Source: Escherichia phage vB_EcoM_phAPEC6 | Length of the DNA: 64,000 bases | Direction: 5' to 3' (one strand) | Sequence record: MK817115.1 | Shown: positions 1 to 64,000 of the stretch, piece after piece | Layout: each line of letters opens with the position of its first letter | How positions within the stretch are numbered: position 1 is the stretch's first letter | Notes under the pieces: generated by a model | Databases searched by the model: none | The model's input: only the letters and a program-made list of their open reading frames with translations | What the model was told of the DNA's origin: nothing | Program-made: the position numbers and the translations under genes

Positions 1-82
1 TGTTCAAGTACTGAATACTTTTTAAAATTAAGAAAATCTGAAATATCTAACATATACAATCCTCATAAATTTAGACAAAAAA

Positions 83-214
83 TTAGTCGAGAATAAATCT
101 CGACTTGTGTTTTACTTTACCATTTTTCATTTCTTTTTTACGATCCACATGTGTGTGAGGCTTGTTAAACTCATTCATGTGTTTCTGTACGAAATTGTTT
201 ACTTTCTTAGCCAT
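83..214 (-). CDS. small basic protein (43 aa), hypothetical
   Basis: ATG preceded by GGAG SD 6 nt after stop of gene 217..690; translation MAKKVNNFVQKHMNEF...; below ORF-track size cutoff. Confidence 0.3.
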   Translation of the reverse strand: MAKKVNNFVQKHMNEFNKPHTHVDRKKEMKNGKVKHKSRFILD

Positions 215-216
215 AC

Positions 217-690
217 TTACTCCAAACTGGGATCTTTAACTGTTAGACTTTCTATGTCACTCGCATAAAGAACTACATTGGATTGATTTTCAGACACTTT
301 AAAGTCGTGATAACTGTCTTTGACGATAAAATTATCTAATATAAACCCTTTACTACAGCACATCATAATTTTATCATCTTTGATTGTGTAGGTGTTTTTC
401 TTTTTACGTACTTCAGATTGTGGCGTAATACTATCGTTATTACGAATAACACAATCAATATATTGTTCATTTGTACTCATAGGCATACCCATGATAAACG
501 AGTTTTCAGTACTGATTGTTAGTATAAAAACGTTAGTATTTGGGTTGTGAAAAAAATCATGCATTGTCTTGCTACACAAAAATAGACATTGAATAATGTC
601 CTTCACATTAAACATTATATCATGAACTTTGAATGCGTCCAACTCTAAAATGTCATCAATTTTCCCATTTTCAACAGTTTTAATCTCCAT
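217..690 (-). CDS. hypothetical protein (157 aa)
   Basis: ORF track; same-strand tightly packed array; no family motif seen. Confidence 0.6.
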   Translation of the reverse strand: MEIKTVENGKIDDILELDAFKVHDIMFNVKDIIQCLFLCSKTMHDFFHNPNTNVFILTISTENSFIMGMPMSTNEQYIDCVIRNNDSITPQSEVRKKKNTYTIKDDKIMMCCSKGFILDNFIVKDSYHDFKVSENQSNVVLYASDIESLTVKDPSLE

Positions 691-732
691 GATCTATCCT
701 TGATCTTCTAATGCACTCCATGTGCGTTTTTA

Positions 733-1230
733 TTAAGTCACTGCATTATACTTCTCTATAGCATTAGTAATATTTAATATAGCTTCAGGAACCATTTCTT
801 TATTGTATTCACGTTTTAAATTTTCCATTTTCTTAATAATTTCCAAGAAAAATGGCAAAATGCATGAAGTATCTGTGAAATTACATGAGTACAAAGTACT
901 CATTTGAAATAATTCACCTGAATCAATATTAAGAGATTTGTATTCCTTAACAATGTTTTCGTTTGTATTGAAAATATGAAATACTGTTCCCATGTGATGA
1001 AGATATACACCATTCTCATTTTGAATATTGCATGGTGTGATTACAATAGCAGTGTTGTCAATATTATTTACTATTGATAAACGTAGACTATGTAAACCTA
1101 AAATAACAGTACAATCACTTGAACTGCTTTGAATTTGGTCAGCAGTTTGTGTAACACTTGTAATATTTTCCCCATCAAGACAACTCTTGATTTTATCAAA
1201 TGAATTTTTCATTGATTTAGTTAGATACAT
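733..1230 (-). CDS. family A paralog (ExxxFQxS motif protein)
   Basis: ORF track 165 aa; motif SGELFQMSTLY. Confidence 0.7.
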   Translation of the reverse strand: MYLTKSMKNSFDKIKSCLDGENITSVTQTADQIQSSSSDCTVILGLHSLRLSIVNNIDNTAIVITPCNIQNENGVYLHHMGTVFHIFNTNENIVKEYKSLNIDSGELFQMSTLYSCNFTDTSCILPFFLEIIKKMENLKREYNKEMVPEAILNITNAIEKYNAVT

Positions 1231-1634
1231 TTATGAACACCTTCGAAATATTTGATTAATGATTTTATCTTATCGCTACTAATGCCATGTAAGTCAACAC
1301 CTAAACACTCGTATTGAAAAAAATCAATATCCTCAAGCGTGTTTAGATCAATTTCCACCTTATCATGACCCAACGAATTCATAATAACGTTTTTATCATT
1401 AATTGTCAAGAAAGTTTTTTTATCTGAACCTAAAAAGATTTTTACGTGTTTTTTTGGCATTACATCATAAGATAAAGATTGTGAACCATAAATGTATATG
1501 CCTTCCATTGAACCAATATCTATAAAATATAGACGAATCCCTTTGTGGTATTTTGACTCCTTAGTGATCGCCTCTATTAGTTCATCTGTGGTTGTTAACC
1601 TTGTTTCTTTCTTCTCTAAATTGCTCAAATGCAT
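1221..1634 (-). CDS. family A-like paralog
   Basis: ORF track 137 aa; motif EDIDFFQYECLGV; start may be internal Met. Confidence 0.6.
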   Translation of the reverse strand: MHLSNLEKKETRLTTTDELIEAITKESKYHKGIRLYFIDIGSMEGIYIYGSQSLSYDVMPKKHVKIFLGSDKKTFLTINDKNVIMNSLGHDKVEIDLNTLEDIDFFQYECLGVDLHGISSDKIKSLIKYFEGVHKCI

Positions 1635-2055
1635 AAAATAATACCTTGATCATTTGTAATGTTTCTGACATTACATCAGCAGAAAATTGAACATCAGTGT
1701 ATTTTACCATAGTACTTTGAGTAAAGAAAGTAGCTTCAATATCATCAAGGTCAAATGGTTCATCAAATAAATTAGTACTGAACATATCAGTTTTTTTCTT
1801 ATAAGTCAACATAAACTTAGCACTGTATCTCAATACAATTTCATCTTTACTTACTAAAATTCGTGCAATGTTCTGTCTACCCAGTGTTGTAATGTTAACA
1901 TTAAACGTATTCTTTCGTGCCTCAACAATATCAACGAAATAACCATCACCTTGGTAAACGTTATGACGAACTTCTAATCCTTGTTGAACTGTATTGAACA
2001 GTGCGTCCTGGATAAAATAATTTGCAGTATCGATGTTTCCTAAAATATCTAACAT
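1582..2055 (-). CDS. family A-like paralog
   Basis: ORF track 157 aa; variant motif EATFFTQSTMV. Confidence 0.6.
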   Translation of the reverse strand: MLDILGNIDTANYFIQDALFNTVQQGLEVRHNVYQGDGYFVDIVEARKNTFNVNITTLGRQNIARILVSKDEIVLRYSAKFMLTYKKKTDMFSTNLFDEPFDLDDIEATFFTQSTMVKYTDVQFSADVMSETLQMIKVLFYAFEQFREERNKVNNHR

Positions 2056-2585
2056 AACTTCTCCTTTATAGCTGTCATATTTAGAAGAAATTCAGTAAGC
2101 AATTCCTCCGTAACATGCTCTGTATACCAGAATATCACAATATCTTTTGAAAGTCGTGTATTCATAAAAATATCTACTAACTCTTTGTAGTACTCTAGCG
2201 TTTCGAGATTTGTGAGAATTAACGAGTACTGAAAGAGTAATTCTTCAGTTAGATTAAATTCTGGATAAAGTAAATCATTGAACTCATGTGATGCAGTTTG
2301 AACTTGAATTCGGTCAAAGTTATTGGTTATACAACCGGAATAAATATTTCGGTGCAACTCTCTGTACAACGCAGCATAATCTATGAATTTTGCTTTAGGG
2401 TTAAAATCAAGAACACTTTCACCTTTATATGACAATCGGTGGAACGCCGAGAACATAGTCACTTCCCACGGTTGCCTAATATCTAGCTCAGTGATATCAA
2501 TATTATTGGACAGAAGAACCGTAAAAATCTCACCAATCTTTAATAGTAATTTTGTACGTGCCAGTGCTACCATCGGGTCAGTCAT
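2049..2585 (-). CDS. family A paralog
   Basis: ORF track 178 aa; motif EELLFQYSLIL. Confidence 0.7.
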   Translation of the reverse strand: MTDPMVALARTKLLLKIGEIFTVLLSNNIDITELDIRQPWEVTMFSAFHRLSYKGESVLDFNPKAKFIDYAALYRELHRNIYSGCITNNFDRIQVQTASHEFNDLLYPEFNLTEELLFQYSLILTNLETLEYYKELVDIFMNTRLSKDIVIFWYTEHVTEELLTEFLLNMTAIKEKLC

Positions 2586-2998
2586 TATACACCTTCATAT
2601 TCATCAAGAAAATCTTCGATAATCATTTCAGCTTCATCCATATGCATAGCATCAACTTCAATGATGCGAACTTTAGATGCATCCCAAATCATATAACTAG
2701 GAACATTATCAGGCTCGTAGTCATTTTTGTACTGAACAGCATCGTAACCTTTCGAAATACAATGTTCAATTAGTGCACGCCACTCATCATCACTACCTAA
2801 ATCTTCACACAGAAGCACGTTATCAACATCAACTTCTAAGGTATGCAAGTATACTGTACATGCGTCTACTACGTTCAGTGGGCTTCTCAGCTTGCGTAAG
2901 GCAGCTTCCAAAGCACTGTGTTTGCCTCCCATATGAAGTCCACCATACGGGATATAAAAGTTATCAATTTTTACAGTACTCGCATGATACAGTTTCAT
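2585..2998 (-). CDS. hypothetical protein (137 aa), not family A
   Basis: ORF track; acidic C-terminus; no recognisable motif. Confidence 0.6.
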   Translation of the reverse strand: MKLYHASTVKIDNFYIPYGGLHMGGKHSALEAALRKLRSPLNVVDACTVYLHTLEVDVDNVLLCEDLGSDDEWRALIEHCISKGYDAVQYKNDYEPDNVPSYMIWDASKVRIIEVDAMHMDEAEMIIEDFLDEYEGV

Positions 2999-3007
2999 AT
3001 TTCATTC

Positions 3008-3592
3008 CTATTTCAGTACTTTAGTCAATGCTTTCACAGCGGTTTCGAGTTGAGCATAGTCGTTAATTGTAAGGTAATGAATACCATGTGCATTCATTTC
3101 AGCATCTATTTTATTATATAAATCAAACATGTCAAGGATATGATTGTATGCATATGAAGTATTTGAAACACACAATTCTTGGAACAAACGTTCTTCCAAG
3201 TCATTCACAACTTCTCCATGAATATCAAGTACTACACCATCTTTGTAAGTGTAGTACTCTTCACTCCACTCTTCAGAAAGTCGGAACAGTAACGGATTCC
3301 CGCCGAACACTTCCATGTCATAGGAATTTATCTCACTAAGTAGTGTTTCACCTGGTTCTGGTGTGAAGTCAAAATATGCGAGTGTTGTACCATCATAGTC
3401 CTTGAGTGATATACCAGTATGATTTAAGGTTACTTCACCATAATTATTATTCTTGAACTTGATTTTGATATTAATCTCAATGTATTTTATTGTCTCATCA
3501 TCACTGAAATTGTAATCAATTTTATACTTTTTCCAAAGAAGTTTGATATCTTTGAAGTACTTTAATTTACTTTCAATTTCTTTAAAGTCCAT
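3008..3592 (-). CDS. family A-like paralog
   Basis: ORF track 194 aa; motif EERLFQELCVSN. Confidence 0.6.
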   Translation of the reverse strand: MDFKEIESKLKYFKDIKLLWKKYKIDYNFSDDETIKYIEINIKIKFKNNNYGEVTLNHTGISLKDYDGTTLAYFDFTPEPGETLLSEINSYDMEVFGGNPLLFRLSEEWSEEYYTYKDGVVLDIHGEVVNDLEERLFQELCVSNTSYAYNHILDMFDLYNKIDAEMNAHGIHYLTINDYAQLETAVKALTKVLK

Positions 3593-4184
3593 CTGGAACC
3601 ACCATTTCTTGAATGTGCTTACATTTTATATTTGCCATATTGGTATGTAATATAATGCTGTGTTTACGCAATGATTTTACTTTGTAGCACTCATTGAGTA
3701 CCGAAATAATTCCCCATAACTCTTCTACACTAATAGTGATAGGTTCACTTGTACTCAGTTGCATCAGTGCTGCTTGAACATCATCTTTGTTATTAATAGT
3801 GAACTGGATTCCTCTTTTGAGAATTTTAGTTTTTGGATTGTACTCAGCTAATACATCACCTTCTGGATAACCCTCATGAAGTAATAATGTTGTTTCAAAA
3901 TCACCGCAGTTGAAGTTAATTTCATCATAATCAGGTACACAAATGTTCCCTTCCCCGTACTCATTAGGTTCAGATTCTAGTGTTAAAATACGCTGAGTCT
4001 CATTGCTCAGGATGATAGAATCATTCCAGTACTGGGTAGTGAATGCTCTACGTTTCTTTTGAAAGCACATACTCGACATTGACCCATACTTCTTGTATAT
4101 GGACTTCTTGAACTCAATAGCAGCAGGAGCCACCTTGATAACTTCACGAATTAAGTCAATAGCTTCTTGATAACTTTTTCTCAT
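3582..4184 (-). CDS. hypothetical protein (200 aa)
   Basis: ORF track; packed in array. Confidence 0.6.
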   Translation of the reverse strand: MRKSYQEAIDLIREVIKVAPAAIEFKKSIYKKYGSMSSMCFQKKRRAFTTQYWNDSIILSNETQRILTLESEPNEYGEGNICVPDYDEINFNCGDFETTLLLHEGYPEGDVLAEYNPKTKILKRGIQFTINNKDDVQAALMQLSTSEPITISVEELWGIISVLNECYKVKSLRKHSIILHTNMANIKCKHIQEMVVPDGL

Positions 4185-4732
4185 TTATCGTATCCATATA
4201 AAATATGATCTAGTGTACTTTGGACTTCTTCATGAAAGAATGAAGGGTAAACTTGTATTAATTTATCTTTAAGTTCAAGGGAATGGCATAGTTCTAATGT
4301 TTTGTAACAATCCTCGTACTGTGCCAGATCATGTAATGTACTTAACTGAAAATGTTGTTCTTCGGAGTACAATAAATCATAAACCATATTATCGGATAAA
4401 AGATTAGATTTGATTGAAGGATCAAGTACTGTCTGGTGGTGACCAACCCAAAAGATAGCTTTTGAGTTAATGTTATTACAACCCCATCCTTTCCCCATCT
4501 TTTGGTGAATAGCAAATACACAGGAATCATACAAATTAATGCTCAGACGTTCTTCGTCTGCATGGATAGTTACACCATCAATAGATAGTGTATATTTGAA
4601 ATCCATAGCCCCCTCACTTCGTGCACGAGAACTAAAGACCAGATATCGATGAATTATGGTATTGATTTTATCTGTCCATCCATCAACACATTTGGATGCA
4701 CATAATGTAAAAAGATCATGATTGTAGTTCAT
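4181..4732 (-). CDS. family A paralog
   Basis: ORF track 183 aa; motif EEQHFQLSTLHD. Confidence 0.7.
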   Translation of the reverse strand: MNYNHDLFTLCASKCVDGWTDKINTIIHRYLVFSSRARSEGAMDFKYTLSIDGVTIHADEERLSINLYDSCVFAIHQKMGKGWGCNNINSKAIFWVGHHQTVLDPSIKSNLLSDNMVYDLLYSEEQHFQLSTLHDLAQYEDCYKTLELCHSLELKDKLIQVYPSFFHEEVQSTLDHILYGYDK

Positions 4733-4793
4733 AAAATTCTCCTTTAGGACAATGTATCATACAAAAATACCAGAGTCAACCCCTGGTACGAAT

Positions 4794-5375
4794 TTAATCC
4801 ATCATAAGTGGGATAATTGCCCATATCTTTTTCATAATCATATCTTCAGTAAAAACAAATGTTTTAGGAGCAGTATATGATATTGACACACCAAATGGAA
4901 GTTTGATTGCATCATCAATTATATTATGAATATCAAACCATGTTTTAACATAATCATACGGTGGAAGTTCATGAATTGTACTTAACTGAAAGTAATTCTC
5001 TTCACCAAAATCACTATATTCAATTTCACAAATTTTAGTGAATTGATGATTCCATTTAGATATAATACTATTTTTATTATTGTACATAGTAGTTCTATGC
5101 ATAAAACCATTTTTGCTAGTATGATTTGATATTACGTTTTCTTCAATGTCAGTATCTATTTTAAAATTCATATCAAAGTTGTAGTACGGACTTGACGATT
5201 CTTTGAATTTTAAATGTAAATTGCGATTGTTATTAATTTCAATTTCAATACAAAACACATCTGAATCAAAACGATTAAACTTGTAATCGTTATCTTCCGG
5301 TAGATTCTGTATTTTTTTCATAATACTAAGCATAGGGTGTACTACACTTTTAATAAAATCATTTGTTATTTTCAT
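4794..5375 (-). CDS. family A paralog
   Basis: ORF track 193 aa; motif EENYFQLSTIHE. Confidence 0.7.
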   Translation of the reverse strand: MKITNDFIKSVVHPMLSIMKKIQNLPEDNDYKFNRFDSDVFCIEIEINNNRNLHLKFKESSSPYYNFDMNFKIDTDIEENVISNHTSKNGFMHRTTMYNNKNSIISKWNHQFTKICEIEYSDFGEENYFQLSTIHELPPYDYVKTWFDIHNIIDDAIKLPFGVSISYTAPKTFVFTEDMIMKKIWAIIPLMMD

Positions 5376-5868
5376 AGTATTCCTTTAGAACTTTATATGA
5401 TTCAACAATACTATCTTGTGTATAATTTGAACTATATACAACAGCACTTGTTTTAGTTGACCATAGATATGACATAAAGGTTATAACACTACTACATGGA
5501 CTTAATGTATTGTTTTGAAATTCAATTTCTTCAATGTTATCAGTACTGGTATAGATGAATTGGAAAGTACCCATTGATTTATTGGACAGCGATACTATAG
5601 TAGAATCCGTACCAGGACTATACATGAATGTCTCATTACTAATTGAACTATCATTAGTATATGATGGTTTGGGAATATAAATCAAACGCATGATATCGCG
5701 TTCAAGACCTGACTTATTACTTTCCACCAAAGAAATCATATCTATATTTGATATATGTTCAACACTGACATGGAACTTTTTGTCGAGAATCACATCTCCA
5801 TGAGAATTTTTATATGAAGACAAAATCTCATACATCTCAACTAATTCGCGTGCATTTAATAAACTCAT
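5359..5868 (-). CDS. family A-like paralog
   Basis: ORF track 169 aa; motif EEIEFQNNTLSP. Confidence 0.6.
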   Translation of the reverse strand: MSLLNARELVEMYEILSSYKNSHGDVILDKKFHVSVEHISNIDMISLVESNKSGLERDIMRLIYIPKPSYTNDSSISNETFMYSPGTDSTIVSLSNKSMGTFQFIYTSTDNIEEIEFQNNTLSPCSSVITFMSYLWSTKTSAVVYSSNYTQDSIVESYKVLKEYYENNK

Positions 5869-6293
5869 GTTTTGTCTCTTAATGAAAGAATATCCTTAGT
5901 ATAAACTGAAACAGAAATATGATTATATTTCATCATTAATTTATACACATAAGAAGCTAGTACTAAATCGTAAATTAATTTAGTATTATACAGTACTTGG
6001 TATTGTAACGCAAGTGAATCAATATCATCTTTACTTTCAATATCCAGAAATGTACCGAAAAATGTAGTACCGTAGAGATGAAAAGTGGAATTAATGCAAT
6101 CAATGCATTCATTGTCCAATAGAGTAGATGCTGATGCCCTCGGTGAATCCCAAATAGTCACTGCGTGTATGCCCTCAACGAACAAATCTATCCATATTTT
6201 GTGTCGTTGTCTTTTTTTTGTTTTATAATTTTCTGGATTTGAAAGTGTAGTTTCAATTATATCCCATATGTACAAACAATCATCTCTTGTCAT
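5865..6293 (-). CDS. hypothetical protein (142 aa)
   Basis: ORF track; 4-nt overlap with neighbours. Confidence 0.6.
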   Translation of the reverse strand: MTRDDCLYIWDIIETTLSNPENYKTKKRQRHKIWIDLFVEGIHAVTIWDSPRASASTLLDNECIDCINSTFHLYGTTFFGTFLDIESKDDIDSLALQYQVLYNTKLIYDLVLASYVYKLMMKYNHISVSVYTKDILSLRDKT

Positions 6294-6871
6294 TGTAGCA
6301 CCTTATCCATTGCTGCATTTAATGCTTTTAAACGATCAACATTCAAAGTATTGAAGATGTACGTTCCTAAAATGTGGAAATCGAATTGGTTCTTTTTGTA
6401 TGTATGATAAATTAAACTACAAAAAACAACAGTACTAAGAACCTCTTCAGGTATAACAGTGCTCATCTGGAACAGTTCTTCTTCAACTGTACTTGAATCT
6501 GGATTGATAGCTTTTAACACATACTCTTCATCACCGAATAGTACTTTAATATTATATAAAACACCAATAGTACTAATATGGAATGGGTGATGTGAAAAAC
6601 TTCCATCATCCTTAATTTGTATATCGGTTCTAATCTCACACTCTTCATTACTTTTACTTTTATTTTTTACAATACAAATATTTCTGGCCCCAGAAATAGT
6701 AAGAATACCGTGGTCGTAATATTCATTTGACCAACATTTAGATGAAATTGATACATCACGGATGAGATATTGTTTTTCAATTTCTTTCGCACTACCAACA
6801 ATTGATAGCATTTTTTTACTGATATCATATAATAACTGATGGCGTTCTGTCATATAACTATAAGCGTTCAT
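6290..6871 (-). CDS. family A paralog
   Basis: ORF track 193 aa; motif EEELFQMSTVIP. Confidence 0.7.
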   Translation of the reverse strand: MNAYSYMTERHQLLYDISKKMLSIVGSAKEIEKQYLIRDVSISSKCWSNEYYDHGILTISGARNICIVKNKSKSNEECEIRTDIQIKDDGSFSHHPFHISTIGVLYNIKVLFGDEEYVLKAINPDSSTVEEELFQMSTVIPEEVLSTVVFCSLIYHTYKKNQFDFHILGTYIFNTLNVDRLKALNAAMDKVLQ

Positions 6872-7442
6872 ATTTTTCCTTAACAGATTCTATATTTTGA
6901 AGTAGTGTATTCAGAACATCAGTCTTGCAATTGATAAAATCATTGTACATAACTAGTTCACCACAATCAAGAATTTTTGCAGTATCGTAACAAAGCATTA
7001 AGTACTCGAATTCTTTGTAATTGTCCAACAAGGATTTCTGGAAAATGAATGCATCTCGAATATCTTCACTTTGGTCTAATTCTGGTGGAACATCCAACCC
7101 AATAAATCCATCATCTTCACTGAAATTAGATTCTACAATTTTATTCATTTTTTCATGTAATGCATTCGCAAATACCATATTAGAAGAAATAGAACCAATA
7201 CGTTCACGATTTCTGGATGTGCGAATGTACATAGTAATCGTATCCCATGAACTTTTAATTTTTTTAGAAAATTCATAAGTTTTATATACATCCAACTGAA
7301 CTGATCCAAAACGATGTTTGGATTTGTTTTCAATTTTCAGTCGATAATCATCAAATTCAACAATTTCTGTAATGTCATGAATCTCTGAAAGTTCTGCAAT
7401 GTCATGCATGAGTCTCAAAATTTTAGTTCTGATATGGTTCAT
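6858..7442 (-). CDS. family A-like paralog
   Basis: ORF track 194 aa; motif DAFIFQKSLLDN. Confidence 0.65.
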   Translation of the reverse strand: MNHIRTKILRLMHDIAELSEIHDITEIVEFDDYRLKIENKSKHRFGSVQLDVYKTYEFSKKIKSSWDTITMYIRTSRNRERIGSISSNMVFANALHEKMNKIVESNFSEDDGFIGLDVPPELDQSEDIRDAFIFQKSLLDNYKEFEYLMLCYDTAKILDCGELVMYNDFINCKTDVLNTLLQNIESVKEKYERL

Positions 7443-8017
7443 TGTGCATCCTCGAATTTAACAGGTACATGTTCATTAATGAAATTCTTAAGAGCCTGTA
7501 CTAAATCCTCTAATTCTTTTGTACTGTATTTTAAAATAGTTTTAAAGTGAATCAAATCTTTTCTTTCCATGATCTTTGGAATTTTATATGCTAACTCTAA
7601 ACAGCGTACAGTACTGGCATCATACAAAAGGTTTGCGTTGAACATTAGAACATTGTATTCATCAGATGAAATTTTATAATTATATGTATCAATCACTTCA
7701 TGTGTGTATAAATTCTTATACACAATTTTATTCTCACTGAAGTTTGAGCAAACACACAGATGATCGTTGTAAAATGAAGAACGATAATCTTGTTTACGTT
7801 GTACATCTGCTATGATTTGTAATACTGTATATTTTTCTTCAGAATCCAACTCAATGTTAGCATAACTGCTCGCAGTTTCAGATACAAGGATATTGATGTT
7901 ATATTTCTCATTAACTTTAATGTACTGGCGTGAGCCAGTATCAGGAATGAACTTAAAACAATGCTTCAGAAGTAATGTGACTTCTTTAATTAATTCAGTA
8001 CTCATAGATTCCTCCAA
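7439..8017 (-). CDS. family A-like paralog (divergent)
   Basis: ORF track 192 aa; degenerate motif NVLMFNANLLYD. Confidence 0.55.
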   Translation of the reverse strand: MEESMSTELIKEVTLLLKHCFKFIPDTGSRQYIKVNEKYNINILVSETASSYANIELDSEEKYTVLQIIADVQRKQDYRSSFYNDHLCVCSNFSENKIVYKNLYTHEVIDTYNYKISSDEYNVLMFNANLLYDASTVRCLELAYKIPKIMERKDLIHFKTILKYSTKELEDLVQALKNFINEHVPVKFEDAQ

Positions 8018-8071
8018 CTCTAGTTAAAATCAAGTATAACACACCTGAATGCTCTTGTAAAGCCATAAACA

Positions 8072-8092
8072 CAAAAAGACCCATACGGGTCT
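8072..8092 (-). terminator. intrinsic terminator
   Basis: hairpin AGACCC-atac-GGGTCT directly after stop of 8093..8659, followed by T-run on minus strand (A-run 8072-8076 on plus); T-run also on plus side. Confidence 0.5.
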
Positions 8093-8659
8093 TTATTTTG
8101 GTAAAACACTGTCAATGTACGCTAGAACCTCATCTCGAAGGTACGTTCCATCTATAGTTAGGTAATAGTTCATGGGAATATCACTCCCAACCTTCTCATA
8201 AATTTTCATACATGATATCACATCTTCATCACAAATGGTACTCAATTGAAAAAGAACTTCATCGGTTAACGGTACGATATCATGTTTAGATAGGGGATTT
8301 GTATTTTCATTCAACACAATATTAATCAAGTTAGGAGTATTCTTTGACGAAATATAACGATGCTTACTACGAATTACCATTCTCGATAGTGAAATACTGG
8401 AACTCCATCTTGGATCAACATCTTCATATGATAACGATATTAACATCTCGTGAAAATCTTGAAATTTCATTGACGCATAATATGTTTTATCCTCACCGTA
8501 CATACCAAATGATTTAAATTCAATATCCCCCACTTTGTATGTATCGACATCATTATTTGAGAACTTTATTAAACTATTAATTAGTCTAATTAGAATATCA
8601 TCTTTATCCATTCTTAAATAACTCCAAGTGCATGTCGTATAAATCTCTGAAGTCTTCAT
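8093..8659 (-). CDS. family A paralog
   Basis: ORF track 188 aa; motif DEVLFQLSTICD. Confidence 0.7.
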   Translation of the reverse strand: MKTSEIYTTCTWSYLRMDKDDILIRLINSLIKFSNNDVDTYKVGDIEFKSFGMYGEDKTYYASMKFQDFHEMLISLSYEDVDPRWSSSISLSRMVIRSKHRYISSKNTPNLINIVLNENTNPLSKHDIVPLTDEVLFQLSTICDEDVISCMKIYEKVGSDIPMNYYLTIDGTYLRDEVLAYIDSVLPK

Positions 8660-9167
8660 AGAAATCTTTTTCTACCAGAATATCCTTTAAACTAGGAAAC
8701 TCTTCCATAATTTCTTCTATATCCGATTCTATGAAAAACCCTGATGGTTTATCGTAGTTTTGTAACAGATAACTGAAAGTAATAATGTAAAGAAGTTCAT
8801 TAGGATTGTGAATTAAACTTAGCTGGAACATAGCTGATTCTAAATCGGATTCAGTACTAAGATCAACCCAACGTGAATTTCTATAATCAATTCGTACTTG
8901 ACTTGTATTTGGATTCCATGTGAAGCAATGTGTACCAATATGACCTATACAACCAACCCTTGTACTGTCTCCGGTATCAACACTGATATCAACAAATAGT
9001 TCAACACAGATATCGGATGATGTTACACGACCTTTTTTCAGAAATAAATCATTATCCTTACGAAATTGTTTGGATGAAAGAGTGTCAATGATGCACATCA
9101 ATGTTTTTGCAAATGCAACACAATGACGAAATTCAAGCCTATGAAATTGGTAATCATTGATATTCAT
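8604..9167 (-). CDS. family A paralog
   Basis: ORF track 187 aa; motif ESAMFQLSLIHN. Confidence 0.7.
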   Translation of the reverse strand: MNINDYQFHRLEFRHCVAFAKTLMCIIDTLSSKQFRKDNDLFLKKGRVTSSDICVELFVDISVDTGDSTRVGCIGHIGTHCFTWNPNTSQVRIDYRNSRWVDLSTESDLESAMFQLSLIHNPNELLYIITFSYLLQNYDKPSGFFIESDIEEIMEEFPSLKDILVEKDFYEDFRDLYDMHLELFKNG

Positions 9168-9706
9168 AATTCAACCCCCAATATTTTATCAGCAATTGAT
9201 ATAACCTTATCATTGAATACATTACCAATCTCAATCCTTATATACATAGCAGGTGGAATCTTTCCTTGTAGTGAATAATATGTTTGTATACCTAAGTACT
9301 CATTATCTGATAATGAAAATTTGATTCTCTCCATATCAATGTCTGTTACTGGTAAATCAATCATTTCATAATGGTAGTCAACGTTTTCAGTGTATATTTT
9401 ATCGAAGTAATTTGAATAATCACTACTAATATAGATGCTATCATCACGAATAATCACTTTATAATCAGAAGGTTCAAATTTATCTTTAGAAGAAAAGAAT
9501 GCATCATCTATCTTCTCTTCTCTTATACCGAATAACATTTTACCATCATATTTTACATCAAGAATACTACCTAGTATATTAATGGTACAATGCTCATCAA
9601 TATTATGACGTAAAGAACGAGTCTTGTATTTTGGGTTAATGAAAATTTTCATTAATTTTATACAAATGTCAGTAATGCATTTTACATTCTCATTTTCTAT
9701 GTACAT
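9164..9706 (-). CDS. hypothetical protein (180 aa)
   Basis: ORF track; no family motif. Confidence 0.6.
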   Translation of the reverse strand: MYIENENVKCITDICIKLMKIFINPKYKTRSLRHNIDEHCTINILGSILDVKYDGKMLFGIREEKIDDAFFSSKDKFEPSDYKVIIRDDSIYISSDYSNYFDKIYTENVDYHYEMIDLPVTDIDMERIKFSLSDNEYLGIQTYYSLQGKIPPAMYIRIEIGNVFNDKVISIADKILGVEL

Positions 9707-10193
9707 TAAAAGCCCTCTTTAATTCTTTTACATTTTTAATGAATACTTTCATTGCAGAAATCTCAAAAGATAATGTATTAAATTTGCAGTACTTTTTAAA
9801 GTACGACATTATGAATAACATTTTGAGTTCTTTTTCTGTATAAATTAAACTGTTTTGAAAGTAACTTTCTTCGGAAATGTCCGTAAGAAAAGAATAAAAT
9901 GTATTTTGCTTGTGCACAATTTTAATACTATCAGACCAAGATTTGTATGAAACGTAATCAGTACGTGCAAAATCATATAGTGAATTAGATGTATCTGTGT
10001 ATGTTTCCGAGAACACAATCTTATATATCTTATCTTGAATTCGAGAACATATGTACCTATGGTCATCTGTCTCACTGATTGCAATGTATCTATGGAGTAA
10101 ATCTTTATGAGCATTGATGAACTCAAACACTTCTAAACACTCCTTAGCGAACTTCATAGTTTCTCTGTACTTTCGGTTCATTAGTCTCTCCAA
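9690..10193 (-). CDS. family A paralog
   Basis: ORF track 167 aa; motif EESYFQNSLIYT. Confidence 0.7.
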   Translation of the reverse strand: MERLMNRKYRETMKFAKECLEVFEFINAHKDLLHRYIAISETDDHRYICSRIQDKIYKIVFSETYTDTSNSLYDFARTDYVSYKSWSDSIKIVHKQNTFYSFLTDISEESYFQNSLIYTEKELKMLFIMSYFKKYCKFNTLSFEISAMKVFIKNVKELKRAFNVHRK

Positions 10194-10594
10194 ACTTTAC
10201 CAGGGAAGTGTTTCTCGTAGTACTCATCATCACTTAACATATAATCAGGAGTTTCTACTTCTATGGTTTTGAAGATTGTTTCTGGAATGTGTGTGACTTT
10301 ATTGGGTTGTACTTTATGTTCGCGTAAAACCTTCTGTATCGCTCCTAGACGTTGTAAATCGATACATGTAGGAAAGACTAAGCTGTACTGAAATAACTCA
10401 TCAGGGGTCATTATAGACACATCTTTAGCTTGTTTGATTTGATAATTAGTACTAATGAATATATCAAATCCTTGTACAGCATTATAGCTTACATAGGTTG
10501 TTTTATTTTTGTCAATAGGAGCACTTAAACGATATCCATATATCCCGTGTTGGTCAACAAGACAGCGTTGCATAATTTTAATCATTTCTAACAT
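10181..10594 (-). CDS. family A paralog
   Basis: ORF track 137 aa; motif PDELFQYSLVFP. Confidence 0.7.
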   Translation of the reverse strand: MLEMIKIMQRCLVDQHGIYGYRLSAPIDKNKTTYVSYNAVQGFDIFISTNYQIKQAKDVSIMTPDELFQYSLVFPTCIDLQRLGAIQKVLREHKVQPNKVTHIPETIFKTIEVETPDYMLSDDEYYEKHFPGKVWRD

Positions 10595-10940
10595 AATTTA
10601 CCTCATATGTATTGTAACACCACGGTTTAACAATATCGATTTGTATATCATTTGCTTCATGAAAATGTTTAAGTACCTTCTGGTATTCCATTATTTCGTA
10701 CACATCTTCAGTACTTATAGTGCTCTCCTGAAATAATTCCTCTTCTGATAAAGTACTATAATCAGGGATTTTTATTTCTGAATATATATCATTTATCTTT
10801 CCATTATATTGATAAATCTGGATATAAAATTGATTGTATTCTGGAATATAGGTTACATAATGGTTGTGGTTGATTACATATCTTGAAACAAAGTATTCAG
10901 TACCATCAGTCATGTACTGAATTGTTGTCGTATTTTGCAT
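10578..10940 (-). CDS. family A paralog
   Basis: ORF track 120 aa; motif EEELFQESTIST. Confidence 0.7.
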   Translation of the reverse strand: MQNTTTIQYMTDGTEYFVSRYVINHNHYVTYIPEYNQFYIQIYQYNGKINDIYSEIKIPDYSTLSEEELFQESTISTEDVYEIMEYQKVLKHFHEANDIQIDIVKPWCYNTYEVNYVRND

Positions 10941-11400
10941 TCAAATAATCCACGCATTTATAGTATACTGCTAAATCTAAAAAGAATCGTTGTTTGTATT
11001 TGTAATGATGAAGTAGTGCACCATAAAATAACATAGCATTAAGTACTTTTGTATCATTAATCAATGATTTCTGAAAGTACATTTCCTCTGACATGAATAC
11101 TAAATCATTATATGGAACTTGTACTGCTTCTCTAAATGTATCAATATTAATCTTCAAATCAGACCCAGGGCAATATGAAATGTATTCTGCTTTGTAATGA
11201 AAGTCATTATTATCAAAGTACTCCGCGTAGATTTGATTACCTCTACCATTAGTAAATGCTAGTCTTCCTTTAGATGAACTGAACTCATCGTATTGAAACA
11301 TACCACCAAAAGGTTTAGGACTTCTGAACTCCTTTGCAATGCGATAGATATTTTCTGCAAATTCTAAAACACCATCGTAATCATATTCTGTAGTAATCAT
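10906..11400 (-). CDS. family A paralog
   Basis: ORF track 164 aa; motif EEMYFQKSLIND. Confidence 0.7.
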   Translation of the reverse strand: MITTEYDYDGVLEFAENIYRIAKEFRSPKPFGGMFQYDEFSSSKGRLAFTNGRGNQIYAEYFDNNDFHYKAEYISYCPGSDLKINIDTFREAVQVPYNDLVFMSEEMYFQKSLINDTKVLNAMLFYGALLHHYKYKQRFFLDLAVYYKCVDYLNAKYDNNSVHD

Positions 11401-11873
11401 AAACCATTTTTCTCCAGGTACTCAATAATACAATCGACATTGTTCAGGTCCAAGTAGAAATGATCACTATCGGAATTTAGTTCATTTTTAAGGGCTGTTA
11501 AAATCACTGAACTGAAAACAATCCTCTCTGGATACACAGTACTGTACTGGAAGAACTCTTCTTCAGTGTTAATTACAATCGTATCAAATGCTTCATTTAT
11601 AAGAAGATGATTGTAGTATTTGAAATTATCTGAACTTGGGAAATGGTATGAAATAAAATCACCACTTGGTACTTCATCAAGCACTCTAATACTACAAGTT
11701 GATTCATCTGAGCTATAGAGTAACCCATCCATAAAGGAAAGATATCCATTTCGTTTAATAACTTTATTTTTATCAATTAAAAAATCTTCAGTAACATTCG
11801 CAAGGAATTTATAAACCCTGATAATGTCTTTTGCTATTTTTTGTGCATTGCTAAATGATAGGTCTTTGGACAT
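11397..11873 (-). CDS. family A paralog
   Basis: ORF track 158 aa; motif EEEFFQYSTVYP. Confidence 0.7.
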   Translation of the reverse strand: MSKDLSFSNAQKIAKDIIRVYKFLANVTEDFLIDKNKVIKRNGYLSFMDGLLYSSDESTCSIRVLDEVPSGDFISYHFPSSDNFKYYNHLLINEAFDTIVINTEEEFFQYSTVYPERIVFSSVILTALKNELNSDSDHFYLDLNNVDCIIEYLEKNGL

Positions 11874-11932
11874 TGTGTTATAACCCTTTACAATTAATAT
11901 AAAGGGATTATATCACAAAAAATCGGTGGGTG

Positions 11933-12517
11933 TCAAGAGTGGTTGCGAAGTTCTACCATTTCTTCCCAAACTAATTGGTAATCTTCTAAGTCCAGATAGA
12001 AGTCTTCATTCCAGTGCTCATGAAAGTACTTATACATGAATAGAACTCCTAAATCGTATGCAGGAAACAATAATGATAGTTGAAAGTAGTATTCCTGATT
12101 TAAAACTATATCAATAAACTCTAATGTACGTATGCCACCTTTCGATGAACGTATCTCAATGTGTGAGGTATCCTTCATACTGTAACACATGAAACCACCT
12201 CTAAATTCTGGATCATATTCACATTCGAACTGCTCACTGTTGTTATAGAAATCTCTCCCACTTTCTTGATCTTTCGGTCTACGTACTGATACATGAATAT
12301 TTTTATCACGGTACATTGAACGATTTAGTATTTTCAAACATTTGAACTTATCTTCTTTAATGAACTTGATAATATCAATTATATCTTGTGCTGTACTGAT
12401 AGCTGATTCGAATGTATCCAACTTAAGATGATTATATTGGGTTCCAGAGTTCATTTTTTTATCTAACATATAAACCTCATAATTCATACATTTTTGATTT
12501 GAACTGCATATGACCAC
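11933..12517 (-). CDS. family A paralog
   Basis: ORF track 194 aa; motif QEYYFQLSLLFP. Confidence 0.7.
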   Translation of the reverse strand: MVICSSNQKCMNYEVYMLDKKMNSGTQYNHLKLDTFESAISTAQDIIDIIKFIKEDKFKCLKILNRSMYRDKNIHVSVRRPKDQESGRDFYNNSEQFECEYDPEFRGGFMCYSMKDTSHIEIRSSKGGIRTLEFIDIVLNQEYYFQLSLLFPAYDLGVLFMYKYFHEHWNEDFYLDLEDYQLVWEEMVELRNHS

Positions 12518-12818
12518 CTATTTCACATGGATAACAATTCATAATTTTGTTCAATAGAATCTGGTATTTTTTAATAACTTCTATATCAATTTTTATATTA
12601 CTATTAAAAACTAATGATTCTTGAAATAATTCCCCCTCGTCAAGTGAAGTAAAATCATTTATCTTCAAGGGTATATTGTTGCATCGCAAGGAGAATGTAT
12701 TTTCATCACGAATTAAAGTATAGAAATCATTATGTTTTTTATTATAATCAAATTTAACAAGTAGTAGTTTAATATGAGTAGCGTACATTACTTTAACTAA
12801 TTCAGATTCACGTCGCAT
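12477..12818 (-). CDS. family A paralog
   Basis: ORF track 113 aa; motif EGELFQESLVFN. Confidence 0.7.
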   Translation of the reverse strand: MRRESELVKVMYATHIKLLLVKFDYNKKHNDFYTLIRDENTFSLRCNNIPLKINDFTSLDEGELFQESLVFNSNIKIDIEVIKKYQILLNKIMNCYPCEIGGHMQFKSKMYEL

Positions 12819-13240
12819 ACAATACCTCTCTTATGATGCAAACATTCTTGCATAATGTGTTGTATTTTTCGTAACAGAAACACATCCAGTTCATTAAAAA
12901 CAGTACTGTACTGGAACATCTCTTCTTCCCCGTACTCAGTTAAATCATCAATTTCATCTCTAGAAACAGCTACAATATTAAAACCACGTGTACTACAATA
13001 ACCCTTAGTAAGATAATATATGTACTTGTACTCTCCGTTGATATCTAAGAGATCTTGTGTGATACAGAAGCTTTTGGGTGACAGTTTATCATCAGGAACC
13101 ATATGCCTTGCTTGTACATAGCAACGGATACCATCACCTATACTATATGTAATAACTTCAAATTCAATCTTCATAGGTGAATATAATCCTTTTATATTGC
13201 TCAGGTGCAGTACTGAAACGTTTGATTGGATAATTATCAA
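12797..13240 (-). CDS. family A paralog
   Basis: ORF track 147 aa; motif EEEMFQYSTVFN. Confidence 0.7.
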   Translation of the reverse strand: MIIIQSNVSVLHLSNIKGLYSPMKIEFEVITYSIGDGIRCYVQARHMVPDDKLSPKSFCITQDLLDINGEYKYIYYLTKGYCSTRGFNIVAVSRDEIDDLTEYGEEEMFQYSTVFNELDVFLLRKIQHIMQECLHHKRGIVCDVNLN

Positions 13241-13526
13241 AGATTCTTTTCATTTCTTTCTGGATTAAACATAAGAAATCAAAGTTACAATCGTACTTAT
13301 TATCCCATACTAAACTTTCTTGGAATAACTCATCCTCTTGCATTAGTGTAGTGTCAATTACATCTTCACGGACATAGCTATATACTTCATAGCTCTTGAA
13401 GCCATCTTCTGATAATTCTAATTCATATGCAGCCATATCAAACATATCATCATGGTTTGTCTTCAAAGATATTAAACAAGTAACTAATTTTTTAGTTGTA
13501 TAGTATGTAATACTTAATGTGTTCAT
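13164..13526 (-). CDS. family A paralog
   Basis: ORF track 120 aa; motif EDELFQESLVWD. Confidence 0.7.
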   Translation of the reverse strand: MNTLSITYYTTKKLVTCLISLKTNHDDMFDMAAYELELSEDGFKSYEVYSYVREDVIDTTLMQEDELFQESLVWDNKYDCNFDFLCLIQKEMKRIFDNYPIKRFSTAPEQYKRIIFTYED

Positions 13527-13531
13527 TTGTT

Positions 13532-14134
13532 TTATACCTCAGTATATAGCTTACAATAGCTTTCATCGAAATTACAAACACTTCTCAAGTACTGACACAG
13601 GTCATTGAAAATATTTACATTTGATATATATACATTATCAAATTCTGTTCGTTGAAAGAATGTATACATAGAATTTGTAATATATCGCATTGCATCTTCA
13701 CGTCCCATAGTTATATCATTTGTGAACATTGCATCTTCATCAGTACTGATGTGTTCTATTTTAAATGATTTCATAAATGGAATACTCTTTCCTAGGGCAT
13801 AACCATCACCATATGATGCTTCTACTGCACCTTTGGAATAAAGGAATTGATATAAGTCCGAATCACGATTATAAAAAGTACGACATACGGAGGAACATAA
13901 TTTATTATCTATATGAAATAAAAATCTTTTAGCATTTTTGTCTAATACTATTCGCAATGCATCACTCTCTAGAAATATATCACCATCAAGCATAAATGAG
14001 AACTGTACTAATGCTTTTTCTAAATCCGCTCGTTTGTGATAAATCATTTCCTGCATATATATAATATCATTTGCTAATTTCTTAAAAAACAAATGCACAT
14101 CTGCACTACAACATTTATTTGCATTTATTGACAT
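13532..14134 (-). CDS. hypothetical protein, possibly divergent family A
   Basis: ORF track 200 aa; weak motif EDAMFTNDITMG. Confidence 0.55.
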   Translation of the reverse strand: MSINANKCCSADVHLFFKKLANDIIYMQEMIYHKRADLEKALVQFSFMLDGDIFLESDALRIVLDKNAKRFLFHIDNKLCSSVCRTFYNRDSDLYQFLYSKGAVEASYGDGYALGKSIPFMKSFKIEHISTDEDAMFTNDITMGREDAMRYITNSMYTFFQRTEFDNVYISNVNIFNDLCQYLRSVCNFDESYCKLYTEV

Positions 14135-14685
14135 AATAGTTCCTTATACATATGATGTACTTTACAAATCTCATTATAGTATTTCATATCAATGTCATTT
14201 GTATTAAAAACGGAAACAGACAATACTGCTAACTTATCAATTAAGTAATTATTATCGGCGTACTGTTTTAACTTATTGAACATATAGATGCATTTTATAC
14301 TTAATTCATCATGCAACACACTGTTCTGAAAAATATTCTCTTCAGTATTAGGAGATAAGTAATCTTCAATTATATACGATAAACTACTATCGCAATCTTT
14401 ATAGATTGAAATTGATGGATGTAATGTGTCATACATTACACTAAACAGATCACCGTCATATGTGGATATTAAACTATTATTGGAAACAGTAGGATGATAA
14501 TATTTCAGTACTGAAAACTTTGAACAATCAGTGCAGTAAAAATGATCCATCCCTCGACGACTTTCGTATGAGAATAGTTTACTTGTATATTCAATCCCTT
14601 TGGTGCGACGGATTGTTTCATGCATTTCTGCACATTGCATTAAAATTACCATACGTTCAAACGCAAGATCTAAATCATCGTACAT
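14125..14685 (-). CDS. family A paralog
   Basis: ORF track 186 aa; motif EENIFQNSVLHD. Confidence 0.7.
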   Translation of the reverse strand: MYDDLDLAFERMVILMQCAEMHETIRRTKGIEYTSKLFSYESRRGMDHFYCTDCSKFSVLKYYHPTVSNNSLISTYDGDLFSVMYDTLHPSISIYKDCDSSLSYIIEDYLSPNTEENIFQNSVLHDELSIKCIYMFNKLKQYADNNYLIDKLAVLSVSVFNTNDIDMKYYNEICKVHHMYKELLCQ

Positions 14686-14866
14686 AACGGATATCCTTCT
14701 TCAACGAATTAATATATTCCAAAATAACTTGTTCCTGATATTGGGTTCCCAAGTACATCAGTACTTTCAACTCTTTGAATTCAGTACTATATGAGTCTGT
14801 TTGCATCATTCTAGTAGAATATATATTGAATAGTTTAGCAATATCATCTTGGTCTATTATTTTCAT
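14675..14866 (-). CDS. family B paralog (LGTxxQE motif small protein)
   Basis: ORF track 63 aa; motif YLGTQYQEQVILEYINSL. Confidence 0.6.
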   Translation of the reverse strand: MKIIDQDDIAKLFNIYSTRMMQTDSYSTEFKELKVLMYLGTQYQEQVILEYINSLKKDIRYVR

Positions 14867-15062
14867 TAACCCTCTTCTGTATTAGTTCCTGTAAGTGCTG
14901 AATATAACCCTTCATTGCAACATCCTGTTTGTTAGAGCCAACGAAGAACAAGAGCTTAAAGTCATGGTAATCCATTTTTGGTTTAGTAGTGAACCATATG
15001 TCCCACACTGCACTCACAGTTCTCATGTATTCAATTCGATTAAATGTTTTTGAATACTTCAT
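14844..15062 (-). CDS. family B-like paralog
   Basis: ORF track 72 aa; motif FVGSNKQDVAMKGYIQHL. Confidence 0.5.
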   Translation of the reverse strand: MKYSKTFNRIEYMRTVSAVWDIWFTTKPKMDYHDFKLLFFVGSNKQDVAMKGYIQHLQELIQKRVNENNRPR

Positions 15063-15576
15063 CGATGTTCATTGCCAATAAGTTAATATACAAATTACTG
15101 TTAAATGCTATCTGCAATTCCATATAGAACTGAATGATTGCATAGTCAGGGTCAGTACACGATAGTTGAAAACACTGTTCGTCGAATGCATTGTAATTGT
15201 ACTTAGGGATGTGAATTTCACGCTTCAAATCAGGTTGCCCCCACTTCATCGCGTACACACCAATGTTATTGTTCTTTTTCCTTTTCTTAAATGTTAATTG
15301 TTGAATATTTCCTGCGTTATCCAGGAAAATAGAATTATTCGACACAGGTGCACCAATAGAAAACAATGATGTATCAATTACGTGTTTCTCACGTACATCA
15401 CACTTCTGAAATGCACCTGTACCCTGTAATACACGATGAAAATTGTACTTCTCATTAACAACAGTACTAGGATCAATTAAACCAGTACTGCATTTTTTGA
15501 GTACTGGTACGATGATACGAATCTTTTTTGATAAATCTTGTAATGCATCAAAGTCATTGATGTTAACTTTCATCAC
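15040..15576 (-). CDS. family A-like paralog
   Basis: ORF track 178 aa; motif DEQCFQLSCTDP. Confidence 0.65.
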   Translation of the reverse strand: MMKVNINDFDALQDLSKKIRIIVPVLKKCSTGLIDPSTVVNEKYNFHRVLQGTGAFQKCDVREKHVIDTSLFSIGAPVSNNSIFLDNAGNIQQLTFKKRKKNNNIGVYAMKWGQPDLKREIHIPKYNYNAFDEQCFQLSCTDPDYAIIQFYMELQIAFNSNLYINLLAMNIDEVFKNI

Positions 15577-16022
15577 TCAAATGTGGCCTCTTCAGTAGTA
15601 ACAAAATTGATTAGTGTATCCAGTTCAGCAGTGTCAAGATAAAATACATCCAGTACTGATTTCTGATATATTACACTGAATGTGCATAGATTGTCAAGCG
15701 TTCCTTGTTCATAAACAGTACTACCCTGGAAGTACCCTTCTTCAGTACTCAGGGATAAAATGTCTGAAATTTTAAAAGATTCTTCAGTCGCATGTCTTTC
15801 TATATTAACTAAATGTCCGTTTCGGTTCAATGAAATATAATCGTATGCTAACTCAATTAGACTATAATTATCCGCATTAGTGTCAAATAAAGCGACAATT
15901 TTTCGTCTCAATCTCTCATCGTGATCATGGTTTTCATCAGCTAAGTATTCAGGATTTTCTTTGAAGAACTTAACAACTTTTAGAATATCATTTGCTTTCT
16001 TGATTGCACTTTCGTAACTCAT
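15573..16022 (-). CDS. family A paralog
   Basis: ORF track 149 aa; motif EEGYFQGSTVYE. Confidence 0.7.
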   Translation of the reverse strand: MSYESAIKKANDILKVVKFFKENPEYLADENHDHDERLRRKIVALFDTNADNYSLIELAYDYISLNRNGHLVNIERHATEESFKISDILSLSTEEGYFQGSTVYEQGTLDNLCTFSVIYQKSVLDVFYLDTAELDTLINFVTTEEATFE

Positions 16023-16327
16023 AATAATTCAACCACTCCATCTCTAAAGTACATATAACTACCACCATTGGATACTGTGAATTCTATTGTCCCCAATAAT
16101 ATATTATATTTTTTTATTTCACATGTAGTACTTGTAGTGTAAGGCTCACCATCTCCTAAGTACATTGACATATGACATAGAACTTTTCTACCAGCATATT
16201 TCTCTTCAAACGATTGTTCAAAACTATGCATAATTTGATTTAAAGCTGAAATGTAATTAATAAAGTCAGGTATTTCTGTCAATGAATTATAAACCGTACA
16301 AAGTGAATCAAATTCATTTTTAGTCAT
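16019..16327 (-). CDS. hypothetical protein (102 aa)
   Basis: ORF track; packed in array. Confidence 0.6.
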   Translation of the reverse strand: MTKNEFDSLCTVYNSLTEIPDFINYISALNQIMHSFEQSFEEKYAGRKVLCHMSMYLGDGEPYTTSTTCEIKKYNILLGTIEFTVSNGGSYMYFRDGVVELL

Positions 16328-16641
16328 TATATTTCTATCTCAATGTAATCCTGTGTGATTAAGTAATCCCAATGATACTTCACCTGCTTTTGTAATTCAA
16401 TTAACGTAAAGAAGTTGATCGATTTATCCCATACGAGCGATTCCTGGAAAATAAATGATTCATGTTCATCGTAATAATCACACTCTAAAAAATCAGGTAT
16501 ATATTCACTATCGTGAATGTATTCAACAAACGAACTAGCTTGGCATTTCTTTACTACTAGTAATAATGAATTATCATGATCAAACAGATACAATAAACTA
16601 ATTTCACCAGGGACGTACTGAACACTGAATAAGTTTTTCAT
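16327..16641 (-). CDS. family A paralog
   Basis: ORF track 104 aa; motif ESFIFQESLVWD. Confidence 0.7.
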   Translation of the reverse strand: MKNLFSVQYVPGEISLLYLFDHDNSLLLVVKKCQASSFVEYIHDSEYIPDFLECDYYDEHESFIFQESLVWDKSINFFTLIELQKQVKYHWDYLITQDYIEIEI

Positions 16642-17090
16642 TCTATACCTTCTGGATCTTTACGAAGTTCTTCGAAATCCAAATAAAATCGAGGACAGTT
16701 AACACTCTTTAAATACCACATAATAACTAATGCTTCAAGTACTTCATCATCGTAAACAGTACTGTTTTGGAAGTAATACTCTTCACTATCCCACGGACCA
16801 TCCAGTACTTCATAATTCAAAATTAATGGTTTTTTGCGATTAATAAAACGAATGCTACCATTTTCAACATAACTAATAAATTCTGCATCTCTATTGTATT
16901 CAGAAAACGATATAGGACTATTGGAATTCAACCCAAGAATAACCCTTACACCAACGGAGTTATTATACATTTCATCTTTGTAGTAGTTGCCGTTCTCGGC
17001 TTTGTACACTTCTTTGAACTTTCCTGCCTTTATATCGTCAAAGTATCCATGTAGTTCTTTTGCTTTTTCAAGAGCACTTTGTAATGACAT
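16638..17090 (-). CDS. family A paralog, MSLQSALEKAK subfamily
   Basis: ORF track 150 aa; N-term MSLQSALEKAK, motif GPWDSEEYYFQNSTVYD. Confidence 0.75.
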   Translation of the reverse strand: MSLQSALEKAKELHGYFDDIKAGKFKEVYKAENGNYYKDEMYNNSVGVRVILGLNSNSPISFSEYNRDAEFISYVENGSIRFINRKKPLILNYEVLDGPWDSEEYYFQNSTVYDDEVLEALVIMWYLKSVNCPRFYLDFEELRKDPEGIE

Positions 17091-17556
17091 TACCTTCTCC
17101 TACAGTATTCTCTACATATTCATAATCAAAATAGAAACTACTGGAGTCAATACTTTTGAAATACCACATAATCACAATAACATCCAGTTCTTCTTCATTG
17201 TACAACGTACTATTCTGGAAGTAATACTCTTCACTATCCCACGGACCTTCTAGTACTGAATAAGGAATGATAGTGTCATCAGCATCACTATCTGTGTTGT
17301 AGATGGTAATATCTTCATTACGGCAATAACTAATGTACTGATTGTACATATGATATTCACAGTTATCACTGTCACCAGTATCAGTGTGCAGTACTAATGT
17401 TTCTGCACATATCTCGGACTCGTCATAATCGTCACGGTCTTTTACAAAAAATTCAGTATCAGATGTTTTATATACACCTGGAACTGAACCTTCTTGTACC
17501 ATAATCATATACTCATGAATCTTCTTTGCTTCTTTCAATGCACTTTGTAACGACAT
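17068..17556 (-). CDS. family A paralog, MSLQSALEKAK subfamily
   Basis: ORF track 162 aa; N-term MSLQSALKEAK, motif GPWDSEEYYFQNSTLYN. Confidence 0.75.
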   Translation of the reverse strand: MSLQSALKEAKKIHEYMIMVQEGSVPGVYKTSDTEFFVKDRDDYDESEICAETLVLHTDTGDSDNCEYHMYNQYISYCRNEDITIYNTDSDADDTIIPYSVLEGPWDSEEYYFQNSTLYNEEELDVIVIMWYFKSIDSSSFYFDYEYVENTVGEGNVITKCS

Positions 17557-17999
17557 TACAAATCCCCTGAACTTAAATATTCACATGCTCCCCAGTCAAG
17601 AAAGAATGGTTCAAAATTCAATTCCTTAAAGTACCACAACACAACCAAGGAATCAAGCATTTCTTGGTTAAAAATGAAACTCTGTTGGAAGTAATACTCT
17701 TCAGTACCCCACGGGCCATCAAGTACCCCGAAGTCAACAGGTGCATTTGATGTGTCAAACGTAATCTTAGTACCTGGAATATATACAAAAAAACTAGTAT
17801 ATTGACTACATGAAGAGTACTGTATAGTATTGTCTTTATCCTGTCCCATAAGTAAAATATCATCAGAGTATGTCTTTATACCTGATAGATAATACTCATC
17901 ACCAAATGCACTTACTTTATCACCATAGAACCCACTTTTTATGTTATCGTGGAAGTGATGTATTCTGTGTGCTAGTTCAAGTGCACTTGCTAAACTCAT
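17556..17999 (-). CDS. family A paralog, MSLQSALEKAK subfamily
   Basis: ORF track 147 aa; N-term MSLASALELAH, motif GPWGTEEYYFQQSFIFN. Confidence 0.75.
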   Translation of the reverse strand: MSLASALELAHRIHHFHDNIKSGFYGDKVSAFGDEYYLSGIKTYSDDILLMGQDKDNTIQYSSCSQYTSFFVYIPGTKITFDTSNAPVDFGVLDGPWGTEEYYFQQSFIFNQEMLDSLVVLWYFKELNFEPFFLDWGACEYLSSGDL

Positions 18000-18466
18000 A
18001 TATCCTCTTTAATAACTCGTAGTAGATCCAAGTCCAAATAGAAGCTAGGACAATCTGTATTATTAAAGTACCACAGAATGACAAGCTTGTCAAGTACATC
18101 TTCCTCGTAGATAGTATTCTGCTGGAAGTAGTACTCTTCACTTCCCCAGTCATTATCCAGTACTGAATACGGAAGATGTTTCTCTGCTGCACCAGATATA
18201 ATGTCAGAATCTTGTATTAAAATATCAGCATCACGACAGAAGTACATGTAATTATCTTCCAAATTAACATCACACCCATTGAGTGTTGTTTCAGAAGAAT
18301 CTAAGTTTTCTTCATACATGTGAATGTACTCACTACTGTCATCGTATCTCATTCGACAATAAGATTTACCTTCCTTGAATAGATATCCATTGAGACAATT
18401 TGCTACAATTTCTTTGCTGCATAAATCAATTAACTTCGCAATCTCTAATGCTCTTTCTAAACTCAT
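17996..18466 (-). CDS. family A paralog, MSLQSALEKAK subfamily
   Basis: ORF track 156 aa; N-term MSLERALEIAK, motif NDWGSEEYYFQQNTIYE. Confidence 0.75.
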   Translation of the reverse strand: MSLERALEIAKLIDLCSKEIVANCLNGYLFKEGKSYCRMRYDDSSEYIHMYEENLDSSETTLNGCDVNLEDNYMYFCRDADILIQDSDIISGAAEKHLPYSVLDNDWGSEEYYFQQNTIYEEDVLDKLVILWYFNNTDCPSFYLDLDLLRVIKEDI

Positions 18467-18467
18467 T

Positions 18468-18959
18468 TTAACCCCTGTTAATACCGTTATCTACAGTTTT
18501 CTTTACGTATTTGTAATCGAAATAGAAGTTCCCAGAACCAATACTTTTAAAGTACCACATAATTATAATAACATCAAGTACTTCATTATCGTATACAGTA
18601 CTTTGTTGGAAGTAATACTCTTCACTATCCCACGGACCTTCCAGTACTTCACTCGGAATTATAATGTCATCGGAATCGCTATCAGTACTGTAGATGGTAT
18701 CTGTATCATTAATATAGACCATGTACTCATTATGCATATTAATGAAGCATTCATAATCATTAGGGTCGGTATCCAGTACACACGTTTCTGTATCCAGTAC
18801 GCACGTTTCTGTATCTGAGCAGTCATTATAAAGGAGGTTATCCGGTACATAATATTGAGTACTTGTGTCTTTGAAAACACCGTAAACTGAACCTTCTTTT
18901 GCCATATTCATGTACTCATGAATCTTCTTTGCTTTTTCCAATGAACTCTGTAATGTCAT
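18468..18959 (-). CDS. family A paralog, MSLQSALEKAK subfamily
   Basis: ORF track 163 aa; N-term MTLQSSLEKAK, motif GPWDSEEYYFQQSTVYD; contains in-frame 21-nt tandem duplication (ETCVLDT x2). Confidence 0.75.
   Translation of the reverse strand: MTLQSSLEKAKKIHEYMNMAKEGSVYGVFKDTSTQYYVPDNLLYNDCSDTETCVLDTETCVLDTDPNDYECFINMHNEYMVYINDTDTIYSTDSDSDDIIIPSEVLEGPWDSEEYYFQQSTVYDNEVLDVIIIMWYFKSIGSGNFYFDYKYVKKTVDNGINRG
18771..18812 (-). repeat. 21-bp perfect-frame tandem duplication inside CDS
   Basis: gtatccagtacacacgtttct / gtatccagtacgcacgtttct adjacent copies; encodes ETCVLDT twice. Confidence 0.7.
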
Positions 18960-18968
18960 TTTATAATC

Positions 18969-19328
18969 TCATATATTGAAATAATAATTATTCGTTCTTG
19001 ATGGGGATGGATTAAATACGTTTTCTTTTTCAAATCTCTTCATTTCATTTTGCAAAGAAACCATTTCTTCAAATGTACAGGAGTACTTATTCTTATCAAA
19101 CACTAATGCAGCCTGAAATAGTTCACCATCGTCCAGTACTGTATAATCTATAAGACTCTCAGATTCATAGTCATAGTCGTCATGTGATACATGAATAAAT
19201 TTAAAACAAGAATCTTTGTAATGCATATATAAACTCAACTCATGTTCCGAGTCGCCCTTAATAAGATTACAGCACAAGTCCCATCCTTTAGGTAACTTAT
19301 AATAGTACATAGAATAATCATATGTCAT
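18969..19328 (-). CDS. family A paralog
   Basis: ORF track 119 aa; motif DDGELFQAALVFDKNKYSCTFEEM. Confidence 0.7.
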   Translation of the reverse strand: MTYDYSMYYYKLPKGWDLCCNLIKGDSEHELSLYMHYKDSCFKFIHVSHDDYDYESESLIDYTVLDDGELFQAALVFDKNKYSCTFEEMVSLQNEMKRFEKENVFNPSPSRTNNYYFNI

Positions 19329-19681
19329 TCTTGAATTCCTAAATTGAATTTGTATTCTTGATTAATACTTGCATTGGGTTTATGCAAAGCAGCATACTCT
19401 TTCATTTCATTTTGTATTGCAATAACTTCTTCAAATGTACACAAGTACTTCTTATCAAATACTAATGATTCTTGGAATAGTTCTGCGGTATCCATTAATG
19501 TATAGTCCGGCATATCTTGGTGTGGATACTGTAATGAACTGTAATCAATGAATGTAAATTTACCCTGAGTGTAATGAATATACTCATTTGCACTGTGCAT
19601 TAAATCACCTTTGTTTAAATTACAAAAGTACTGATAACTGTGCTTGAAAGTATGTACTGATATTAAAAAATCAAATTCCAT
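19325..19681 (-). CDS. family A paralog
   Basis: ORF track 118 aa; motif DTAELFQESLVFDKKYLCTFEEV. Confidence 0.7.
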   Translation of the reverse strand: MEFDFLISVHTFKHSYQYFCNLNKGDLMHSANEYIHYTQGKFTFIDYSSLQYPHQDMPDYTLMDTAELFQESLVFDKKYLCTFEEVIAIQNEMKEYAALHKPNASINQEYKFNLGIQE

Positions 19682-20052
19682 CAGTACTCAACCTCTACAT
19701 AAATAGATTCAGGAAACTTAGTCATATAATCTTCTGGATAGTTCTGCATTACTTTGATCATTTCTGCCTGTGTAGCACGGACGTATTCAATTGGTGCTCC
19801 TGGTAAATTCCAGACAGTACTTTCCTGAAAGAATTCCTCTTCTGACAGTACTGTCAGATTTACAAAATCATTACGGTAATTTTTTGAATCATCATATGTG
19901 AAGATTTTAAAAGACCCATTTTCATATAGTACAAGAACAAAATGGGAGAATTTTTGTAATGCACCACCAAGGCTTTCCACGACCGCATGATTCAGTGTAC
20001 AGATGACCTCTTTTTTCCTCATACCGAATTGAATTCTAATTTCTTTTTTCAT
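19681..20052 (-). CDS. family A paralog
   Basis: ORF track 123 aa; motif EEEFFQESTVWN. Confidence 0.7.
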   Translation of the reverse strand: MKKEIRIQFGMRKKEVICTLNHAVVESLGGALQKFSHFVLVLYENGSFKIFTYDDSKNYRNDFVNLTVLSEEEFFQESTVWNLPGAPIEYVRATQAEMIKVMQNYPEDYMTKFPESIYVEVEY

Positions 20053-20210
20053 AAAATCTCCTTCAGATTAGTACTGAATTTGTACAGAATATTAGAACTG
20101 TATACAGCCTCTGTATCTGTATCCATAATCAAATCACCTTTGTTTAAATTACAAAAGTACTGATAACTGTGCTTAAAAGAATGTACTGATATTAAAAAAT
20201 CAAATTCCAT
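20049..20210 (-). pseudogene. truncated duplicate of the 5' end of gene 19325..19681 (family A remnant)
   Basis: approx. 80 bp at 20132-20211 nearly identical to 19603-19682 including start codon; resulting 53-aa ORF begins MEFDFLISVHSFKHSYQYFCNLNKGDL then diverges. Confidence 0.4.
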
Positions 20211-20587
20211 CACTCTTCCCCTAGATTGAAATGATTACAAAAATCATCTTCACCAGTACTGCACCAGATATCTATACATTCCCTGTGAATACATTTAATT
20301 CTACGCTGTAATTCAATCATCTCTTCTAATGTACAGATGTACTTCTTATCAAATACTAATGCCGCCTGAAACAGTGCAGCATCATCAAGTACTGTATAGT
20401 CCAACATCTCGGTTGCTTTACCCCTAAACCCAGTACTAAAATCCATCAAATAAAAGTCAGCATTCCAGTACTTTAAAATCTTGTCCCTAGCGTAGTTTAA
20501 ATCACCCTTGTATAAGTTAGAGTGCGTAACTAACTCACCAGTGTACATCCATGTCCTTGCACAAAATTCATTATATTTTATTTCCAT
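20210..20587 (-). CDS. family A paralog
   Basis: ORF track 20210..20695; motif DDAALFQAALVFDKKYICTLEEM; start moved to internal Met MEIKYNEF because upstream extension reads through intergenic sequence. Confidence 0.6.
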   Translation of the reverse strand: MEIKYNEFCARTWMYTGELVTHSNLYKGDLNYARDKILKYWNADFYLMDFSTGFRGKATEMLDYTVLDDAALFQAALVFDKKYICTLEEMIELQRRIKCIHRECIDIWCSTGEDDFCNHFNLGEE

Positions 20588-20783
20588 CTTAATCTCTACT
20601 ATAATTAATAAGGTAAACTCCAATATAAGGAGCACGTTGCGGGGGCGGGGTATTTTTTGTTTCAGGAAACATGAACTGTACTCTGAAAAACACAATATAA
20701 AACTTTATATTAAACATATACCTTAGCATGTTTTTCAGCGGAAATTTTTTTGACCCCCTGCGGCCTGTCAAAACGAAACGTCT

Positions 20784-21008
20784 CTATTTATTCAGCCTAG
20801 AAACCTTGATTTCTTCAATCCTTTTCATTGCACAAAGCCTTCGACTCGTCCTCTCGTATATATTCAATACTCGCTGTAATGCATTATCTGTATTATCTGC
20901 AACTGCAATCTGAACCAAATATGTATCCTTCAAAATAGAATCCATCATGAATTCAAAACCTTTCACACTAAAGCAATATGCCACTTCCGGCTCTTCAAAC
21001 GTAATCAT
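20784..21008 (-). CDS. hypothetical protein (74 aa)
   Basis: ORF track. Confidence 0.45.
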   Translation of the reverse strand: MITFEEPEVAYCFSVKGFEFMMDSILKDTYLVQIAVADNTDNALQRVLNIYERTSRRLCAMKRIEEIKVSRLNK

Positions 21009-21198
21009 AATTCCAATCCCCTATTCCCTCTAACCTTCTAAGATATCTTGCGTAAATTATTTCGAAATATCTGTGCAACGAAATTACGGATTGCTCATAA
21101 TCATCATTCCTGTACATTGTGCATGTCAGAAAATCATTTAACCCAAAATCTAAACTGCACTTGAACTTCTCCTTAGCAACATCTCTAAAATTATTCAT
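20995..21198 (-). CDS. hypothetical protein (67 aa)
   Basis: ORF track. Confidence 0.45.
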   Translation of the reverse strand: MNNFRDVAKEKFKCSLDFGLNDFLTCTMYRNDDYEQSVISLHRYFEIIYARYLRRLEGIGDWNYDYV

Positions 21199-21380
21199 AA
21201 TATGTCCTCTGTACAGCGTAGGTGTACTGTGAACTCAGCACCACTAATAGGTAATCTATATTGTAAGCACGATTTCCTCGTTGACTAGCACGGCTGGAAT
21301 AAAGAATATTATCCACATATGTATTGAACTGATCTTCAAATAACTCTTTCATCAGCATTATACCATCACATAATCATACA

Positions 21381-22004
21381 TCATACATTAACAACTTTAT
21401 CGATGTAATCTTCTAACATATCAATATATCTGGTATTGGTTCTAACTAAAAGGTATGCAAATCCAGAGAACTCCTGTGTATAATGCTTTACAGCGTACAT
21501 ACAACGAAGCTTATCATTGTCATACATTGTACTGTACTGAAACAAACTCTCGTCTGATAGCTCTAATAACGCTTGGGCTTCACTTCTCGTGAACTTCATA
21601 GGGTCATGTACTGCATCACAAAAACAAACCTGTGTCTCGCTATTGAAACCCTGTGATAGATATATACCTTCACACTCTGAACGCACCGATACTGCATTAT
21701 AACTATGTGTTGCCCCCATCATATCTGAACTCAAAACTAAAATCAACCCATTTTTATTTTTAATCAACAAATCTGACTTAAGGGATTTGATCTCCGTATG
21801 GGAAATATCACCAAATCTTCCTGGGACTTCAAACTTATCAACGTTGTATACAATCTTTTGTACTTGCTCTTTTAAACGCTTAATTGCACTTCTGTCTTTT
21901 TCTAATGTATCTAATAAACTCATTGAACTCATTGTACTTTCCTTACATATTTGTACCGAACAAAACGGAACTGCGAACGTCATTGATCGACAATTCATGT
22001 ACAT
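21381..22004 (-). CDS. family A paralog
   Basis: ORF track 207 aa; motif DESLFQYSTMYD; true start may be internal. Confidence 0.65.
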   Translation of the reverse strand: MYMNCRSMTFAVPFCSVQICKESTMSSMSLLDTLEKDRSAIKRLKEQVQKIVYNVDKFEVPGRFGDISHTEIKSLKSDLLIKNKNGLILVLSSDMMGATHSYNAVSVRSECEGIYLSQGFNSETQVCFCDAVHDPMKFTRSEAQALLELSDESLFQYSTMYDNDKLRCMYAVKHYTQEFSGFAYLLVRTNTRYIDMLEDYIDKVVNV

Positions 22005-22284
22005 ATATATTTTGTCTGAACAAAGGAACTAATTGAACTAAACTTTGTTGCATAACAATATGCATATGTAAATTGTCATATGCCGTTTCGTATTGGAAAC
22101 GTGCTGCTTCATCTTCTATGAAATTAGGAACTTGGACTGGATTTTCAAAATTTGTTCTTGAACTGAACTGCACATCATTATCCTGTACTTTAATACCATA
22201 TGCATTATCATCATCATATACATCTAATTCAATTAAACTACCATCACTTTTTATGTTTACCACACAAACCGAAAATCGACTCAT
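21943..22284 (-). CDS. family A-like paralog
   Basis: ORF track 113 aa; motif EAARFQYETAYD. Confidence 0.55.
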   Translation of the reverse strand: MSRFSVCVVNIKSDGSLIELDVYDDDNAYGIKVQDNDVQFSSRTNFENPVQVPNFIEDEAARFQYETAYDNLHMHIVMQQSLVQLVPLFRQNIYVHELSINDVRSSVLFGTNM

Positions 22285-22796
22285 AAACCTATTTCCTCTA
22301 AATCTTTGACAAATGTATCATAATCCGATAATGACAAAAATATGTCTGTACTGATGTTTTGACGTAATGTATTAAACAAATTATGTACCTGTAATAAATC
22401 AGGTGCATAAATCAGGGATTGCTGGAAATACGATTCTTCTGTATCTAATATATCCCTGCACTCAATTTCACGAACTCGTTGGTATATTGAATTTAATAAT
22501 ACATTTTCATCTTTGAGCATTGGAAGGTATCTGATGTACATGTGCTCCATCAACTCATCCTGGATTGAACCCCTGAACTGCAACACGTATTCAAAACACA
22601 TCACTACATCTTGTAGGTAATTGGCACTGTAATTATTGCTGTAAACAATCTTATGACTTCTGAACTCATCATCATTTCTGAACCAATCGTCACCCACTTT
22701 GGTGTACTTATGACTAAGCTTCCCATCCTCCAACGCTCGAATGAACTTCATAATGTTAATTGCAAAATCATATGAATGATGCTTGTGTTGATGCAT
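22281..22796 (-). CDS. family A paralog
   Basis: ORF track 171 aa; motif EESYFQQSLIYA. Confidence 0.7.
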   Translation of the reverse strand: MHQHKHHSYDFAINIMKFIRALEDGKLSHKYTKVGDDWFRNDDEFRSHKIVYSNNYSANYLQDVVMCFEYVLQFRGSIQDELMEHMYIRYLPMLKDENVLLNSIYQRVREIECRDILDTEESYFQQSLIYAPDLLQVHNLFNTLRQNISTDIFLSLSDYDTFVKDLEEIGL

Positions 22797-22804
22797 TTTT
22801 TACC

Positions 22805-22999
22805 TCAATTCTGTCCGAAAAAATAACCAAAATGTTTAAAACAAGAAAGCATTACTATGTTCATCACTCTATCATCAAATTCATCTTGTGTTTCTGCACA
22901 TAATGTTTCACAGATATTCAAATGTAATAATTCAAGCTGGAAACTGTCGGTGAACCAATCAAACTTACGGTATTTTTGTTTAACATCAACTGTAAGCAT
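22805..22999 (-). CDS. hypothetical protein (64 aa)
   Basis: ORF track. Confidence 0.4.
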   Translation of the reverse strand: MLTVDVKQKYRKFDWFTDSFQLELLHLNICETLCAETQDEFDDRVMNIVMLSCFKHFGYFFGQN

Positions 23000-23000
23000 A

Positions 23001-23624
23001 CTATATATCCAACCCTTTTACAACATCTACGAAATGTTCAAACACTTCTTTTGAAAAATAACCACCTTCACAAAAAAGCATACTAAACGGTGGCAGCATG
23101 TCCGATAACTCTTTAGCTAAATTGATTTCTGCTCTTAACTCTTGAACATCAATGATATCATGTACTAACGATAATTGAAACATGAATGCATCTACATCTT
23201 CATTCATTTCTGAATTGTAATATAACTCTTCAGGGAATTTGTCGGTTTCGTAATAATAAAAAACTTTATTGTTGAACACACCACTAATAGGAACATCATT
23301 TTCATCTTTCTTTGAAATGTTTGTTTCCCATGACTCTATATTATTAGGAACAAAAAAATCATAGGCTGATTTTGAACCCTGTACTGAATCCAACTTTATT
23401 CCATAATATTCCGTATCCATGTATTTCTGCTGTAATGTAATACCACGTGTACTGACATTCACTTGGAATATATCATCTTTATCTGGAACACTAAATGGAA
23501 TACATAACACTGAATTCTCAGGGTATTTGGCAATGAATGCATCCAGCACTTTATTAAGCACCGGAATGGCAATTTTACTGTACTGCATCAAATCATACAT
23601 TTTAATTCTGGTCATATCATTCAC
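23001..23624 (-). CDS. family A paralog
   Basis: ORF track 207 aa; motif VDAFMFQLSLVHD. Confidence 0.7.
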   Translation of the reverse strand: MNDMTRIKMYDLMQYSKIAIPVLNKVLDAFIAKYPENSVLCIPFSVPDKDDIFQVNVSTRGITLQQKYMDTEYYGIKLDSVQGSKSAYDFFVPNNIESWETNISKKDENDVPISGVFNNKVFYYYETDKFPEELYYNSEMNEDVDAFMFQLSLVHDIIDVQELRAEINLAKELSDMLPPFSMLFCEGGYFSKEVFEHFVDVVKGLDI

Positions 23625-24144
23625 CTGTGTATGTTTTCACCCTTAGCGATTCAAAATCCCATACATCACTGATTGTACCATTGTGCCTGTAATCATAATA
23701 TTCTACTAATACATTATACAATAACTTCAACGATACAAATTCATGATTCCACGGAGCTTTATTCTCATGAACACATTTGGTGATATAAGGTATAATATAT
23801 AAACTAAACAACACTAATGGTGAATGTATACATTGCATTTGAAAATATTCTTCTTCTTGCATACAATGCTCAGGAATAATCAATTCCGTATGTGACCCTA
23901 AGCTATACGAACCTGCTGTGTATTTTTTCGTATCACATGCGTACCATATTGTACTATCCGAAATAAATGGAATGATACCATTATTGTTTGCAATGTACAT
24001 CATATGGTAAGAGCGATTTGTCTTGTTAAATATCTCAATACTTTCGATATTACTACAAATCATGTATTCAATGCAATCAATAATCTTATCTTTAAATGCA
24101 CCAATTTCATTGAATGTCATTGATTTCTGCACTTCACTGCTCAT
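23617..24144 (-). CDS. family A-like paralog
   Basis: ORF track 175 aa; motif EEEYFQMQCIHS. Confidence 0.65.
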   Translation of the reverse strand: MSSEVQKSMTFNEIGAFKDKIIDCIEYMICSNIESIEIFNKTNRSYHMMYIANNNGIIPFISDSTIWYACDTKKYTAGSYSLGSHTELIIPEHCMQEEEYFQMQCIHSPLVLFSLYIIPYITKCVHENKAPWNHEFVSLKLLYNVLVEYYDYRHNGTISDVWDFESLRVKTYTGE

Positions 24145-24683
24145 ATGTTCTCCTTAAAAAAATTCAAATACTCTTCATTGAAAGCATATGTATCATCTTT
24201 TTTGTTATGCACCACATAATCATAAAGAGCTATGAATGCAGGGATTATGATCTTACATGATTTATTATTGTATTTGTACTGCTCCAAATCAACGGTGTTC
24301 AATTTAGCAATAAGCATAGCAGCAAAGATATCTTCATGGCGGTGTACTGTGCTGTACTGAAAATATTCATCCTCTCCAATATCGGGATGATATAACGGTA
24401 TAACCAAATTATTACGAATTGACATCTTATATTTTTGTAATGCAGCTAAATGTATGAACCACAATCTATCTTCATTGAAATATGGAAAAATAATTTTGTC
24501 TGTGCTAATAAAAATTTCTTCATTTCGATTATTTGTCACAAGAGGTGCATACATTTTAATTTTTGCAGATTTAATAATTAAATTAAAAATATAATGAATC
24601 TTATGAACTGCACTTGATGCATCTTCGTATGTACTTGGGATTATGAAACTCACTATATGTTCTCCTTTAAAATGAATACACAT
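24141..24683 (-). CDS. family A paralog
   Basis: ORF track 180 aa; motif EDEYFQYSTVHR. Confidence 0.7.
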   Translation of the reverse strand: MCIHFKGEHIVSFIIPSTYEDASSAVHKIHYIFNLIIKSAKIKMYAPLVTNNRNEEIFISTDKIIFPYFNEDRLWFIHLAALQKYKMSIRNNLVIPLYHPDIGEDEYFQYSTVHRHEDIFAAMLIAKLNTVDLEQYKYNNKSCKIIIPAFIALYDYVVHNKKDDTYAFNEEYLNFFKENI

Positions 24684-24735
24684 GATAACAGCTTTGGTCT
24701 TCTATGTCAATACCAAAACGAAAAAAGCCCATATC

Positions 24736-25242
24736 TTACGATACAGGCGTTCTGGGCATGTTGATTTGAATTTCATTGTACAAATCATCAATATATAGAC
24801 ATGAAAAAAATACACTATCTTGTACTATATTGTTGTGATAAAGCATTTTAAATACTACATAAAAAAATAAATCAATATCATCGTGGACTAAATTCTGCTG
24901 GAACCACCACTCGTCTGTTAAATCTTGTGCATTAAAATCATCAGGAACTTCAATGAACGACATATCACAATCTTCTTTGTACTCAAACCACATGTCGTCA
25001 TTCGGATAACGTTCATGCTTCTCTGGGTAACAATTGCTGGGATTAAATGTTAAAATATTAAACCCCGTAGAGCAACGTTCTTTATTTAAAAATGTATTAT
25101 TCCATACCTGATATTTTTCACCAACATCAAGCTCTTCTGTTACTGATTTTATTGCACATAATGTACTGTATATTGTTTCTATCTTGTGAACATATTTAAA
25201 TGCAGCATCTAAGCTGAACTCTAAATCATACATGTACTGCAT
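24736..25242 (-). CDS. family A paralog
   Basis: ORF track 168 aa; motif TDEWWFQQNLVHD. Confidence 0.7.
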   Translation of the reverse strand: MQYMYDLEFSLDAAFKYVHKIETIYSTLCAIKSVTEELDVGEKYQVWNNTFLNKERCSTGFNILTFNPSNCYPEKHERYPNDDMWFEYKEDCDMSFIEVPDDFNAQDLTDEWWFQQNLVHDDIDLFFYVVFKMLYHNNIVQDSVFFSCLYIDDLYNEIQINMPRTPVS

Positions 25243-25562
25243 AAAATTACCTCAACTAAAGCAAGGACTGTATTGAATTCCACTATACTTGTAATTCCTT
25301 GAAGGTACATATACTTTGCTACTACATATTTCTGTACTAAATTATAATTATTAAATTCCTCAAAATTGTAATTTAGAACAAAATCTGTACTCAAAAATAT
25401 CTTATGCATCTCTAATGCACTTTGATAATACGCGTACAACTCACTGATATCAATACTGGTTAAATTATATTGTTCATATCTATGATACGGGATGGCTTCA
25501 ATTTCAATACTATAAAACCATTCTCTTAACTTATTAATATCAAATGTATTATTCAGCTTCAT
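25221..25562 (-). CDS. hypothetical protein (113 aa)
   Basis: ORF track. Confidence 0.55.
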   Translation of the reverse strand: MKLNNTFDINKLREWFYSIEIEAIPYHRYEQYNLTSIDISELYAYYQSALEMHKIFLSTDFVLNYNFEEFNNYNLVQKYVVAKYMYLQGITSIVEFNTVLALVEVILCSTCMI

Positions 25563-26115
25563 AACTCAATACCTCCATTAAACACTCATACACACCATCA
25601 ATCGCATAAGCACAAAAATTGAAATTAATTTTGTGATTCTTGTGTAATGGACTATTGTGTACTGTACTCATTATGACATTATAAAATAACAAACGCACTG
25701 GTACAAGCATTGAACCTTGGAAAAATTCTTCCTCTGATTTATATGTATTGTACTCTATTGTTTTGTTCGTTTCTTTATCATATGTTACCATTACTAATGG
25801 GGCATTTTTATTATACCATGCGTACTCTAAATCATTCTTTCCAATAACAGCACCAGGTGCGAAATCCAAAAGACCAATAACACTACGGGAATTTGGGGTA
25901 TCAGGTGTATTGAATCGTTTATCAAAATGACTCGTGCACGCAATATATGTATTGTACTTCGATGGAATAATACCAATACATTTGTGGAAATGACGCTTGT
26001 GATATTTCTGGGCATTATATAAGGCTGCAACAATACAAGCTAACTTTTGTCCCATAAGGATTGCATTAGCGTAGGTGTACTGAATTTCATTGCTGGTACG
26101 GTACTTCGAGGTCAT
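25549..26115 (-). CDS. family A paralog
   Basis: ORF track 188 aa; motif EEEFFQGSMLVP. Confidence 0.7.
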   Translation of the reverse strand: MTSKYRTSNEIQYTYANAILMGQKLACIVAALYNAQKYHKRHFHKCIGIIPSKYNTYIACTSHFDKRFNTPDTPNSRSVIGLLDFAPGAVIGKNDLEYAWYNKNAPLVMVTYDKETNKTIEYNTYKSEEEFFQGSMLVPVRLLFYNVIMSTVHNSPLHKNHKINFNFCAYAIDGVYECLMEVLSYEAE

Positions 26116-26398
26116 AATATTTCCTTTGCCATATCATGGGCTTAAAATCAATAACAGCTTTCTGTATCTTTTTTAATAATAAGACATCATAACCACCCGT
26201 GTCAATCACTAATTGCTGTTGGAACAATTCTTCATCGGATAATGTATTGAAATCTACAAAATAATCTGTAACTATCGAATCATTTAAATGTGCCATGTAC
26301 CAACCTGAACTTCTTGAATAAATCAAATTCCACCCATCGTCATCATCTTCTAATTCAACATAAATCATATCTGGGGTATACATCATTTTATACTTCAT
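26087..26398 (-). CDS. family A paralog
   Basis: ORF track 103 aa; motif DEELFQQQLVID. Confidence 0.7.
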   Translation of the reverse strand: MKYKMMYTPDMIYVELEDDDDGWNLIYSRSSGWYMAHLNDSIVTDYFVDFNTLSDEELFQQQLVIDTGGYDVLLLKKIQKAVIDFKPMIWQRKYYDLEVPYQQ

Positions 26399-26936
26399 AA
26401 CTATATCCTTGCATTAATAAATCATAAACTACATGGACTAAATTTAATTGAATATAAAATTTTAAACCTTTAATTAATGGATTCAAATGCATTGTACTGA
26501 ATAACATTAGATACATCATCTCATGCGGTTTTGTGATTAATGATTTTTGAAATACTTCAGCTTCATCATAAGGGTCTATGAACTGAAATTTGTCTTCATC
26601 ATAATTTGTATTGGAATGCTGATATATAAAATAATCATCATTGGTATTGTACCACAAATATCCTTCGAATCCTGTACTAACATCTTTGGTCAATGGGGAT
26701 GCTGATACTGGATTTGAACTGATTAATGCACCTACATCAACAATCCCCGTTGTATCATATTCGATTTCAACATCAATATCAATGTATTTCCTTGCGATAT
26801 CCGCGTTTATGGACAAATATAAACTACCACCTGTCCTCTGACTCAGGATTCCATCTATATGCGATATAGGATGGTTGTTATTGAGGATAAGCATTATTGT
26901 ACTTATCTTGTGTGCTAATAACTCTATCTCATTCAT
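26388..26936 (-). CDS. family A paralog
   Basis: ORF track 182 aa; motif EAEVFQKSLITK. Confidence 0.7.
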   Translation of the reverse strand: MNEIELLAHKISTIMLILNNNHPISHIDGILSQRTGGSLYLSINADIARKYIDIDVEIEYDTTGIVDVGALISSNPVSASPLTKDVSTGFEGYLWYNTNDDYFIYQHSNTNYDEDKFQFIDPYDEAEVFQKSLITKPHEMMYLMLFSTMHLNPLIKGLKFYIQLNLVHVVYDLLMQGYSYEV

Positions 26937-27136
26937 AATTTACCTATCGATGGATACCTAGGATTTGTAGGATGTAAAATCCTGTCCTGTACTGAAAGGT
27001 GCTCAAATGTAATTAAACTCAAATAATAATCGTAATTATCAATACCACCCTTCAAATGTATATTGTAATACATCTTAATACTATCTAATAATGAATCCTG
27101 TAATGCATTTAATGTTATCGTATTAATCTTTTGCAT
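26933..27136 (-). CDS. hypothetical protein (67 aa)
   Basis: ORF track. Confidence 0.45.
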   Translation of the reverse strand: MQKINTITLNALQDSLLDSIKMYYNIHLKGGIDNYDYYLSLITFEHLSVQDRILHPTNPRYPSIGKL

Positions 27137-27284
27137 TAATGTTCTTCTCTTAAAAATCGTTTGATAGCATAATCTAAATAAAATTCATAACACATGCTAT
27201 CTCTGTTCTTTATCCATATTTTGTAATCGGATTTTATATTACGCAACAAATAATTTGTATTAATTGTGTAATAATCTAATCGCC

Positions 27285-27677
27285 CTAATCTTTCCATTTA
27301 ATAGGATACTCCTTTCCTTGTACTATATATGACAAAATCCATCCGTAATGAATAGGATGATTTTTGTCTGAATCAGGAATAAAATATAAAGCTGTACTTG
27401 GATTATGACTGAATAAATCTTTATTGTCAAATGTAAAATGTGATAATATAATTTTCCTTGCACTTGGACGAATAACATTCTTAACACTGAACTCTGAACC
27501 TTTGTATTTCTCCGATAATTCAAATAATGCATCTGTAATTAAATCACTGATCTCTTGGATTACAAAATTCTGATAAAATGCATTAATCTCTTTTAACTCT
27601 GTATACAATTCACTTCTGGTATTCAAAAGAAATATTACTTTTTTAAGATCCTGAACTATTTCTGGATTCATATTCAT
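27285..27677 (-). CDS. hypothetical protein (130 aa)
   Basis: ORF track. Confidence 0.55.
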   Translation of the reverse strand: MNMNPEIVQDLKKVIFLLNTRSELYTELKEINAFYQNFVIQEISDLITDALFELSEKYKGSEFSVKNVIRPSARKIILSHFTFDNKDLFSHNPSTALYFIPDSDKNHPIHYGWILSYIVQGKEYPIKWKD

Positions 27678-27909
27678 TTATCTCATTCTGTATCTTAAGC
27701 ATCAAAATTTGCATATTAATTTTTTGTACAAGGTGCTTGATAAATTTCTGTGCCATTTCTTCTTGTTCTTTTGTACCAAGATAAAATAACAGATTAAATT
27801 CTGATAATCGCAAAGAAAAATCTTCATCACCACCCTTTAAACAAAAATCCCTGTACTTTGTAGCGTACAAATATTGGTTTACCTTTTTATAATACCCTGT
27901 GTTTTGCAT
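27643..27909 (-). CDS. family B paralog
   Basis: ORF track 88 aa; motif YLGTKEQEEMAQKFIKHL. Confidence 0.6.
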   Translation of the reverse strand: MQNTGYYKKVNQYLYATKYRDFCLKGGDEDFSLRLSEFNLLFYLGTKEQEEMAQKFIKHLVQKINMQILMLKIQNEINEYESRNSSGS

Positions 27910-28097
27910 ACTATCTCCGTTCGCAACGAATTTATATAATAATGAACAAATTGTTCTTGTGAACGTGTTCCAAGAAAAATAAACATATCAAACTCTGTTG
28001 TTTTTAAATTCAATGCATCTTTTGTAAAATTCCTGTTGAATTCCCTGTACTTTTGGGTCTTCCATTCTTGATTAATTGTCTTGTATATCGATTTCAA
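27879..28097 (-). CDS. family B paralog
   Basis: ORF track 72 aa; motif FLGTRSQEQFVHYYINSL. Confidence 0.6.
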   Translation of the reverse strand: MKSIYKTINQEWKTQKYREFNRNFTKDALNLKTTEFDMFIFLGTRSQEQFVHYYINSLRTEIVCKTQGIIKR

Positions 28098-28398
28098 TGA
28101 TTCTCCCTGATGTACCTTGTATTAGCTTATCATACATATCGAGCATCACTTTTTGAATACTAATTAGTACTGGCATCGTGCAAATATCAATGTCGTATAC
28201 TAAGCTGTACTGGAATAATTCATCTTCCTGCATTTGTACTAAATTAGGTAAAGGATAATTGTCTGCCTCTTCATCCTGGTACTTGAAATGCATAACACCA
28301 TCCTTTTTGTACAAAAGAATGTCAATATCACCTAACTCATCAGCATAACCAAAAATACATATACTCGATGTTTTTGCTATATTAAATTTCATCTCCAC
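28072..28398 (-). CDS. family A paralog
   Basis: ORF track 108 aa; motif EDELFQYSLVYD. Confidence 0.7.
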   Translation of the reverse strand: MEMKFNIAKTSSICIFGYADELGDIDILLYKKDGVMHFKYQDEEADNYPLPNLVQMQEDELFQYSLVYDIDICTMPVLISIQKVMLDMYDKLIQGTSGRIIEIDIQDN

Positions 28399-28634
28399 CT
28401 CTCTCCGTCAGCACAAGAGTACTGGTACGTTGTCGTTAGGGTAGGGACCATGTTTGTAATGGGCATGTTGTTAACAATAACCGTAACAGGCATAAGAATC
28501 GTCTCTACTCTACTCTGTCCTGTCCTTGTGCAATTCATCTTCTGCATTTCATCTGAATCCATGAAATACAATACAAATGGTGCAATCCCAAGAACAATAC
28601 ACAAGACGATAAGGAAATTTAAAAAATTTAACAT
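28389..28634 (-). CDS. small membrane protein (predicted N-terminal TM helix)
   Basis: ORF track 81 aa; hydrophobic stretch LNFLNFLIVLCIVLGIAPFVLYF. Confidence 0.45.
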   Translation of the reverse strand: MLNFLNFLIVLCIVLGIAPFVLYFMDSDEMQKMNCTRTGQSRVETILMPVTVIVNNMPITNMVPTLTTTYQYSCADGERWR

Positions 28635-28693
28635 AATTTTTACCCTATGATTAACGTTAGTGTACTATATCAGTAATGAAAAGTACTGTCAAG

Positions 28694-29098
28694 CTAGTAT
28701 TGCACTGTTCTAATGAAAGTACCTTTACTCATGGATTTAAGCTTATGAACCTCTTCCTGCATACCCTTAATTAACCCTAAAGGTATAGGTAAATCATGTA
28801 CTAAGCTGTACTGAAAGTATTCTTCTTCAGATAAAGTACTAACATCTGGAACGCCAATTTTAGTTATATAATCTTGATGTGTTGACCAATAAATTATATC
28901 TTCAGTACTATTGTACTCCCCATATACTGAACAATATTGATGAATATCTTTCCTGTACCCTTGAGCAATAAAGAACTTATCTAATGCATTACCAGCATTA
29001 ATAGAATTTACTTCGATTGTCACAGTACTTGAGCTTGTATAACTCTTAATATTATCAGTACTCTTAATACTCAACGATGTGTTCTTCATAATCACCAT
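28694..29098 (-). CDS. family A paralog
   Basis: ORF track 134 aa; motif EEEYFQYSLVHD. Confidence 0.7.
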   Translation of the reverse strand: MVIMKNTSLSIKSTDNIKSYTSSSTVTIEVNSINAGNALDKFFIAQGYRKDIHQYCSVYGEYNSTEDIIYWSTHQDYITKIGVPDVSTLSEEEYFQYSLVHDLPIPLGLIKGMQEEVHKLKSMSKGTFIRTVQY

Positions 29099-29408
29099 TA
29101 GGCTCCTGTTTAGATTCTTTCATTAGTACTATCATCTTATGTACTAATGGCATAGGAAACTCTAAATCCCATACTAATGATTCCTGAAAGTATTCCTCTG
29201 GTGATAAAGTACTTAAATCTTTAATATCAACGTGCTTGTATATTTTATTTTCGTAATTAACAAATGATATATATAAATCACTAACATAAGAATCATAGGT
29301 AATTGTGAATGGTTTACCCTTGTAATCCATTACATCTCTACATAGACTACTTTTGATATATGTATGTTCAAATGATTTATATACCTTGAGTTGTATATTA
29401 GTTTTCAT
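29064..29408 (-). CDS. family A paralog
   Basis: ORF track 114 aa; motif PEEYFQESLVWD. Confidence 0.7.
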   Translation of the reverse strand: MKTNIQLKVYKSFEHTYIKSSLCRDVMDYKGKPFTITYDSYVSDLYISFVNYENKIYKHVDIKDLSTLSPEEYFQESLVWDLEFPMPLVHKMIVLMKESKQEPNGDYEEHIVEY

Positions 29409-29658
29409 ATTTCTCTTTATTAGCTTGTTTGGTTTTATAGTGAATTAAATCTATTAATGTAATCAAGTACAACGTCAAATAGTACTCTTGTTGATCTGTA
29501 CCTAATGATACAAAGAACTTGTGCTCATAGATTAAAACCTGTTTCTCTTCAAATGGACATTTAATCCTCTGTATAGGCTTAAGTAAATGATAGTACTTAT
29601 TAAATCTATGATACATTTCTAGTTCTGTCAGTACTTTCATATTAAACACATACTCCAT
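29398..29658 (-). CDS. family B paralog
   Basis: ORF track 86 aa; motif SLGTDQQEYYLTLYL. Confidence 0.6.
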   Translation of the reverse strand: MEYVFNMKVLTELEMYHRFNKYYHLLKPIQRIKCPFEEKQVLIYEHKFFVSLGTDQQEYYLTLYLITLIDLIHYKTKQANKEKYEN

Positions 29659-29863
29659 TAGCAGTAGCAGTACTTAAAGCACTCAAATACCTCTGTACGG
29701 CTTGCTCTTGATGATCTGTACCTAAAAGTATATACACCCATAATTCATTGTAGTGTACATCTTCTGTATAAGGGTTGTTGTAACTTTTTGATAATATAGC
29801 ATCAAATTCAGATGCATAATCCCTTGTGAACTTAAACATATCTTGTTGTGTTATGATTCTCAT
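29642..29863 (-). CDS. family B paralog
   Basis: ORF track 73 aa; motif LLGTDHQEQAVQRYL. Confidence 0.65.
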   Translation of the reverse strand: MRIITQQDMFKFTRDYASEFDAILSKSYNNPYTEDVHYNELWVYILLGTDHQEQAVQRYLSALSTATANGVCV

Positions 29864-30075
29864 AACTTTTCCTGTATAAGCTTCTTAAGTATTTCTATGT
29901 GTGAATTAACAGTTCTTTCTTGATGCTGTGTTCCTAAGAGTGTCAGTACTATCATCTCTGAACGCAAAAGATTTTTTTCAAGTTCACTTATATCAGTTCT
30001 TGAATCAAGTGCCATATATTTGTGATTATTCTTCCTGAATAGTGCCAAGTACTCTTGATTTGATATTTCCTTCAT
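29860..30075 (-). CDS. family B paralog
   Basis: ORF track 71 aa; motif LLGTQHQERTVNSHI. Confidence 0.65.
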   Translation of the reverse strand: MKEISNQEYLALFRKNNHKYMALDSRTDISELEKNLLRSEMIVLTLLGTQHQERTVNSHIEILKKLIQEKL

Positions 30076-30302
30076 AGTTTATTCCTGATGCCATTTAAAA
30101 GTGCTCTAATATGCTCATTGACAAATCGCTCTTGGGAATCTGTTCCTAGAGTGAGTAGCAATCTTAAATCTGAACTTTTGATGTGATATTCTAAATCATT
30201 CTTTGATTCTTGCATCAGTTTCTTAAAGGATGAGAAGTTTGCAGCCATTAGTTCAATGTATTCTGCTGTTCCTAGGGGTTTGTGTGTGTGCTGTCTGTGC
30301 AT
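30072..30302 (-). CDS. family B paralog
   Basis: ORF track 76 aa; motif TLGTDSQERFVNEHI. Confidence 0.65.
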   Translation of the reverse strand: MHRQHTHKPLGTAEYIELMAANFSSFKKLMQESKNDLEYHIKSSDLRLLLTLGTDSQERFVNEHIRALLNGIRNKL

Positions 30303-30514
30303 TTTAATTGTATTACCCTTTTGAGTGTATTAATGTAATTATACACATTGGCTTCTTGATAGTTTGTTCCTAGAGTAGCTTGAACGTAGATTTCATTTAA
30401 CTTAATAATTTTATCAGAATCTGGAAGTTTTGATGTGTTAATGGCAAATAACTTCGAAAACAGTCCATTTATGATTGTTAGGTATTCTACTTCGGTAATG
30501 ATTCGCATTTGCAT
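30272..30514 (-). CDS. family B paralog
   Basis: ORF track 80 aa; motif TLGTNYQEANVYNYI. Confidence 0.65.
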   Translation of the reverse strand: MQMRIITEVEYLTIINGLFSKLFAINTSKLPDSDKIIKLNEIYVQATLGTNYQEANVYNYINTLKRVIQLKCTDSTHTNP

Positions 30515-30726
30515 TGGATAAACCTTTTTAGTTCATTGATGTAATCATTAATATTGCATTCTTGATAGTTAGTCCCTAGTGTAGCTTGAACATAGATTTC
30601 ACTTACTAGAATACTTATTTCATCATCTGGTAATTTCATGCTTTTTGTTATAAACAGCTTTAGAATTAAACTACTTAATAGTTGGTTGTATTCTGTGGGT
30701 GAAATGATTTTCATTTGCATTTGCAT
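30487..30726 (-). CDS. family B paralog
   Basis: ORF track 79 aa; motif TLGTNYQECNINDYI. Confidence 0.65.
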   Translation of the reverse strand: MQMQMKIISPTEYNQLLSSLILKLFITKSMKLPDDEISILVSEIYVQATLGTNYQECNINDYINELKRFIQCKCESLPK

Positions 30727-30932
30727 TTTCTCAGTACTGATTCTTTAAGTTCATTAATGTAGCACTCTACATATTCTTCTTGTAGGTTTGTTCCGATATG
30801 TAACAGTACTCTTAAATCTGCTCTCAGTACTTCTTTATCATCTTCATCTATATCAGACAGTGTTATGTTTAAGAATTTACTTGAACTCTCTATAAGTAAT
30901 ATTACTGAATCACCTTTGCTTAAAATTTTCAT
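30711..30932 (-). CDS. family B paralog
   Basis: ORF track 73 aa; motif HIGTNLQEEYVECYI. Confidence 0.65.
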   Translation of the reverse strand: MKILSKGDSVILLIESSSKFLNITLSDIDEDDKEVLRADLRVLLHIGTNLQEEYVECYINELKESVLRKCKCK

Positions 30933-31140
30933 AATCTCTTTTTGCTTTCCTCGCCAAAAGGTACATATACGATTCTTCGTATTGTGCTTGGTAGTTTGTG
31001 TTTAAGAGTCGAAACAACTTCTGTTCTGCTAGAACGAGTTGCTTATCTTCATAACAACGATAGCGTATCAACTTTTTGTATTCGATGTTGATTACATCCA
31101 TTACTATAAGCCCATGTTCATCATCTGTCAAGTGTTTCAT
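30910..31140 (-). CDS. family B paralog
   Basis: ORF track 76 aa; motif LLNTNYQAQYEESYM. Confidence 0.6.
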   Translation of the reverse strand: MKHLTDDEHGLIVMDVINIEYKKLIRYRCYEDKQLVLAEQKLFRLLNTNYQAQYEESYMYLLARKAKRDYENFKQR

Positions 31141-31379
31141 GCATTTTTTCTTTTTCTTATATGTTTAGTTAAAAGGTATATTAGTTTTCTATTGTATTCT
31201 TCCTGATAGTTTGTTCCTAATAGTGCAAGAAGTTTTGCTTCAACTAAAGCTAATTGACGTTCTTCAAATGTGTGTTCCAGTATGTACTTGGGGTTTGATT
31301 TTTTAGCGTAAGCACTATTAGTCTTCATTACAATCTTATGATATTCATTAGCAGTTAGGATTTTTAAATACTTGATCAT
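31137..31379 (-). CDS. family B paralog
   Basis: ORF track 80 aa; motif LLGTNYQEEYNRKLI. Confidence 0.65.
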   Translation of the reverse strand: MIKYLKILTANEYHKIVMKTNSAYAKKSNPKYILEHTFEERQLALVEAKLLALLGTNYQEEYNRKLIYLLTKHIRKRKNA

Positions 31380-31599
31380 GTATCTTTTCCTTTATAGAGA
31401 ATTTAAGATATCGAAGCATACTTTCAATGTAATACTCTTGTCTGTCAGTGCCAAGAAAGTACATGAGTTGAATGTATAAAACTTCTGCACTCCTTTCCGC
31501 TGGAGACTTGTTTGTGTCGTTTGGAAGTTGATTTGTATGTTTTCTTGATTTAATTAGTCGTTCTTTTAACTCATCGTCTGTTAAGTATTTCATTTGCAT
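31348..31599 (-). CDS. family B paralog
   Basis: ORF track 83 aa; motif FLGTDRQEYYIESML. Confidence 0.65.
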   Translation of the reverse strand: MQMKYLTDDELKERLIKSRKHTNQLPNDTNKSPAERSAEVLYIQLMYFLGTDRQEYYIESMLRYLKFSIKEKIHDQVFKNPNC

Positions 31600-31825
31600 T
31601 TACTTTTTCCTTAATAGTGATTTTAAGATATCTAATCATACGTGCAACATATTCCTCTTGTCTATCAGTTCCCAGAAGATATGGTAGTGATTGGAATAAT
31701 ACTTCTGCACTCCTTTCTGCTGGGGTTTGGTTTAGGTCAATTGGACGTTTATTGGTATATCTCTTGGCACGAACTAATCTCTCGACGTATTCATTATAGG
31801 TTAAGTATATCATTTCATTTTGCAT
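31571..31825 (-). CDS. family B paralog
   Basis: ORF track 84 aa; motif LLGTDRQEEYVARMI. Confidence 0.65.
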   Translation of the reverse strand: MQNEMIYLTYNEYVERLVRAKRYTNKRPIDLNQTPAERSAEVLFQSLPYLLGTDRQEEYVARMIRYLKITIKEKVNANEILNRR

Positions 31826-32045
31826 TTACTTTTTCCTTAATACTCATTATAAGATGTTCAATCATATTTTGAACCATAAATTCTTGTTTATCAGTTCCAA
31901 GAACGTATGGTAGCTTCTGAAACAATACATTTGCAGATACTTCAGATATTGATTGATTTGGACCGAACTTAAGAGTAATGTTTTTGGTTTTTAACATCTT
32001 CTCTTGAAATTCTTCATTCGTTAAGTATATCATTTCATTTTGCAT
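31815..32045 (-). CDS. family B paralog
   Basis: ORF track 76 aa; motif VLGTDKQEFMVQNMI. Confidence 0.65.
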   Translation of the reverse strand: MQNEMIYLTNEEFQEKMLKTKNITLKFGPNQSISEVSANVLFQKLPYVLGTDKQEFMVQNMIEHLIMSIKEKVNAK

Positions 32046-32261
32046 TTACATTCTCTCATATATATTTTGGGTTAAAAGGTCAATCCAGATTTCCACATAT
32101 CGTTGTTGGTGTTGCGTCCCTAACAGTACACCCAACTTAGCTTCACACTCTAATAACAATCTGGTTTTGTATGGTAGACTTTGGAATCCTATAGTAGCAT
32201 CTAATTTGGTAATTGCATAGTTGATTCGGATGAATCTTTCTTGCAATGTGATGTTGATCAT
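32046..32261 (-). CDS. family B paralog
   Basis: ORF track 71 aa; motif LLGTQHQQRYVEIWI. Confidence 0.65.
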   Translation of the reverse strand: MINITLQERFIRINYAITKLDATIGFQSLPYKTRLLLECEAKLGVLLGTQHQQRYVEIWIDLLTQNIYERM

Positions 32262-32548
32262 TTCTTAGTACACCTCAGTGGTTGGGTCATTTGATGAAAG
32301 TACAGCTTACCTCTGATTTCCAGTAGCAACTCCGCGATTAAGCGATTTACTTCTGTATCTTGATAGTTTGTTCCTAAGAATACACCCATCTTTAACTCAC
32401 GCATCATAATCATTTTCTTACTGTGTTGAATTTCTGGGTTGTGATAGATTGTATTACGTTTGTGCGTAATTTTTGTCATACGCTCGGTATATTCATCTTT
32501 ACTTAAATTGATCATTTGCATGTTCATCAACCTCACATTTATTTTCAA
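32258..32548 (-). CDS. family B paralog
   Basis: ORF track 96 aa; motif FLGTNYQDTEVNRLI. Confidence 0.65.
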   Translation of the reverse strand: MKINVRLMNMQMINLSKDEYTERMTKITHKRNTIYHNPEIQHSKKMIMMRELKMGVFLGTNYQDTEVNRLIAELLLEIRGKLYFHQMTQPLRCTKK

Positions 32549-32550
32549 TA

Positions 32551-32817
32551 CTATTCTTTAGTTTGTAGATATAGTTTTCTTCCAATATATCTCTTAAGTG
32601 CGATTATGTATTCATCTACATAATACTCCTGATAGTTTGTTCCTATGAATGCACCCACCTTTAACTCAAGTTTCATAATCATCTTATTTCCGTGTTTAAT
32701 GACTTCTCCGTGATGGATTTCATTAAGTCCAGGTGCAATTTTTACCAGGCGTTCTTTATATTTTGCTTGAGATAATTTAATCATTTTCATGTTAATTACC
32801 CTTACATTTATTTTCAA
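32551..32817 (-). CDS. family B paralog
   Basis: ORF track 88 aa; motif FIGTNYQEYYVDEYI. Confidence 0.65.
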   Translation of the reverse strand: MKINVRVINMKMIKLSQAKYKERLVKIAPGLNEIHHGEVIKHGNKMIMKLELKVGAFIGTNYQEYYVDEYIIALKRYIGRKLYLQTKE

Positions 32818-33022
32818 TACTATTCATGAGTTCTATAAGATAGTTTTCTACCTTACCTTCCTGATAGTTAGTCCCTAGGAAGTTGCACAACACGGCTTCT
32901 ATGATTTTGATTTTCCTGATATCAGGCTTCAATCTTTTGTTATTGAATATTTGAATCCTTATATCTCTGGATGCATTTAAACGTTTTTGATATTCATGGT
33001 AAGTTAAATTAATCATTTTCAT
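32792..33022 (-). CDS. family B paralog
   Basis: ORF track 76 aa; motif FLGTNYQEGKVENYL. Confidence 0.65.
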   Translation of the reverse strand: MKMINLTYHEYQKRLNASRDIRIQIFNNKRLKPDIRKIKIIEAVLCNFLGTNYQEGKVENYLIELMNSIENKCKGN

Positions 33023-33237
33023 TTACGTTTAACCTCTCGCTGGAGGGCATCAATTAACATCAGTACAGCATTCTCTTGATAGTTTGTTCCTAAGACTGAA
33101 AGCATCTTTATCTCATTTACTAAAATCAACTTCTTTGAGGGTTCAATAATGTGACTATCATAAACGGCCTTACGTGCTGGATAAGTTTTCGCCAGTATAA
33201 CATAAAATTCGTCTTTACTTAAATTAATCATTTGCAT
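33019..33237 (-). CDS. family B paralog
   Basis: ORF track 72 aa; motif VLGTNYQENAVLMLI. Confidence 0.65.
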   Translation of the reverse strand: MQMINLSKDEFYVILAKTYPARKAVYDSHIIEPSKKLILVNEIKMLSVLGTNYQENAVLMLIDALQREVKRK

Positions 33238-33446
33238 TTACTTTTAACCTCTTTCTGTAGAGCGTCAATCCATAGATCCACATACATTTGTTGATAGTTT
33301 GTGCCTAAGAGTGCACCTACATAGAGTTCAGTTACTAGTGCGTGCTTAAGGTTAGCTTGGATGCTCTTATCGCTTGATAAGATTTTCCTTCTGCTGGTGC
33401 ATGTTTTCAGGAGTCTGATGTATTCAAAGCCTTGTAAATTTCTCAT
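33228..33446 (-). CDS. family B paralog
   Basis: ORF track 72 aa; motif LLGTNYQQMYVDLWI. Confidence 0.65.
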   Translation of the reverse strand: MRNLQGFEYIRLLKTCTSRRKILSSDKSIQANLKHALVTELYVGALLGTNYQQMYVDLWIDALQKEVKSKCK

Positions 33447-33658
33447 ATTTTGGATACCACCTTGTTACGTAAGGCACTTAACAATACGTCAGTGTAGATG
33501 TTTTGATAGTTTGTCCCTACGAAAGCACCCAACTTCATTTCAGCTATTATAACACATTTGTCCTCTTGTGCAATAGATTTGTTTAACACAATACTATACA
33601 CTTTTGATTTGATAGTTTGTAACCTCCAATGATACTGAAACTCATTTAGTGTTATCAT
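33443..33658 (-). CDS. family B paralog
   Basis: ORF track 71 aa; motif FVGTNYQNIYTDVLL. Confidence 0.65.
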   Translation of the reverse strand: MITLNEFQYHWRLQTIKSKVYSIVLNKSIAQEDKCVIIAEMKLGAFVGTNYQNIYTDVLLSALRNKVVSKI

Positions 33659-33893
33659 TCTCTCGTCTCCATATCTCGGTTCTAATGTGTTGACATTGTG
33701 CTTCGATGAACATATCTATTGATTTGGCAATTGCTTTTTTATCAGTGCCTGTCATCAGTACAAGCATCTCTGCCTCACTATGAATTAAACGCATGATATC
33801 ATAGGGTAATATTTCAGATACAGTGTCATAGTGTTTCTGTGCCAGTGTCTGTAATAGTTTACAATACATTTTGTGATTTAGTCTGTGTCGCAT
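33642..33893 (-). CDS. family B-like paralog (divergent)
   Basis: ORF track 83 aa; motif LMTGTDKKAIAKSID. Confidence 0.5.
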   Translation of the reverse strand: MRHRLNHKMYCKLLQTLAQKHYDTVSEILPYDIMRLIHSEAEMLVLMTGTDKKAIAKSIDMFIEAQCQHIRTEIWRRENDNTK

Positions 33894-34150
33894 TGTTTAT
33901 TCCATTCTCTTCTGGCTTGACGGGTTTTATCTGATATTTCGTTTCTCAATGCAGCGATATATCGTAGAGTGAACAGTTCTTGATAGTTAGTCCCTATGAA
34001 TTTATTAAGATATACATCAGCGTTGACGATATCAGCTTCACGGGAATTATAAAGTTTATTGTTCGTGCGGAGGGTGTTTAGAAGAGAGAAGAGGGCAGTC
34101 TGATACTCCACTCCTGATAAAATCTTCATGTTTTGTGAGCAAATAATCAT
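33878..34150 (-). CDS. family B paralog
   Basis: ORF track 90 aa; motif FIGTNYQELFTLRYI; start probably internal Met. Confidence 0.6.
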   Translation of the reverse strand: MIICSQNMKILSGVEYQTALFSLLNTLRTNNKLYNSREADIVNADVYLNKFIGTNYQELFTLRYIAALRNEISDKTRQARREWNKQCDTD

Positions 34151-34370
34151 CTAGTTTATCCTGTATAACATTCGTTAATTGTTCGATATATTCTGTGCAA
34201 AACTTATCTTGATATTGAGTCCCCATAAAGTACAGCAACCATAGCTCATTAACTTTAGCTCGCATTTGGTTCCATGTAAGGCTGGGGTCACCGTAGACTA
34301 TCCTTGTGATGGGGGTTAGTTTACGAATTATAGTTTCAAATTCATCATCAGTTAAGTGTTTCATTTGCAT
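34056..34370 (-). CDS. family B paralog (C-terminally extended)
   Basis: ORF track 104 aa; motif FMGTQYQDKFCTEYI; overlaps next gene. Confidence 0.55.
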   Translation of the reverse strand: MQMKHLTDDEFETIIRKLTPITRIVYGDPSLTWNQMRAKVNELWLLYFMGTQYQDKFCTEYIEQLTNVIQDKLDDYLLTKHEDFIRSGVSDCPLLSSKHPPHEQ

Positions 34371-34579
34371 TTGTCCCTTATTAAATCAGTGAGGGCAACT
34401 ATGTGTGCAACAACATACTCTTCCTGAAAGTTCGTCCCCAGTACAGCCATCATGCGTATATCGGTGGTGTTTATCCTGTGTTCCCTTACACATAAACCTT
34501 CTGTGTGAGGAAGTGTAAAATATTTGTTTATTGCAGCAACGATAATTTTATTCTTCTCGGAGTTACTTAAATGTTTCAT
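34361..34579 (-). CDS. family B paralog
   Basis: ORF track 72 aa; motif VLGTNFQEEYVVAHI. Confidence 0.65.
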   Translation of the reverse strand: MKHLSNSEKNKIIVAAINKYFTLPHTEGLCVREHRINTTDIRMMAVLGTNFQEEYVVAHIVALTDLIRDKCK

Positions 34580-34788
34580 AGTTTACTCCTGATATAATTC
34601 TGAAGTGCAATTAAGTATTCCCCTACATAATACACCTGAAAGTCTGTATCAAGGAATGCACCCATAAGTAAATCTTTTTCTAATACCCTTGATAAGTTAA
34701 GGTCTGCATTTGAAAGGTATATAAGTAAGATTTCACCCTGTGCGGAATTGAAACGTTTCTTATATTCTTCTGGTGTTAAAAAAATCAT
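34576..34788 (-). CDS. family B paralog
   Basis: ORF track 70 aa; motif FLDTDFQVYYVGEYL. Confidence 0.6.
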   Translation of the reverse strand: MIFLTPEEYKKRFNSAQGEILLIYLSNADLNLSRVLEKDLLMGAFLDTDFQVYYVGEYLIALQNYIRSKL

Positions 34789-35000
34789 AATTTGCTCCTG
34801 ATATATTTCTCAAGAGATGACAAATACTTTTCCTCATAATACTTCTGATAGTCTGTTCCTAAGAATGCACCCAATAGTATATCATTTTCCAATACCTCGG
34901 CTAAGTTTAAATCAGAAGTCTCTTCGTATATTATGAGGATTTCAAGTTGTCTGGCAGCGATGCGTTCAGTATATTGATATGAGTTTTCTATAATAATCAT
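34785..35000 (-). CDS. family B paralog
   Basis: ORF track 71 aa; motif FLGTDYQKYYEEKYL. Confidence 0.65.
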   Translation of the reverse strand: MIIIENSYQYTERIAARQLEILIIYEETSDLNLAEVLENDILLGAFLGTDYQKYYEEKYLSSLEKYIRSKL

Positions 35001-35206
35001 AATTTACTCTTTATATCTTGAATTAAAAATCGAATCCATTCTTCAACATAATCTTCCTGATGGTTTGTGTTCAGTACAGCCAACATGCGGATCTCTGCTC
35101 TTGCAACTTCAATTTCAGTTTTAGGAAGGTCTTTGCTGATATCCACCATTAAGTCCATGTATTTCAAGATAAGACCGTATGATTGGGTTCGTGTTATAGT
35201 TTTCAT
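34997..35206 (-). CDS. family B paralog
   Basis: ORF track 69 aa; motif VLNTNHQEDYVEEWI. Confidence 0.6.
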   Translation of the reverse strand: MKTITRTQSYGLILKYMDLMVDISKDLPKTEIEVARAEIRMLAVLNTNHQEDYVEEWIRFLIQDIKSKL

Positions 35207-35403
35207 TGTTTCCTCGTGGACAATATTTTATTTTTCAATGTATCCATATATTGAATCACCCATCTTTCCTGATAGTTAGTTCCCAAAGTAATCAAAAGGT
35301 ATAACTCCATTCGTTCTACGTGTGTGTCTGTATTATAAATCTTTGTGAAGTTTTTACGTAACAGTGATTGATATTCTTCTTTATTTAAAATACGCATTTT
35401 CAT
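35203..35403 (-). CDS. family B paralog
   Basis: ORF track 66 aa; motif TLGTNYQERWVIQYM. Confidence 0.65.
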   Translation of the reverse strand: MKMRILNKEEYQSLLRKNFTKIYNTDTHVERMELYLLITLGTNYQERWVIQYMDTLKNKILSTRKQ

Positions 35404-35597
35404 AGTTTACTCGTTATATCTTCAATTAAATACCAAATCCAATCGTTGACATACCTTTCCTGAAAGTTAGTTCCAATGAATAGTGCCATAATTAATTCAC
35501 GCTTATAGGCAATACCACGGTCATGGGACTTATACATTATCATAGCCATGTTATTGATAAGTCTTTCGTGGTGCTGTTCTTTAGTTAAAATACGCAT
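35400..35597 (-). CDS. family B paralog (first gene of array)
   Basis: ORF track 35400..35627; motif FIGTNFQERYVNDWI; start set to Met of MRILTKEQ which follows SD AAGGGAG. Confidence 0.65.
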   Translation of the reverse strand: MRILTKEQHHERLINNMAMIMYKSHDRGIAYKRELIMALFIGTNFQERYVNDWIWYLIEDITSKL

Positions 35598-35627
35598 AGG
35601 GACTCCCTTAAAATTATTATCGATCAT

Positions 35628-35846
35628 ATTTTATACGATTCATATAAAAAGTCAATAACATTTTATTCGTAATACCCCTTTATCGAAGTCGCTAAGGTTA
35701 CCCGCCCTTTAGCCCCCTACGCATTTTGCCATAGTCCAATCCCTTTTATTTCAAAAAAGTCAAGGGATTACCTATGCATTTTTTTAACGCATAATTTTAA
35801 AAACGCCTTGACTTTTTTCTGAATCAGTACTAGATCCCTTTACGCA
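35628..35846 (-). promoter_or_regulatory. regulatory region upstream of family B array (promoter-like TTGACT-N16-TAAAAT plus inverted and direct repeats)
   Basis: minus-strand TTGACT..TAAAAT about 40 nt upstream of array start; inverted repeat AATCCCTT..AAGGGATT; repeated cctttacgcatt-like motif three times. Confidence 0.4.
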
Positions 35847-36056
35847 TTAATCCTTCGTTACGCTAACGATTATCTGTGTATCCCCGTAGTCCTGCCATAC
35901 TTCCACGCCATCGGTCGCCCTGGTTAGTCGTGCTGTCATCTGCTTAATGGTCTTAGGCTTTAGTGGAACCTGTTGCAGTACTGTACGCATAGCATCATTG
36001 ACGTTATCATGTACGCCTGCAATAGTACCTAGAACGCTGTATACTGTATAGAACAT
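35847..36056 (-). CDS. hypothetical protein (69 aa)
   Basis: ORF track; SD AGGAG upstream; small hairpin GGCCGC..GCGGCC upstream. Confidence 0.6.
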   Translation of the reverse strand: MFYTVYSVLGTIAGVHDNVNDAMRTVLQQVPLKPKTIKQMTARLTRATDGVEVWQDYGDTQIIVSVTKD

Positions 36057-36124
36057 ATGTATGTACTCCTGATATAGTTAAGGCCGCTACAAGGCGGCCT
36101 ATGATGTTTGGTGATGTGTAACGC

Positions 36125-36526
36125 TTACAGTCCTAAGATAGTGCGTGCTTCGTTACGTTCCGTACACAGCTGCATGATGTGAGCAAGTAAGTCCTTGCTA
36201 ATGTATCCGTTGTCCATAGCTTCACGGATAGATACATCATAAGCACCGAACCCCGTGCGAACGATACGCACATCATTCAGGTTAGTATTATAGATACCGC
36301 CGAGATCAACGGCTTCGAATACTACATCAACAGAATATTCATTGTTGCCATCGTGGAAGTTTTCCAGTGCAATAGTATTGGATACCGCCCAACGTTTGCA
36401 GTTTCCAATGATGCGGCACTGTTCCGGTTGGATAGTGCCATTACTTACAGCGTACTCCAGTGCATCTTTACCGAAAGTCCGAGCCAGTACTAAAACGTCA
36501 GCGAAGGAATTGATTGAGAAGGTCAT
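36125..36526 (-). CDS. hypothetical protein (~133 aa)
   Basis: ORF track 36125..36559; start moved to MTFSINSF Met behind SD AAGGAG; track N-terminal extension translates the promoter hairpin. Confidence 0.6.
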   Translation of the reverse strand: MTFSINSFADVLVLARTFGKDALEYAVSNGTIQPEQCRIIGNCKRWAVSNTIALENFHDGNNEYSVDVVFEAVDLGGIYNTNLNDVRIVRTGFGAYDVSIREAMDNGYISKDLLAHIMQLCTERNEARTILGL

Positions 36527-36547
36527 GATAAAACTCCTTAATTTAGG

Positions 36548-36612
36548 AGGGAGAACCATTTCCCCCTCTCTATGTAAAACATTATACTTGATTCTAAGTA
36601 CTATGCAAGTAC
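36548..36612 (-). promoter_or_regulatory. early-type promoter + 5' GC hairpin cassette (PeSL-like)
   Basis: minus-strand TTGCAT-N16-TATAAT followed by hairpin around GGGAGAACCATTTCCCCC, then SD and ATG. Confidence 0.55.
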
Positions 36613-36615
36613 TTT

Positions 36616-36948
36616 TTACATTTTAATACCTGGATTCAGGTAGCGGTGAGATCCATATTCTGGATCGGTTTCGGTCCAGTACTGTAAATCTATAGTACCT
36701 TTAGCGTTAATCTTGTCTACCAGCTTATTCATCTTAGCGTATACTACATCAGCATCGATGCGTTTAAAGCCAGTAGCTTTAGTGAAGTAGTAGTGATTTG
36801 CTTCACTATCATTAAGGATATACCGAGCACCGTTTGCAGTCTGTGCGATAATGATTGAGTATTCTACTTCCCGATCCAGACCGTCGATGAATACAGATGA
36901 AACATTGGTACGGATGAAAGCTTTAACGATAGCGATTGAAGTACTCAT
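36616..36948 (-). CDS. hypothetical protein (110 aa)
   Basis: ORF track; SD AGGAG; own promoter TTGACA-N17-AATAAT upstream. Confidence 0.65.
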   Translation of the reverse strand: MSTSIAIVKAFIRTNVSSVFIDGLDREVEYSIIIAQTANGARYILNDSEANHYYFTKATGFKRIDADVVYAKMNKLVDKINAKGTIDLQYWTETDPEYGSHRYLNPGIKM

Positions 36949-37153
36949 TTTGAATCTCCTAACTTTGTGGGCCGTCGCACCATTGCCGCCCTACGAGATA
37001 CATTATTGCAGTACTGATATACTTTGTCAATACTTTTTTATTAATAGTTTTAGTTCCACCAGCAGATAGTTACTCACCGTTATTAACTATATATTTTGGA
37101 TACACTCCTGCACCCAGTGGGCTAGTTTTTGTCTATGCGTATATAATAGCAAA

Positions 37154-37181
37154 GGGACTGACCGGAGTCAATCCCTTTTTT
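37154..37181. terminator. intrinsic terminator hairpin (conserved repeat-element copy 1)
   Basis: GGGACTGAC-cgga-GTCAATCCC followed by TTTTTT on plus; A-run on other side (bidirectional potential). Confidence 0.45.
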
Positions 37182-37192
37182 ATTCTTTTTTG

Positions 37193-37393
37193 TTAGATGA
37201 TTCTCCAATCTTCTACGATCATGGTAAGATAACGGACCATCGATTCAAGTGATTCGAATTCCCGATAGTCTGCCGCTCCACCAGCGGTACAAGTACAGCC
37301 GATTAAACCATTTTGCAATTCCTTAATCTGTACATCGATAAGGTTGGCTTTAGCTTCTTTCAGTACTTCAACCAGGGCGATAGCGATAGACAT
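37193..37393 (-). CDS. hypothetical protein (66 aa)
   Basis: ORF track; SD GGAGT. Confidence 0.6.
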   Translation of the reverse strand: MSIAIALVEVLKEAKANLIDVQIKELQNGLIGCTCTAGGAADYREFESLESMVRYLTMIVEDWRII

Positions 37394-37415
37394 AATGTTT
37401 TACTCCAAACTATTA

Positions 37416-37476
37416 GCGGGAGAACTATTCCCCCGCTCTATGTAAAACATTATACATTACTGGTTAGTACTGTCAA
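37416..37476 (-). promoter_or_regulatory. early-type promoter + 5' GC hairpin cassette (PeSL-like)
   Basis: TTGACA-N16-TATAAT then hairpin GCGGGAGAACTATTCCCCCGC. Confidence 0.55.
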
Positions 37477-37483
37477 ATAGTTT

Positions 37484-37741
37484 TTATGAAATATCTTCGA
37501 TGTAGTCGGCCCATTTCATTTTTTCAGTACTGTCAATGGCTACCGGATTATTTGGATCAAACCATTCACCATTACCGCAGTACATACCAACGGCTACGGT
37601 TTTATAGCCATCCTGGGCCGTACTCCACGACATTGCACGATAGATATGGCCTTTAACTGGTTGCAGTACTGGTAATGTTTTATGGTCTTCTACGTAGGCC
37701 ATAGCTTGAGGATTTACCCGATATTGTGTGAACTGTTCCAT
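37484..37741 (-). CDS. hypothetical protein (85 aa)
   Basis: ORF track; SD AAGGGGA; promoter TTGACA-N17-TGTAAT upstream. Confidence 0.6.
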   Translation of the reverse strand: MEQFTQYRVNPQAMAYVEDHKTLPVLQPVKGHIYRAMSWSTAQDGYKTVAVGMYCGNGEWFDPNNPVAIDSTEKMKWADYIEDIS

Positions 37742-37817
37742 TATGTTTCCCCTTGTAGTTAGTAAAGTTATTACATCAGTACTATCAAGCTATGTCAATA
37801 GTACTGAAATAAAACTT

Positions 37818-38042
37818 TTAGATTAGATTATTGATGCCTGAAATGGTAGACTCACTTTCTTCTTTCTCCCATTGGCGGTAGTACTTCCACGCTTCATGAT
37901 AGGTGGCGATCAGTTCATCTTTTTGATCCTGAGTACATGCCAGTACTGAATCACTGTAAGCGGTGTTATAGATAGAATCGAATGATTTCTTCTCTTCTGC
38001 CAGGTTAGCTACTTCCCGCATCAGTTCATCAAAGTTAGCCAT
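37818..38042 (-). CDS. hypothetical protein (~74 aa)
   Basis: ORF track 37818..38087; start moved to MANFDEL Met downstream of hairpin. Confidence 0.55.
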   Translation of the reverse strand: MANFDELMREVANLAEEKKSFDSIYNTAYSDSVLACTQDQKDELIATYHEAWKYYRQWEKEESESTISGINNLI

Positions 38043-38061
38043 TTTAGTACTCCTTATTAGT

Positions 38062-38120
38062 GGGGGAGGATATCTCCCCCTATGCAAAACATTATACTTT
38101 GTTTTAGTTATTATGCAAGT
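38062..38120 (-). promoter_or_regulatory. early-type promoter + 5' GC hairpin cassette (PeSL-like)
   Basis: TTGCAT-N16-TATAAT then perfect hairpin GGGGGAG-gatat-CTCCCCC. Confidence 0.55.
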
Positions 38121-38374
38121 ACTTTTTTCATATAAACATTAAATTCTACACCGCCGTAACCTTCTACGATGATATGTTTTGCGTTATCACGTTTGCACAT
38201 AGTGAAACCGTTGTTGATGTGTTCTGCATTTTCCAGGGCGACATCACCGATAGCGGCACATACGGCACTAATAACAGTATTCCGCAAAGTACTGGTATCA
38301 TTAGCGGTCATAGTAGTTTGCAGTACTACGTTGTCGTATACGTGTGCATTGATAGTGATTTCGATAGTGTTCAT
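38111..38374 (-). CDS. hypothetical protein (87 aa)
   Basis: ORF track; SD AGGAG. Confidence 0.6.
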   Translation of the reverse strand: MNTIEITINAHVYDNVVLQTTMTANDTSTLRNTVISAVCAAIGDVALENAEHINNGFTMCKRDNAKHIIVEGYGGVEFNVYMKKVLA

Positions 38375-38391
38375 GGTGTATCTCCTGCACA

Positions 38392-38455
38392 GTCGGGAGA
38401 ACTATTCCCCCGCTCTATGTAAAACATTATACGTTAATCTAACTACAATGCAAGT
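38392..38455 (-). promoter_or_regulatory. early-type promoter + 5' GC hairpin cassette (PeSL-like)
   Basis: TTGCAT..TATAAT then hairpin GAGCGGG..CCCGCTC. Confidence 0.55.
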
Positions 38456-38460
38456 ACTTT

Positions 38461-38652
38461 TTAAATTTTATTTCCGATATAGTCCGGTCTATTCTTTTCG
38501 GTCATACGCTTTGCTAATGTTTGCATATGGCTTATTGCGTTTAATGTGTCTTCCTCCAGGGATGAATCAACATAATCAGGATCATTCTTCACCTTGCAAT
38601 GATTATGATAGCGTAGTACTGCCAGTACTTTTTTAACTTCTTCTACTGTCAT
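38461..38652 (-). CDS. hypothetical protein (63 aa)
   Basis: ORF track; start overlaps stop of upstream gene. Confidence 0.55.
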   Translation of the reverse strand: MTVEEVKKVLAVLRYHNHCKVKNDPDYVDSSLEEDTLNAISHMQTLAKRMTEKNRPDYIGNKI

Positions 38653-38921
38653 AATAAGTACCCCACTTCGTTAGCTTTCAGGTTAGTATCAATCATCAGT
38701 GGATTTTTGTAGTTCACAAAACGATTAGTTTTCTCGATAGCGAATCCCATATAATCCAGCTTACTAACAGTACATTCATTCTTAAAAACTTCTTTCGCTG
38801 CATTGATGGCTGATTCAATTGATAACCGACCATCTAAGTTAATGTTTCCAAATGATCCACCAGCAGAAGTAGGATTACCGTTCATATCTTTAATGATCAT
38901 AGTAGCGGAGTAGCTAGACAT
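38649..38921 (-). CDS. hypothetical protein (90 aa)
   Basis: ORF track; SD AAGGAA. Confidence 0.6.
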   Translation of the reverse strand: MSSYSATMIIKDMNGNPTSAGGSFGNINLDGRLSIESAINAAKEVFKNECTVSKLDYMGFAIEKTNRFVNYKNPLMIDTNLKANEVGYLL

Positions 38922-38943
38922 AATTTTGTTTCCTTTTAGTATC

Positions 38944-39002
38944 GGGGAGAACTATTCTCCCCTTGATGTAAACTATTATACAGTACTAAGATACTTTGTC
39001 AA
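38944..39002 (-). promoter_or_regulatory. early-type promoter + 5' GC hairpin cassette (PeSL-like)
   Basis: TTGACA-N16-TATAAT then hairpin GGGGAGAA-cta-TTCTCCCC. Confidence 0.55.
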
Positions 39003-39005
39003 TAC

Positions 39006-39227
39006 TTAATTACGTTTAAAATGATATGTGCCTTTATCATCCTGTACGCCCCATACTGATTTACCATCAACACCAGTGAAACCGGATTGTAATTCAATAT
39101 GGAAACCATTATTATCAACTACAAAAACTTTTTTATTTTCATCCCGATAACATTGATATTCTGAATCAACATTAAAGGCCGCATCATTCAGAAGATTGGA
39201 AGCGTAAATGCAAGTCATTGTAGTCAT
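39006..39227 (-). CDS. hypothetical protein (~73 aa)
   Basis: ORF track 39006..39302; start moved to MTTMTCIYAS Met behind SD AAGGAA. Confidence 0.55.
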   Translation of the reverse strand: MTTMTCIYASNLLNDAAFNVDSEYQCYRDENKKVFVVDNNGFHIELQSGFTGVDGKSVWGVQDDKGTYHFKRN

Positions 39228-39247
39228 GATTTTATTCCTTATTGCCA

Positions 39248-39308
39248 GGGAGAACCATTTCCCCCTCTCGATATAAAACATTATACTTGATTCTAAGTAC
39301 AATGCAAG
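39248..39308 (-). promoter_or_regulatory. early-type promoter + 5' GC hairpin cassette (PeSL-like)
   Basis: TTGCAT-N16-TATAAT then hairpin GGGAGAACCATTTCCCCC. Confidence 0.55.
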
Positions 39309-39422
39309 TACTTTTTATCAAATACTTTAAAATAGTTTTCAGTACTGAATACTTATATAATAGATACACTTATGCACCCTGTGGGTCAGTGAGTTATCTC
39401 TCAATGAATATATATTAGCAAA

Positions 39423-39450
39423 GGGACTGACCGGAGTCAATCCCTTTTTT
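39423..39450. terminator. intrinsic terminator hairpin (conserved repeat-element copy 2)
   Basis: GGGACTGAC-cgga-GTCAATCCC + TTTTTT on plus; lies just downstream of kinase-like gene stop on minus. Confidence 0.45.
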
Positions 39451-39458
39451 AATCTTTT

Positions 39459-40043
39459 TTATCGTGTTATAGTTACGGCTTTTACATCACGCTTTTTATA
39501 GTACTGATTCCAGATATTGCGGGTTAAACCGTAATCAAGTACTTTAATAAGTCCATTACGATCCTGGCCGATATTCTGTTTTCTGATATCTCTTATCGTT
39601 AGTGTTGATAATGTATCATCGACGTGTTGTAGTGCATCAGCAAAGCGGTGCTGGCGTTCAATGGCATTACGTTTAATATTGTACTTTAATTCGTTGCACG
39701 CGTTAACGTGCTTCACACTGCCTTTACTTGCAGTACTCAACCGATCCATAACGATAAACATATTATCAGGATCGCATAAATGCATATGCACCTTTGCAAA
39801 GTACTGTTTCAATTGAGGGCGGTCATAGTCTAAAAAATTCCATACCTTACATTCAGTTTCATTTTGTTCTACACCCGCATCACAATTGGCGACCTTAATC
39901 ACTAACCGATCATTTAAAGCGAATACGATACGGGAAGAACCCGCCCCGATGATCTCCAGGCCAGCTAACCGACAAGCTGAAAGGATCTCTTTGTTGGTTT
40001 CCATTTCTGACAGTGTACGGATGAATTTAGTATAATTACGCAT
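39459..40043 (-). CDS. putative Ser/Thr protein kinase-like protein
   Basis: ORF track 39459..40100, start moved to Met behind SD AAGGAG; Gly-rich loop IGAGSSRIVF, VIKV lysine, catalytic-loop-like RDIRKQNIG, DYG (DFG-like) motif. Confidence 0.5.
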   Translation of the reverse strand: MRNYTKFIRTLSEMETNKEILSACRLAGLEIIGAGSSRIVFALNDRLVIKVANCDAGVEQNETECKVWNFLDYDRPQLKQYFAKVHMHLCDPDNMFIVMDRLSTASKGSVKHVNACNELKYNIKRNAIERQHRFADALQHVDDTLSTLTIRDIRKQNIGQDRNGLIKVLDYGLTRNIWNQYYKKRDVKAVTITR

Positions 40044-40074
40044 TGCATGTTCTCCTTGAGTTAATGAAACTATC

Positions 40075-40317
40075 TTACAGTACTTTACTATCAATGGCAA
40101 CCACTTTTTTCACACTAACCGCGTGAATCACTTCCTTAGTGTTTTTAGTACTGAATACTTTCGCTGTTCCTTGTTCTACTGCAATGCGATAACGACCGTT
40201 AACATCAACCATATTAATAAAGTCCGGTGTACTAAACCGAGTAGTACGGCATTTCAGTACTGTTAACAATTCCACCAGCGATGTAGTTTCTTTGATACGT
40301 TTTTCTAAAGTAATCAT
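40075..40317 (-). CDS. hypothetical protein (80 aa)
   Basis: ORF track; promoter TTGACA-N17-TACTAT upstream. Confidence 0.6.
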   Translation of the reverse strand: MITLEKRIKETTSLVELLTVLKCRTTRFSTPDFINMVDVNGRYRIAVEQGTAKVFSTKNTKEVIHAVSVKKVVAIDSKVL

Positions 40318-40375
40318 TTTGTTTTCCCCCGTGTTGGTATGTACATATAGTACTAAAACATTTGAGTACTGTCAA

Positions 40376-40594
40376 TTAGATAATAGAATATTTCTTTAGT
40401 GATAATGCGTCTTCTGTCGGTTGATATTCTACACCGTTCCCGTTATCAACCTTAGTGAGTAAACCTTTATCAATGAGTTTTTTGATGGTACGGTTTCCCT
40501 GTTGAAAACTGGTGAAGTGTGAATCATTACGAAAGGTATAACCGTGCTTCACTGCTTCATCAATAGTTTTCTTTTCGATTTTAGATAATTTCAT
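40376..40594 (-). CDS. hypothetical protein (~72 aa)
   Basis: ORF track 40376..40654; start moved to MKLSKIEK Met because promoter TTGACA-N17-TATTAT overlaps the track N-terminus. Confidence 0.55.
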   Translation of the reverse strand: MKLSKIEKKTIDEAVKHGYTFRNDSHFTSFQQGNRTIKKLIDKGLLTKVDNGNGVEYQPTEDALSLKKYSII

Positions 40595-40650
40595 TTTGTT
40601 TCTCTCTCTGTGTTGGTATAGATACATAATACTAAAACAATTGAGTACTG

Positions 40651-40905
40651 TCAACGTGATATTAGTTTTATTTTTTTATTGTATTGTTGGTGTTCATATA
40701 GATTAATTTTTCCAGTACTCTCAATTACTATTCTATTGTTAGTGTCTACATCGATAACACGTAGTTTCCCGTTGCTTAACTTCCTGGGTAATAGACTACC
40801 ATTAATAAACTCATTAGCAAGCTGTACGGCCTTTGTGATGATTCTCTGTGGTGCTTTATAGTGTACCCGCAAGATATTATCTTTAGATAGTTGTACCTTC
40901 ATCAT
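40651..40905 (-). CDS. hypothetical protein (84 aa)
   Basis: ORF track; SD AGGAT. Confidence 0.6.
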   Translation of the reverse strand: MMKVQLSKDNILRVHYKAPQRIITKAVQLANEFINGSLLPRKLSNGKLRVIDVDTNNRIVIESTGKINLYEHQQYNKKIKLISR

Positions 40906-40920
40906 TTTAGTTTATCCTAT

Positions 40921-40946
40921 AAAAAAAGGCGGGAACTGAACCCGCC
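40921..40946 (-). terminator. intrinsic terminator
   Basis: hairpin GGCGGG-aactgaa-CCCGCC with T-run on minus side (A7 on plus) directly after stop of 40970..41365. Confidence 0.5.
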
Positions 40947-40969
40947 GTGTTGTTAGTACTGCAAAGTTA

Positions 40970-41365
40970 TTAGATAACCTGGCGGCGTTTACTGTATACT
41001 GTTACACGGTTTCCTTTACGGTCATGACGGATCTCTTTCTGGTTACGAATCAGTTCACTTGGACGCTTAAGGTTTGCCAGGTGATCCGCGTGAGTCCATG
41101 CATTTGCGTTAACTGTAACTTCAATATCAGAACCTTTCAAAAAGTCATCTTGAGCGTTCAGTACTTCAGCCAGTTCTTGAGCTTGCTTTAGTTCTGCTTC
41201 AGTAAGTACAGGCTCAGGTGAATTCACAATATCAGAGATCTCTTTGAACTGTACCGCCCAGCGTTGTCCTTTCGGTGCATCTTTGCCCATGTCTTTAAAT
41301 GTTTCACCTTCTTCACGAGCAACGATGCGAGCTTGTTCACGGGTAGCGAAGAATTTAGTAATCAT
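40970..41365 (-). CDS. hypothetical protein; paralog of 52987..53253
   Basis: ORF track; shares FATREQAR..TFKDMG..RKGNRVTVY with 52987..53253. Confidence 0.6.
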   Translation of the reverse strand: MITKFFATREQARIVAREEGETFKDMGKDAPKGQRWAVQFKEISDIVNSPEPVLTEAELKQAQELAEVLNAQDDFLKGSDIEVTVNANAWTHADHLANLKRPSELIRNQKEIRHDRKGNRVTVYSKRRQVI

Positions 41366-41464
41366 GGTGTACATCCTATTAGTTAAGTTAATTAGTACTA
41401 CAAGTTAGAGTCTATTATAAAGTACTATCTGGGCAATGTCAAATAGTACTTTAAATGGATTCTA

Positions 41465-41788
41465 TTACATGTCTTTTTTACGTTTTACATCGTAGTAACG
41501 AACTGTAATTTCTTTGTTGATCTCATCCTCAATTCTGTGTAGTACTTTCTCTTTCGGGTTGAAACCTATTACAGTTTCTTTAATGATCTCCAAGCCCGTG
41601 TATTCGCCTTGTGTACCGTAACCGTAAGTAAAGGTTTCATGTCCCAGGTCTTCCCAGCGGTCACCAATCAATGCAGACACGTAGCATGAGTGGTAAGTAT
41701 TGCCGTGGCTATCAGTCCACCGATTAACTTTAATGTCAAAGGAAGTTACAATTTTCATTTCTACTTTCTGGGCAAGGATCATAGTCAT
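41465..41788 (-). CDS. hypothetical protein; paralog of 47657..48001
   Basis: ORF track 107 aa; shared GNTY.S, YGYG, DVKRKKD with 47657..48001. Confidence 0.6.
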   Translation of the reverse strand: MTMILAQKVEMKIVTSFDIKVNRWTDSHGNTYHSCYVSALIGDRWEDLGHETFTYGYGTQGEYTGLEIIKETVIGFNPKEKVLHRIEDEINKEITVRYYDVKRKKDM

Positions 41789-41875
41789 TTTAATTTCTCT
41801 CTTTTTGTTAGGAAGGGAACCATTCCCCTCACTTGATGTAAACTATTATACAGTACTAAGATACTTTGTCAATAC

Positions 41876-42151
41876 TTAAGTATTGTAAATGTCGTGAATA
41901 GTGATAAAGTTTTTACGACCGTAAACATGTAAATCAGTATCAATGTAGTGCTTATCAAGTACATCCTCGACGCTTAAAGCCGTGTCGTGAATATCTTCAT
42001 AGAATTGTGGATCTACAATCTTACTTAAATCATCCGGCGTTAACTTATCATTGAGCCATTGCACCGCCTGGATATCTGCATCACGTTTCCAGTCTTCCAG
42101 GTTAGTAGTCAGTACTTGCTCGATTTCGTTAGCTGTCAGTAGAATCCGCAT
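41876..42151 (-). CDS. hypothetical protein (91 aa)
   Basis: ORF track; promoter + hairpin GTGGGGAActatTCCCCAC upstream. Confidence 0.6.
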   Translation of the reverse strand: MRILLTANEIEQVLTTNLEDWKRDADIQAVQWLNDKLTPDDLSKIVDPQFYEDIHDTALSVEDVLDKHYIDTDLHVYGRKNFITIHDIYNT

Positions 42152-42240
42152 TTTAATTTCTCTCTTTGTTAGGTGGGGAACTATTCCCCACTTGATGTAA
42201 AATATTATACAGTACTAAAAACTATTGTCAAACTATTTTA

Positions 42241-42441
42241 TCAAATTGTTTCCCATTTCATGTTACCCGCTTTACGCTGTGAAACAGGAATAAACATGTT
42301 ATTAATGTTACTAATATAACCGACCTGTAAGTCACGCTGTGAACCATACGCCCGACTTGCTGCATTTTTAGCACCGCGTTCTGATTTATAAACGCCGCTG
42401 GATACTGTAAAGCCTACTACACCGAAAGTAAAATGTTTCAT
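42241..42441 (-). CDS. hypothetical protein (66 aa)
   Basis: ORF track; SD AGAGGA; preceded by tandem promoters and structured leader. Confidence 0.6.
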   Translation of the reverse strand: MKHFTFGVVGFTVSSGVYKSERGAKNAASRAYGSQRDLQVGYISNINNMFIPVSQRKAGNMKWETI

Positions 42442-42507
42442 TTTGTATTCCTCTTTGTGGTTGATGTAAGTATTATACTCGTTTAATTTCTATTGTCAAA
42501 CTATTTT

Positions 42508-42581
42508 ATCAGGGGAGGTTTTCGTATGTCTTACTCCTGGACTACTTAACGGGGTTACTTATTTCGTTCCCCGTCCTGATG
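42508..42581 (-). ncRNA. conserved structured 5' leader element, copy 1
   Basis: ~75 nt between two sigma70-like promoters; closing stem ATCAGG/CCTGAT with two internal hairpins; near-identical copy at 52314-52389, diverged copy near 49351-49421. Confidence 0.35.
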
Positions 42582-42726
42582 TAAAACATTATACTTGATT
42601 CTAAGTACAATGCAAGTACTTTTTAAAAATAGTTTTCAGTACTTGATAGTACTAGCCACCAGCATATAATAGATACATTTATGCACCCTGTGGGTTAGAT
42701 TGTTTCTATGCATATATAATAGCAAA

Positions 42727-42754
42727 GGGACTGACCGGAGTCAATCCCTTTTTT
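42727..42754. terminator. intrinsic terminator hairpin (conserved repeat-element copy 3)
   Basis: GGGACTGAC-cgga-GTCAATCCC + TTTTTT. Confidence 0.45.
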
Positions 42755-42762
42755 AAATCTTT

Positions 42763-42912
42763 TTAAACTTGTTTTGGGTTGCGATATGTGATAGCGTTCG
42801 GGTACATTTGTTTAATGTTATTCCATGCCTGGTTAACATTGTAACCACTTGATCGAATCAGTTGGTTACTTCCTACGCCCTGAAACACTACTTCGAATAA
42901 GAATTCTTTCAT
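42763..42912 (-). CDS. small protein (49 aa), hypothetical
   Basis: own reading: MKEFLFEVVFQGVGSNQLIRSSGYNV...; ATGA overlap with upstream ORF; below track cutoff. Confidence 0.35.
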   Translation of the reverse strand: MKEFLFEVVFQGVGSNQLIRSSGYNVNQAWNNIKQMYPNAITYRNPKQV

Positions 42913-43079
42913 GCTGCAATCCCCTCTGATTTACCTTTACGCCAGGCGTTAGCCAGTTCATTACGTTGCCATACATCCAATGCAATGTATAGTTTAGCAG
43001 TATCCCCTTTAGGGTATTCGCCAGTAGTGCCTAACCGATAAAACAGATCTTTCAGTACTGATAATTCTACTTGGATCAT
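42909..43079 (-). CDS. small protein (56 aa), hypothetical
   Basis: own reading: MIQVELSVLKDLFYRLGTTGEYPKGD...; ATGA overlaps both neighbours. Confidence 0.35.
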   Translation of the reverse strand: MIQVELSVLKDLFYRLGTTGEYPKGDTAKLYIALDVWQRNELANAWRKGKSEGIAA

Positions 43080-43168
43080 TGTATTACTCCTGATTGTGTT
43101 AGTACTTCTACGATGGCATGAATGATCATAAGTACAGCTAACACAACAATCATCGGATTCATTTGCAT
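43076..43168 (-). CDS. hydrophobic micro-protein (30 aa), putative membrane peptide
   Basis: own reading: MQMNPMIVVLAVLMIIHAIVEVLTQSGVIQ; SD GAAGGAG 8 nt upstream. Confidence 0.35.
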   Translation of the reverse strand: MQMNPMIVVLAVLMIIHAIVEVLTQSGVIQ

Positions 43169-43185
43169 AAGCTGTACTCCTTCTA

Positions 43186-43398
43186 TTAATCTTTCAGCCA
43201 ATGATCTTGAATGAATTTTTCACAGAATCCCTGTTTCATAGATTCTAACAGGCGTTCACGGTGAGCGGCGGCATATTGCTCAGTACTATGCGTTACGCCA
43301 GGTTGATAACGTGAAACACCGTCCGGTCCGATATATTGAACATCCCACGGTTTTTCGTTAGTATCAGACCATTTACGAACGATTAGTTGACCTTGCAT
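43186..43398 (-). CDS. hypothetical protein (70 aa)
   Basis: ORF track; SD AGAGGAA. Confidence 0.6.
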   Translation of the reverse strand: MQGQLIVRKWSDTNEKPWDVQYIGPDGVSRYQPGVTHSTEQYAAAHRERLLESMKQGFCEKFIQDHWLKD

Positions 43399-43415
43399 GT
43401 TTCTTTCCTCTTAGT

Positions 43416-43476
43416 GGGGAGAATCATTTCTCCCCTTCATGTAAACTATTATACAGTACTATAATCTATTGTCCAG
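43416..43476 (-). promoter_or_regulatory. early-type promoter + 5' GC hairpin cassette (PeSL-like)
   Basis: TGGACA-N16-TATAAT then hairpin GGGGAGAA-tcat-TTCTCCCC. Confidence 0.55.
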
Positions 43477-43483
43477 TACTTTT

Positions 43484-43672
43484 TTACAGTTTATGAATCA
43501 ATTCTTTATCTAAGCGATAGCGTACATTATTAATGGTAACAGCATTATTTTTAATGCTACGCTGTACTGGCCCACCAGCAATAACAAACGTTGCTTTATT
43601 ACCCCGAACAATGATAGCACTACCAGGATTGCCAAAATCATCTTGTACTAAAATACTTGATAAGTTTTCCAT
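43484..43672 (-). CDS. hypothetical protein (~62 aa)
   Basis: ORF track 43484..43678; start moved 2 codons to Met behind SD AGAGGAA. Confidence 0.55.
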   Translation of the reverse strand: MENLSSILVQDDFGNPGSAIIVRGNKATFVIAGGPVQRSIKNNAVTINNVRYRLDKELIHKL

Positions 43673-43750
43673 TTTCATTTCCTCTTAGTAGGGGAAGACG
43701 TTTCCCCTTGATGTAAGTACTATAACAGTACTGGAAACTAAATGCAAGTA

Positions 43751-44107
43751 CTACGATAAAATCATGATAGGATATTCACTATCGATCAGTACTTCAAATC
43801 CAAAACTTTCATACCATTCTTTAAGATTAAAGGCGTTATCTTCTCCCGTATCGCATTCTAAAATGATACAATCTGAATCATCGGCGGCATCAATAAAGGC
43901 GTTCATCAATTCCGTACCTTCACCATTACCCCGACTAGCAGGATCAACATAAAGAGAATCAATAAACGCTACACGGTCATAATCAAGATCCGGTGCAATG
44001 ATTCCACGTTTAACAAACCAGTACTGCAATTGTGCTACTTTGCCCTGTACTTGATAGCCAGTGATCTCGCCATTGTCAGTAGTACGCGTGGTATGTTGTA
44101 TTCCCAT
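43751..44107 (-). CDS. GNAT-family N-acetyltransferase-like protein
   Basis: ORF track 118 aa; acetyl-CoA-binding-like RGNGEGTELM and C-terminal WYESFGFE resembling GNAT motifs A/B. Confidence 0.45.
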   Translation of the reverse strand: MGIQHTTRTTDNGEITGYQVQGKVAQLQYWFVKRGIIAPDLDYDRVAFIDSLYVDPASRGNGEGTELMNAFIDAADDSDCIILECDTGEDNAFNLKEWYESFGFEVLIDSEYPIMILS

Positions 44108-44170
44108 GATTTCTATCCTCAGTTAAGATATAAAATATTATACACTATCTTTCAGTACTGTCAATACTTT

Positions 44171-44428
44171 TTATCTCATAGATCTATGCCAACAATTACG
44201 CGGATCTCTTTTAAAAGTACTATCATGATCCTCCTGGCAAGTTATGCAATACTTACATCCCTTAACAGCCTGGCGGCGATTCTCAGGGATTTTATCGCCA
44301 CAGTCGAGGCAATGTATCAGTGATTCTATTTGTGCGTTAATTTGCTTTCTAGCGTGGTTTACGGCGGCCTGAATCACTGCGTTAATCTCGTCTTGCTCGG
44401 CCCCGTCTTTCGCGAATCCTACAGCCAT
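44171..44428 (-). CDS. TraR/DksA-type C4 zinc-finger protein
   Basis: ORF track 85 aa; CLDCGDKIPENRRQAVKGCKYCITCQ (CxxC-N17-CxxC, as in TraR/DksA family). Confidence 0.45.
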   Translation of the reverse strand: MAVGFAKDGAEQDEINAVIQAAVNHARKQINAQIESLIHCLDCGDKIPENRRQAVKGCKYCITCQEDHDSTFKRDPRNCWHRSMR

Positions 44429-44625
44429 TATTTTAACTTTTTTCTGTCATTGATTAATGCTTTCAGTACTATACTAATGATTTGCAATGATTCATCAATA
44501 ACTATAAAATTATTTTCTTTCATTAGATGATAGTTACCATTGATATTATATTCTAACGAGTACTGTTTACGTTTAATTTTTGATAATGTTTCTATTTGTT
44601 TTTGTACTGATTTCATGCTAATCAT
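44428..44625 (-). CDS. hypothetical protein (65 aa)
   Basis: ORF track; translationally coupled to downstream gene (TAATG). Confidence 0.55.
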   Translation of the reverse strand: MISMKSVQKQIETLSKIKRKQYSLEYNINGNYHLMKENNFIVIDESLQIISIVLKALINDRKKLK

Positions 44626-44730
44626 TGTTAAACGTCCTGTAACGCATTCTAACGAGATAAACGGTTTAGTACTGGCATTGTATAGGGTAATGGATTAAAG
44701 CCCACCAGCGTTAACCAGTGGGCTATAATC

Positions 44731-44874
44731 TTACATCTTGCGGATAATCTTAACAGTATCTTTCACCGATTTACCGTTTTGCTGACATTGTTCGATCATC
44801 GCGTATTGTTCTGCGGTCAGATCCTCGCCAGTTTTTGCCAGTACTGCATCGATGAATGAATCTAGTGCGATCAT
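44731..44874 (-). CDS. small protein (47 aa), hypothetical
   Basis: own reading: MIALDSFIDAVLAKTGEDLTAEQYAMIEQCQQNGK...; own promoter TTGACA-N16-TATAAT upstream. Confidence 0.35.
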   Translation of the reverse strand: MIALDSFIDAVLAKTGEDLTAEQYAMIEQCQQNGKSVKDTVKIIRKM

Positions 44875-44973
44875 TTTGTTTCTCTCTTAGGTTAAGTTAA
44901 CTACTGTTTATAAAACTTATTATACAGTACTATCAAACTATGTCAATATCTTTAATAGTACTGGTAATATATT

Positions 44974-45153
44974 TTAGCGGTAGTCGTCGTATGCTTTATT
45001 CACCTGGCGAATGTAACTTTCAAAGGCTTCGTCTACCGTTTCATACTCCCGAACATAATCACCATAGGAAACTACATACATCCCTTTTTGATCTTCAAAC
45101 GTCATGATGATAGAATCCAGGCCGATGATTTCAGTTTTTGCGATGATAGCCAT
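44974..45153 (-). CDS. small protein (59 aa), hypothetical
   Basis: own reading: MAIIAKTEIIGLDSIIMTFEDQKGMYVV...; SD AGGAA; own promoter TTGACA-N16-TATAAT. Confidence 0.4.
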   Translation of the reverse strand: MAIIAKTEIIGLDSIIMTFEDQKGMYVVSYGDYVREYETVDEAFESYIRQVNKAYDDYR

Positions 45154-45234
45154 TTTTAATTCCTTAGTAGTGTAGTTGATAAAACTTATTATACAGTACT
45201 ATCAAACTATGTCAATAGTACTGTGATAATATTT

Positions 45235-45447
45235 TTAGTTAATGATAGTCAGTGTAAAATTGTAATCCCCTGCCTGGTATAGTACTTTGTCGCCGAACGT
45301 ACCAACACGTTTCATATTGCAATAGATACCCATAACACTTTTTACATCTTTGATATTCCGAACGCCTGTGATATCCTTGTTGAAATTTTCATGATCAGAA
45401 AATAAAACTTGTTTTGCATTTTTCAGTACAGTGCAGATATTAGCCAT
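45235..45447 (-). CDS. hypothetical protein (70 aa)
   Basis: ORF track; SD AGAGAA. Confidence 0.6.
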   Translation of the reverse strand: MANICTVLKNAKQVLFSDHENFNKDITGVRNIKDVKSVMGIYCNMKRVGTFGDKVLYQAGDYNFTLTIIN

Positions 45448-45467
45448 TTTGATTTCTCTTTGTTAGT

Positions 45468-45527
45468 GGGGAGAACTATTCTCCCCTTGATGTAACTTAT
45501 TATACAGTACTATAATCTATTGTCAAA
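45468..45527 (-). promoter_or_regulatory. early-type promoter + 5' GC hairpin cassette (PeSL-like)
   Basis: TTGACA-N16-TATAAT then hairpin GGGGAGAA-cta-TTCTCCCC. Confidence 0.55.
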
Positions 45528-45540
45528 CTATTTTTTAATA

Positions 45541-45882
45541 TTATTCAAAATCTTCTGGACCGGACTGATAATCATCTTCACCGTATGCACTTTCTAACTT
45601 CTCGCCAGTGTGATCATCAGTTAGTGAGTCATCCTCATAGTTCACGTCTACGCCCGTGATGTAAAACTGGCTATCGTCTGGATCATTGAAATTAATTTTC
45701 TGAATGTTTACAATAACGGTATTGATGCCCAGGACACCGCCATCAGCAGTTACAAAGTACTGATAGTTTTCACAACCGCCTGTATTGAAACCGTAATTAA
45801 TTTCGGCCCGACCATCATTTAAACGCAGTGCCTGGGCGATGATTTCGTTTTCAAAGTTAGATTGAGCAATTGAGATAGTCAT
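45541..45882 (-). CDS. hypothetical protein (~113 aa)
   Basis: ORF track 45541..45945; start moved to MTISIAQS Met downstream of hairpin. Confidence 0.55.
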   Translation of the reverse strand: MTISIAQSNFENEIIAQALRLNDGRAEINYGFNTGGCENYQYFVTADGGVLGINTVIVNIQKINFNDPDDSQFYITGVDVNYEDDSLTDDHTGEKLESAYGEDDYQSGPEDFE

Positions 45883-46065
45883 GATTCGTTTCCTTATTAC
45901 CAGGGGAAACCGTTTCCCCTCTCGATGTAAAACATTATACGCCAATTGAGATAGTTTGCAAGTACTTTTTAAAAATAGTTTTCAGTACTCAATACTTATA
46001 TAATAGATACACTTATGCACCCGGTGGGCTAGTGAGCTATCTCTCAATGAATATATAATAGCAAA

Positions 46066-46094
46066 ATGGCTGACCGAAGTCAACCACTTTTTTC
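46066..46094. terminator. intrinsic terminator hairpin (conserved repeat-element copy 4, diverged)
   Basis: TGGCTGAC-cgaa-GTCAACCA + TTTTTT. Confidence 0.4.
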
Positions 46095-46096
46095 AT

Positions 46097-46231
46097 TTAT
46101 TTTTTAGCTTTCAGTACTGCCGCCTTTCGCGTCATGCCTTGCTTAATGTACTCCTTTACTTTCGCTTTACGTGCTTTCGCTTTATCTGCTTTCGTTTTAG
46201 GAGTACTGTAAATTAAACCGTTAGGATTCAT
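46097..46231 (-). CDS. small basic protein (44 aa), hypothetical
   Basis: own reading: MNPNGLIYSTPKTKADKAKARKAKVKEY... Confidence 0.3.
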   Translation of the reverse strand: MNPNGLIYSTPKTKADKAKARKAKVKEYIKQGMTRKAAVLKAKK

Positions 46232-46321
46232 TTAAATCACCATAAAGAATAGATAGGTTACTAACAATGCCGCGATCAATGCACCGATCACCGCTGAACT
46301 GTAATAAGCTAATGATTTCAT
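46232..46321 (-). CDS. hydrophobic micro-protein (29 aa), putative membrane peptide
   Basis: own reading: MKSLAYYSSAVIGALIAALLVTYLFFMVI; ATGA overlap with upstream gene stop. Confidence 0.3.
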   Translation of the reverse strand: MKSLAYYSSAVIGALIAALLVTYLFFMVI

Positions 46322-46500
46322 TTTTTAGCCTGGAAGTAATGTTTAATTTGTGCGGCGGTCAGTGCACAATTACGCAGGAAGTTTTCTGTATAACTGCGGC
46401 GAGTACTGAAAGAGAATTGACCTTTGCCGTTACCGATAGTAACATCAAACCGAGCGTTGTATTGTTTCATTTTGTTTCTCCTGTTATTGGGGAGAATCAT
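46318..46500 (-). CDS. hypothetical protein (60 aa)
   Basis: ORF track; SD AGGAG. Confidence 0.6.
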   Translation of the reverse strand: MILPNNRRNKMKQYNARFDVTIGNGKGQFSFSTRRSYTENFLRNCALTAAQIKHYFQAKK

Positions 46501-46549
46501 TTCTCCCCTTCATGTAAAACATTATACAGTACTAAAAACTAATTGCAAG
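46489..46549 (-). promoter_or_regulatory. early-type promoter + 5' GC hairpin cassette (PeSL-like)
   Basis: TTGCAA-N16-TATAAT then hairpin GGGGAGAA-tcat-TTCTCCCC. Confidence 0.55.
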
Positions 46550-46551
46550 TA

Positions 46552-46698
46552 CTATTTTTTAGATTTACGCAAACTTTCTACCATCTCAGGAGTAAGGCCA
46601 GGCGGGTAGGAAACCACTTCATCAACGAAACGTAAAGGGAATACCCCAGCGAAAGGTGAACATGCTTTCTTAGTATTACTCTTTTTTGATGCTTTCAT
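46552..46698 (-). CDS. small protein (48 aa), hypothetical
   Basis: own reading: MKASKKSNTKKACSPFAGVFPLRFVDEV...; preceded by promoter + hairpin GGAGAGAAtcatTTCTCCCC. Confidence 0.35.
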   Translation of the reverse strand: MKASKKSNTKKACSPFAGVFPLRFVDEVVSYPPGLTPEMVESLRKSKK

Positions 46699-46767
46699 TT
46701 CATATTCCTTAATTAGTGGAGAGAATCATTTCTCCCCTTCATGTAAAACATTATACGCGTTTAAAAA

Positions 46768-46977
46768 CTAATTGCAAGTATTATTTGAAAGTAAATGCTC
46801 ATACGCTGCATTAACTACGTTTTCAATAACCGACTGTACAGAAAGATCCCCCACGTCCTGGCTATAGTAGAAATCGCTTACAGTACTATCATCGTATGCA
46901 AATACTTTACCAGGATCTGCATCAATCACATACATATTAACCTTTAAGATGTCGATCTTATCCTGTACAGTAAGCAT
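46768..46977 (-). CDS. hypothetical protein (69 aa)
   Basis: ORF track. Confidence 0.55.
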   Translation of the reverse strand: MLTVQDKIDILKVNMYVIDADPGKVFAYDDSTVSDFYYSQDVGDLSVQSVIENVVNAAYEHLLSNNTCN

Positions 46978-46982
46978 ATTAA

Positions 46983-47255
46983 TTAACCTTTTAAGTACTG
47001 GCTTAAGTAGTCTTGTTGATCTTCGGTGATTGCAGCCATCTTCCCTAGTACTGGATTGATGATATAATCCCCTGTAACGTCCTGTAACGCATTCTCAGGC
47101 GGTTTAACGGCTGGGGTAGCCATAGCCATTGCCTGGACTTGTTCGACGCTGTAACGCTCATAAAGGCGGCATTCTTCCGGTGTTAACATAGCATCAGTAC
47201 GCTTCATCGGTTTAATGATGCTTTCGATCTCATTCAGTACTTGATTAACGTTCAT
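46983..47255 (-). CDS. hypothetical protein (90 aa)
   Basis: ORF track. Confidence 0.6.
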   Translation of the reverse strand: MNVNQVLNEIESIIKPMKRTDAMLTPEECRLYERYSVEQVQAMAMATPAVKPPENALQDVTGDYIINPVLGKMAAITEDQQDYLSQYLKG

Positions 47256-47306
47256 GGTATAATCCCCAATATAAGCGGCCTAAATCGACCGCTAACGATG
47301 TTTTGA

Positions 47307-47576
47307 TTAATAGGTGTATGGTTGACGCTCAAACAATGAATAGACGTTATACGCCCCGCTTATGGGCTTCGCTGGTAAATCAATTTTATATTGTTCACGC
47401 TTAAAGATAATAAAACGGCAATTGTTTTTAACATCAAAATTGATTGAACGTTCCAGGAGTTTACCATCGTGCACAAATACAAGATAACCGCTCGCTACTT
47501 GTTTTGTAGTACTGGTTGCAACCATAGACCGCCGAACATGTGTACCTGCATCAATTAAAGTACTGATATTTTTCAT
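47307..47576 (-). CDS. hypothetical protein (89 aa)
   Basis: ORF track. Confidence 0.6.
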   Translation of the reverse strand: MKNISTLIDAGTHVRRSMVATSTTKQVASGYLVFVHDGKLLERSINFDVKNNCRFIIFKREQYKIDLPAKPISGAYNVYSLFERQPYTY

Positions 47577-47656
47577 TATACTATCTTCTTAAGTTAATTT
47601 AATTTCTTTCCCCTATGCAGACACTATATCAAAGTATCTGCATAAAGTAAAGCTAA

Positions 47657-48001
47657 TTAAAGATCTTTTTTGCGTTTAACATCAGTTACCGAACTGTAAA
47701 CAGTGATATTATTGTCACGGCAAAAACGGGAAAGATAAGAACCGCGTAAAAACTCTTTATCTTCCATATTAATAACCTTGCTAAATTCTTCCATTGCTAC
47801 AGTGTCAAAGTGATCCCCGTATCCATATTGGAACGGCACGTTTACTACTTCAATAAAATTACCATCAATTTCTACGTCTACACTTAAAGAGAAATAAGTG
47901 TTACCATATGAAGCCTGGAACCAACGCCGAGCGGCAATATGTACAACTTCAACAGAAGACAGGTTGATATTTTGTTTTGCGATAGTGTTGATATTAGCCA
48001 T
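47657..48001 (-). CDS. hypothetical protein; paralog of 41465..41788
   Basis: ORF track 114 aa; shared GNTY, YGYG, DVKRKKD motifs. Confidence 0.6.
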   Translation of the reverse strand: MANINTIAKQNINLSSVEVVHIAARRWFQASYGNTYFSLSVDVEIDGNFIEVVNVPFQYGYGDHFDTVAMEEFSKVINMEDKEFLRGSYLSRFCRDNNITVYSSVTDVKRKKDL

Positions 48002-48082
48002 TTTAATTTCCTCTTAGTTGTCTTGATAAAATCTATTATGCCAGTACTATCAAACTATGTCAATAGTACTGTGATAATATTT

Positions 48083-48226
48083 TTACTTACTTTTTGCTTT
48101 CTTTGCTGCTTCCACCTGGTCGGCCCATTCTTTACCCCATACTTGTAAATTATAATGGTACTGGCAAAGTGCAACGCCCCGCTTTAAACCAGTAATAGAT
48201 TTTTTACCACATTGACAAGTTTTCAT
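48083..48226 (-). CDS. small Cys-containing protein (47 aa), hypothetical
   Basis: own reading: MKTCQCGKKSITGLKRGVALCQYHYNLQ...; preceded by promoter + hairpin. Confidence 0.35.
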   Translation of the reverse strand: MKTCQCGKKSITGLKRGVALCQYHYNLQVWGKEWADQVEAAKKAKSK

Positions 48227-48312
48227 ATTAGTTTCCTCATTATCAGGGAGAACCATTTCTCCCCTTGATGTAATGTATTATACTTTATCTGATTTACTTT
48301 GCAAGTACTTTT

Positions 48313-48540
48313 TTAATTTAATTCATCCAGGCAAAGGATACGCTCAACGCCCAAATCAGTTAAACTAATCGACGGCACTTGATAGGTTTCAATGTATGCT
48401 ACACTTGCCCACTGACCGAACTCATTAACGGCCCATTTATCCATTGCAAAATGCAATTCCGCACCTTTCTTATTAGTAATTACAGCAACAGTAGAAGAAT
48501 TGCCAGTAGTACCAGTTACGCGAGTGATTACGATAGCCAT
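48313..48540 (-). CDS. hypothetical protein (~75 aa)
   Basis: ORF track 48313..48597; start moved to MAIVITRV Met downstream of hairpin. Confidence 0.55.
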   Translation of the reverse strand: MAIVITRVTGTTGNSSTVAVITNKKGAELHFAMDKWAVNEFGQWASVAYIETYQVPSISLTDLGVERILCLDELN

Positions 48541-48775
48541 TGTTTTAATTCCTTTGATTTGGAAGGAGAACCGTTTCCCCCTCTCGATGTAAAACATTAT
48601 ACGCTAATCTCTTAATCGTGCAAGTACTTTTTATTACTTTTTGCAAAATACTTTAAACGCACTCAATCGCGTTCTTACAGCCTTAACGCCACCAGCTAGG
48701 GCAATGCATCAGATAATCAGTTTAATGCGTTAGAATCGATTCTAGGCGGTGCTGGTGGCCTGGTAAACGTTAAAC

Positions 48776-48803
48776 ACAAAAAAGCCCACTTATGCAGTGG
48801 GCT
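48776..48803 (-). terminator. intrinsic terminator
   Basis: hairpin AGCCCACT-tatgc-AGTGGGCT followed by T-run on minus (A-run on plus) after stop of 48825..49307. Confidence 0.5.
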
Positions 48804-48824
48804 AGTGATTCAGTACTTTAATTG

Positions 48825-49307
48825 TTATGCTTCCACTTTGCGATGAGCTTCGATCCATTCCTCGCGAGTCATACCGCTGGAGTTAATCGCATCCAGTACT
48901 ACCGCAATGCAGTTACCACGCACCGGAATCAGATATTCTTCCCCGTTGTCCAGTACTACCGCTACACGTTTTTGAATCCATTTTTTAGGCTTAGATTCCG
49001 GCTTATCTTCCCCATACTTAACCGCCAGGGCTTTTTGTGCCATCTCTGTAACTACTTCCAGATCCAATCCAACTACTGCCGCCTGAATACTTTCAATTGT
49101 TGCTTGTAGTTCTGCTTCACGGGCCGCCTTTGCCGCTTCAATTTCTGCCGCTTTATTTGCTTGTAGTTCTTTCGCAGTACTATAAGCGATGTTAAAATTA
49201 TTGCGTACCGCTTTCATGGTATCGTTATCCAGATCAGCCAGGATCTCTGCCGCGACGTTAGTTTCATTTGCTACCAGTGCTTTGATGAATGATTTTACAT
49301 TAGCCAT
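48825..49307 (-). CDS. hypothetical protein (~160 aa), Ala/Glu-rich central helix
   Basis: ORF track 48825..49322; start moved to MANVKSF Met behind SD GAGGAT. Confidence 0.6.
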   Translation of the reverse strand: MANVKSFIKALVANETNVAAEILADLDNDTMKAVRNNFNIAYSTAKELQANKAAEIEAAKAAREAELQATIESIQAAVVGLDLEVVTEMAQKALAVKYGEDKPESKPKKWIQKRVAVVLDNGEEYLIPVRGNCIAVVLDAINSSGMTREEWIEAHRKVEA

Positions 49308-49350
49308 TTTATAAATCCTCAATTAAAGTTTAGTTTACGTTGGTTAGTGT

Positions 49351-49421
49351 ATCAAAGTTTTCTCGACGTGTCCAGTTTTTCGTTCGACTTACTGGCGGTC
49401 TACTTAGTGCTCCCCGTCTTG
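49351..49421 (-). ncRNA. structured 5' leader element, diverged copy 3
   Basis: partial sequence similarity to leaders at 42508-42581 and 52314-52389; sits between promoter TTGACA-N16-TAGAAT and gene start. Confidence 0.25.
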
Positions 49422-49510
49422 ATGTAATATATTCTACGCCTTTTTGCGGTAATGTCAACTATTTTTTAAAACTATTTTCAAAGTATCTCAGTACTACGAT
49501 ACTACAAAAA

Positions 49511-49534
49511 CAAAAAAAGCCCACCAGGTGGGCT
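49511..49534 (-). terminator. intrinsic terminator
   Basis: perfect hairpin GCCCACC-a-GGTGGGC with T-run on minus side (A7 on plus) after stop of 49541..49771. Confidence 0.5.
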
Positions 49535-49540
49535 ATGTAC

Positions 49541-49771
49541 TTAATCAGTAATTAAAACATTAAACACTTTATCATTTAACGTTATGGGTGTACTGCTACC
49601 AGGCTTGAGATCAGTTAGTACACCTGCAATAGCTTTTTCATTGGCGACCTTTCCAGTGTCCAACAGTACTACAGTACTGATAAGATTAACGCTCGTTTCA
49701 ATATCATAATGCACGGCGTTAAGTAGTTGTGTAGTACTGCTTTCGTTAAGTAAAACAATTCGCTTAGTCAT
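49541..49771 (-). CDS. hypothetical protein (76 aa)
   Basis: ORF track. Confidence 0.6.
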   Translation of the reverse strand: MTKRIVLLNESSTTQLLNAVHYDIETSVNLISTVVLLDTGKVANEKAIAGVLTDLKPGSSTPITLNDKVFNVLITD

Positions 49772-49792
49772 GATGTTACCCCGTAGTATCTA

Positions 49793-50092
49793 TCAACGGC
49801 AATTAATAACGCCAGTATGAGTTACTTTCTCAGTATCCATAACAGTGACCGAACCGCGTTTAGTACTTGCATCGTAATAAATTGTCGTGCTACCGTTTTC
49901 GTCTTCTTCATGGAACGGGCCGTTTTTAAATGCTTCCGGCTGGATCTCTAAATCCTTTAAAACAATCTCGCCAGTACTTTCATCGGTCATTGCAACAGTG
50001 CACTGAATGAATTTTTCACTACTTACATCTAATGACGCATTAACAGCGAAAGAGGAAACAGATAAAGCCAGGGCGATGATTGCAATTTTCAT
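49793..50092 (-). CDS. small secreted/exported protein (N-terminal signal peptide)
   Basis: ORF track 99 aa; N-term MKIAIIALALSVSSFAVNA has signal-peptide features; SD AGGAT. Confidence 0.5.
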   Translation of the reverse strand: MKIAIIALALSVSSFAVNASLDVSSEKFIQCTVAMTDESTGEIVLKDLEIQPEAFKNGPFHEEDENGSTTIYYDASTKRGSVTVMDTEKVTHTGVINCR

Positions 50093-50112
50093 TTGATTAT
50101 CCTTAGTTACCA

Positions 50113-50173
50113 GGGGGAACCGCTCCCCCCTTGCGATGTAAAATATTATACAGTACTAAAAACTAATTGCAAG
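50113..50173 (-). promoter_or_regulatory. early-type promoter + 5' GC hairpin cassette (PeSL-like)
   Basis: TTGCAA-N16-TATAAT then hairpin GGGGGAA-ccg-CTCCCCC. Confidence 0.55.
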
Positions 50174-50177
50174 TACT

Positions 50178-50414
50178 TTATGATTTTTTATAAAACATTT
50201 CGGCAGTGATATTTTTACCCGTTGGTTGTACTTTATCCAGAATTTTTTGATGTCCAGGGCGACCAAATGAATAAGATCCGTAAACCGTAAACCAGTAGTT
50301 ACCCTCAGTGTTTACATGTACAGCACAATAGGGAACGCCCCGCGATTCATCACTAGTAAAGTGTGATACCGTACCCGTTACATTCGCAGACGTTGATTTG
50401 ATTTGTTCGACCAT
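50178..50414 (-). CDS. hypothetical protein (78 aa)
   Basis: ORF track; SD AGGAA. Confidence 0.6.
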   Translation of the reverse strand: MVEQIKSTSANVTGTVSHFTSDESRGVPYCAVHVNTEGNYWFTVYGSYSFGRPGHQKILDKVQPTGKNITAEMFYKKS

Positions 50415-50522
50415 TTTCTTATTCCTTAGTTACCAGGGGAACCGCTCCCCCTATGCAAAACATTATACGCGTTTAAAAACTAATAGCAAGTATTTTAATA
50501 AAAAGTATTTGGAAAATAATTG

Positions 50523-50551
50523 TTGACAAGTGCATCCAGTACTGGCATAAT
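50523..50551 (+). promoter_or_regulatory. plus-strand sigma70-like promoter (antisense orientation)
   Basis: TTGACA-N17-CATAAT on plus strand; no plus ORF downstream. Confidence 0.4.
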
Positions 50552-50621
50552 TACTACATCAAGACGAAACAGTCACTAACCCACCGGGTGCCGAGATCCG
50601 TCTATTAAATGATTCAGTACT

Positions 50622-50650
50622 AAAAAAAGAAAGGGGATCAATTGATCCCC
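50622..50650 (-). terminator. intrinsic terminator
   Basis: perfect palindrome GGGGATCAATTGATCCCC with T-run on minus side, directly after stop of 50657..50878. Confidence 0.55.
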
Positions 50651-50656
50651 TCGTTG

Positions 50657-50878
50657 TTATTTTGTAAGGTATAAACAGAAGTCACCTTTATTTGCTACGC
50701 CGCCAGTGTAACGCGAGGAATAGTTAGAAACGTCCTGGACTTCTGCTATTACCAGGGTATCATCATTCAATTCGTCGCAGAAGCAAACGGCTGGATCTTG
50801 TACGCCGATATTGTCGGCATGTTCCCGCATAGATTTAACCAGTGCTTCAAGTTGGGAAAGAGTAGTGATATTAGCCAT
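50657..50878 (-). CDS. hypothetical protein (~73 aa)
   Basis: ORF track 50657..50908; start moved to MANITTLS Met downstream of hairpin. Confidence 0.55.
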   Translation of the reverse strand: MANITTLSQLEALVKSMREHADNIGVQDPAVCFCDELNDDTLVIAEVQDVSNYSSRYTGGVANKGDFCLYLTK

Positions 50879-50961
50879 TTTATTTTCCTCATTACCAGGG
50901 AGAACCATTTCTCCCCTTGATGTAAACTATTATACAGTACTAAAAACTAATTGCAAGTACT

Positions 50962-51243
50962 TTAACTGTAAGATCCGCAACGGTCGCAGTAGTGCCCCTC
51001 GTCATCGTCAACGAATTGACCAACGAAATTATCTACTTTCGCTTTCAGGTTATTATAATCGTTTTCTACTTCATTTAAACGCTTCTGGTAGTATTCCAGT
51101 GCTTTAAGATATGCCGCATCAGCAGTTTTCTCCTGCATAGCTAAATTCATGCCACGCGTTTCATCGTACAGCCAAAAACCATCGGTGCACTGGCTAATAG
51201 ATAATGACTTGCTTAGTACTGTATAGTTAATTACTTTACTCAT
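50962..51243 (-). CDS. hypothetical protein (~93 aa), Cys-rich C-terminus
   Basis: ORF track 50962..51324; start moved to MSKVINYT Met downstream of hairpin GGCGGGAAccatTCCCCGCC. Confidence 0.55.
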   Translation of the reverse strand: MSKVINYTVLSKSLSISQCTDGFWLYDETRGMNLAMQEKTADAAYLKALEYYQKRLNEVENDYNNLKAKVDNFVGQFVDDDEGHYCDRCGSYS

Positions 51244-51301
51244 TAGATAAACCCTCAATAAAGGCGGGAACCATTCCCCGCCATTGTTACAGTACTGAAT
51301 A

Positions 51302-51541
51302 TTACATTCCAACCATTGCAGCACGGATCGCAGTAGTGCTATACTTAAAGCCGTCCGGCGTTGTAGTAGTACCGTTGGCTTTTAATCTGCGGTACATGCA
51401 TTCCGCTGCAATATCTTTAGTTCTACTTTGTGCGATACAACTTTGTGCAAGCCGATACAATGACTCACCGTTATTAATCCATAAGGAAACATTCCAATGA
51501 GTTTTGTTTTTGTGCCCGTTGTAAGTTTTAGTACTAGCCAT
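51302..51541 (-). CDS. hypothetical protein; paralog of 53339..53578
   Basis: ORF track 79 aa; shared HKNKTHWNVSLWINN..LYRLAQ..PDGFKYSTTAIRAAMVGM. Confidence 0.65.
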   Translation of the reverse strand: MASTKTYNGHKNKTHWNVSLWINNGESLYRLAQSCIAQSRTKDIAAECMYRRLKANGTTTTPDGFKYSTTAIRAAMVGM

Positions 51542-51633
51542 TTTTTTTAATCCTCGTTTGAGCGGGGAACCACTCCCCGCCTCGATATAAAGTATTATAC
51601 GCTTTTAAACTTAGTTTGCAAGTACTTTTTAAA

Positions 51634-52245
51634 TTAATATTCGATTGATTCTACTACGCCATCAATAACATTGAATTGATATTCGTTACCCTCAATCAGT
51701 GCTGTAATGTTTTCAGTAGTGAATTGATCCTCATATGCATTCTCTAAATCACGGTACAACTTGCGGGATAATTCACGAATAGTTTCAGTGAGTAGTTCCT
51801 CAAGCTCATTAACTAACGTTTCTTGTTTTGCGGTTAAATCAGTGTAAGCCGATTCAATGTACCCGCTTACAGTGTTTTCATGCGAGTAGTGGGAGTGAGA
51901 ACGCTTTACACTCATCGCCAAATCATCTTCATTCAGCAGGTGACGGATTGAGCGATACTTAGTTAATGCTCTTACCTTGCGTAAAAACTTCACTGCGTCA
52001 ACGTGGTCAGTACTGATTGATGCACCGTCACCCTGGGACCAAAAACCACTGAATTGTATTTCAGCGTCATTAATGCCATATTCCGGCAATACTGTTTCTT
52101 TATAGTGTTCAATTTCACTTTCAGAAAAATAATCGTCGTTTGAGTTTTTTTCACGTTCCCGAACCAGTTCGATAGCTGACGTTTTTTGTTCTGCGTTCAA
52201 TTCAGAAAAATCCATAACATAAGTAGTAGTAGTGATAGTTTTCAT
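51634..52245 (-). CDS. acidic hypothetical protein (203 aa)
   Basis: ORF track; SD AGGGT; preceded by tandem promoters and structured leader copy 2. Confidence 0.6.
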   Translation of the reverse strand: MKTITTTTYVMDFSELNAEQKTSAIELVREREKNSNDDYFSESEIEHYKETVLPEYGINDAEIQFSGFWSQGDGASISTDHVDAVKFLRKVRALTKYRSIRHLLNEDDLAMSVKRSHSHYSHENTVSGYIESAYTDLTAKQETLVNELEELLTETIRELSRKLYRDLENAYEDQFTTENITALIEGNEYQFNVIDGVVESIEY

Positions 52246-52313
52246 TTTGTAACCCTCATTCAGTAGTTTATGTAAGTATTATACGCTTTTAAAAACAATT
52301 GTCAAACTATTTT

Positions 52314-52389
52314 ATCAGGGGAGTTTTTCGTGTGCCTTACTCCTGGGCTACTTAACGGGAAGTTACTTATTTCGTTCCCCGTCCTGATG
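52314..52389 (-). ncRNA. conserved structured 5' leader element, copy 2
   Basis: near-identical to 42508-42581 with some differences falling in predicted stems; flanked by promoters TTGCAA..TATAAT and TTGACA-N16-TATAAT. Confidence 0.35.
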
Positions 52390-52467
52390 TAAAACATTAT
52401 ACGCCTTTAAACATAGTTTGCAAGTACTTTTTAAAAATAGTTTTCAGTACTGAATAGTAAAAAGGTA

Positions 52468-52496
52468 TTGACAGCACTATCCAGTACTGGTATAAT
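52468..52496 (+). promoter_or_regulatory. plus-strand consensus sigma70 promoter (antisense orientation)
   Basis: perfect TTGACA-N17-TATAAT on plus strand; no plus ORF follows. Confidence 0.45.
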
Positions 52497-52670
52497 ATAC
52501 CCCATGACAACAGCTAACCCACCGGGTGCACAATTGTAACTGTACTAAACTACTTTTTCTATAGATACACTCCCGCACCCTATGGGCTACGGCTTATCTG
52601 CCAATGAATACATTATGCCAGTACTGACAAAATAAGTCAATACCGGCAATTGTAAAGATTTGTAAACTAC

Positions 52671-52901
52671 TTATACTGCAATCGCGTCCAGGCTATAATA
52701 ATAATAAGTGCCGTATTGGTGTACTTTATTACCTTTTATTTCAGTACTGAATGAATCCGAACGATTGGCATATGATGTTAATTTATAGTACTTTACTTTA
52801 CTAATACGTTGCCATACACCGCAGATCCGCTGTAAGTAAGTAGTTTTATTTGTGGTAGTATCTTTTACGGCTTTCAATTCGATCATATACATAGTGGTCA
52901 T
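52671..52901 (-). CDS. hypothetical protein (76 aa)
   Basis: ORF track; SD AGGAG. Confidence 0.6.
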   Translation of the reverse strand: MTTMYMIELKAVKDTTTNKTTYLQRICGVWQRISKVKYYKLTSYANRSDSFSTEIKGNKVHQYGTYYYYSLDAIAV

Positions 52902-52986
52902 TTTATTACTCCTTGCTTTAGTGGGGAACTATTCCCCACCTGATATAAAGTATTATACGCGTTTAAACTTAGTTTGCAAGTACTTT

Positions 52987-53253
52987 TTATTCAAGTACTG
53001 CGATCTTTTTAATACGGTACACGGTCACGCGGTTGCCCTTTCGGTCGAGCTTTATTTCTACCACTCGACGCGATACACTATCAGGACTTTTCAACGCCGC
53101 TAACCAGTACTGTAATGATCTGGCGGTACTACGCTTTACAATGGCCCAACGTTTACCACGTTCCGATTGTACGCCCATATCTTTAAACGTTGCCCCGTCC
53201 TGGCGTGCGGCGATCCGAGCTTGTTCACGCGTCGCAAAATACTTAATATTCAT
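52987..53253 (-). CDS. hypothetical protein; paralog of 40970..41365
   Basis: ORF track 52987..53289; start moved to MNIKYFATREQAR Met behind SD AAGGG. Confidence 0.6.
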   Translation of the reverse strand: MNIKYFATREQARIAARQDGATFKDMGVQSERGKRWAIVKRSTARSLQYWLAALKSPDSVSRRVVEIKLDRKGNRVTVYRIKKIAVLE

Positions 53254-53338
53254 GCTGTTGCCCTTATCGTTGGTGTATGAATAAAACACTATTATAAAGT
53301 ACTATCGCAAAAAATGATAGTACTTTAAATAAATTCTA

Positions 53339-53578
53339 TTACATTCCAACCATTGCAGCACGGATCGCAGTAGTGCTATATTTGAATCCGTCCGGTGTTT
53401 TATCTTGTCCAGTCTGTTCTAAAAATAACATCATATGACGGGCCGCATCATTACGATTAGTATTGGCGGCAATAAAGTCCTGGGCCAACCGGTATAATGA
53501 TTCATCGTTATTAATCCAAAGGCTTACATTCCAATGAGTTTTGTTTTTGTGACCTAAGAACATTTTTGATTTAGCCAT
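53339..53578 (-). CDS. hypothetical protein; paralog of 51302..51541
   Basis: ORF track 53339..53617; start moved to MAKSKMFLGHKNKTHW Met by paralog alignment and SD GAGGAT. Confidence 0.6.
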   Translation of the reverse strand: MAKSKMFLGHKNKTHWNVSLWINNDESLYRLAQDFIAANTNRNDAARHMMLFLEQTGQDKTPDGFKYSTTAIRAAMVGM

Positions 53579-53671
53579 TTTTTTAATCCTCTTATATAGT
53601 GGGGAACTATTCCCCACCTGATGTAAAACATTATACGCTTTTAAACATAGTTTGCAAGTACTTTATTAAAC

Positions 53672-54034
53672 TTATTCGTAAATTTTGCCACTGTCAGCCC
53701 ATACCAGGAAACGAGGCATATTATCCCATGCATCTTGTTTTAAATTTAAACCGTGTAATACTTCTGTACTTTCCATTCCTGGTACTGGTTTACTATACAC
53801 CGCAAATAGTTCACCCATATACTGATAAGCCATCGTTAAATCACTGGCGATCATCTTATGGATCATCGCATCAAGCATCACGGTAGCGGCGTATTGTTCA
53901 CGCTTAAGCGGTAACATTGCAATAAGTTCCCGATAAGCTGAAATGTGAATTTTTACCGTTTCAGCCGGAAGACCTTTCATCTCTTCACGGAAGTTAACCA
54001 GGTTAGCAATAATTTTATTGATTTGAGTCGCCAT
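53672..54034 (-). CDS. hypothetical protein (~120 aa)
   Basis: ORF track 53672..54091; start moved to MATQINKI Met downstream of hairpin AGCGGGAAgtgtTCCCGCT. Confidence 0.55.
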   Translation of the reverse strand: MATQINKIIANLVNFREEMKGLPAETVKIHISAYRELIAMLPLKREQYAATVMLDAMIHKMIASDLTMAYQYMGELFAVYSKPVPGMESTEVLHGLNLKQDAWDNMPRFLVWADSGKIYE

Positions 54035-54148
54035 CGTTTTCATCTCTCTTACAGTGTAGCGGGAAGTGTTCCCGCTCTCGATGTAAAACATTATACGCTT
54101 TTAAACATAGTTTGCAAGTACTTTCTACATGTACTTTTAAAATAGTTT

Positions 54149-54235
54149 TCTTTCTATATAGGAGTACTATTATTCAGTACTGCAACCATCCAGGGGAACT
54201 ATCTTTCTATATAGTAGTACTATTATTCAGTACTG
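54149..54235. repeat. direct repeat, two ~34-bp copies
   Basis: tctttctatataggagtactattattcagtactg at 54149-54182 and near-identical copy at 54202-54235. Confidence 0.7.
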
Positions 54236-54397
54236 AATCAATCAACCAAATCACTACTACACCCCGTAAAACGGCCTCAGACGCATTCTAACGCATTAAT
54301 ACACCCAAGCTATACATTTGCACCATTCCAATCATTCCAGGGCTTTACGGGCCGTTTAAACGCGTTAAATTATTTTCAATTATTTTGTTTTTAGGTA

Positions 54398-54425
54398 TTG
54401 ACTCAGTACAGAAAAAGCGTATAAT
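54398..54425 (+). promoter_or_regulatory. plus-strand sigma70-like promoter
   Basis: TTGACT-N16-TATAAT on plus. Confidence 0.4.
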
Positions 54426-54612
54426 TACTATATAGACGCGAGAAAGCGGAAACCCCAGAGGGTGCGGAATTACGCCCAAAATTCAAGATATAAAAAAAGG
54501 ATACACTCCCGCACCCTAGCAGGTAAACGCACTTTCTCAGTACTGAAATATAGTACCATAGTCCGGCCCAGGATAGCAAGCAAATTAATTAAAACTTTTT
54601 TCATCCAGGGTA

Positions 54613-54640
54613 TTGCTTTATTTTTCCAGTACTGTATAAT
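54613..54640 (+). promoter_or_regulatory. plus-strand sigma70-like promoter
   Basis: TTGCTT-N16-TATAAT on plus, followed by CCCACCGGGTG motif. Confidence 0.4.
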
Positions 54641-54860
54641 AGTTCCATCAAGTCGAGAAAGACTCAAGCCCACCGGGTGCATAGTTACGCCCAAAATTCA
54701 GTACTAGATTATTTTTTAAAAATATTCATCCAGGCGGTTGACATTGCCCCCAGTTTATAAGATAATGATTCCAGATTCAGAAAAATCTAACTCCAGATAC
54801 TGCGGGGAAACTATCCCCACGCGGTAGGGGAACTATTGGAAAAAACAAAATAAAATTTTG

Positions 54861-55000
54861 ATTTAGCCGTCTATACTTCCAGACGTGTAACCATCTAGCC
54901 GTTTAGCCGTCCAAACGTCTAGCCATCCAGCCCTCCAGAAATCTAGCCGTTTAGCCGTCTAGATGGATAGCCATCTTTACTTCCAGACTTCTGGAGGGCT
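54861..55000. repeat. iteron-like cluster of short direct repeats with flanking inverted repeat
   Basis: TAGCCGT occurs at least five times and TAGCCAT twice within ~110 bp; inverted repeat GCCCTCCAGAA ... TTCTGGAGGGC; direct repeat ACTTCCAGAC x2. Confidence 0.6.
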
Positions 55001-55860
55001 AGACATATCTACGTCCAAAATCCACCCAGGGTAACTACGCCCAAAATCCGTCAGTACTATACCATAGATCTATCTTTTGAAAGGGAGTATTCAGTACTGC
55101 CATCATAGCCCTCACTATGTTACCCTAGGAGGATGAAGACTATCATGTAGTACTGAATACTGTTAGAGGGAATCCACCAGCACAAGCTGGTGGCATAATG
55201 CTTTAGATTAAAATCAGTACTGACACCATTCTGTTAATATCAGTACTGTTATTACGATTTTCATATGAGGTTCAAAAAGATGTACCACCACAGGAGGAAC
55301 TATCTTTTCTGTACTGTCTCACGACAGGAGGTAGAGTAAATGAATTGTTCGCAGCAACTCATCACCCTATGTAGAACATTATACAGTACTGAATCATAAT
55401 GTCAATAGCTTTCTTTCATTATTCAGTACTGATATTCTTGAGAACTACCCGACTACAAACATCATTATATCCCACAAATCATAAACGTCCCAACGTAAAT
55501 TTCAACTTTCGAAGATCCAACTTTTATTTCATAGGTACTCCAAAATTTTTAGGATCGAGATTTAGGATGGAGTACTAACCAACTTTTTGCTGGAGCCTCA
55601 AGGGGTAATGGAATTTTACCCCGAAGGGTAAAGGGGTAATTGAAATTAAGGTGAAAGTAATAATTCAGTACTAATCATTGCGTGATTACTTTTGATTACA
55701 TTTGATGTAATTTGAAAAATGGAAAAGGAGCTTGGAAACTACAAAGTACGGCAGACTTCCTCTGCCTACTTAGTGGCATATCAGTACTGAATCCTTCCCG
55801 TGCATTCTTGAGCATTCTTGTCTATACTAATCAGTACTGAATCATATATAATCATTCTGT

Positions 55861-55920
55861 GATTCTACGGTGCTCATATAAATGTTTATATATGATTACT
55901 TATGACTACCTATGATTACG
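55861..55920. repeat. tandem TGATTAC-type short repeats
   Basis: tatgattac / tatgactac / tatgattac in tandem; further gattac copies near 55680-55720. Confidence 0.5.
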
Positions 55921-56033
55921 GGGTTTAGCCTGGGGAGAATCCTAGTGATCGCATTTGTCCAGGCTGAATTTTAACAATTCGCCTGTACATAAAGGTTGTT
56001 CACTAGGAGCTTCCCCTGTCTCTATGTGTTTAA

Positions 56034-56225
56034 TTACTTTCTATATATAAGCATTAAGATATAGTAGTACTGATTATACTGTACATTCTCTTTAATATTA
56101 TAAGGGTCTATAGCAATCTCGGTACATCTGTTAAATGCATATCTATTAAATGCCAGTGGAATTATAGATCTAATCCATACTTGTTCATTTTCTTTTAGTT
56201 TACTTATATAGAAGTTTTTATACAT
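56034..56225 (-). CDS. family C paralog (small protein, N-term M.KEFY, C-term LIxRY)
   Basis: ORF track 63 aa; MYKNFYISKL...ILMLIYRK. Confidence 0.6.
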   Translation of the reverse strand: MYKNFYISKLKENEQVWIRSIIPLAFNRYAFNRCTEIAIDPYNIKENVQYNQYYYILMLIYRK

Positions 56226-56240
56226 AGTATTCTCTATTAA

Positions 56241-56423
56241 TTAATATGATAGTACTAGTGTTAGTACTGAGCACAATTGTTCTTTATAGTTCTTAGGGTA
56301 TATAGAATCTTTTATGCACTCATTGAAGTGCCATAGGTATAATCTTGGGTCGCATTCTTTATATATTCTTACGGGGACGAATGTTAGTTTTCTTATATAG
56401 AATTCTTTATGTTCTTTATTCAT
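56241..56423 (-). CDS. family C paralog
   Basis: ORF track 60 aa; MNKEHKEFYIRKL... Confidence 0.6.
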   Translation of the reverse strand: MNKEHKEFYIRKLTFVPVRIYKECDPRLYLWHFNECIKDSIYPKNYKEQLCSVLTLVLSY

Positions 56424-56424
56424 A

Positions 56425-56613
56425 TTAGTACCTGAATATAAGTAGGATTATGTTATAGTACTGGTTAGTACTGCAATGATTCTCTATACATCGATTAACA
56501 GTTATGGAATAGCTATATCTGGCGTAAGCATTATCCAGCGGGATTTTACATTGAGCACTTAGAGAAAGTACAGTAGGTAGTGTATTCAAATAGAAGTCTT
56601 TGTAATTATTCAT
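56425..56613 (-). CDS. family C paralog
   Basis: ORF track 62 aa; MNNYKDFYLNTL...IILLIFRY. Confidence 0.6.
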   Translation of the reverse strand: MNNYKDFYLNTLPTVLSLSAQCKIPLDNAYARYSYSITVNRCIENHCSTNQYYNIILLIFRY

Positions 56614-56815
56614 ACAGGAATAGTATACCTATGATACCTGAGTACAGGTTAGTACTGTTACCATCTTCGTTTGCGTTTAAAGTCATTTGAATACAATTAT
56701 TGTAGCATACTCTGCCGAAAAATGTATTAGTACTTAAAGGTGGAGTAGTCCTTAGAAACATTTGTTCTGAGGGGCTTATGTATTTGGAGTAGAATTCTTT
56801 ATGTTCTTTATTCAT
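56606..56815 (-). CDS. family C paralog
   Basis: ORF track 69 aa; MNKEHKEFYSKYIS...GILFLYE. Confidence 0.6.
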   Translation of the reverse strand: MNKEHKEFYSKYISPSEQMFLRTTPPLSTNTFFGRVCYNNCIQMTLNANEDGNSTNLYSGIIGILFLYE

Positions 56816-56820
56816 ATTAG

Positions 56821-57006
56821 TTAGTGTCTGTATATAAGTAATAGTAAGAATACGTACTGCACATCTTCATCTTTAGTATTGAGTACTGTACGTATTGCGT
56901 CATTAAACAAGAATATAGTACTTGGGTCATGAGAATTTAAAGGGGTTCTGGGTACGGCATGTTTGTAGTTCCCTTTAACAAATTGTGTGTAGTATTCTCT
57001 ATGCAT
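56821..57006 (-). CDS. family C paralog
   Basis: ORF track 61 aa; MHREYYTQFV...LLLLIYRH. Confidence 0.6.
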   Translation of the reverse strand: MHREYYTQFVKGNYKHAVPRTPLNSHDPSTIFLFNDAIRTVLNTKDEDVQYVFLLLLIYRH

Positions 57007-57007
57007 A

Positions 57008-57193
57008 TTAGTACCTATATATTAGGGCGATAATGTAGTACAATTCATATGGAATGTAATTTGGGGTGATCGCACACTGTGTATGGTAAATGAATTGTTC
57101 GGTATTTTTCTTATCCTTGATATCTATTGGGATTAGTGGTATAAGCATTTGGGAGTTTAGATCGAGATGGCTTAAGTAGAATTCTTTATGCAT
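57008..57193 (-). CDS. family C paralog
   Basis: ORF track 61 aa; MHKEFYLSHL...IIALIYRY. Confidence 0.6.
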   Translation of the reverse strand: MHKEFYLSHLDLNSQMLIPLIPIDIKDKKNTEQFIYHTQCAITPNYIPYELYYIIALIYRY

Positions 57194-57202
57194 ATTGTTC
57201 TT

Positions 57203-57391
57203 TTAGAATACGAAAGCTAGGTACAGGGTATGATACAGTACTCGATGATAGCTGTCAAAATCTAGTATACATGCTTTAGTGCACATAGTAAAGTACACTT
57301 TATCGTTTTGTGCATTGATACCGCGAGGTTTATCTAATAGATTAGTACTGAGGTACATTGGGAAATATTTTGTGTAGTATTCTTTATGCAT
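57203..57391 (-). CDS. family C paralog
   Basis: ORF track 57203..57436; start moved to MHKEYYTKYF Met by paralog alignment. Confidence 0.55.
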   Translation of the reverse strand: MHKEYYTKYFPMYLSTNLLDKPRGINAQNDKVYFTMCTKACILDFDSYHRVLYHTLYLAFVF

Positions 57392-57392
57392 A

Positions 57393-57575
57393 TTAGTACC
57401 TGAATATAAGTAGGATAGTGTTATATAGCTGGTCATAACTACTACTATTTTCTATACTTCGTTCTATGCAGTTATTGAATCCCAGTACTGCCAAATCGTT
57501 ATCCATAGGGACTTTGTATCTGGCGTAGTGTTCAAAAATGCTGGGGAGAAATTGTGTGTAGTATTCTTTGTGCAT
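57393..57575 (-). CDS. family C paralog
   Basis: ORF track 60 aa; MHKEYYTQFL...ILLIFRY. Confidence 0.6.
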   Translation of the reverse strand: MHKEYYTQFLPSIFEHYARYKVPMDNDLAVLGFNNCIERSIENSSSYDQLYNTILLIFRY

Positions 57576-57576
57576 A

Positions 57577-57762
57577 TTAGTACCTATATATTAGTAAAAG
57601 GATGTGATACAGTACTCGATTATAGTCTTCAATATATATCGAGGATTTAGTGCACTGAATGAAGTAGTCTTTTTCGTAGTTTTTTTCTATACCCAATGGT
57701 TCTGTTGGTACAAGGTGTTGGAGATACATTGGGAGTTTCTCTATGTAGTATTCTTTATACAT
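57577..57762 (-). CDS. family C paralog
   Basis: ORF track 61 aa; MYKEYYIEKL...LLLIYRY. Confidence 0.6.
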   Translation of the reverse strand: MYKEYYIEKLPMYLQHLVPTEPLGIEKNYEKDYFIQCTKSSIYIEDYNRVLYHILLLIYRY

Positions 57763-57771
57763 ATATTATCC

Positions 57772-57972
57772 TTAGTACTGGAACGCAAGGTACAGGGTGT
57801 GGTAAAGTTGTACTTGATAATTGTTTTCATTAGCTTCTTCATTAAGTACTTGTTCAGTACATGTACGGAAGTAATCAGCTTCATATATACAGTCAATACC
57901 GCGAGGTTCATCTTCTAATAGATTTCCTTGTAGAAACTTTGGTAGTTCTTTTATGTAGAATTCTTTATACAT
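57772..57972 (-). CDS. family C paralog
   Basis: ORF track 57772..58035; start moved to MYKEFYIKEL Met by paralog alignment. Confidence 0.55.
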   Translation of the reverse strand: MYKEFYIKELPKFLQGNLLEDEPRGIDCIYEADYFRTCTEQVLNEEANENNYQVQLYHTLYLAFQY

Positions 57973-58636
57973 AGTTTGTAATATACGTAATGAGGTGATG
58001 CATTTTCTTATCAGTACTGATAATTTCCTGTACATGTTTTGTCAGATTGTACGCGTTTTTATAGAGTACTGGATTATCGATTACAGTACTGTACATGAAT
58101 AGTTCTTCTTCCTGTAGTTCTTTGTGTTCTAGTTCTTTGAGGAATTCTACAATTGATTTAGTTTCTTCTGTACGTTGTGCTTGCCAGAAGTGCATATTCT
58201 CGTGTACTTTTTTTGCACCTATACTGTATATACCACCCATTTGGAATTGTGCTGTATTGACATCGTGGGAGGTGTTACAATTCCCGAAGAAGTATGTATT
58301 CCCGAAGTATAGCATTAAAGTGCACGGGGTATTATCCAACTGCATATGGATGATGAAGGATGCGTTCTTTAGTACCTTTGTGCTCGTATTAGTACTCAAT
58401 ACTTTTAAATCAGTATTATAGATATTCATATAATGAACAGCTATATTATTTTTCTTCATGTACAATCCCAGGTTCTTTGATACGTTAACTCCATTTGTAC
58501 TGGATTTTTCCTTTTTATTTCGTTTCTTTAGTACATTCGGGTGATACGTATATGCAGATGTAACTGATTCTGCCTGAATACTATTGAGGTACTTAAAGTG
58601 CTTAAGGTATTGTTTGCTGTGTGCATTAAGTTTCAT
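57965..58636 (-). CDS. hypothetical protein (223 aa) with family A-like motif, embedded in family C array
   Basis: ORF track; motif QEEELFMYSTVIDNP; SD AGGAAA. Confidence 0.6.
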   Translation of the reverse strand: MKLNAHSKQYLKHFKYLNSIQAESVTSAYTYHPNVLKKRNKKEKSSTNGVNVSKNLGLYMKKNNIAVHYMNIYNTDLKVLSTNTSTKVLKNASFIIHMQLDNTPCTLMLYFGNTYFFGNCNTSHDVNTAQFQMGGIYSIGAKKVHENMHFWQAQRTEETKSIVEFLKELEHKELQEEELFMYSTVIDNPVLYKNAYNLTKHVQEIISTDKKMHHLITYITNYV

Positions 58637-58646
58637 TTGGTTTCCT

Positions 58647-58826
58647 TTATATAGATGCCAGGGCGAGGATTTCCCTGTAGGGATTATCTTGTGTTAGTAC
58701 AGCATAAATGCAGTTATTGAGATTAATATTTTTAGTACTTTTTGTTCCTAGTTTGTAGTACTTCACGAAGGTGTCGTACATGAAACGGTCTTTTATGGTT
58801 ATACGTTCTCTATAGAATTGTTGCAT
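58647..58826 (-). CDS. family C-like paralog (59 aa)
   Basis: own reading: MQQFYRERITIKDRFMYD...ILALASI; just below track cutoff. Confidence 0.4.
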   Translation of the reverse strand: MQQFYRERITIKDRFMYDTFVKYYKLGTKSTKNINLNNCIYAVLTQDNPYREILALASI

Positions 58827-58834
58827 AGTATTCC

Positions 58835-59017
58835 TTAAATAGCGATTAGTTTCATTACTTCTCTGTATGTGTACTTTTCGTTTTGTGCATCTCTTGTGAC
58901 GACATATAGGAAGGTGTGTTTATCTTTTTTGTTCCCGCAATTGTAGAAAATATTGAACTTATTGAAGTTGAATCTTTCGGCGTGTTGTAGTTTAGTTAAA
59001 TAGAATTCTATGTTCAT
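58835..59017 (-). CDS. family C paralog
   Basis: ORF track 60 aa; MNIEFYLTKL...VMKLIAI. Confidence 0.55.
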   Translation of the reverse strand: MNIEFYLTKLQHAERFNFNKFNIFYNCGNKKDKHTFLYVVTRDAQNEKYTYREVMKLIAI

Positions 59018-59025
59018 TTTCTTCC

Positions 59026-59211
59026 TTACATTTCAATAAGTTTCAGTACTGCTCGGTACGTGTACTTAGTTGTCAGTGCTTCTTTAATAGAAATACAGAA
59101 GTAATGTTGTTTGTCTCTTATACTGCCGCGTTTGTAGTACCACACATGGGAGTTGTGACTGTACTTGTCTCTGTCGGATAGTTGTTGGTAGTAGTAGCTT
59201 ATATGATTCAT
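59026..59211 (-). CDS. family C paralog
   Basis: ORF track 61 aa; MNHISYYYQQL...VLKLIEM. Confidence 0.55.
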   Translation of the reverse strand: MNHISYYYQQLSDRDKYSHNSHVWYYKRGSIRDKQHYFCISIKEALTTKYTYRAVLKLIEM

Positions 59212-59420
59212 TATAATGTAATTAGCCTTACTATATTAAAGTACTCGGTCCCTGGTGTACCTTGTAGTATATTACGCACGACATTTTTTTGGTGCTGGAT
59301 GATTGCTGAAGGTGCGGTTCTTTTTAGTTTTTTTAAAGTACTGAATTCTTGTTTAAGTATGAACTGTACATCTTTAGGGAGAATATCTATGTAGTACTGA
59401 TGAATGTTTGTAGTTTTCAT
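59211..59420 (-). CDS. family C paralog
   Basis: ORF track 69 aa; ...QYYIDILPKD...IVRLITL. Confidence 0.55.
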   Translation of the reverse strand: MKTTNIHQYYIDILPKDVQFILKQEFSTLKKLKRTAPSAIIQHQKNVVRNILQGTPGTEYFNIVRLITL

Positions 59421-59430
59421 ATAGCACCTT

Positions 59431-59625
59431 TTAGAACTTAAAGATGAGGTTCAGGATAGAGCGGTACTTAGTTTCAGGGAACTGATGTTCTATTGCATAA
59501 CGTGTCGCCATCCTGAAATCGTAATTGTAATATAGATTATCCTTTCTCATAGGTGGTGCTAAAGAGAATGATAGCTGGTCTTGCTTGTGTAGTTTACTAC
59601 CATAGAAATCTTTATGATTATTCAT
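59431..59625 (-). CDS. family C paralog
   Basis: ORF track 64 aa; MNNHKDFYGSKL...ILNLIFKF. Confidence 0.6.
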   Translation of the reverse strand: MNNHKDFYGSKLHKQDQLSFSLAPPMRKDNLYYNYDFRMATRYAIEHQFPETKYRSILNLIFKF

Positions 59626-59827
59626 AGAAGTAGATTAGTCCTATTAAACCTGAGTACATAATATTTTTGTTATTGCATTCGATTGCTTCTAGAGTACTAC
59701 GTATACAATTATTAAAGCAATCTCTACCGAAGTGAGTATTGGTACTTACAGGTGATACACTCCTTAGAAACAATTGTTCTTCGTTGCTAAGGTATTTGGT
59801 GTAGAATTCTTTATGTTCAGTATTCAT
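59618..59827 (-). CDS. family C paralog
   Basis: ORF track 69 aa; MNTEHKEFYTKYLS...LIGLIYFYE. Confidence 0.6.
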   Translation of the reverse strand: MNTEHKEFYTKYLSNEEQLFLRSVSPVSTNTHFGRDCFNNCIRSTLEAIECNNKNIMYSGLIGLIYFYE

Positions 59828-59828
59828 A

Positions 59829-60032
59829 TTAGTACTCGATTAAAAGGGCAAGGATATAATAGTATTGCATACTTTCTGCCCCTTGTAAAGCATTTCTTAT
59901 GATATTATTCCTGTACGAGTTCAGGAGTTTAGGACAACGTTTGTAGTGTATAATAGTATTTTGTGTATACAGTAGGCTTTCTCGTAGACCTTTTGTTGGT
60001 AGTGCATCGATGTAGTACTGTTCGATATTCAT
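59829..60032 (-). CDS. family C paralog
   Basis: ORF track 67 aa; MNIEQYYIDAL...ILALLIEY. Confidence 0.55.
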   Translation of the reverse strand: MNIEQYYIDALPTKGLRESLLYTQNTIIHYKRCPKLLNSYRNNIIRNALQGAESMQYYYILALLIEY

Positions 60033-60256
60033 ATAGATAGCAGTACTAAGATTTTTGATAATTGTTTATTGCTATCCCCGCAGATGTTGCTGTGTAAAAT
60101 ACTCACAATGAGGGTATCAATTGCATTGTTCATCATAAGGGTGCATCCTGGACTATTATAATTTTTTAGCTCAATTAGCCACGAACTATCCGAGAGAAAC
60201 TCCCCGTACTCTAGTTCATTTAGAGTATTGAGGTAGTACTTAAGAGTATTTGTCAT
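60029..60256 (-). CDS. family C paralog (first gene of array)
   Basis: ORF track 75 aa; MTNTLKYYLNTL...; SD AAGGAG. Confidence 0.55.
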   Translation of the reverse strand: MTNTLKYYLNTLNELEYGEFLSDSSWLIELKNYNSPGCTLMMNNAIDTLIVSILHSNICGDSNKQLSKILVLLSI

Positions 60257-60281
60257 GTGTAGTTCTCCTTATATTCCTTCT

Positions 60282-60310
60282 ATAGTACAACAGTACTGAA
60301 AGGATGTCAA
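60282..60310 (-). promoter_or_regulatory. sigma70-like promoter for family C array (divergent region)
   Basis: minus-strand TTGACA-N17-TACTAT about 25 nt upstream of 60256 start. Confidence 0.45.
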
Positions 60311-60358
60311 GGGTTTTCTTTATGGGGTAAATATGATATAATGAATAAGGAGGGATTT

Positions 60359-61507
60359 ATGTTACCTTTTGCAAGAATGATTAAGTACGGGAATATTGCC
60401 CCTGGTGATGATGGACGTTTTAAAATATATTCCAGTGATTCCATGTATCTTCATGATACTTATACTGATAAGTTGTATGCATCTTCTGCGACGAATTGGG
60501 GTACTGGTACAGGTGTAGCATCGAGTAAATTTATTCTTTGTGCGGAGAATGTTAAACGAGTTCTATTGGAAGATAACAGTAGTGATTGTCAATTGTACGA
60601 AGAGAAAGGTACGGGAAAAGTTTTTATCACTGGCAACACGAAGGCATTCACTGGTGTAACTGATAGAAAAACTTTGTGGACGGACTGTACTACATGGATA
60701 ACATCAGGTGGTATTAATGTTTCTGATATAAAATACATGAGTAGTTTTTATGATATGAAGGTGAATTTGATAACAAACGATGGTACATTGTATTGTTGTG
60801 GAGCTAACAATATATCGAACATATCATCATTTGGTGATGGCACAAACATTAATTCTTTTAACACATTCAAAAGAGTAGATACTATAACTTCGGTTAAAAA
60901 GGCAGTTGGTAACATTTATTTGCGAGAAGATAATACTTTATGGGGTTGTGGTTTTAACTATTACTACCAGTTGGGTACGGGTAATCAAACTTCTATTACT
61001 GGGGTGACGATGATTTCTTCGGATGTTATAGATTTTAATGTAAGTTATCAGAGTACATTTTTTATCAAATCGGATAATAATTTGTACGCTTGTGGTAAAC
61101 AGTTCGGTGCACAATATGGGAACGAATTTGGTACAGGTGGTACTTCTACATCTACAGATATACAATATAAAACTCCGACATTATTGAGTTCAGGAGTTTA
61201 TACTCTATATACTTGTGTTGGTAACATGGCATCACATATTGTCAAAGCAGATGAAGTTCTATATGCTTCTGGAACGAATGGGTTTGGGCAATTAGGTGTT
61301 GGTAATAATAATAATCAGTACTCCTATACTCCTTCTTATACTTCTTTTAATAGTTCGTGTGATTTGGTACGCAGTCCATCTGGATCACTTATACTTACGG
61401 ATACTGGAAAATTATATTATTGTGGCATTGCAATAGTAGTAATGGGTGGTATTTCTGGACAGAACGTTCTTAATTATACAGAAGTAGATATGTCATTTAT
61501 ACAATGA
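60359..61507 (+). CDS. RCC1-like repeat (beta-propeller) protein, paralog 1
   Basis: ORF track 60341..61507, start set to MLPFARMIKYGN Met behind SD AAGGAGGG; repeats with G.N..GQLG.G signature (WGCGFNYYYQLGTGN, GTNGFGQLGVGN). Confidence 0.6.
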   Translation: MLPFARMIKYGNIAPGDDGRFKIYSSDSMYLHDTYTDKLYASSATNWGTGTGVASSKFILCAENVKRVLLEDNSSDCQLYEEKGTGKVFITGNTKAFTGVTDRKTLWTDCTTWITSGGINVSDIKYMSSFYDMKVNLITNDGTLYCCGANNISNISSFGDGTNINSFNTFKRVDTITSVKKAVGNIYLREDNTLWGCGFNYYYQLGTGNQTSITGVTMISSDVIDFNVSYQSTFFIKSDNNLYACGKQFGAQYGNEFGTGGTSTSTDIQYKTPTLLSSGVYTLYTCVGNMASHIVKADEVLYASGTNGFGQLGVGNNNNQYSYTPSYTSFNSSCDLVRSPSGSLILTDTGKLYYCGIAIVVMGGISGQNVLNYTEVDMSFIQ

Positions 61508-61515
61508 ATTAATAT

Positions 61516-61545
61516 GCCAGTACTTGATACTGGCTTTTCTTTTTG
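61516..61545 (+). terminator. intrinsic terminator
   Basis: hairpin GCCAGTA-cttga-TACTGGC followed by TTTTCTTTTTGT. Confidence 0.6.
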
Positions 61546-61579
61546 TATTAAATATAGTATAATGAATAAAGGAGGAATT

Positions 61580-62722
61580 ATGTTACCTTTTGCAAGAATG
61601 GTTAAGTACGGGAATATTGCACCTGCACAAATCGGTAGATATAAAATATACAGTTCATCTTCTTCACTATTTTTATTGGATACCCAAAAACACAATTTGT
61701 ACAGTACATCGAACATTAATTATACTAGTGGTACAGGTAATGTTGAGCCTAAATTTGTGTTAAGTGCAACTAATGTTAAAAGATTATTACTATCTGATAA
61801 TAGTTGTGCAATGCAAATATATGAAGATATGAATGGGCGTGCAGCGATGTGTGGCACAAGAACTGCATATAGTGGGGTTGCAAATGATAATGTACTGGTA
61901 TGGACGGATTGCACTACATGGTTCACAAATGTAGGGTTGAATGTATCAGATATTCAGTACATGTCTGGTTTTTATAATCTGAAACTAAACATAGTTATGA
62001 ATAATGGTGATTTGTGGTGTAGTGGGAAAAACAACACTACTACTATGTCATCATTTGGTAATAGCACAAATATCGATTCATTCAATCAGTTTACCAAAAT
62101 AACAACAATATCAAATGTTATTAAAGCCACCGGGAATATATACTTATGTGCAGATAATACTTTATGGGGATGTGGTTTTAACTCTTACTATCAGTTAGGG
62201 ACAGGTAATCAAACATCCAGTATTAATTTGATTATGATGGCTTCTAATGTTATCGACTGTAATGTTGGTCTTCAAAATACTTATTACTTGACTAATAATA
62301 AAGAACTTTATGGATGTGGTACACAATTTGGTACAACTTACGGGAATGAATTTGGAACAGGAAGGCAGGGAACATCAATACAATATAAGACTCCTACTAT
62401 AATTTTCACAAATGCAGATGGTCTGGCTGTTTGTGTCGGTAATATGTCTACTCATGTTATTCAATATGATAAAGTTTTTAGTTCTGGTAATAATGCCCTT
62501 GCACAGTTGGGTGTAGGCAACCGTGACAATGTGTACACATATACACAATCATTTGATAATTTCAAAATGGATTCTTCTATAGTACGTGCAAACGTTGGAA
62601 CATTGATAATGACAGCGGACAATAAGTTATATTACAGTGGGAGAAATGATGTTGTTATGGGTGGAACAAGCACACAATACACGACGGTTTTCAGTGAAGT
62701 TAATATGTCATTTATACAATGA
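61580..62722 (+). CDS. RCC1-like repeat (beta-propeller) protein, paralog 2
   Basis: ORF track 61514..62722, start set to MLPFARMVKYGN behind SD AAAGGAGG; motifs WGCGFNSYYQLGTGN, NALAQLGVGN. Confidence 0.6.
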   Translation: MLPFARMVKYGNIAPAQIGRYKIYSSSSSLFLLDTQKHNLYSTSNINYTSGTGNVEPKFVLSATNVKRLLLSDNSCAMQIYEDMNGRAAMCGTRTAYSGVANDNVLVWTDCTTWFTNVGLNVSDIQYMSGFYNLKLNIVMNNGDLWCSGKNNTTTMSSFGNSTNIDSFNQFTKITTISNVIKATGNIYLCADNTLWGCGFNSYYQLGTGNQTSSINLIMMASNVIDCNVGLQNTYYLTNNKELYGCGTQFGTTYGNEFGTGRQGTSIQYKTPTIIFTNADGLAVCVGNMSTHVIQYDKVFSSGNNALAQLGVGNRDNVYTYTQSFDNFKMDSSIVRANVGTLIMTADNKLYYSGRNDVVMGGTSTQYTTVFSEVNMSFIQ

Positions 62723-62728
62723 ATTAAT

Positions 62729-62758
62729 GCCAGTACTTGATACTGGCTTTTCTTTTTT
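62729..62758 (+). terminator. intrinsic terminator
   Basis: same hairpin GCCAGTA-cttga-TACTGGC + T-run. Confidence 0.6.
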
Positions 62759-62794
62759 GTATTAAATATAGTATAATGAATAAAGGAGGGAATT

Positions 62795-63937
62795 ATGTTA
62801 CCTTTTGCAAGAATGGTTAAGTACGGAAATGAAGCACCAGAACCAAAACCTCTATTTAAAAATAGATTACAAGCAAATTATAATACTCGTTTTTATTTGC
62901 ATGTTAATGGTGACTTGTACTGGTATGGTTCATCTTCATTTGGACAAGGTGGTAATGGTTCATTACAATCATCCACCGTATGGACCCGTGTGAATAATAA
63001 TATTGAACGTTACTGGGGTGGTGTTCTTGGTTCCATTGCCATTAAGAATGATGGAACTATTTGGTTCACAGGTGCTAGTATAGTAATGCCACAAATCGGA
63101 ACAAATACAAATGGGGTTTGGATTGATGTAACCCAGTACTTCACTGATTTTGGTGTCAGTGCTGATGATATTGATGGTATTGCTGTTGGACAGAATTTGC
63201 GTGTATTTTTGAAAAATGGAAAATGGTTCTACTGTGGTGCTGGCGAGGGTGGTGTATTTGGTAACGCATCAACAGCTAATGTCACATCGTTCAGATACAG
63301 CACTATAGAAAATGTTAAAAGTTATGGCTGTTCTTTGCTCAGTACTGGGTTAGTTCTTGATGATGGTTCCTATTGGTATGCAGGAAATACTGTTGCTCCT
63401 GGTAGTACAACAACATCAAATATATTAAGTTTTACAAAAGACAATACGATCACCAATGCTATACAAGCTGTAAATACATACCGTACTTCATATATATTTC
63501 TTAATGATGGTTCAGTGAAGGTTGCTTCACCAAATGCATATGGTCAAGCTGGTGTAGGTAGAGTATCAGCAGTACCAATGAGTACATTAATTCCCAATTT
63601 ATCATTCCAAGGTGAAATAGAGTTGGTGGGTGGTTTATCCAACAACGAAGGGAATGGATGTGTTGTTAAAAATAATAATAAGTTATATACTTGTGGTCGA
63701 AATACCTATGGTGCATGTGGTGTTAATCAAACATCCGAAAATATACTAACTTTCACCGAAATGGTTCTTGATGCATTAGAAGGAAGACGAATTTCAGGCT
63801 TCGTAATTGATAATTTCTATTCAATGATAATTGATGAAAATAACAATTTGTATATGAGTGGTTTGGCTGAACTTGGAAATGTTCCAGCCGTGAGAGTTCC
63901 AACCAGAGTCCCCGATTCCCTTCTACCGTGGAAATAA
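62795..63937 (+). CDS. RCC1-like repeat (beta-propeller) protein, paralog 3 (more divergent)
   Basis: ORF track 380 aa; N-term MLPFARMVKYGN; motifs SSFGQGGNG, NAYGQAGVGR, NTYGACGVN. Confidence 0.6.
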   Translation: MLPFARMVKYGNEAPEPKPLFKNRLQANYNTRFYLHVNGDLYWYGSSSFGQGGNGSLQSSTVWTRVNNNIERYWGGVLGSIAIKNDGTIWFTGASIVMPQIGTNTNGVWIDVTQYFTDFGVSADDIDGIAVGQNLRVFLKNGKWFYCGAGEGGVFGNASTANVTSFRYSTIENVKSYGCSLLSTGLVLDDGSYWYAGNTVAPGSTTTSNILSFTKDNTITNAIQAVNTYRTSYIFLNDGSVKVASPNAYGQAGVGRVSAVPMSTLIPNLSFQGEIELVGGLSNNEGNGCVVKNNNKLYTCGRNTYGACGVNQTSENILTFTEMVLDALEGRRISGFVIDNFYSMIIDENNNLYMSGLAELGNVPAVRVPTRVPDSLLPWK

Positions 63938-63945
63938 TGTAATAT

Positions 63946-63975
63946 GCCAGTACTTGATGCTGGCTTTTCTTTTTT
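63946..63975 (+). terminator. intrinsic terminator
   Basis: hairpin GCCAGTA-cttga-TGCTGGC (one G-T wobble) + T-run; followed by the same TATAAT/RBS module, suggesting a fourth copy begins beyond the window. Confidence 0.55.
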
Positions 63976-64000
63976 GTATTAAATATAGTATAATGAATAA

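Follow-up and report, generated by a model that had tools for sequence, protein, structure and literature searches.

Which function can be assigned to a long, repeat-rich tract of a jumbo phage genome in which no protein is credibly encoded? The original prediction for the 64,000-nt window (the whole stretch of phage DNA analysed here) described such a tract of 1.9 kb, and offered a replication origin, a packaging site or a cluster of regulatory RNAs as its function. We consider it probable that the tract acts in cis, as the non-coding end of a ~20-kb direct terminal repeat (DTR), and that it provides a platform for host DNA-binding proteins and RNA polymerase in the manner of the T5 injection stop, and not an iteron origin; the roles of MetJ, RecBCD and terminase that we propose below are read from the sequence.

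The claim that a credible ORF is lacking held up, over a true span of 54035-56033. We found no conserved ORF within it: for every ORF of at least 19 aa, 2-11 of 11 relatives have a stop, a frameshift or a missing start, at a DNA identity of ~90-98%. Two mini-ORFs of 19 codons each, in tandem at 55280-55399, have good Shine-Dalgarno sites but were rejected as being disrupted in relatives. The source is an Asteriusvirus jumbo phage of the PBECO4/121Q/G17 group, and the 37 phage records that matched at 80-98% identity were all PBECO4/121Q-like, those that were opened being classed as Asteriusvirus. Collinear blocks of the region are kept in two other genera, and these blocks ignore reading frames. 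The flanking gene is annotated in relatives as a 120-aa form at 53672-54034, a tRNA/tmRNA scan gave no match, and a domain scan of ten flanking genes returned families of unknown function only. The span and the repeat to which it belongs are as follows:

54035-56033, no strand assigned: whole non-coding terminal region, without conserved ORF and without annotation in the curated records PBECO4, 121Q and G17
35695-55770, no strand assigned: direct terminal repeat of 20,076 bp, a single copy in the collapsed assembly, in which small leftward genes and every one of the window's 11 Chi sites are found

The physical DNA end falls at exactly 55770/55771 in seven independently deposited genomes: the repeat copies of G17 are identical across 20,668 bp and end at window position 55770, and six more records (CRJP21, ELP-22, E9.1, fEgEco12, BF17 and vB_Ec-M-J) start at the same nucleotide. 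Hence, the region consists of the final 1.7 kb of the ~20-kb repeat (54035-55770) and 263 nt of unique DNA beyond it (55771-56033), with identity dropping from 90-100% within the repeat to 62-81% immediately beyond. Packaged DNA ends at 55770/55771, 1 nt inside the 3' edge of a conserved palindrome, a terminus that we placed by homology to related records and not from reads of this isolate, and the same sequence forms the inner border of the left repeat copy. The existence and position of this terminus in Asteriusvirus are already published: the ends were mapped by PhageTerm and restriction digests in fEgEco12 and by read coverage in G17, and PhageTerm gave a repeat of 20,668 bp in Sharanji. 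For fENko-Kae01, which belongs to another genus, the PhageTerm repeat is 19,736 bp, with the same 43-nt element near the end and with the context GCTA/AGG in common at the far repeat border. With the physical genome end mapping inside it, the region gains support as a packaging site or terminus; its location at the border of a 20-kb terminal repeat had escaped the original prediction.

A search for motifs shared by the borders at 35695 and 55770 yielded only matches of 10-12 nt (E at least 0.06), mostly ubiquitous AGTACT words. AGTACT occurs 270 times in the window, at a density that is about even through the entire terminal repeat, and AGTACT/CAGTACTG was rejected as a property of this region, being a motif of the whole repeat. 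In the examples inspected (CAGTACTGTATAAT, AAAGTACTTGCA), AGTACT abuts promoter boxes, and such words are over-represented.

Several elements lie beside the cut:

55534-55576, no strand assigned: 43-nt element GGTACTCCAAAATTTTTAGGATCGAGATTTAGGATGGAGTACT, conserved across genera; candidate terminase or end-recognition site
55602-55641, no strand assigned: GGGGTAA(T) repeats and a hairpin
55683-55716, no strand assigned: TGATTAC repeats together with a palindrome, ATTACAT/ATGTAAT, inward of the cut
55744-55771, no strand assigned: terminal palindrome AAGTACGGCAGA-CTTCC-TCTGCCTACTT (fold z = -4.6), spanning the virion DNA end at 55770/55771
55927-56021, minus strand: inverted repeat, found as a pair, directly beyond the stop codon that ends the leftward gene 56034-56225

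The 43-nt element is 93% identical in Munch, 7t3, SE_PL, PHA46 and fENko-Kae01 and 82% identical in XbC2, and in the records of Munch and fENko-Kae01 it lies 86-128 nt from the start. Both this element and the palindrome near the cut are conserved in other genera; the cut site itself and the element-to-end distance differ between genera, the latter being 194 nt versus 85 nt, and fENko-Kae01 and Munch likewise end at the 3' edge of a hairpin. The predicted GGGGTAAT repeats were recovered at 55602 and 55633, and an inverted look-alike, TACCCCTTTA, lies at 35673-35682, 13-22 nt beyond the other repeat border, a match that is not significant alone (E ~0.9). TGATTAC repeats, also foreseen, are present at 55683 and 55693 and, on the outer side of the cut (55893-55919), at 55893 and 55913. 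To judge from its position, the inverted repeat at 55927-56021 is probably the terminator of the unique-region gene array. We propose that the 43-nt element, the GGGGTAA and TGATTAC repeats and the palindrome may together serve terminase in recognizing and cutting the concatemer.

Further into the repeat, the perfect hairpin CCACCAGC-acaa-GCTGGTGG that had been predicted at ~55178-55197 is present, but about 4 nt off that position, and it consists of two exact Chi octamers 577-596 nt from the end:

55174-55193, no strand assigned: back-to-back Chi sites in a 20-nt palindrome, GCTGGTGG lying on the minus strand at 55174-55181 and on the plus strand at 55186-55193

We counted 11 Chi sites in the repeat, where 0.37 are expected, and none in the other 44 kb. 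Chi is the sixth most over-represented octamer of the repeat, the contexts of its sites are mutually unrelated, and its sites favor one strand, the one that also encodes the repeat genes. By the published orientation rule (PMC12315714), the plus-strand copy faces RecBCD coming from the end at 55770, and nine minus-strand copies face the end at 35695. The pair is kept in fENko-Kae01, Munch and ph0011, and clustering of Chi near phage ends has precedents in the phages P1 and LLS. We propose that the pair and the nine other repeat-confined sites switch RecBCD, entering at either end, from a nuclease to a RecA loader, upon which the terminal repeats would recombine and the genome would circularize or form concatemers rather than be degraded.

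Promoter-like sequences and leaders occupy much of the remainder:

54090-54117, minus strand: sigma-70-like promoter TTGCAA-16-TATAAT, preceded by AGTACT, serving the first repeat gene (53672-54034)
54149-54243, minus strand: two 42-nt direct repeats, 53 bp apart, each with AGTACT palindromes and a putative leftward CAGTACTGAATAAT promoter-like box
54398-54530, plus strand: P1 unit, promoter TTGACT-16-TATAAT (54398-54425) and, after it, a structured leader (fold z = -3.35)
54613-54720, plus strand: P2 unit, promoter TTGCTT-16-TATAAT and, after it, a leader (GTC-GAGAAA-GAC, ACGCCCAAAATTC, T-run) paralogous to that of P1, 72% identical to P1
54738-54864, plus strand: P3 unit, promoter TTGACA-17-GATAAT followed by a leader (fold z = -3.28)
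55010-55049, plus strand: two extra copies of the TACG(C/T)CCAAAATCC motif, which is also present in the leaders of P1 (54471) and P2 (54686)
55378-55405, minus strand: perfect-consensus sigma-70 promoter TTGACA-16-TATAAT (12/12 matches), directed inward, 365-392 nt from the DNA end

That the region holds multiple promoters was borne out in quality, with best scores of 12/12 and 11/12 and with P1 and P3 conserved across genera, but not in number, as the 13 promoter-like sites found compare to 11.5 +/- 3.6 in shuffles. The direct repeat first given as 34 bp comprises two copies of 42 nt with 90% identity (54149-54190 and 54202-54243), and the four occurrences of ACG(C/T)CCAAAAT(T/C)C were confirmed at 54472, 54687, 55011 and 55037, all on the plus strand, the motif being absent from the rest of the 64 kb. 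The AAAGTACTTGCA architecture of the promoter at 54090-54117 is also seen at promoters in XbC2. In fENko-Kae01, inspection by eye revealed a TTGACA-17-CATAAT placed similarly to the inward promoter.

Within the P1 leader, CGC-GAGAAA-GCG makes up a hairpin, and a long stem, GGGTGCGG/CCGCACCC, closes a variable loop containing ACGCCCAAAATTC; the unit is 80-87% identical in other genera, and its stem covaries (CG in five sequences, GC in three). The first hairpin of P2 is preserved by a double change, and its fold alone is not significant (z = -1.27). In the leader of P3, a covarying hairpin (54800-54824) is accompanied by a G-rich box, CGCGGTAGGGGAAC, and by an A/T-rich tract leading into an octamer array; 10 of the 18 hairpin pairs show compensatory changes across five clades, and the covariation as a whole rests on about five clades. 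A role in regulatory RNAs, the last of the predicted options, is thus plausible for the P1 and P3 promoter-plus-leader units, which are conserved across genera with compensatory changes, while P2 is a paralogue of P1 within the window. Rfam gave nothing at gathering score over the window and only chance-level hits in the region (E at least 0.23), so that these leaders would represent a new RNA family, and an IMG/VR scan with the P1 core returned 114 loci, of which just 7 proved to be true homologues and the others chance matches. In the related phage PA5oct, the repeat is early, transcribed by host RNA polymerase, and contains two abundant non-coding RNAs. From their sequences, P1, P2 and P3 appear to be host-RNA-polymerase promoters that would fire towards the end and produce short structured RNAs.

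Directly downstream of P3 lies the feature that had suggested an origin:

54865-55008, no strand assigned: phased array of 18 octamers, 15 of which reach the threshold published for a single box of the MetJ met-box matrix

The TAGCC(G/A)T cluster was found as described (seven copies at 54864-54968, in strict 8-bp spacing), as was the inverted repeat flanking it (54926-54961 and 54968-55003); the label "iteron" did not survive, given a period of 8 bp and a fit to MetJ met-boxes, versus the 17-22 bp of Rep iterons. When scored with the met-box matrix (PMC3228920; thresholds of at least 3.15 bits for a single box and 12.58 bits for a site), the array gave runs of 8 and 5 consecutive boxes with 59.1 and 37.9 bits, whereas 20 simulated sequences of 64 kb did not exceed 3 boxes and 21 bits. 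As a control, the same script recovered the metJ/metB and metF operators, with four boxes each and 31.2 and 24.9 bits, and none of 20,000 randomized palindromic matrices fitted the array as well as that of MetJ. The commonest octamer, AGCCGTCT, carries a C where the met-box consensus has an A (position 3 is usually C); its affinity for MetJ could be low, or the binder could be another 8-bp-periodic protein, for example an unrecognizable ribbon-helix-helix protein of the phage.

Arrays of this type are widespread: we found met-box array matches in 82 phage records, with 9-16 boxes in Pontus, AhSzw-1, PGT2, XbC2 and EJP2, and the hosts of array-bearing phages fall in orders that possess MetJ. 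A search of 50,697 records for a phage-encoded MetJ homologue found none. As arrays of different phages may share ancestry by horizontal transfer, these occurrences are not fully independent evidence. The distance from array to end is ~770-900 nt in Asteriusvirus, ~670-800 nt in pEa_SNUABM_12 and 40-114 nt in PGT2. The array is wholly absent in fENko-Kae01 and Munch and hence not indispensable for the clade. It overlaps no promoter of a met-regulon gene here: no gene follows, and the array sits ~90 nt downstream of the P3 start site. We hypothesize that it provides a landing pad for many host MetJ dimers (with S-adenosylmethionine), which would assemble into a nucleoprotein block close to the end, a short way downstream of P3. 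Candidate roles of such a block are a pause or ratchet in DNA entry, a cofactor in end processing, or titration of MetJ.

The last of these roles can be made the sole one, in which case the array, with two copies in each genome and more after replication, would be a decoy that soaks up MetJ and de-represses methionine and SAM synthesis in the host, with its position at the end being incidental. A host range that matches the MetJ distribution agrees with this, as do per-box scores equal to those of natural operators in an array 3-4 times longer, and the lack of a met-regulon gene or overlapping promoter to repress. We nevertheless judge a pure decoy unlikely. Wherever ends are defined (Asteriusvirus, pEa_SNUABM_12 and PGT2), the array lies in or next to the terminal repeat, which argues for an end-linked role, and in AhSzw-1 it adjoins DnaA boxes in the A2 region. 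Furthermore, fENko-Kae01 has Fur-box-like sites in the slot held here by the array, which suggests that any abundant host repressor may do, rather than methionine metabolism as such. It is possible, though somewhat doubtful, that the locus mainly makes small RNAs, the P1, P2 and P3 units being phage regulatory RNAs that use ACGCCCAAAAUUC as a seed against host or phage mRNAs, and the DNA repeats being secondary. The strong P1 and P3 promoters with their conservation across genera, the compensatory changes and z scores of about -3.3 of both structures, and the abundant non-coding RNAs within the PA5oct terminal repeat all speak for it. Yet neither P1 nor P3 is followed by a clear intrinsic terminator, no target complementary to the motif occurs in the window, and the RNAs would cover at most ~400 of the 2000 nt, leaving the terminus, the Chi pair and the array unexplained. 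The loop of P1, moreover, is swapped between genera, with ACGCCCAAAATTC in some and a Fur-box-like palindrome in others, and a DNA-level site therefore fits better than an RNA seed.

Even less can be said for a set of unrecognized small protein genes, a reading that is hardly credible to us although several GenBank records, by automatic annotation, fill the region with 6-8 "hypothetical proteins" of 30-70 aa. These are spurious small ORFs, a point of note for annotation: each is broken in relatives whose DNA is nearly the same, curated records leave the region empty, and conservation across genera comes in blocks that disregard reading frames. As for replication, an origin is unsupported here because we found neither DnaA boxes (no TTATCCACA match with up to one mismatch within 54035-56033) nor a Rep gene, the ten flanking genes containing no Rep-type, initiator or other informative match; the supposed iterons are an 8-bp MetJ-like array, and the hairpin is the Chi pair. 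Fur boxes are absent from the region too. The sole origin-like signal is an ambiguous cumulative GC-skew minimum at ~55-56 kb, where the skew changes sign although the genes on both sides are on the minus strand, and it is confounded by gene content at 56-60 kb. T4 and T7 origins are promoter-plus-unwinding-element devices. An origin primed by transcription, in which the G-rich segment of the P3 RNA (CGCGGTAGGGGAAC) would form an R-loop at the 27-nt A/T tract at 54836-54864, the array would bind an initiator or accessory protein, and replication would start near the repeat border, might be considered on the same lines. Its favorable points are the skew minimum with its sign change, the order of promoter, G-cluster, A/T tract and repeats, which is kept in four or more genera, and the DnaA boxes of the equivalent T5 region, which has been compared to oriC. 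We regard it as quite improbable, as the 8-bp period fits a repressor matrix and not 17-22-bp iterons, the change in skew may reflect the odd array of 60-aa paralogues at 56-60 kb, DnaA boxes and an initiator are missing from the span and flanking genes searched, and the T7-like phage PGT2 carries a met-box-like array inside its 260-bp terminal repeat, where an origin is unlikely.

We favor a non-coding repeat end with predicted sites for host proteins, which would work like the "repeat region 3 / injection stop signal" of T5, with host proteins and RNA polymerase meeting incoming or concatemeric DNA near its end. Homologues of T5 dmp, A1 and A2 were not found (tblastn against the window, nothing below E = 0.4), and two-step DNA entry as in T5 is for this phage group an analogy only. 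More tentatively, and as a reading that is rather less likely than not, we suggest that three mutually unrelated lineages with exact terminal repeats (RaK2/121Q-like jumbo phages, T5-like Demerecviridae and a T7-like podophage) place long, phased arrays of host-repressor sites in or near these repeats, the abundant, cofactor-loaded repressor being a structural part of the genome end. Across the three lineages the sites are MetJ met-boxes in most, and Fur-box-like ones occupy the same slot in T5 and fENko-Kae01. If true, the repressor would be a clamp, ratchet or brake in DNA entry, and might lie behind the T5 injection stop, which has long lacked an explanation, or it would be a cofactor in concatemer cutting, and entry or packaging would be tied to the SAM or iron status of the host. 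The MetJ-type box super-array, the back-to-back Chi pair and the conserved promoter-plus-leader units appear to be undescribed in the literature searched. Should host proteins bind here, the region offers concrete, mutable DNA sites together with cheap host mutants (metJ, recBCD, fur), and would bear on how large linear phage genomes survive and circularize after entry, how terminases locate the borders of long exact repeats, and how T5-type DNA transfer stops and restarts, a question since the 1960s.

Compared with known systems, the array resembles MetJ operators (consensus AGACGTCT) in its strict 8-bp tandem phasing, in a box that is palindromic and in scores per box comparable to those of metJ/metB and metF, and it differs in having 15-18 boxes instead of the 4 that the same script finds at these operators, in its location away from any met-gene promoter, and in the C, not A, that usually fills position 3. 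With iteron-type plasmid and phage origins it shares clustered direct repeats beside an A/T-rich tract and a promoter, but it has a period of 8 bp rather than 17-22 bp, and no DnaA boxes or Rep gene. As in phage P1 and LLS-type lambdoid phages, Chi is greatly over-represented, with sites that cluster within or close to the terminal redundancy and face RecBCD arriving from a DNA end; unlike these, the present jumbo phage is virulent, its 20-kb repeats are exact and non-permuted, one of its Chi pairs stands back-to-back, and its RecBCD role is a predicted one.

At the T7 concatemer junction (pac), the short repeat arrays SRL and SRR lie beside the terminal repeat, and the promoter phiOR fires towards the end. 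The likeness to our region consists of short repeat arrays beside the terminal repeat and end-directed promoters ~0.7-1.4 kb upstream of the cut; here, however, these are host sigma-70 promoters and not promoters of a phage RNA polymerase, and the repeat unit is different. Another parallel is with T5 relatives and T5. In Vibrio and Aeromonas T5-like phages, a met-box-like array lies beside DnaA boxes, and in Pontus also beside T5-type DRD-like repeats. In T5 itself, the inner end of the terminal repeat falls within a non-coding region of 1662 bp that abounds in repeats and palindromes. Our region differs from it in lacking sequence homology to T5, DnaA boxes (paired within inverted repeats in T5) and Fur-like boxes, and in belonging to a repeat twice as long. 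It agrees with "repeat region 3 / injection stop signal" in being a ~1.7-2 kb non-coding tract astride the border of a long repeat with early, host-transcribed genes, in its predicted clusters of host-protein sites, and in the overrun of the repeat, which amounts to 270 bp in T5 and 263 bp here.

The region at 54035-56033 (with the flanking gene taken in its conserved 120-aa form) is non-coding and conserved. It is matched at 80-98% identity by 37 phage records, all PBECO4/121Q/G17-like jumbo coliphages of ~350 kb, and those matching records that were opened are classified as Asteriusvirus. The original prediction had seen no credible ORF here, and this was borne out: we looked for a conserved protein-coding gene and found that every ORF of at least 19 aa is broken in 2-11 of 11 relatives. 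Because this breakage occurs despite ~90-98% DNA identity, we consider the region truly non-coding. Two 19-codon mini-ORFs lie in tandem at 55280-55399, the second starting directly after the stop codon of the first, and both have good Shine-Dalgarno sites. Indels disrupt them in 3-4 of the 11 relatives, so they are probably not coding. Carefully curated records have no annotation here, and several pipeline-annotated records place 6-8 tiny "hypothetical proteins" in it. In GenBank, pipeline annotation has put 3-8 spurious "hypothetical protein" genes into the non-coding terminal region of JP4, ELP-22, E9.1, the SD-series and WPEC3/5. Neither Rfam at gathering thresholds nor a tRNA scan returned a match anywhere in the window.

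The region contains a mapped physical end of the genome and a repeat border, which upholds the packaging site among the options originally proposed. The G17 deposit is linear (370,817 bp), its first 20,668 bp being identical to its last 20,668 bp; the right end of this repeat maps to 55770|55771 (...GGCAGACTTCCTCTGCCTACT | TAGTGGCATATCAGTACTG) and its left end to 35694|35695. A start at exactly the 55770|55771 position, in reverse orientation, is found in six more records from other laboratories (CRJP21, ELP-22, E9.1, fEgEco12, BF17 and vB_Ec-M-J). Published ends were obtained by PhageTerm and restriction digests for fEgEco12 (repeat of 20,993 bp), by PhageTerm for Sharanji (20,668 bp), and from read coverage for G17. 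Together, the G17 mapping, the shared start and the published ends indicate that the window holds one collapsed copy of the direct terminal repeat, 35695-55770, of which the region comprises the last 1.7 kb, followed by 263 nt of unique DNA. The terminus in such phages was known already, and a text search of the fEgEco12 and Sharanji publications found no mention of promoters or non-coding DNA; our reading of the elements inside the region seems to be new and can be tested directly.

A palindrome spans 55744-55771 (fold z = -4.6), and the cut falls 1 nt short of its 3' edge. Klebsiella phage fENko-Kae01, which belongs to a different genus and whose repeat PhageTerm puts at 19,736 bp, likewise ends where a hairpin reaches its 3' edge, as does Salmonella phage Munch. 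A cut context, GCTA|AGG, is common to 35694|35695 and the far repeat border of fENko-Kae01. The end-proximal elements may serve terminase recognition. The left border, which is the left physical end, sits in a 220-nt intergenic gap, and a CATAGTCCAATC block downstream of it is shared with fENko-Kae01. Among 11 relatives, non-coding DNA inside the repeat retains 0.9-1.0 identity, dropping to 0.62-0.81 just outside the cut. In other genera, nucleotide alignment is confined to short blocks that stay collinear:

54366-54497: P1 promoter-leader unit, 80% in fENko-Kae01, 87% in XbC2
54709-54844: P3 promoter-leader unit, 68% in fENko-Kae01
54810-54991: octamer array, 80% in XbC2
55172-55222: Chi pair, 81% in fENko-Kae01
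55534-55576: 43-nt element, 93% in five Munch-group records; also in XbC2 and Erwinia phage pEa_SNUABM_12

In Munch and fENko-Kae01, the 43-nt element lies 86-128 nt from the record start.

Every repeat listed in the original prediction was found in the sequence, with two corrections: the direct repeat measures 42 nt rather than 34, and the "perfect hairpin" lies at 55174-55193, ~4 nt from the position first given. We identify this hairpin, CCACCAGC-acaa-GCTGGTGG, as a Chi pair because both of its arms are the E. coli Chi octamer, one on each strand. It belongs to a Chi-rich repeat, which accounts for every one of the 11 Chi octamers (GCTGGTGG) in the 64-kb window (0.37 expected in the repeat; p ~3e-13); the other 44 kb hold none.

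37056, 37278, 38857, 40272, 42656, 43572, 44702, 48689, 55174: - strand, Chi
48751, 55186: + strand, Chi

The sequences flanking the 11 sites are mutually unrelated. Among octamers over-represented in the repeat, Chi ranks sixth, and all that outrank it are CAGTACTG-type or -10-box words. Under the established rule for Chi orientation, the + copy at 55186 faces RecBCD entering from the 55770 end, 577 nt away, and the nine - strand sites face RecBCD entering at 35695, the nearest 1.36 kb in. G17 has the same Chi distribution, and the pair is kept in fENko-Kae01, Munch and ph0011. Chi clusters near phage ends have already been described for phage P1 and LLS-type lambdoid phages, so we regard the present case as a new instance of that strategy. 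RecBCD would degrade the DNA inward from both ends as far as Chi and then load RecA on a 3' tail homologous to the other repeat copy, which could lead to circularisation or recombination-dependent replication.

The TAGCCGT units that had been read as iterons follow a strict 8-bp period, which is wrong for iterons, and they instead match the MetJ matrix far better than expected by chance. In the frame AGNCNTCT, the array resembles the MetJ met-box AGACGTCT. By a weight matrix for half-boxes and the thresholds published with it (PMC3228920), the array holds, from 54865, eight consecutive boxes (59.1 bits), one weak box and then five (37.9 bits). Of the 18 octamers in phase, 15 clear the threshold for a single box, which a random octamer does with p = 0.015. 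Simulated sequences (20 x 64 kb) reached at most 3 boxes and 21 bits. With the same script, the genuine E. coli K-12 operators, used as a positive control, gave 4 boxes each (metJ/metB, 31.2 bits; metF, 24.9 bits), and hence the per-box quality of the phage array equals that of natural operators, at 3-4 times their length. When we replaced the MetJ matrix by 20,000 randomised palindromic matrices of equal information content, none scored as high on the phAPEC6 array, and 8, 0 and 1 of 20,000 did so on three other phage arrays. Binding could be weakened by the C that often occupies position 3 of the box.

A BLAST search with the array alone matched 82 phage records, from the following groups:

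Asteriusvirus
Eneladusvirus (phages of Erwinia, Serratia and Yersinia)
Mimasvirus (GAP32, XbC2)
T5-like Demerecviridae (Vibrio, Aeromonas, Providencia)
PGT2, phiKT and KPV811 (~42 kb; PGT2 classified in Autographiviridae)

Arrays reach 15 boxes (112 bits) in Vibrio phage Pontus and 16 boxes (139 bits) in Aeromonas phage AhSzw-1, and the T7-like Escherichia podophage PGT2 carries a 9-box met-box-like array at nt 40-114 of its exact 260-bp terminal repeat. MetJ is limited to Enterobacterales, Pasteurellales, Vibrionales, Aeromonadales and Alteromonadales, and the hosts of array-bearing phages all fall within these orders, with the sole exception of XbC2, labelled a Xanthomonas phage. Its genus is typified by Cronobacter phage GAP32, and it possesses enterobacterial-type sigma-70 promoters, a met-box-like array and the Chi octamer of E. 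coli; the natural host of XbC2 may differ from the one stated. The phage collection searched contained no phage-encoded MetJ homologue. T5, fENko-Kae01 and Munch lack the array and carry in the corresponding slot Fur-box-like clusters (~30-40 per kb versus a background of ~1 per kb). Such sequences differ from the 19-mer consensus at 3-5 positions; in T5 they form a cluster within the injection-stop region (record nt 9650-9720), and others lie at 5330-5355 and 5071 in fENko-Kae01, 3258 in AhSzw-1 and 2062 in pEa_SNUABM_12. In our reading, the slot holds a site array for an abundant host repressor, here predicted to be MetJ. MetJ would load onto the array, and DNA entry, packaging or MetJ titration are possible roles of the region.

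The claim of multiple promoters held in part: their number is not above chance (13 versus 11.5 +/- 3.6), but a few sites are of high quality, and P1 and P3, two of three sigma-70-like promoter-plus-leader units, are conserved across genera with the 60-100 nt behind each.

54398-54425, + strand: P1 promoter, towards the end
54613-54640, + strand: P2 promoter (P1 paralogue), towards the end
54738-54766, + strand: P3 promoter, towards the end
55405-55378, - strand: perfect-consensus promoter, inward, 365-392 nt from the end

The leaders covary. Compensatory double changes occur in 10 of 18 predicted pairs of P3 (9 sequences, ~5 clades), whose main hairpin has at least 6 different stem sequences, and in 7 of 14 pairs of P1/P2, where the long closing stem changes from GGGTGCGG/CCGCACCC to GGGTGGCAAG/CTTGCCACCC; fold z-scores are -3.35 (P1) and -3.28 (P3). 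The P1 loop is variable, reading ACGCCCAAAATTC in Asteriusvirus, XbC2 and relatives; in Eneladusvirus and fENko-Kae01, a Fur-box-like palindrome fills it, as such sequences fill the met-box slot of other phages. P3 leads in every case into the repressor-site array, ~40 nt past its hairpin. A similar inward promoter was read by eye ~300 nt from the end of fENko-Kae01. PA5oct, a distant relative, depends on the RNA polymerase of its host; its repeat genes are early ones, and the repeat also contains two abundant non-coding RNAs. Short structured transcripts are therefore likely in the present region too.

Two further motifs recur. TACG(C/T)CCAAAAT(T/C)C occurs four times (54471, 54686, 55010, 55036), as predicted. 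All four copies are on the + strand, and the rest of the window has none; XbC2 and fENko-Kae01 contain similar sequences, and no partner candidate was identified for the motif. The AGTACT/CAGTACTG palindrome, a component of many of the region's "repeats", is not particular to the region: the window has 270 AGTACT, at similar density across 36-60 kb and with none of the palindrome in 22-28 kb. CAGTACTG itself (58 occurrences in the whole window, mainly 36000-60000) is the top over-represented octamer of the whole terminal repeat and abuts promoter boxes (CAGTACTGTATAAT; AAAGTACTTGCA/TTGACA) in the promoters read. A phage regulator may use it as an operator, or it may belong to the early-promoter signature.

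That the region is a replication origin, the other option first proposed, appears improbable to us. In favour of an origin, the order of promoter, G-rich box, A/T tract and repeats is conserved, and the cumulative GC-skew minimum falls at ~55-56 kb, although the change in skew coincides with both the repeat border and an unusual block of 60-aa paralogues (56-60 kb). Against an origin, the region has no DnaA boxes, the scanned flanking genes include no Rep-like gene, the array lacks an iteron period, and the same kind of array lies inside the terminal repeat of PGT2. The skew turns positive at ~56 kb while genes remain on the - strand until ~60 kb. Tandem paralogues of ~60-70 aa start the 56-60 kb stretch; the four scanned (56034-56815) are all phrog_11711, and similar small ORFs continue to ~58 kb.

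The closest known counterpart of the region is in T5, whose "repeat region 3 / injection stop signal" it matches in architecture. The T5 region is a 1662-bp non-coding stretch with dense direct and inverted repeats that straddles the inner end of the left terminal repeat, with a 270-bp overrun; it is better conserved than neighbouring genes and carries boxes for the host protein DnaA. In T5-like phages, the array surroundings resemble this layout: in Pontus (record nt 1-800), the array stands between T5 DRD-like repeats (reverse complement) and a DnaA-box/palindrome cluster, and in AhSzw-1 (record nt 3100-3400), a Fur-like palindrome and a DnaA box come after it. By sequence, however, the phAPEC6 region is not a member of the T5 family, as it lacks DnaA boxes and homologues of dmp, A1 and A2.

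Follow-up and report, generated by a model that had tools for sequence, protein, structure and literature searches.

Do the small reading frames crowded onto one strand of this jumbo phage genome constitute real genes of a single family and, if so, what would the virus use them for? The question was addressed in a 64,000-nt window of Escherichia phage vB_EcoM_phAPEC6 (MK817115.1), an Asteriusvirus (121Q/PBECO4/G17-type jumbo coliphage). On the minus strand, 18 small genes of 59-75 aa follow each other head to tail from 56034 to 60256, accompanied by one gene of 223 aa, hereafter BIG (Table 1); the initial annotation, with about 18 consecutive genes of ~60 aa, had the coordinates, the strand and the count right. 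The tight packing that it described also holds, neighbouring genes being separated by -8 to +15 nt instead of the claimed 0-10 nt. Across the array, 98.4% of the minus strand lies in ORFs of at least 55 aa, against a mean of 2.7% and a maximum of 14.8% in 500 first-order Markov simulations. All 19 genes end with TAA, and internal ATG starts occur in two ORFs (C09 at 57972 and C12 at 57391). Existing records annotate the array inconsistently, some of them calling just four of the 19 genes. Seven genomes and a metagenome contig carry the ORFs uninterrupted and in synteny, and the homology check on conservation found them intact in every relative examined, including JNE01, where the array orthologs share ~40% amino-acid identity. 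No tRNA or Rfam family was detected in the window or in its ORF-free region.

Table 1. Genes and elements of the array and its flanks (window coordinates).
Feature	Position	Strand	Basis or remark
C01, 75 aa, first operon gene	60029..60256	-	conserved in relatives
C02, 67 aa, remote subgroup with C05	59829..60032	-	hhalign
C03, core family	59618..59827	-	PHROG 11711
C04, core family	59431..59625	-	PHROG 11711
C05, 69 aa, remote subgroup with C02	59211..59420	-	hhalign
C06, remote subgroup with C07, C08	59026..59211	-	C-terminal YTYR.VLKLI
C07, remote subgroup with C06, C08	58835..59017	-	C-terminal YTYR.VLKLI
C08, remote subgroup with C06, C07	58647..58826	-	C-terminal YTYR.VLKLI
BIG, 223 aa, unrelated to small family	57965..58636	-	PHROG 29152
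C09, core	57772..57972	-	
C10, core	57577..57762	-	
C11, core	57393..57575	-	
C12, core	57203..57391	-	
C13, core	57008..57193	-	
C14, core	56821..57006	-	
C15, core	56606..56815	-	
C16, core	56425..56613	-	
C17, core	56241..56423	-	
C18, core	56034..56225	-	
Putative sigma-70-type promoter, TTGACA-17-TACTAT	60282..60310	-	sequence + conservation
Promoter -35 element TTGACA	60310..60305	-	
Palindrome CAGTACTG in promoter spacer	60298..60291	-	
Promoter -10 element TACTAT	60287..60282	-	
Shine-Dalgarno AAGGAG, 8 nt upstream of C01 start codon	60265..60270	-	invariant in relatives' alignment
Junction direct repeats bounding the 392-nt C15+C16 unit	56398-56463 and 56790-56855	-	
Structured 3' region downstream of operon	55735..56033	-	RNA fold z-score -4.27
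Terminator-like hairpin GGCAGAGGAAGTCTGCC	55766..55750	-	in structured 3' region

The N- and C-terminal motifs first quoted for the whole array, M.KEFY and LIxRY, are found in 12 of the 18 small genes (C03, C04 and C09-C18) and are lacking in C01, C02, C05 and C06-C08. PHROG 11711 (annotated as of unknown function) also matches 12 of the 18 (best E = 6.9e-28), with no direct match for the other six. Profile comparison with hhalign relates C06-C08 to the core (probability 93.2%, P = 3e-7, 55 columns) and likewise C02/C05 (91.7%, P = 7.7e-7, 58 columns); both alignments are full-length, and reversed controls give P ~0.013. For C01, P is 0.06 against the core and 0.0016 against the C02/C05 group. 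Thus, at least 17 small genes appear to be diverged copies of one family (family C), 12 core and 5 remote; the paralogous set stands, whereas its supposed uniformity gives way to two remote subgroups alongside the core of 12 genes, plus an unassignable C01. The paralogs are 25-35% identical to each other.

Outside the array, a word-indexed search returned 27 family C matches and an exhaustive search of 1.84 billion proteins 31 clusters, all of ~60 aa. Every match with a named source is an Asteriusvirus-type phage, the remainder being metagenome sequences; by these searches, family C is restricted to this phage lineage. Searches of the small proteins and BIG in Pfam, NCBIfam and PDB sequences gave nothing significant, the one NCBIfam match, SseB, being noise (18 bits against a cut-off of 155), and families A, B and C of the window show no relation at the profile level. 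Tandemly duplicated gene arrays are known in the jumbo phages 121Q and G (Hua et al., 2017; PMC5646251), and tandem gene duplication has been recorded for phAPEC6 as well (PMC7247149). Family C shares with the 121Q-type arrays the genus and the process, that is, head-to-tail paralogs produced by tandem duplication. It forms an array of its own, shorter and far more diverged than the one described in 121Q, and no description of it was found in the Asteriusvirus literature.

As the initial annotation held, a larger gene lies inside the array. The stop region of BIG and the start of C09 share 8 nt. Its homologs are syntenic in JNE01 (40% identical) and in the metagenome contig (222 aa), and in each case the gene is embedded in the array. 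BIG belongs to a PHROG annotated as of unknown function and has no Pfam or PDB match; an AF2 model built on a 16-sequence alignment is unusable (pLDDT 39). The family A motif attributed to BIG corresponds to a real local resemblance of 18 aa (LQEEELFMYSTVIDNPVL against the consensus lsEEelFQeSlvydeevl) that is statistically non-significant (E = 1.7) and overlaps a DNA palindrome, CAGTACTG, found window-wide. Homology to family A is rejected as unproven, the match being limited to this motif. A literature search on the 8-mer palindrome found no relevant paper.

How might such an array be expressed? The promoter anticipated in the divergent region upstream of C01 is nearly invariant among relatives: across seven phages, JNE01 included, the -35 element is invariant and the -10 element nearly so. 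It is better conserved than the genes, since the JNE01 coding regions are only ~40% identical at the amino-acid level. Because a scan of the window finds no overall excess of promoter sites over chance (29 against 34 expected), the call rests on conservation and position. A Shine-Dalgarno (SD) motif or a coupled start occurs at every gene junction; C06, C07 and C08, for instance, are each preceded by a TAAGGA-type SD or an overlapping stop/start. The four 'RY-stop' ends all use the rare AGG codon, giving AGGTACTAAtATG. On sequence grounds, the conserved promoter and the coupled starts indicate one polycistronic operon. Its end lies ~270 nt from a 20.7-kb terminal repeat: the direct terminal repeat (DTR) of G17, 20,668 bp long, corresponds to window ~35,695..~55,765, and the hairpin GGCAGAGGAAGTCTGCC coincides with the inferred outer DTR boundary (~55765).

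The junctions are conserved as nucleotides, a C-terminal ...L-I-Y-R-Y-TAA being followed by ATG-CAT-AAA-GAA-TWC-TAY of the next gene, and so are the first codons (T[TA]C in 12 of 12, AAA in 11 of 11). AGTACT-type motifs also abound, with 30 of them in 4.2 kb. Such features would suit an array of untranslated ORFs that acts at the DNA or RNA level. However, this is hardly credible in view of the synonymous excess among substitutions, the 98% ORF coverage, the SD or coupled start at each junction and a confident fold predicted from covarying sequences.

Structure prediction, which the initial annotation had put forward as a check, was run on C10. AF2 (24-sequence alignment) returned a confident small helical fold, with a pLDDT of 91.9 and helices at residues 2-9, 12-17, 28-43 and 47-60, and the family C protein is predicted with high confidence to be a small helical bundle. 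A Foldseek search of BFVD with this fold matched only members of the same family, and no known fold. The proteins are tyrosine-rich, of ~60 aa, with pI values from 4.4 to 10.0. Membrane, holin or superinfection-exclusion proteins are ruled out by a longest hydrophobic run of ~12 residues and by negative GRAVY values in 17 of the 18 small proteins, C01 being the exception; family C proteins are soluble helical mini-proteins. The very hydrophobic C-terminal helix could alternatively signal self-association.

One larger gene, always embedded among numerous short ones that share a conserved N-terminal 'leader', also recalls RiPP-like precursor peptides, with BIG as a maturation or immunity factor. 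This is highly improbable: the predicted products are folded helical domains conserved at both ends and variable in the middle, and searches of BIG and its neighbours in Pfam, NCBIfam, PHROGs and PDB reveal no domain of a modifying enzyme, protease or transporter.

Pooled over orthologs, dN/dS is 0.29-0.44; set against the RCC1 neighbour, the values are 0.3-0.5 for the array and 0.16 for that gene. pN/pS is 0.28 at the N-terminus, 0.53 in the middle and 0.20 at the C-terminus. These values indicate purifying but relaxed selection, weakest in mid-protein, where individual copies diverge fastest. Because dN/dS stays below 1 throughout, there is no direct arms-race signature.

Gene content is labile. 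The relatives compared carry 16-22 small genes. A 392-nt C15+C16 unit is missing from 121Q, G17 and SP27, and a ~51-nt overlap of alignment blocks in the subject sequences corresponds to the repeat flanking this indel, at gene junctions. C05 is largely deleted in 121Q, SP27, JP4 and CRJP21 (alignment break between window positions 59267 and 59426), and the C09 slot is replaced among relatives. C03-C04 is a segmental duplicate of C15-C16 (245-nt repeat, 74% identity, 59589-59833 against 56577-56821). JNE01 keeps one-to-one orthologs of C02, C08, C10 and C14, the others being replaced. Adjacent paralogs, copy-number polymorphism and an indel bounded by inter-paralog repeats show evolution by birth and death, in which units are gained or lost by unequal homologous recombination, with the conserved junctions as its substrates.

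Are the copies used, or merely tolerated? Hua et al. (PMC5646251) proposed a capsid-size ratchet and ascribed the growth of jumbo genomes partly to tandem duplication, with an array of more than 30 genes in 121Q. Family C could then be near-neutral filler, that is, copies that inflated the genome after capsid enlargement, and both the high turnover and the constraint relaxed relative to the RCC1 neighbour fit this idea. It is nonetheless unlikely, for dN/dS lies clearly under 1, JNE01 keeps the ORFs intact and in synteny despite ~40% identity, the protein termini are strongly constrained, the promoter region is better conserved than the genes and the coupling signals are kept at all junctions. 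Another proposal is that the paralogs associate through their hydrophobic N- and C-terminal helices into one homo- or hetero-oligomeric complex with a stoichiometry fixed by translational coupling. The C-terminal helix (e.g., VLYHILLLIYRY) is hydrophobic on nearly all faces and hard to bury in a 60-aa monomer, coupling is operon-wide and the termini are the most constrained parts. But the AF2 monomer is confident without partners, and close relatives differ freely in copy number and composition, a poor fit to a fixed stoichiometry, which makes such a complex distinctly unlikely.

Similar situations in other viruses help to place the array. In the MGF100/110/360/505 families of ASFV and the gene accordions of poxviruses, recombination between repeats varies the copy number of near-terminal tandem paralogs among isolates, and the products are individually dispensable accessory proteins for host interaction. 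Family C resembles them in its tandem paralogs near the genome termini and its recombination-driven copy number. There is, however, no homology: family C consists of 60-aa proteins encoded by one coupled operon of a bacterial virus, and a host-interaction role, a property of the ASFV and poxvirus families, is putative here. The pre-early terminal-repeat genes of T5 and gp37-60 of SPO1 are dense blocks of small genes with strong host-type promoters, expressed first and host-directed. Family C likewise combines dense small genes, a host-type promoter and a location at or near a long terminal repeat, but its genes are paralogs, whereas those of the SPO1 and T5 modules are mostly unrelated, several with known targets.

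In promoter-early stem-loop (PeSL) regions, the ORFs are mutually unrelated, and a separate promoter and stem-loop accompany each of them. Like family C, they are clusters of small, fast-turnover ORFs with recombination at short conserved sequences; unlike them, family C has one promoter, paralogous genes and a coding junction as the recombination substrate. PeSL cassettes and the hyperplastic regions of T4-type phages are said to have been described by Arbiol et al. in 2010. Cassettes of this type are ruled out in the array, the spacers leaving no room for promoters, and the 35-nt promoter cassette seen at 36-54 kb was not found there. Window 36-54 kb, unlike the family C array, fits the PeSL description.

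The internal protein (IP) locus of T4-type phages encodes polymorphic small proteins that are expressed late and share a conserved N-terminal decapeptide. Family C is also a polymorphic set of small proteins with such a decapeptide, and its products might be packaged in the virion and injected, the N-terminus serving for capsid targeting. The conserved decapeptide followed by a variable remainder would agree with this, as would the position of the polymorphic locus next to RCC1-like genes, divergent neighbours whose products belong to the phAPEC6 virion; its likeness to MKTYQEFIAE, the capsid-targeting sequence of T4, makes the decapeptide no more than a lead. However, neither the cleavage site nor the virion presence of the T4 proteins was found for family C. 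A conserved-motif check revealed no (L/I)-x-E protease site after the HKEFY segment, which is helix 1 of the predicted fold, and no ~7-kDa family C product occurs among 62 phAPEC6 virion proteins identified by mass spectrometry (of limited sensitivity at 7 kDa), though a 4.7-kDa protein was detected. Moreover, the C-terminus is conserved too, and the promoter is of the sigma-70 type and divergent from the virion genes. Packaging is therefore very unlikely.

The most likely function of family C is that of early, dispensable, host-directed accessory proteins. We infer early timing from the promoter type and from relatives: in CBB, RpoD-like promoters are concentrated in a region of short hypothetical ORFs presumed to be early, and in PA5oct, which depends on the host RNA polymerase, the genes of the DTR are expressed early. 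That no ~7-kDa family C product was found among the phAPEC6 virion proteins, which include those of the RCC1-like neighbours, agrees with this timing. The host sigma-70 RNA polymerase would transcribe the operon early from the 60310..60282 promoter, toward the terminal repeat. The conserved termini and the central F..C[IT]...[IL] helix may form a constant hydrophobic scaffold, on which the variable loop and the surface charge (pI 4.4-10) would confer paralog-specific binding. The products would be individually dispensable and directed at the host, for takeover or counter-defence, and copy-number changes would tune their repertoire. A coupled operon of lineage-restricted mini-proteins of this kind, early, dispensable and host-directed, with a repertoire set by copy number, seems to us somewhat likelier right than wrong. 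A bolder version, tentative and rather unlikely, sees family C as a repertoire of mini-binders, in which every paralog neutralises its own host factor or defence protein. An invariant scaffold of three to four helices would then display a hypervariable loop and charge surface, and the junctions would double as translational-coupling signals and recombination sites, an 'accordion' by which the phage population could quickly enlarge, shrink and reshuffle the repertoire.

As a case of gene-family expansion in a large virus, the array is genuine but not out of the ordinary. Asteriusviruses spend tens of kilobases on three unrelated tandem paralog arrays. Since family C is genuine, selected and lineage-restricted, with defined operon signals and a documented recombination mechanism for copy number, the array offers a tractable test case for gene-family expansion in jumbo phages. 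Such phages have been proposed for therapy, so knowing the plastic parts of their genomes has practical value. If the products are host-directed, they would amount to ~30 divergent small binders on a common scaffold, and the mini-binder reading, if true, would make family C an equivalent, in a bacterial virus, of the multigene families of poxviruses and ASFV.

Along the minus strand, the family C array consists of the small ORFs and the single larger embedded ORF listed in the table, as the initial annotation had proposed with its approximately 18 micro-genes. C09 and C12 (genes are numbered C01 to C18 along transcription) start at internal ATGs of listed ORFs (57972 and 57391, respectively), which restores the family N-terminus. 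On the minus strand of the array, 98.4% of the sequence lies within ORFs of 55 aa or more, compared with a mean of 2.7% and a maximum of 14.8% in 500 first-order Markov simulations; the array is therefore real, far above chance. Packing is tight: neighbouring genes overlap by at most 8 nt and lie at most 15 nt apart, in contrast to the 0-10 nt spacers first claimed. In 121Q, the counterpart of the array corresponds to genes 249-265, every one annotated 'hypothetical protein'. GenBank annotation of the array is very uneven, as seen in the records compared (CRJP21, CMSTMSU, BF17): CRJP21 has 4 of its own 18 array genes called, and 121Q and JP4 nearly all of theirs. Thus, gene counts and pan-genome statistics of the genus will be distorted.

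Features of the window discussed in the text
Feature	Position	Strand	Description
Family A	1-29,400	-	56 ORFs of at least 100 aa, 27 linked by BLAST as one paralog cluster
Family B	29,398-35,627	-	28 consecutive 66-104-aa genes, motif LGTNYQE
Counterpart of the G17 terminal repeat	~35,695..~55,765		20,668 bp in G17
Small genes with promoter cassettes	36,000-54,130		unrelated genes
ORF-free stretch	54,100-56,030		1.9 kb
Terminator-like hairpin	55766..55750		ends the interval downstream of the array, at the repeat boundary
Family C array	56034..60256	-	18 ORFs of 59-75 aa
Embedded gene	57965..58636	-	223 aa
RCC1-like paralogs	60,341-63,937	+	three in tandem (388, 402 and 380 aa; Pfam RCC1 matches)

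The source phage is an Asteriusvirus of the 121Q/PBECO4/G17 group of ~350-kb jumbo coliphages. Region 56000-60400 is matched by 33 phage records, the best being those of CRJP21 (97.6% identity over 96% of the query) and of G17 and Sharanji (98.7% identity over 86% of the query). Phage JNE01 and a 69.7-kb metagenome contig share the layout. RCC1-like genes occupy one strand and the small-gene array the opposite one; a homolog of the embedded gene (40% identical in JNE01, 222 aa long in the contig) lies within the array, and a ~2-kb ORF-free stretch and more small genes follow. Conservation in relatives, whose absence was to have disproved the array, thus extends even to JNE01. As for selection, comparison with six relatives gives a pooled ortholog dN/dS of 0.29-0.44 for family C, against 0.16-0.17 for true orthologs of the RCC1-like neighbour and 0.43-0.58 for the embedded gene, which evolves as fast as the small genes. 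Within family C, pN/pS is 0.28 in the first 12 codons, 0.53 in the middle and 0.20 in the last 12 codons. These ratios indicate genes that are protein-coding and selected, yet fast-evolving, above all mid-protein. That the array is untranslated is hardly credible.

All 18 genes can be aligned to one pattern, with [FY]Y-x3-L close to the N-terminus, F-x2-C-[IT]-x3-[IL] in the centre and Y-x2-[IL]-L-x-L-I-x2-Y at the C-terminus. A core of 12 genes (C03, C04, C09-C18), also joined to one another by pairwise sequence matches, corresponds to PHROG 11711 (function unknown; best E = 6.9e-28). The genes outside the core fall into a second group (C06-C08), a third (C02 and C05) and the solitary C01. 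Each group was extended with orthologs from seven phage genomes before profile-profile comparison, which links C06-C08 (probability 93%, P = 3e-7, 55 columns) and C02/C05 (92%, P = 7.7e-7, 58 columns) to the core, reversed-sequence controls giving P ~0.013. The claim of one family holds for these groups; comparison of C01 gives P = 0.06 with the core and P = 0.0016 with C02/C05. Profile comparison revealed no relation of families A and B, the two other tandem arrays of the window, to family C, or of family B to family A. A word-indexed search of 5.8 billion proteins returned 27 relatives, and 31 clusters reached E <= 0.001 when 1.84 billion cluster representatives were searched exhaustively by HMM. 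All these relatives measure 41-77 aa, and the most divergent come from JNE01, phage A4 and metagenome contigs. Family C is therefore restricted to this phage lineage and old within it. Several homologs of family C and of the embedded gene carry the NCBI label 'Escherichia coli'; their contigs measure 34-359 kb, and 354-359 kb in three cases. Asteriusvirus genomes thus occur in bacterial assemblies, in agreement with recent papers reporting lytic phages in bacterial genomes.

The AF2 model of C10 (24-sequence alignment; pLDDT 91.9, pTM 0.73) predicts helices at residues 2-9, 12-17, 28-43 and 47-60, with an invariant proline in the loop 18-27. Family C is an orphan in fold as in sequence. Its proteins lack any membrane-spanning stretch, are rich in tyrosine (10.6% versus 6.6% background) and vary widely in charge (pI 4.4 to 10.0). 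Two other readings concern the nature of these products. A self-assembling complex of paralogs is improbable, and RiPP-like precursors are very improbable.

The initial annotation placed a divergent promoter region upstream of the array. Indeed, the 100-nt divergent intergenic region carries a sigma-70-type candidate, TTGACA-17 nt-TACTAT, followed by AAGGAG and the start of C01. Across seven phages the -35 element is invariant and overall identity is ~92%; the region is conserved even in JNE01, where coding sequences are only ~40% identical in amino acids. The promoter call rests on this conservation and not on scan statistics, since the promoter scan as a whole gave a number of sites at chance level. 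On the other strand, the first RCC1-like gene probably starts at its second ATG (~60,359), behind AAGGAGG. Inside the array, the junctions leave no space for promoters, and each falls into one of three types: a TAAGGA-type Shine-Dalgarno sequence 8-10 nt upstream of ATG, a stop/start overlap (ATGAATAA or TAATG), or AGG-TAC-TAA-T-ATG. Codon usage at the gene ends is biased. The stop is TAA in 19/19 genes, versus 55% of background ORFs. Arginine is AGG in 4/4 genes ending in 'RY-stop', though AGG makes up 10% of Arg codons here, and this places an SD-like AGG 7 nt ahead of the next ATG. In the N-terminal motif, codon four is TTC or TAC in 12/12 core genes (background C-ending ~42%) and Lys is AAA in 11/11. 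Therefore, the conservation first described in the protein termini is in part a nucleotide-level signal as well, which most simply serves coupled translation. Taken together, these features describe the array as a single coupled operon with a conserved host-type promoter.

The embedded gene keeps its position in every relative compared. It is assigned to PHROG 29152 (function unknown), searches of Pfam, NCBIfam and PDB found no relative of it, and its AF2 model is unusable (pLDDT 39). It had been credited with a family A motif. A local resemblance to the family A consensus lsEEelFQeSlvydeevl does exist at residues 174-191 (LQEEELFMYSTVIDNPVL), but it is not significant (E = 1.7). Since its Y-S-T-V codons spell the palindrome CAGTACTG, over-represented throughout the window, the likeness may partly be a DNA-level coincidence.

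The array differs in gene number between phages, with 18 small genes in the window, 16 in 121Q, 17 in CRJP21, 19 in SP27, 21 in JP4 and 22 in BF17. The sequences at its junctions group into families of direct repeats 46-69 nt long. Three polymorphisms are conspicuous against flanks of at least 97% identity. A 392-nt unit, C15+C16, is missing from 121Q, G17 and SP27, and the two alignment blocks overlap by ~51 nt, the signature of unequal homologous recombination between the N-terminal/junction sequences of C15 and C17. C05 is mostly deleted in 121Q, SP27, JP4 and CRJP21. The gene that occupies the C09 slot varies from phage to phage. At the C05 deletion site of 121Q, a 52-nt gap between genes 253 and 252 (5994-6045) may hold a 3' remnant of C05, which would represent recent partial gene loss within the 121Q operon. 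C03-C04 and C15-C16 derive from an old two-gene duplication (245-nt repeat, 74% identity). In JNE01, one-to-one orthologs of C02 (54%), C08 (61%), C14 (59%) and C10 (43%) survive amid replaced copies, which points to birth-and-death rather than concerted evolution. Family C evolves by gaining and losing genes via its junctions. That the genes are tolerated filler from tandem duplication is unlikely.

The G17 record starts and ends with an exact repeat, and its authors deduced terminal redundancies of ~20 kb from sequence coverage (PMC6563267). Because the window contains the counterpart of this direct terminal repeat, a physical end of the genome falls within it, and the repeat separates families B and A from family C. 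Family B ends exactly at the start of the repeat; the array ends ~270 nt outside it and reads toward it, and the interval downstream shows strong RNA folding (z = -4.3). No ORF, tRNA or Rfam match was found in the ORF-free stretch, parts of which match the first 40-1400 nt of related jumbo-phage records starting at the physical end. Promoter-like sites occur there in several places, along with GC-rich hairpins and, at ~54,860-55,010, short 'ggctagac/ggctaaacggctagat' repeats in tandem. Segments at ~54,820-54,980 have matches in the opening few hundred bases of other Rak2-like jumbo-phage records, where terminal repeats are annotated, and also at the ends of some Vibrio, Aeromonas and phiKT-like phages that are unrelated. 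This stretch may be a terminus or packaging-associated element, or encode small RNAs.

The palindrome CAGTACTG is densest there. It occurs 58 times in the window versus ~0.6-0.8 expected (for instance at 60291-60298, 55384-55391 and 58084-58091); AGTACT occurs 270 times versus 22, and GTAC 640 times versus 204. It is present in all three codon phases, in non-coding DNA and in the spacer of several sigma-70-like promoters, and is not conserved at the JNE01 array promoter. It looks like a DNA-level signal. Codons of the family A motif, EE.FQ.S.V, often spell it. Three family A members tested gave no Pfam match, and family A may be the '>30-gene array' that Hua et al. mention for 121Q. Between 36,000 and 54,130, the small genes each lie behind a promoter cassette of nearly constant sequence, AAGTACTTGCAAACTATGTTTAAARGCGTATAATG, with a stem-loop after it; five copies are within 3 mismatches (for instance 54089-54123, 53629-53663 and 52395-52429) and others are degenerate. 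This layout, unlike that of the array, resembles the T4-type PeSL (promoter-early-stem-loop) cassettes of hyperplastic regions.

Family C is a real family of small folded proteins that is under selection, restricted to this phage lineage and encoded in one coupled operon; its function we infer as follows. Host RNA polymerase would transcribe the array early, since its promoter is of sigma-70 type and diverges from genes whose products are virion proteins in phAPEC6. These divergent neighbours are RCC1-like 'DNA condensation' genes; their homologs are found in the virion of phAPEC6, where eleven RCC1-like genes are present. In addition, no family C product is found among the 62 phAPEC6 virion proteins; T4-IP-like packaged proteins are quite improbable. 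Early expression is also suggested by parallels with the related phage CBB, in which RpoD-like promoters cluster where short hypothetical ORFs lie, a region taken as early, and with PA5oct, which uses host RNAP and expresses its terminal-repeat genes early.

No description of family C itself was found in the literature searched. Tandem gene arrays are already known as a general phenomenon, and family C is a well-defined and testable case, unsurprising to phage genomicists. Its closest functional analogues are multigene families at the genome termini of ASFV and poxviruses, together with the host-takeover modules of SPO1 and T5. On balance, we somewhat favor the composite reading in which, beyond early expression by host RNAP, the conserved termini and central helix would serve as a constant scaffold, with binding diversified by the variable loop and by charge, and the products would be dispensable, host-directed accessory proteins.
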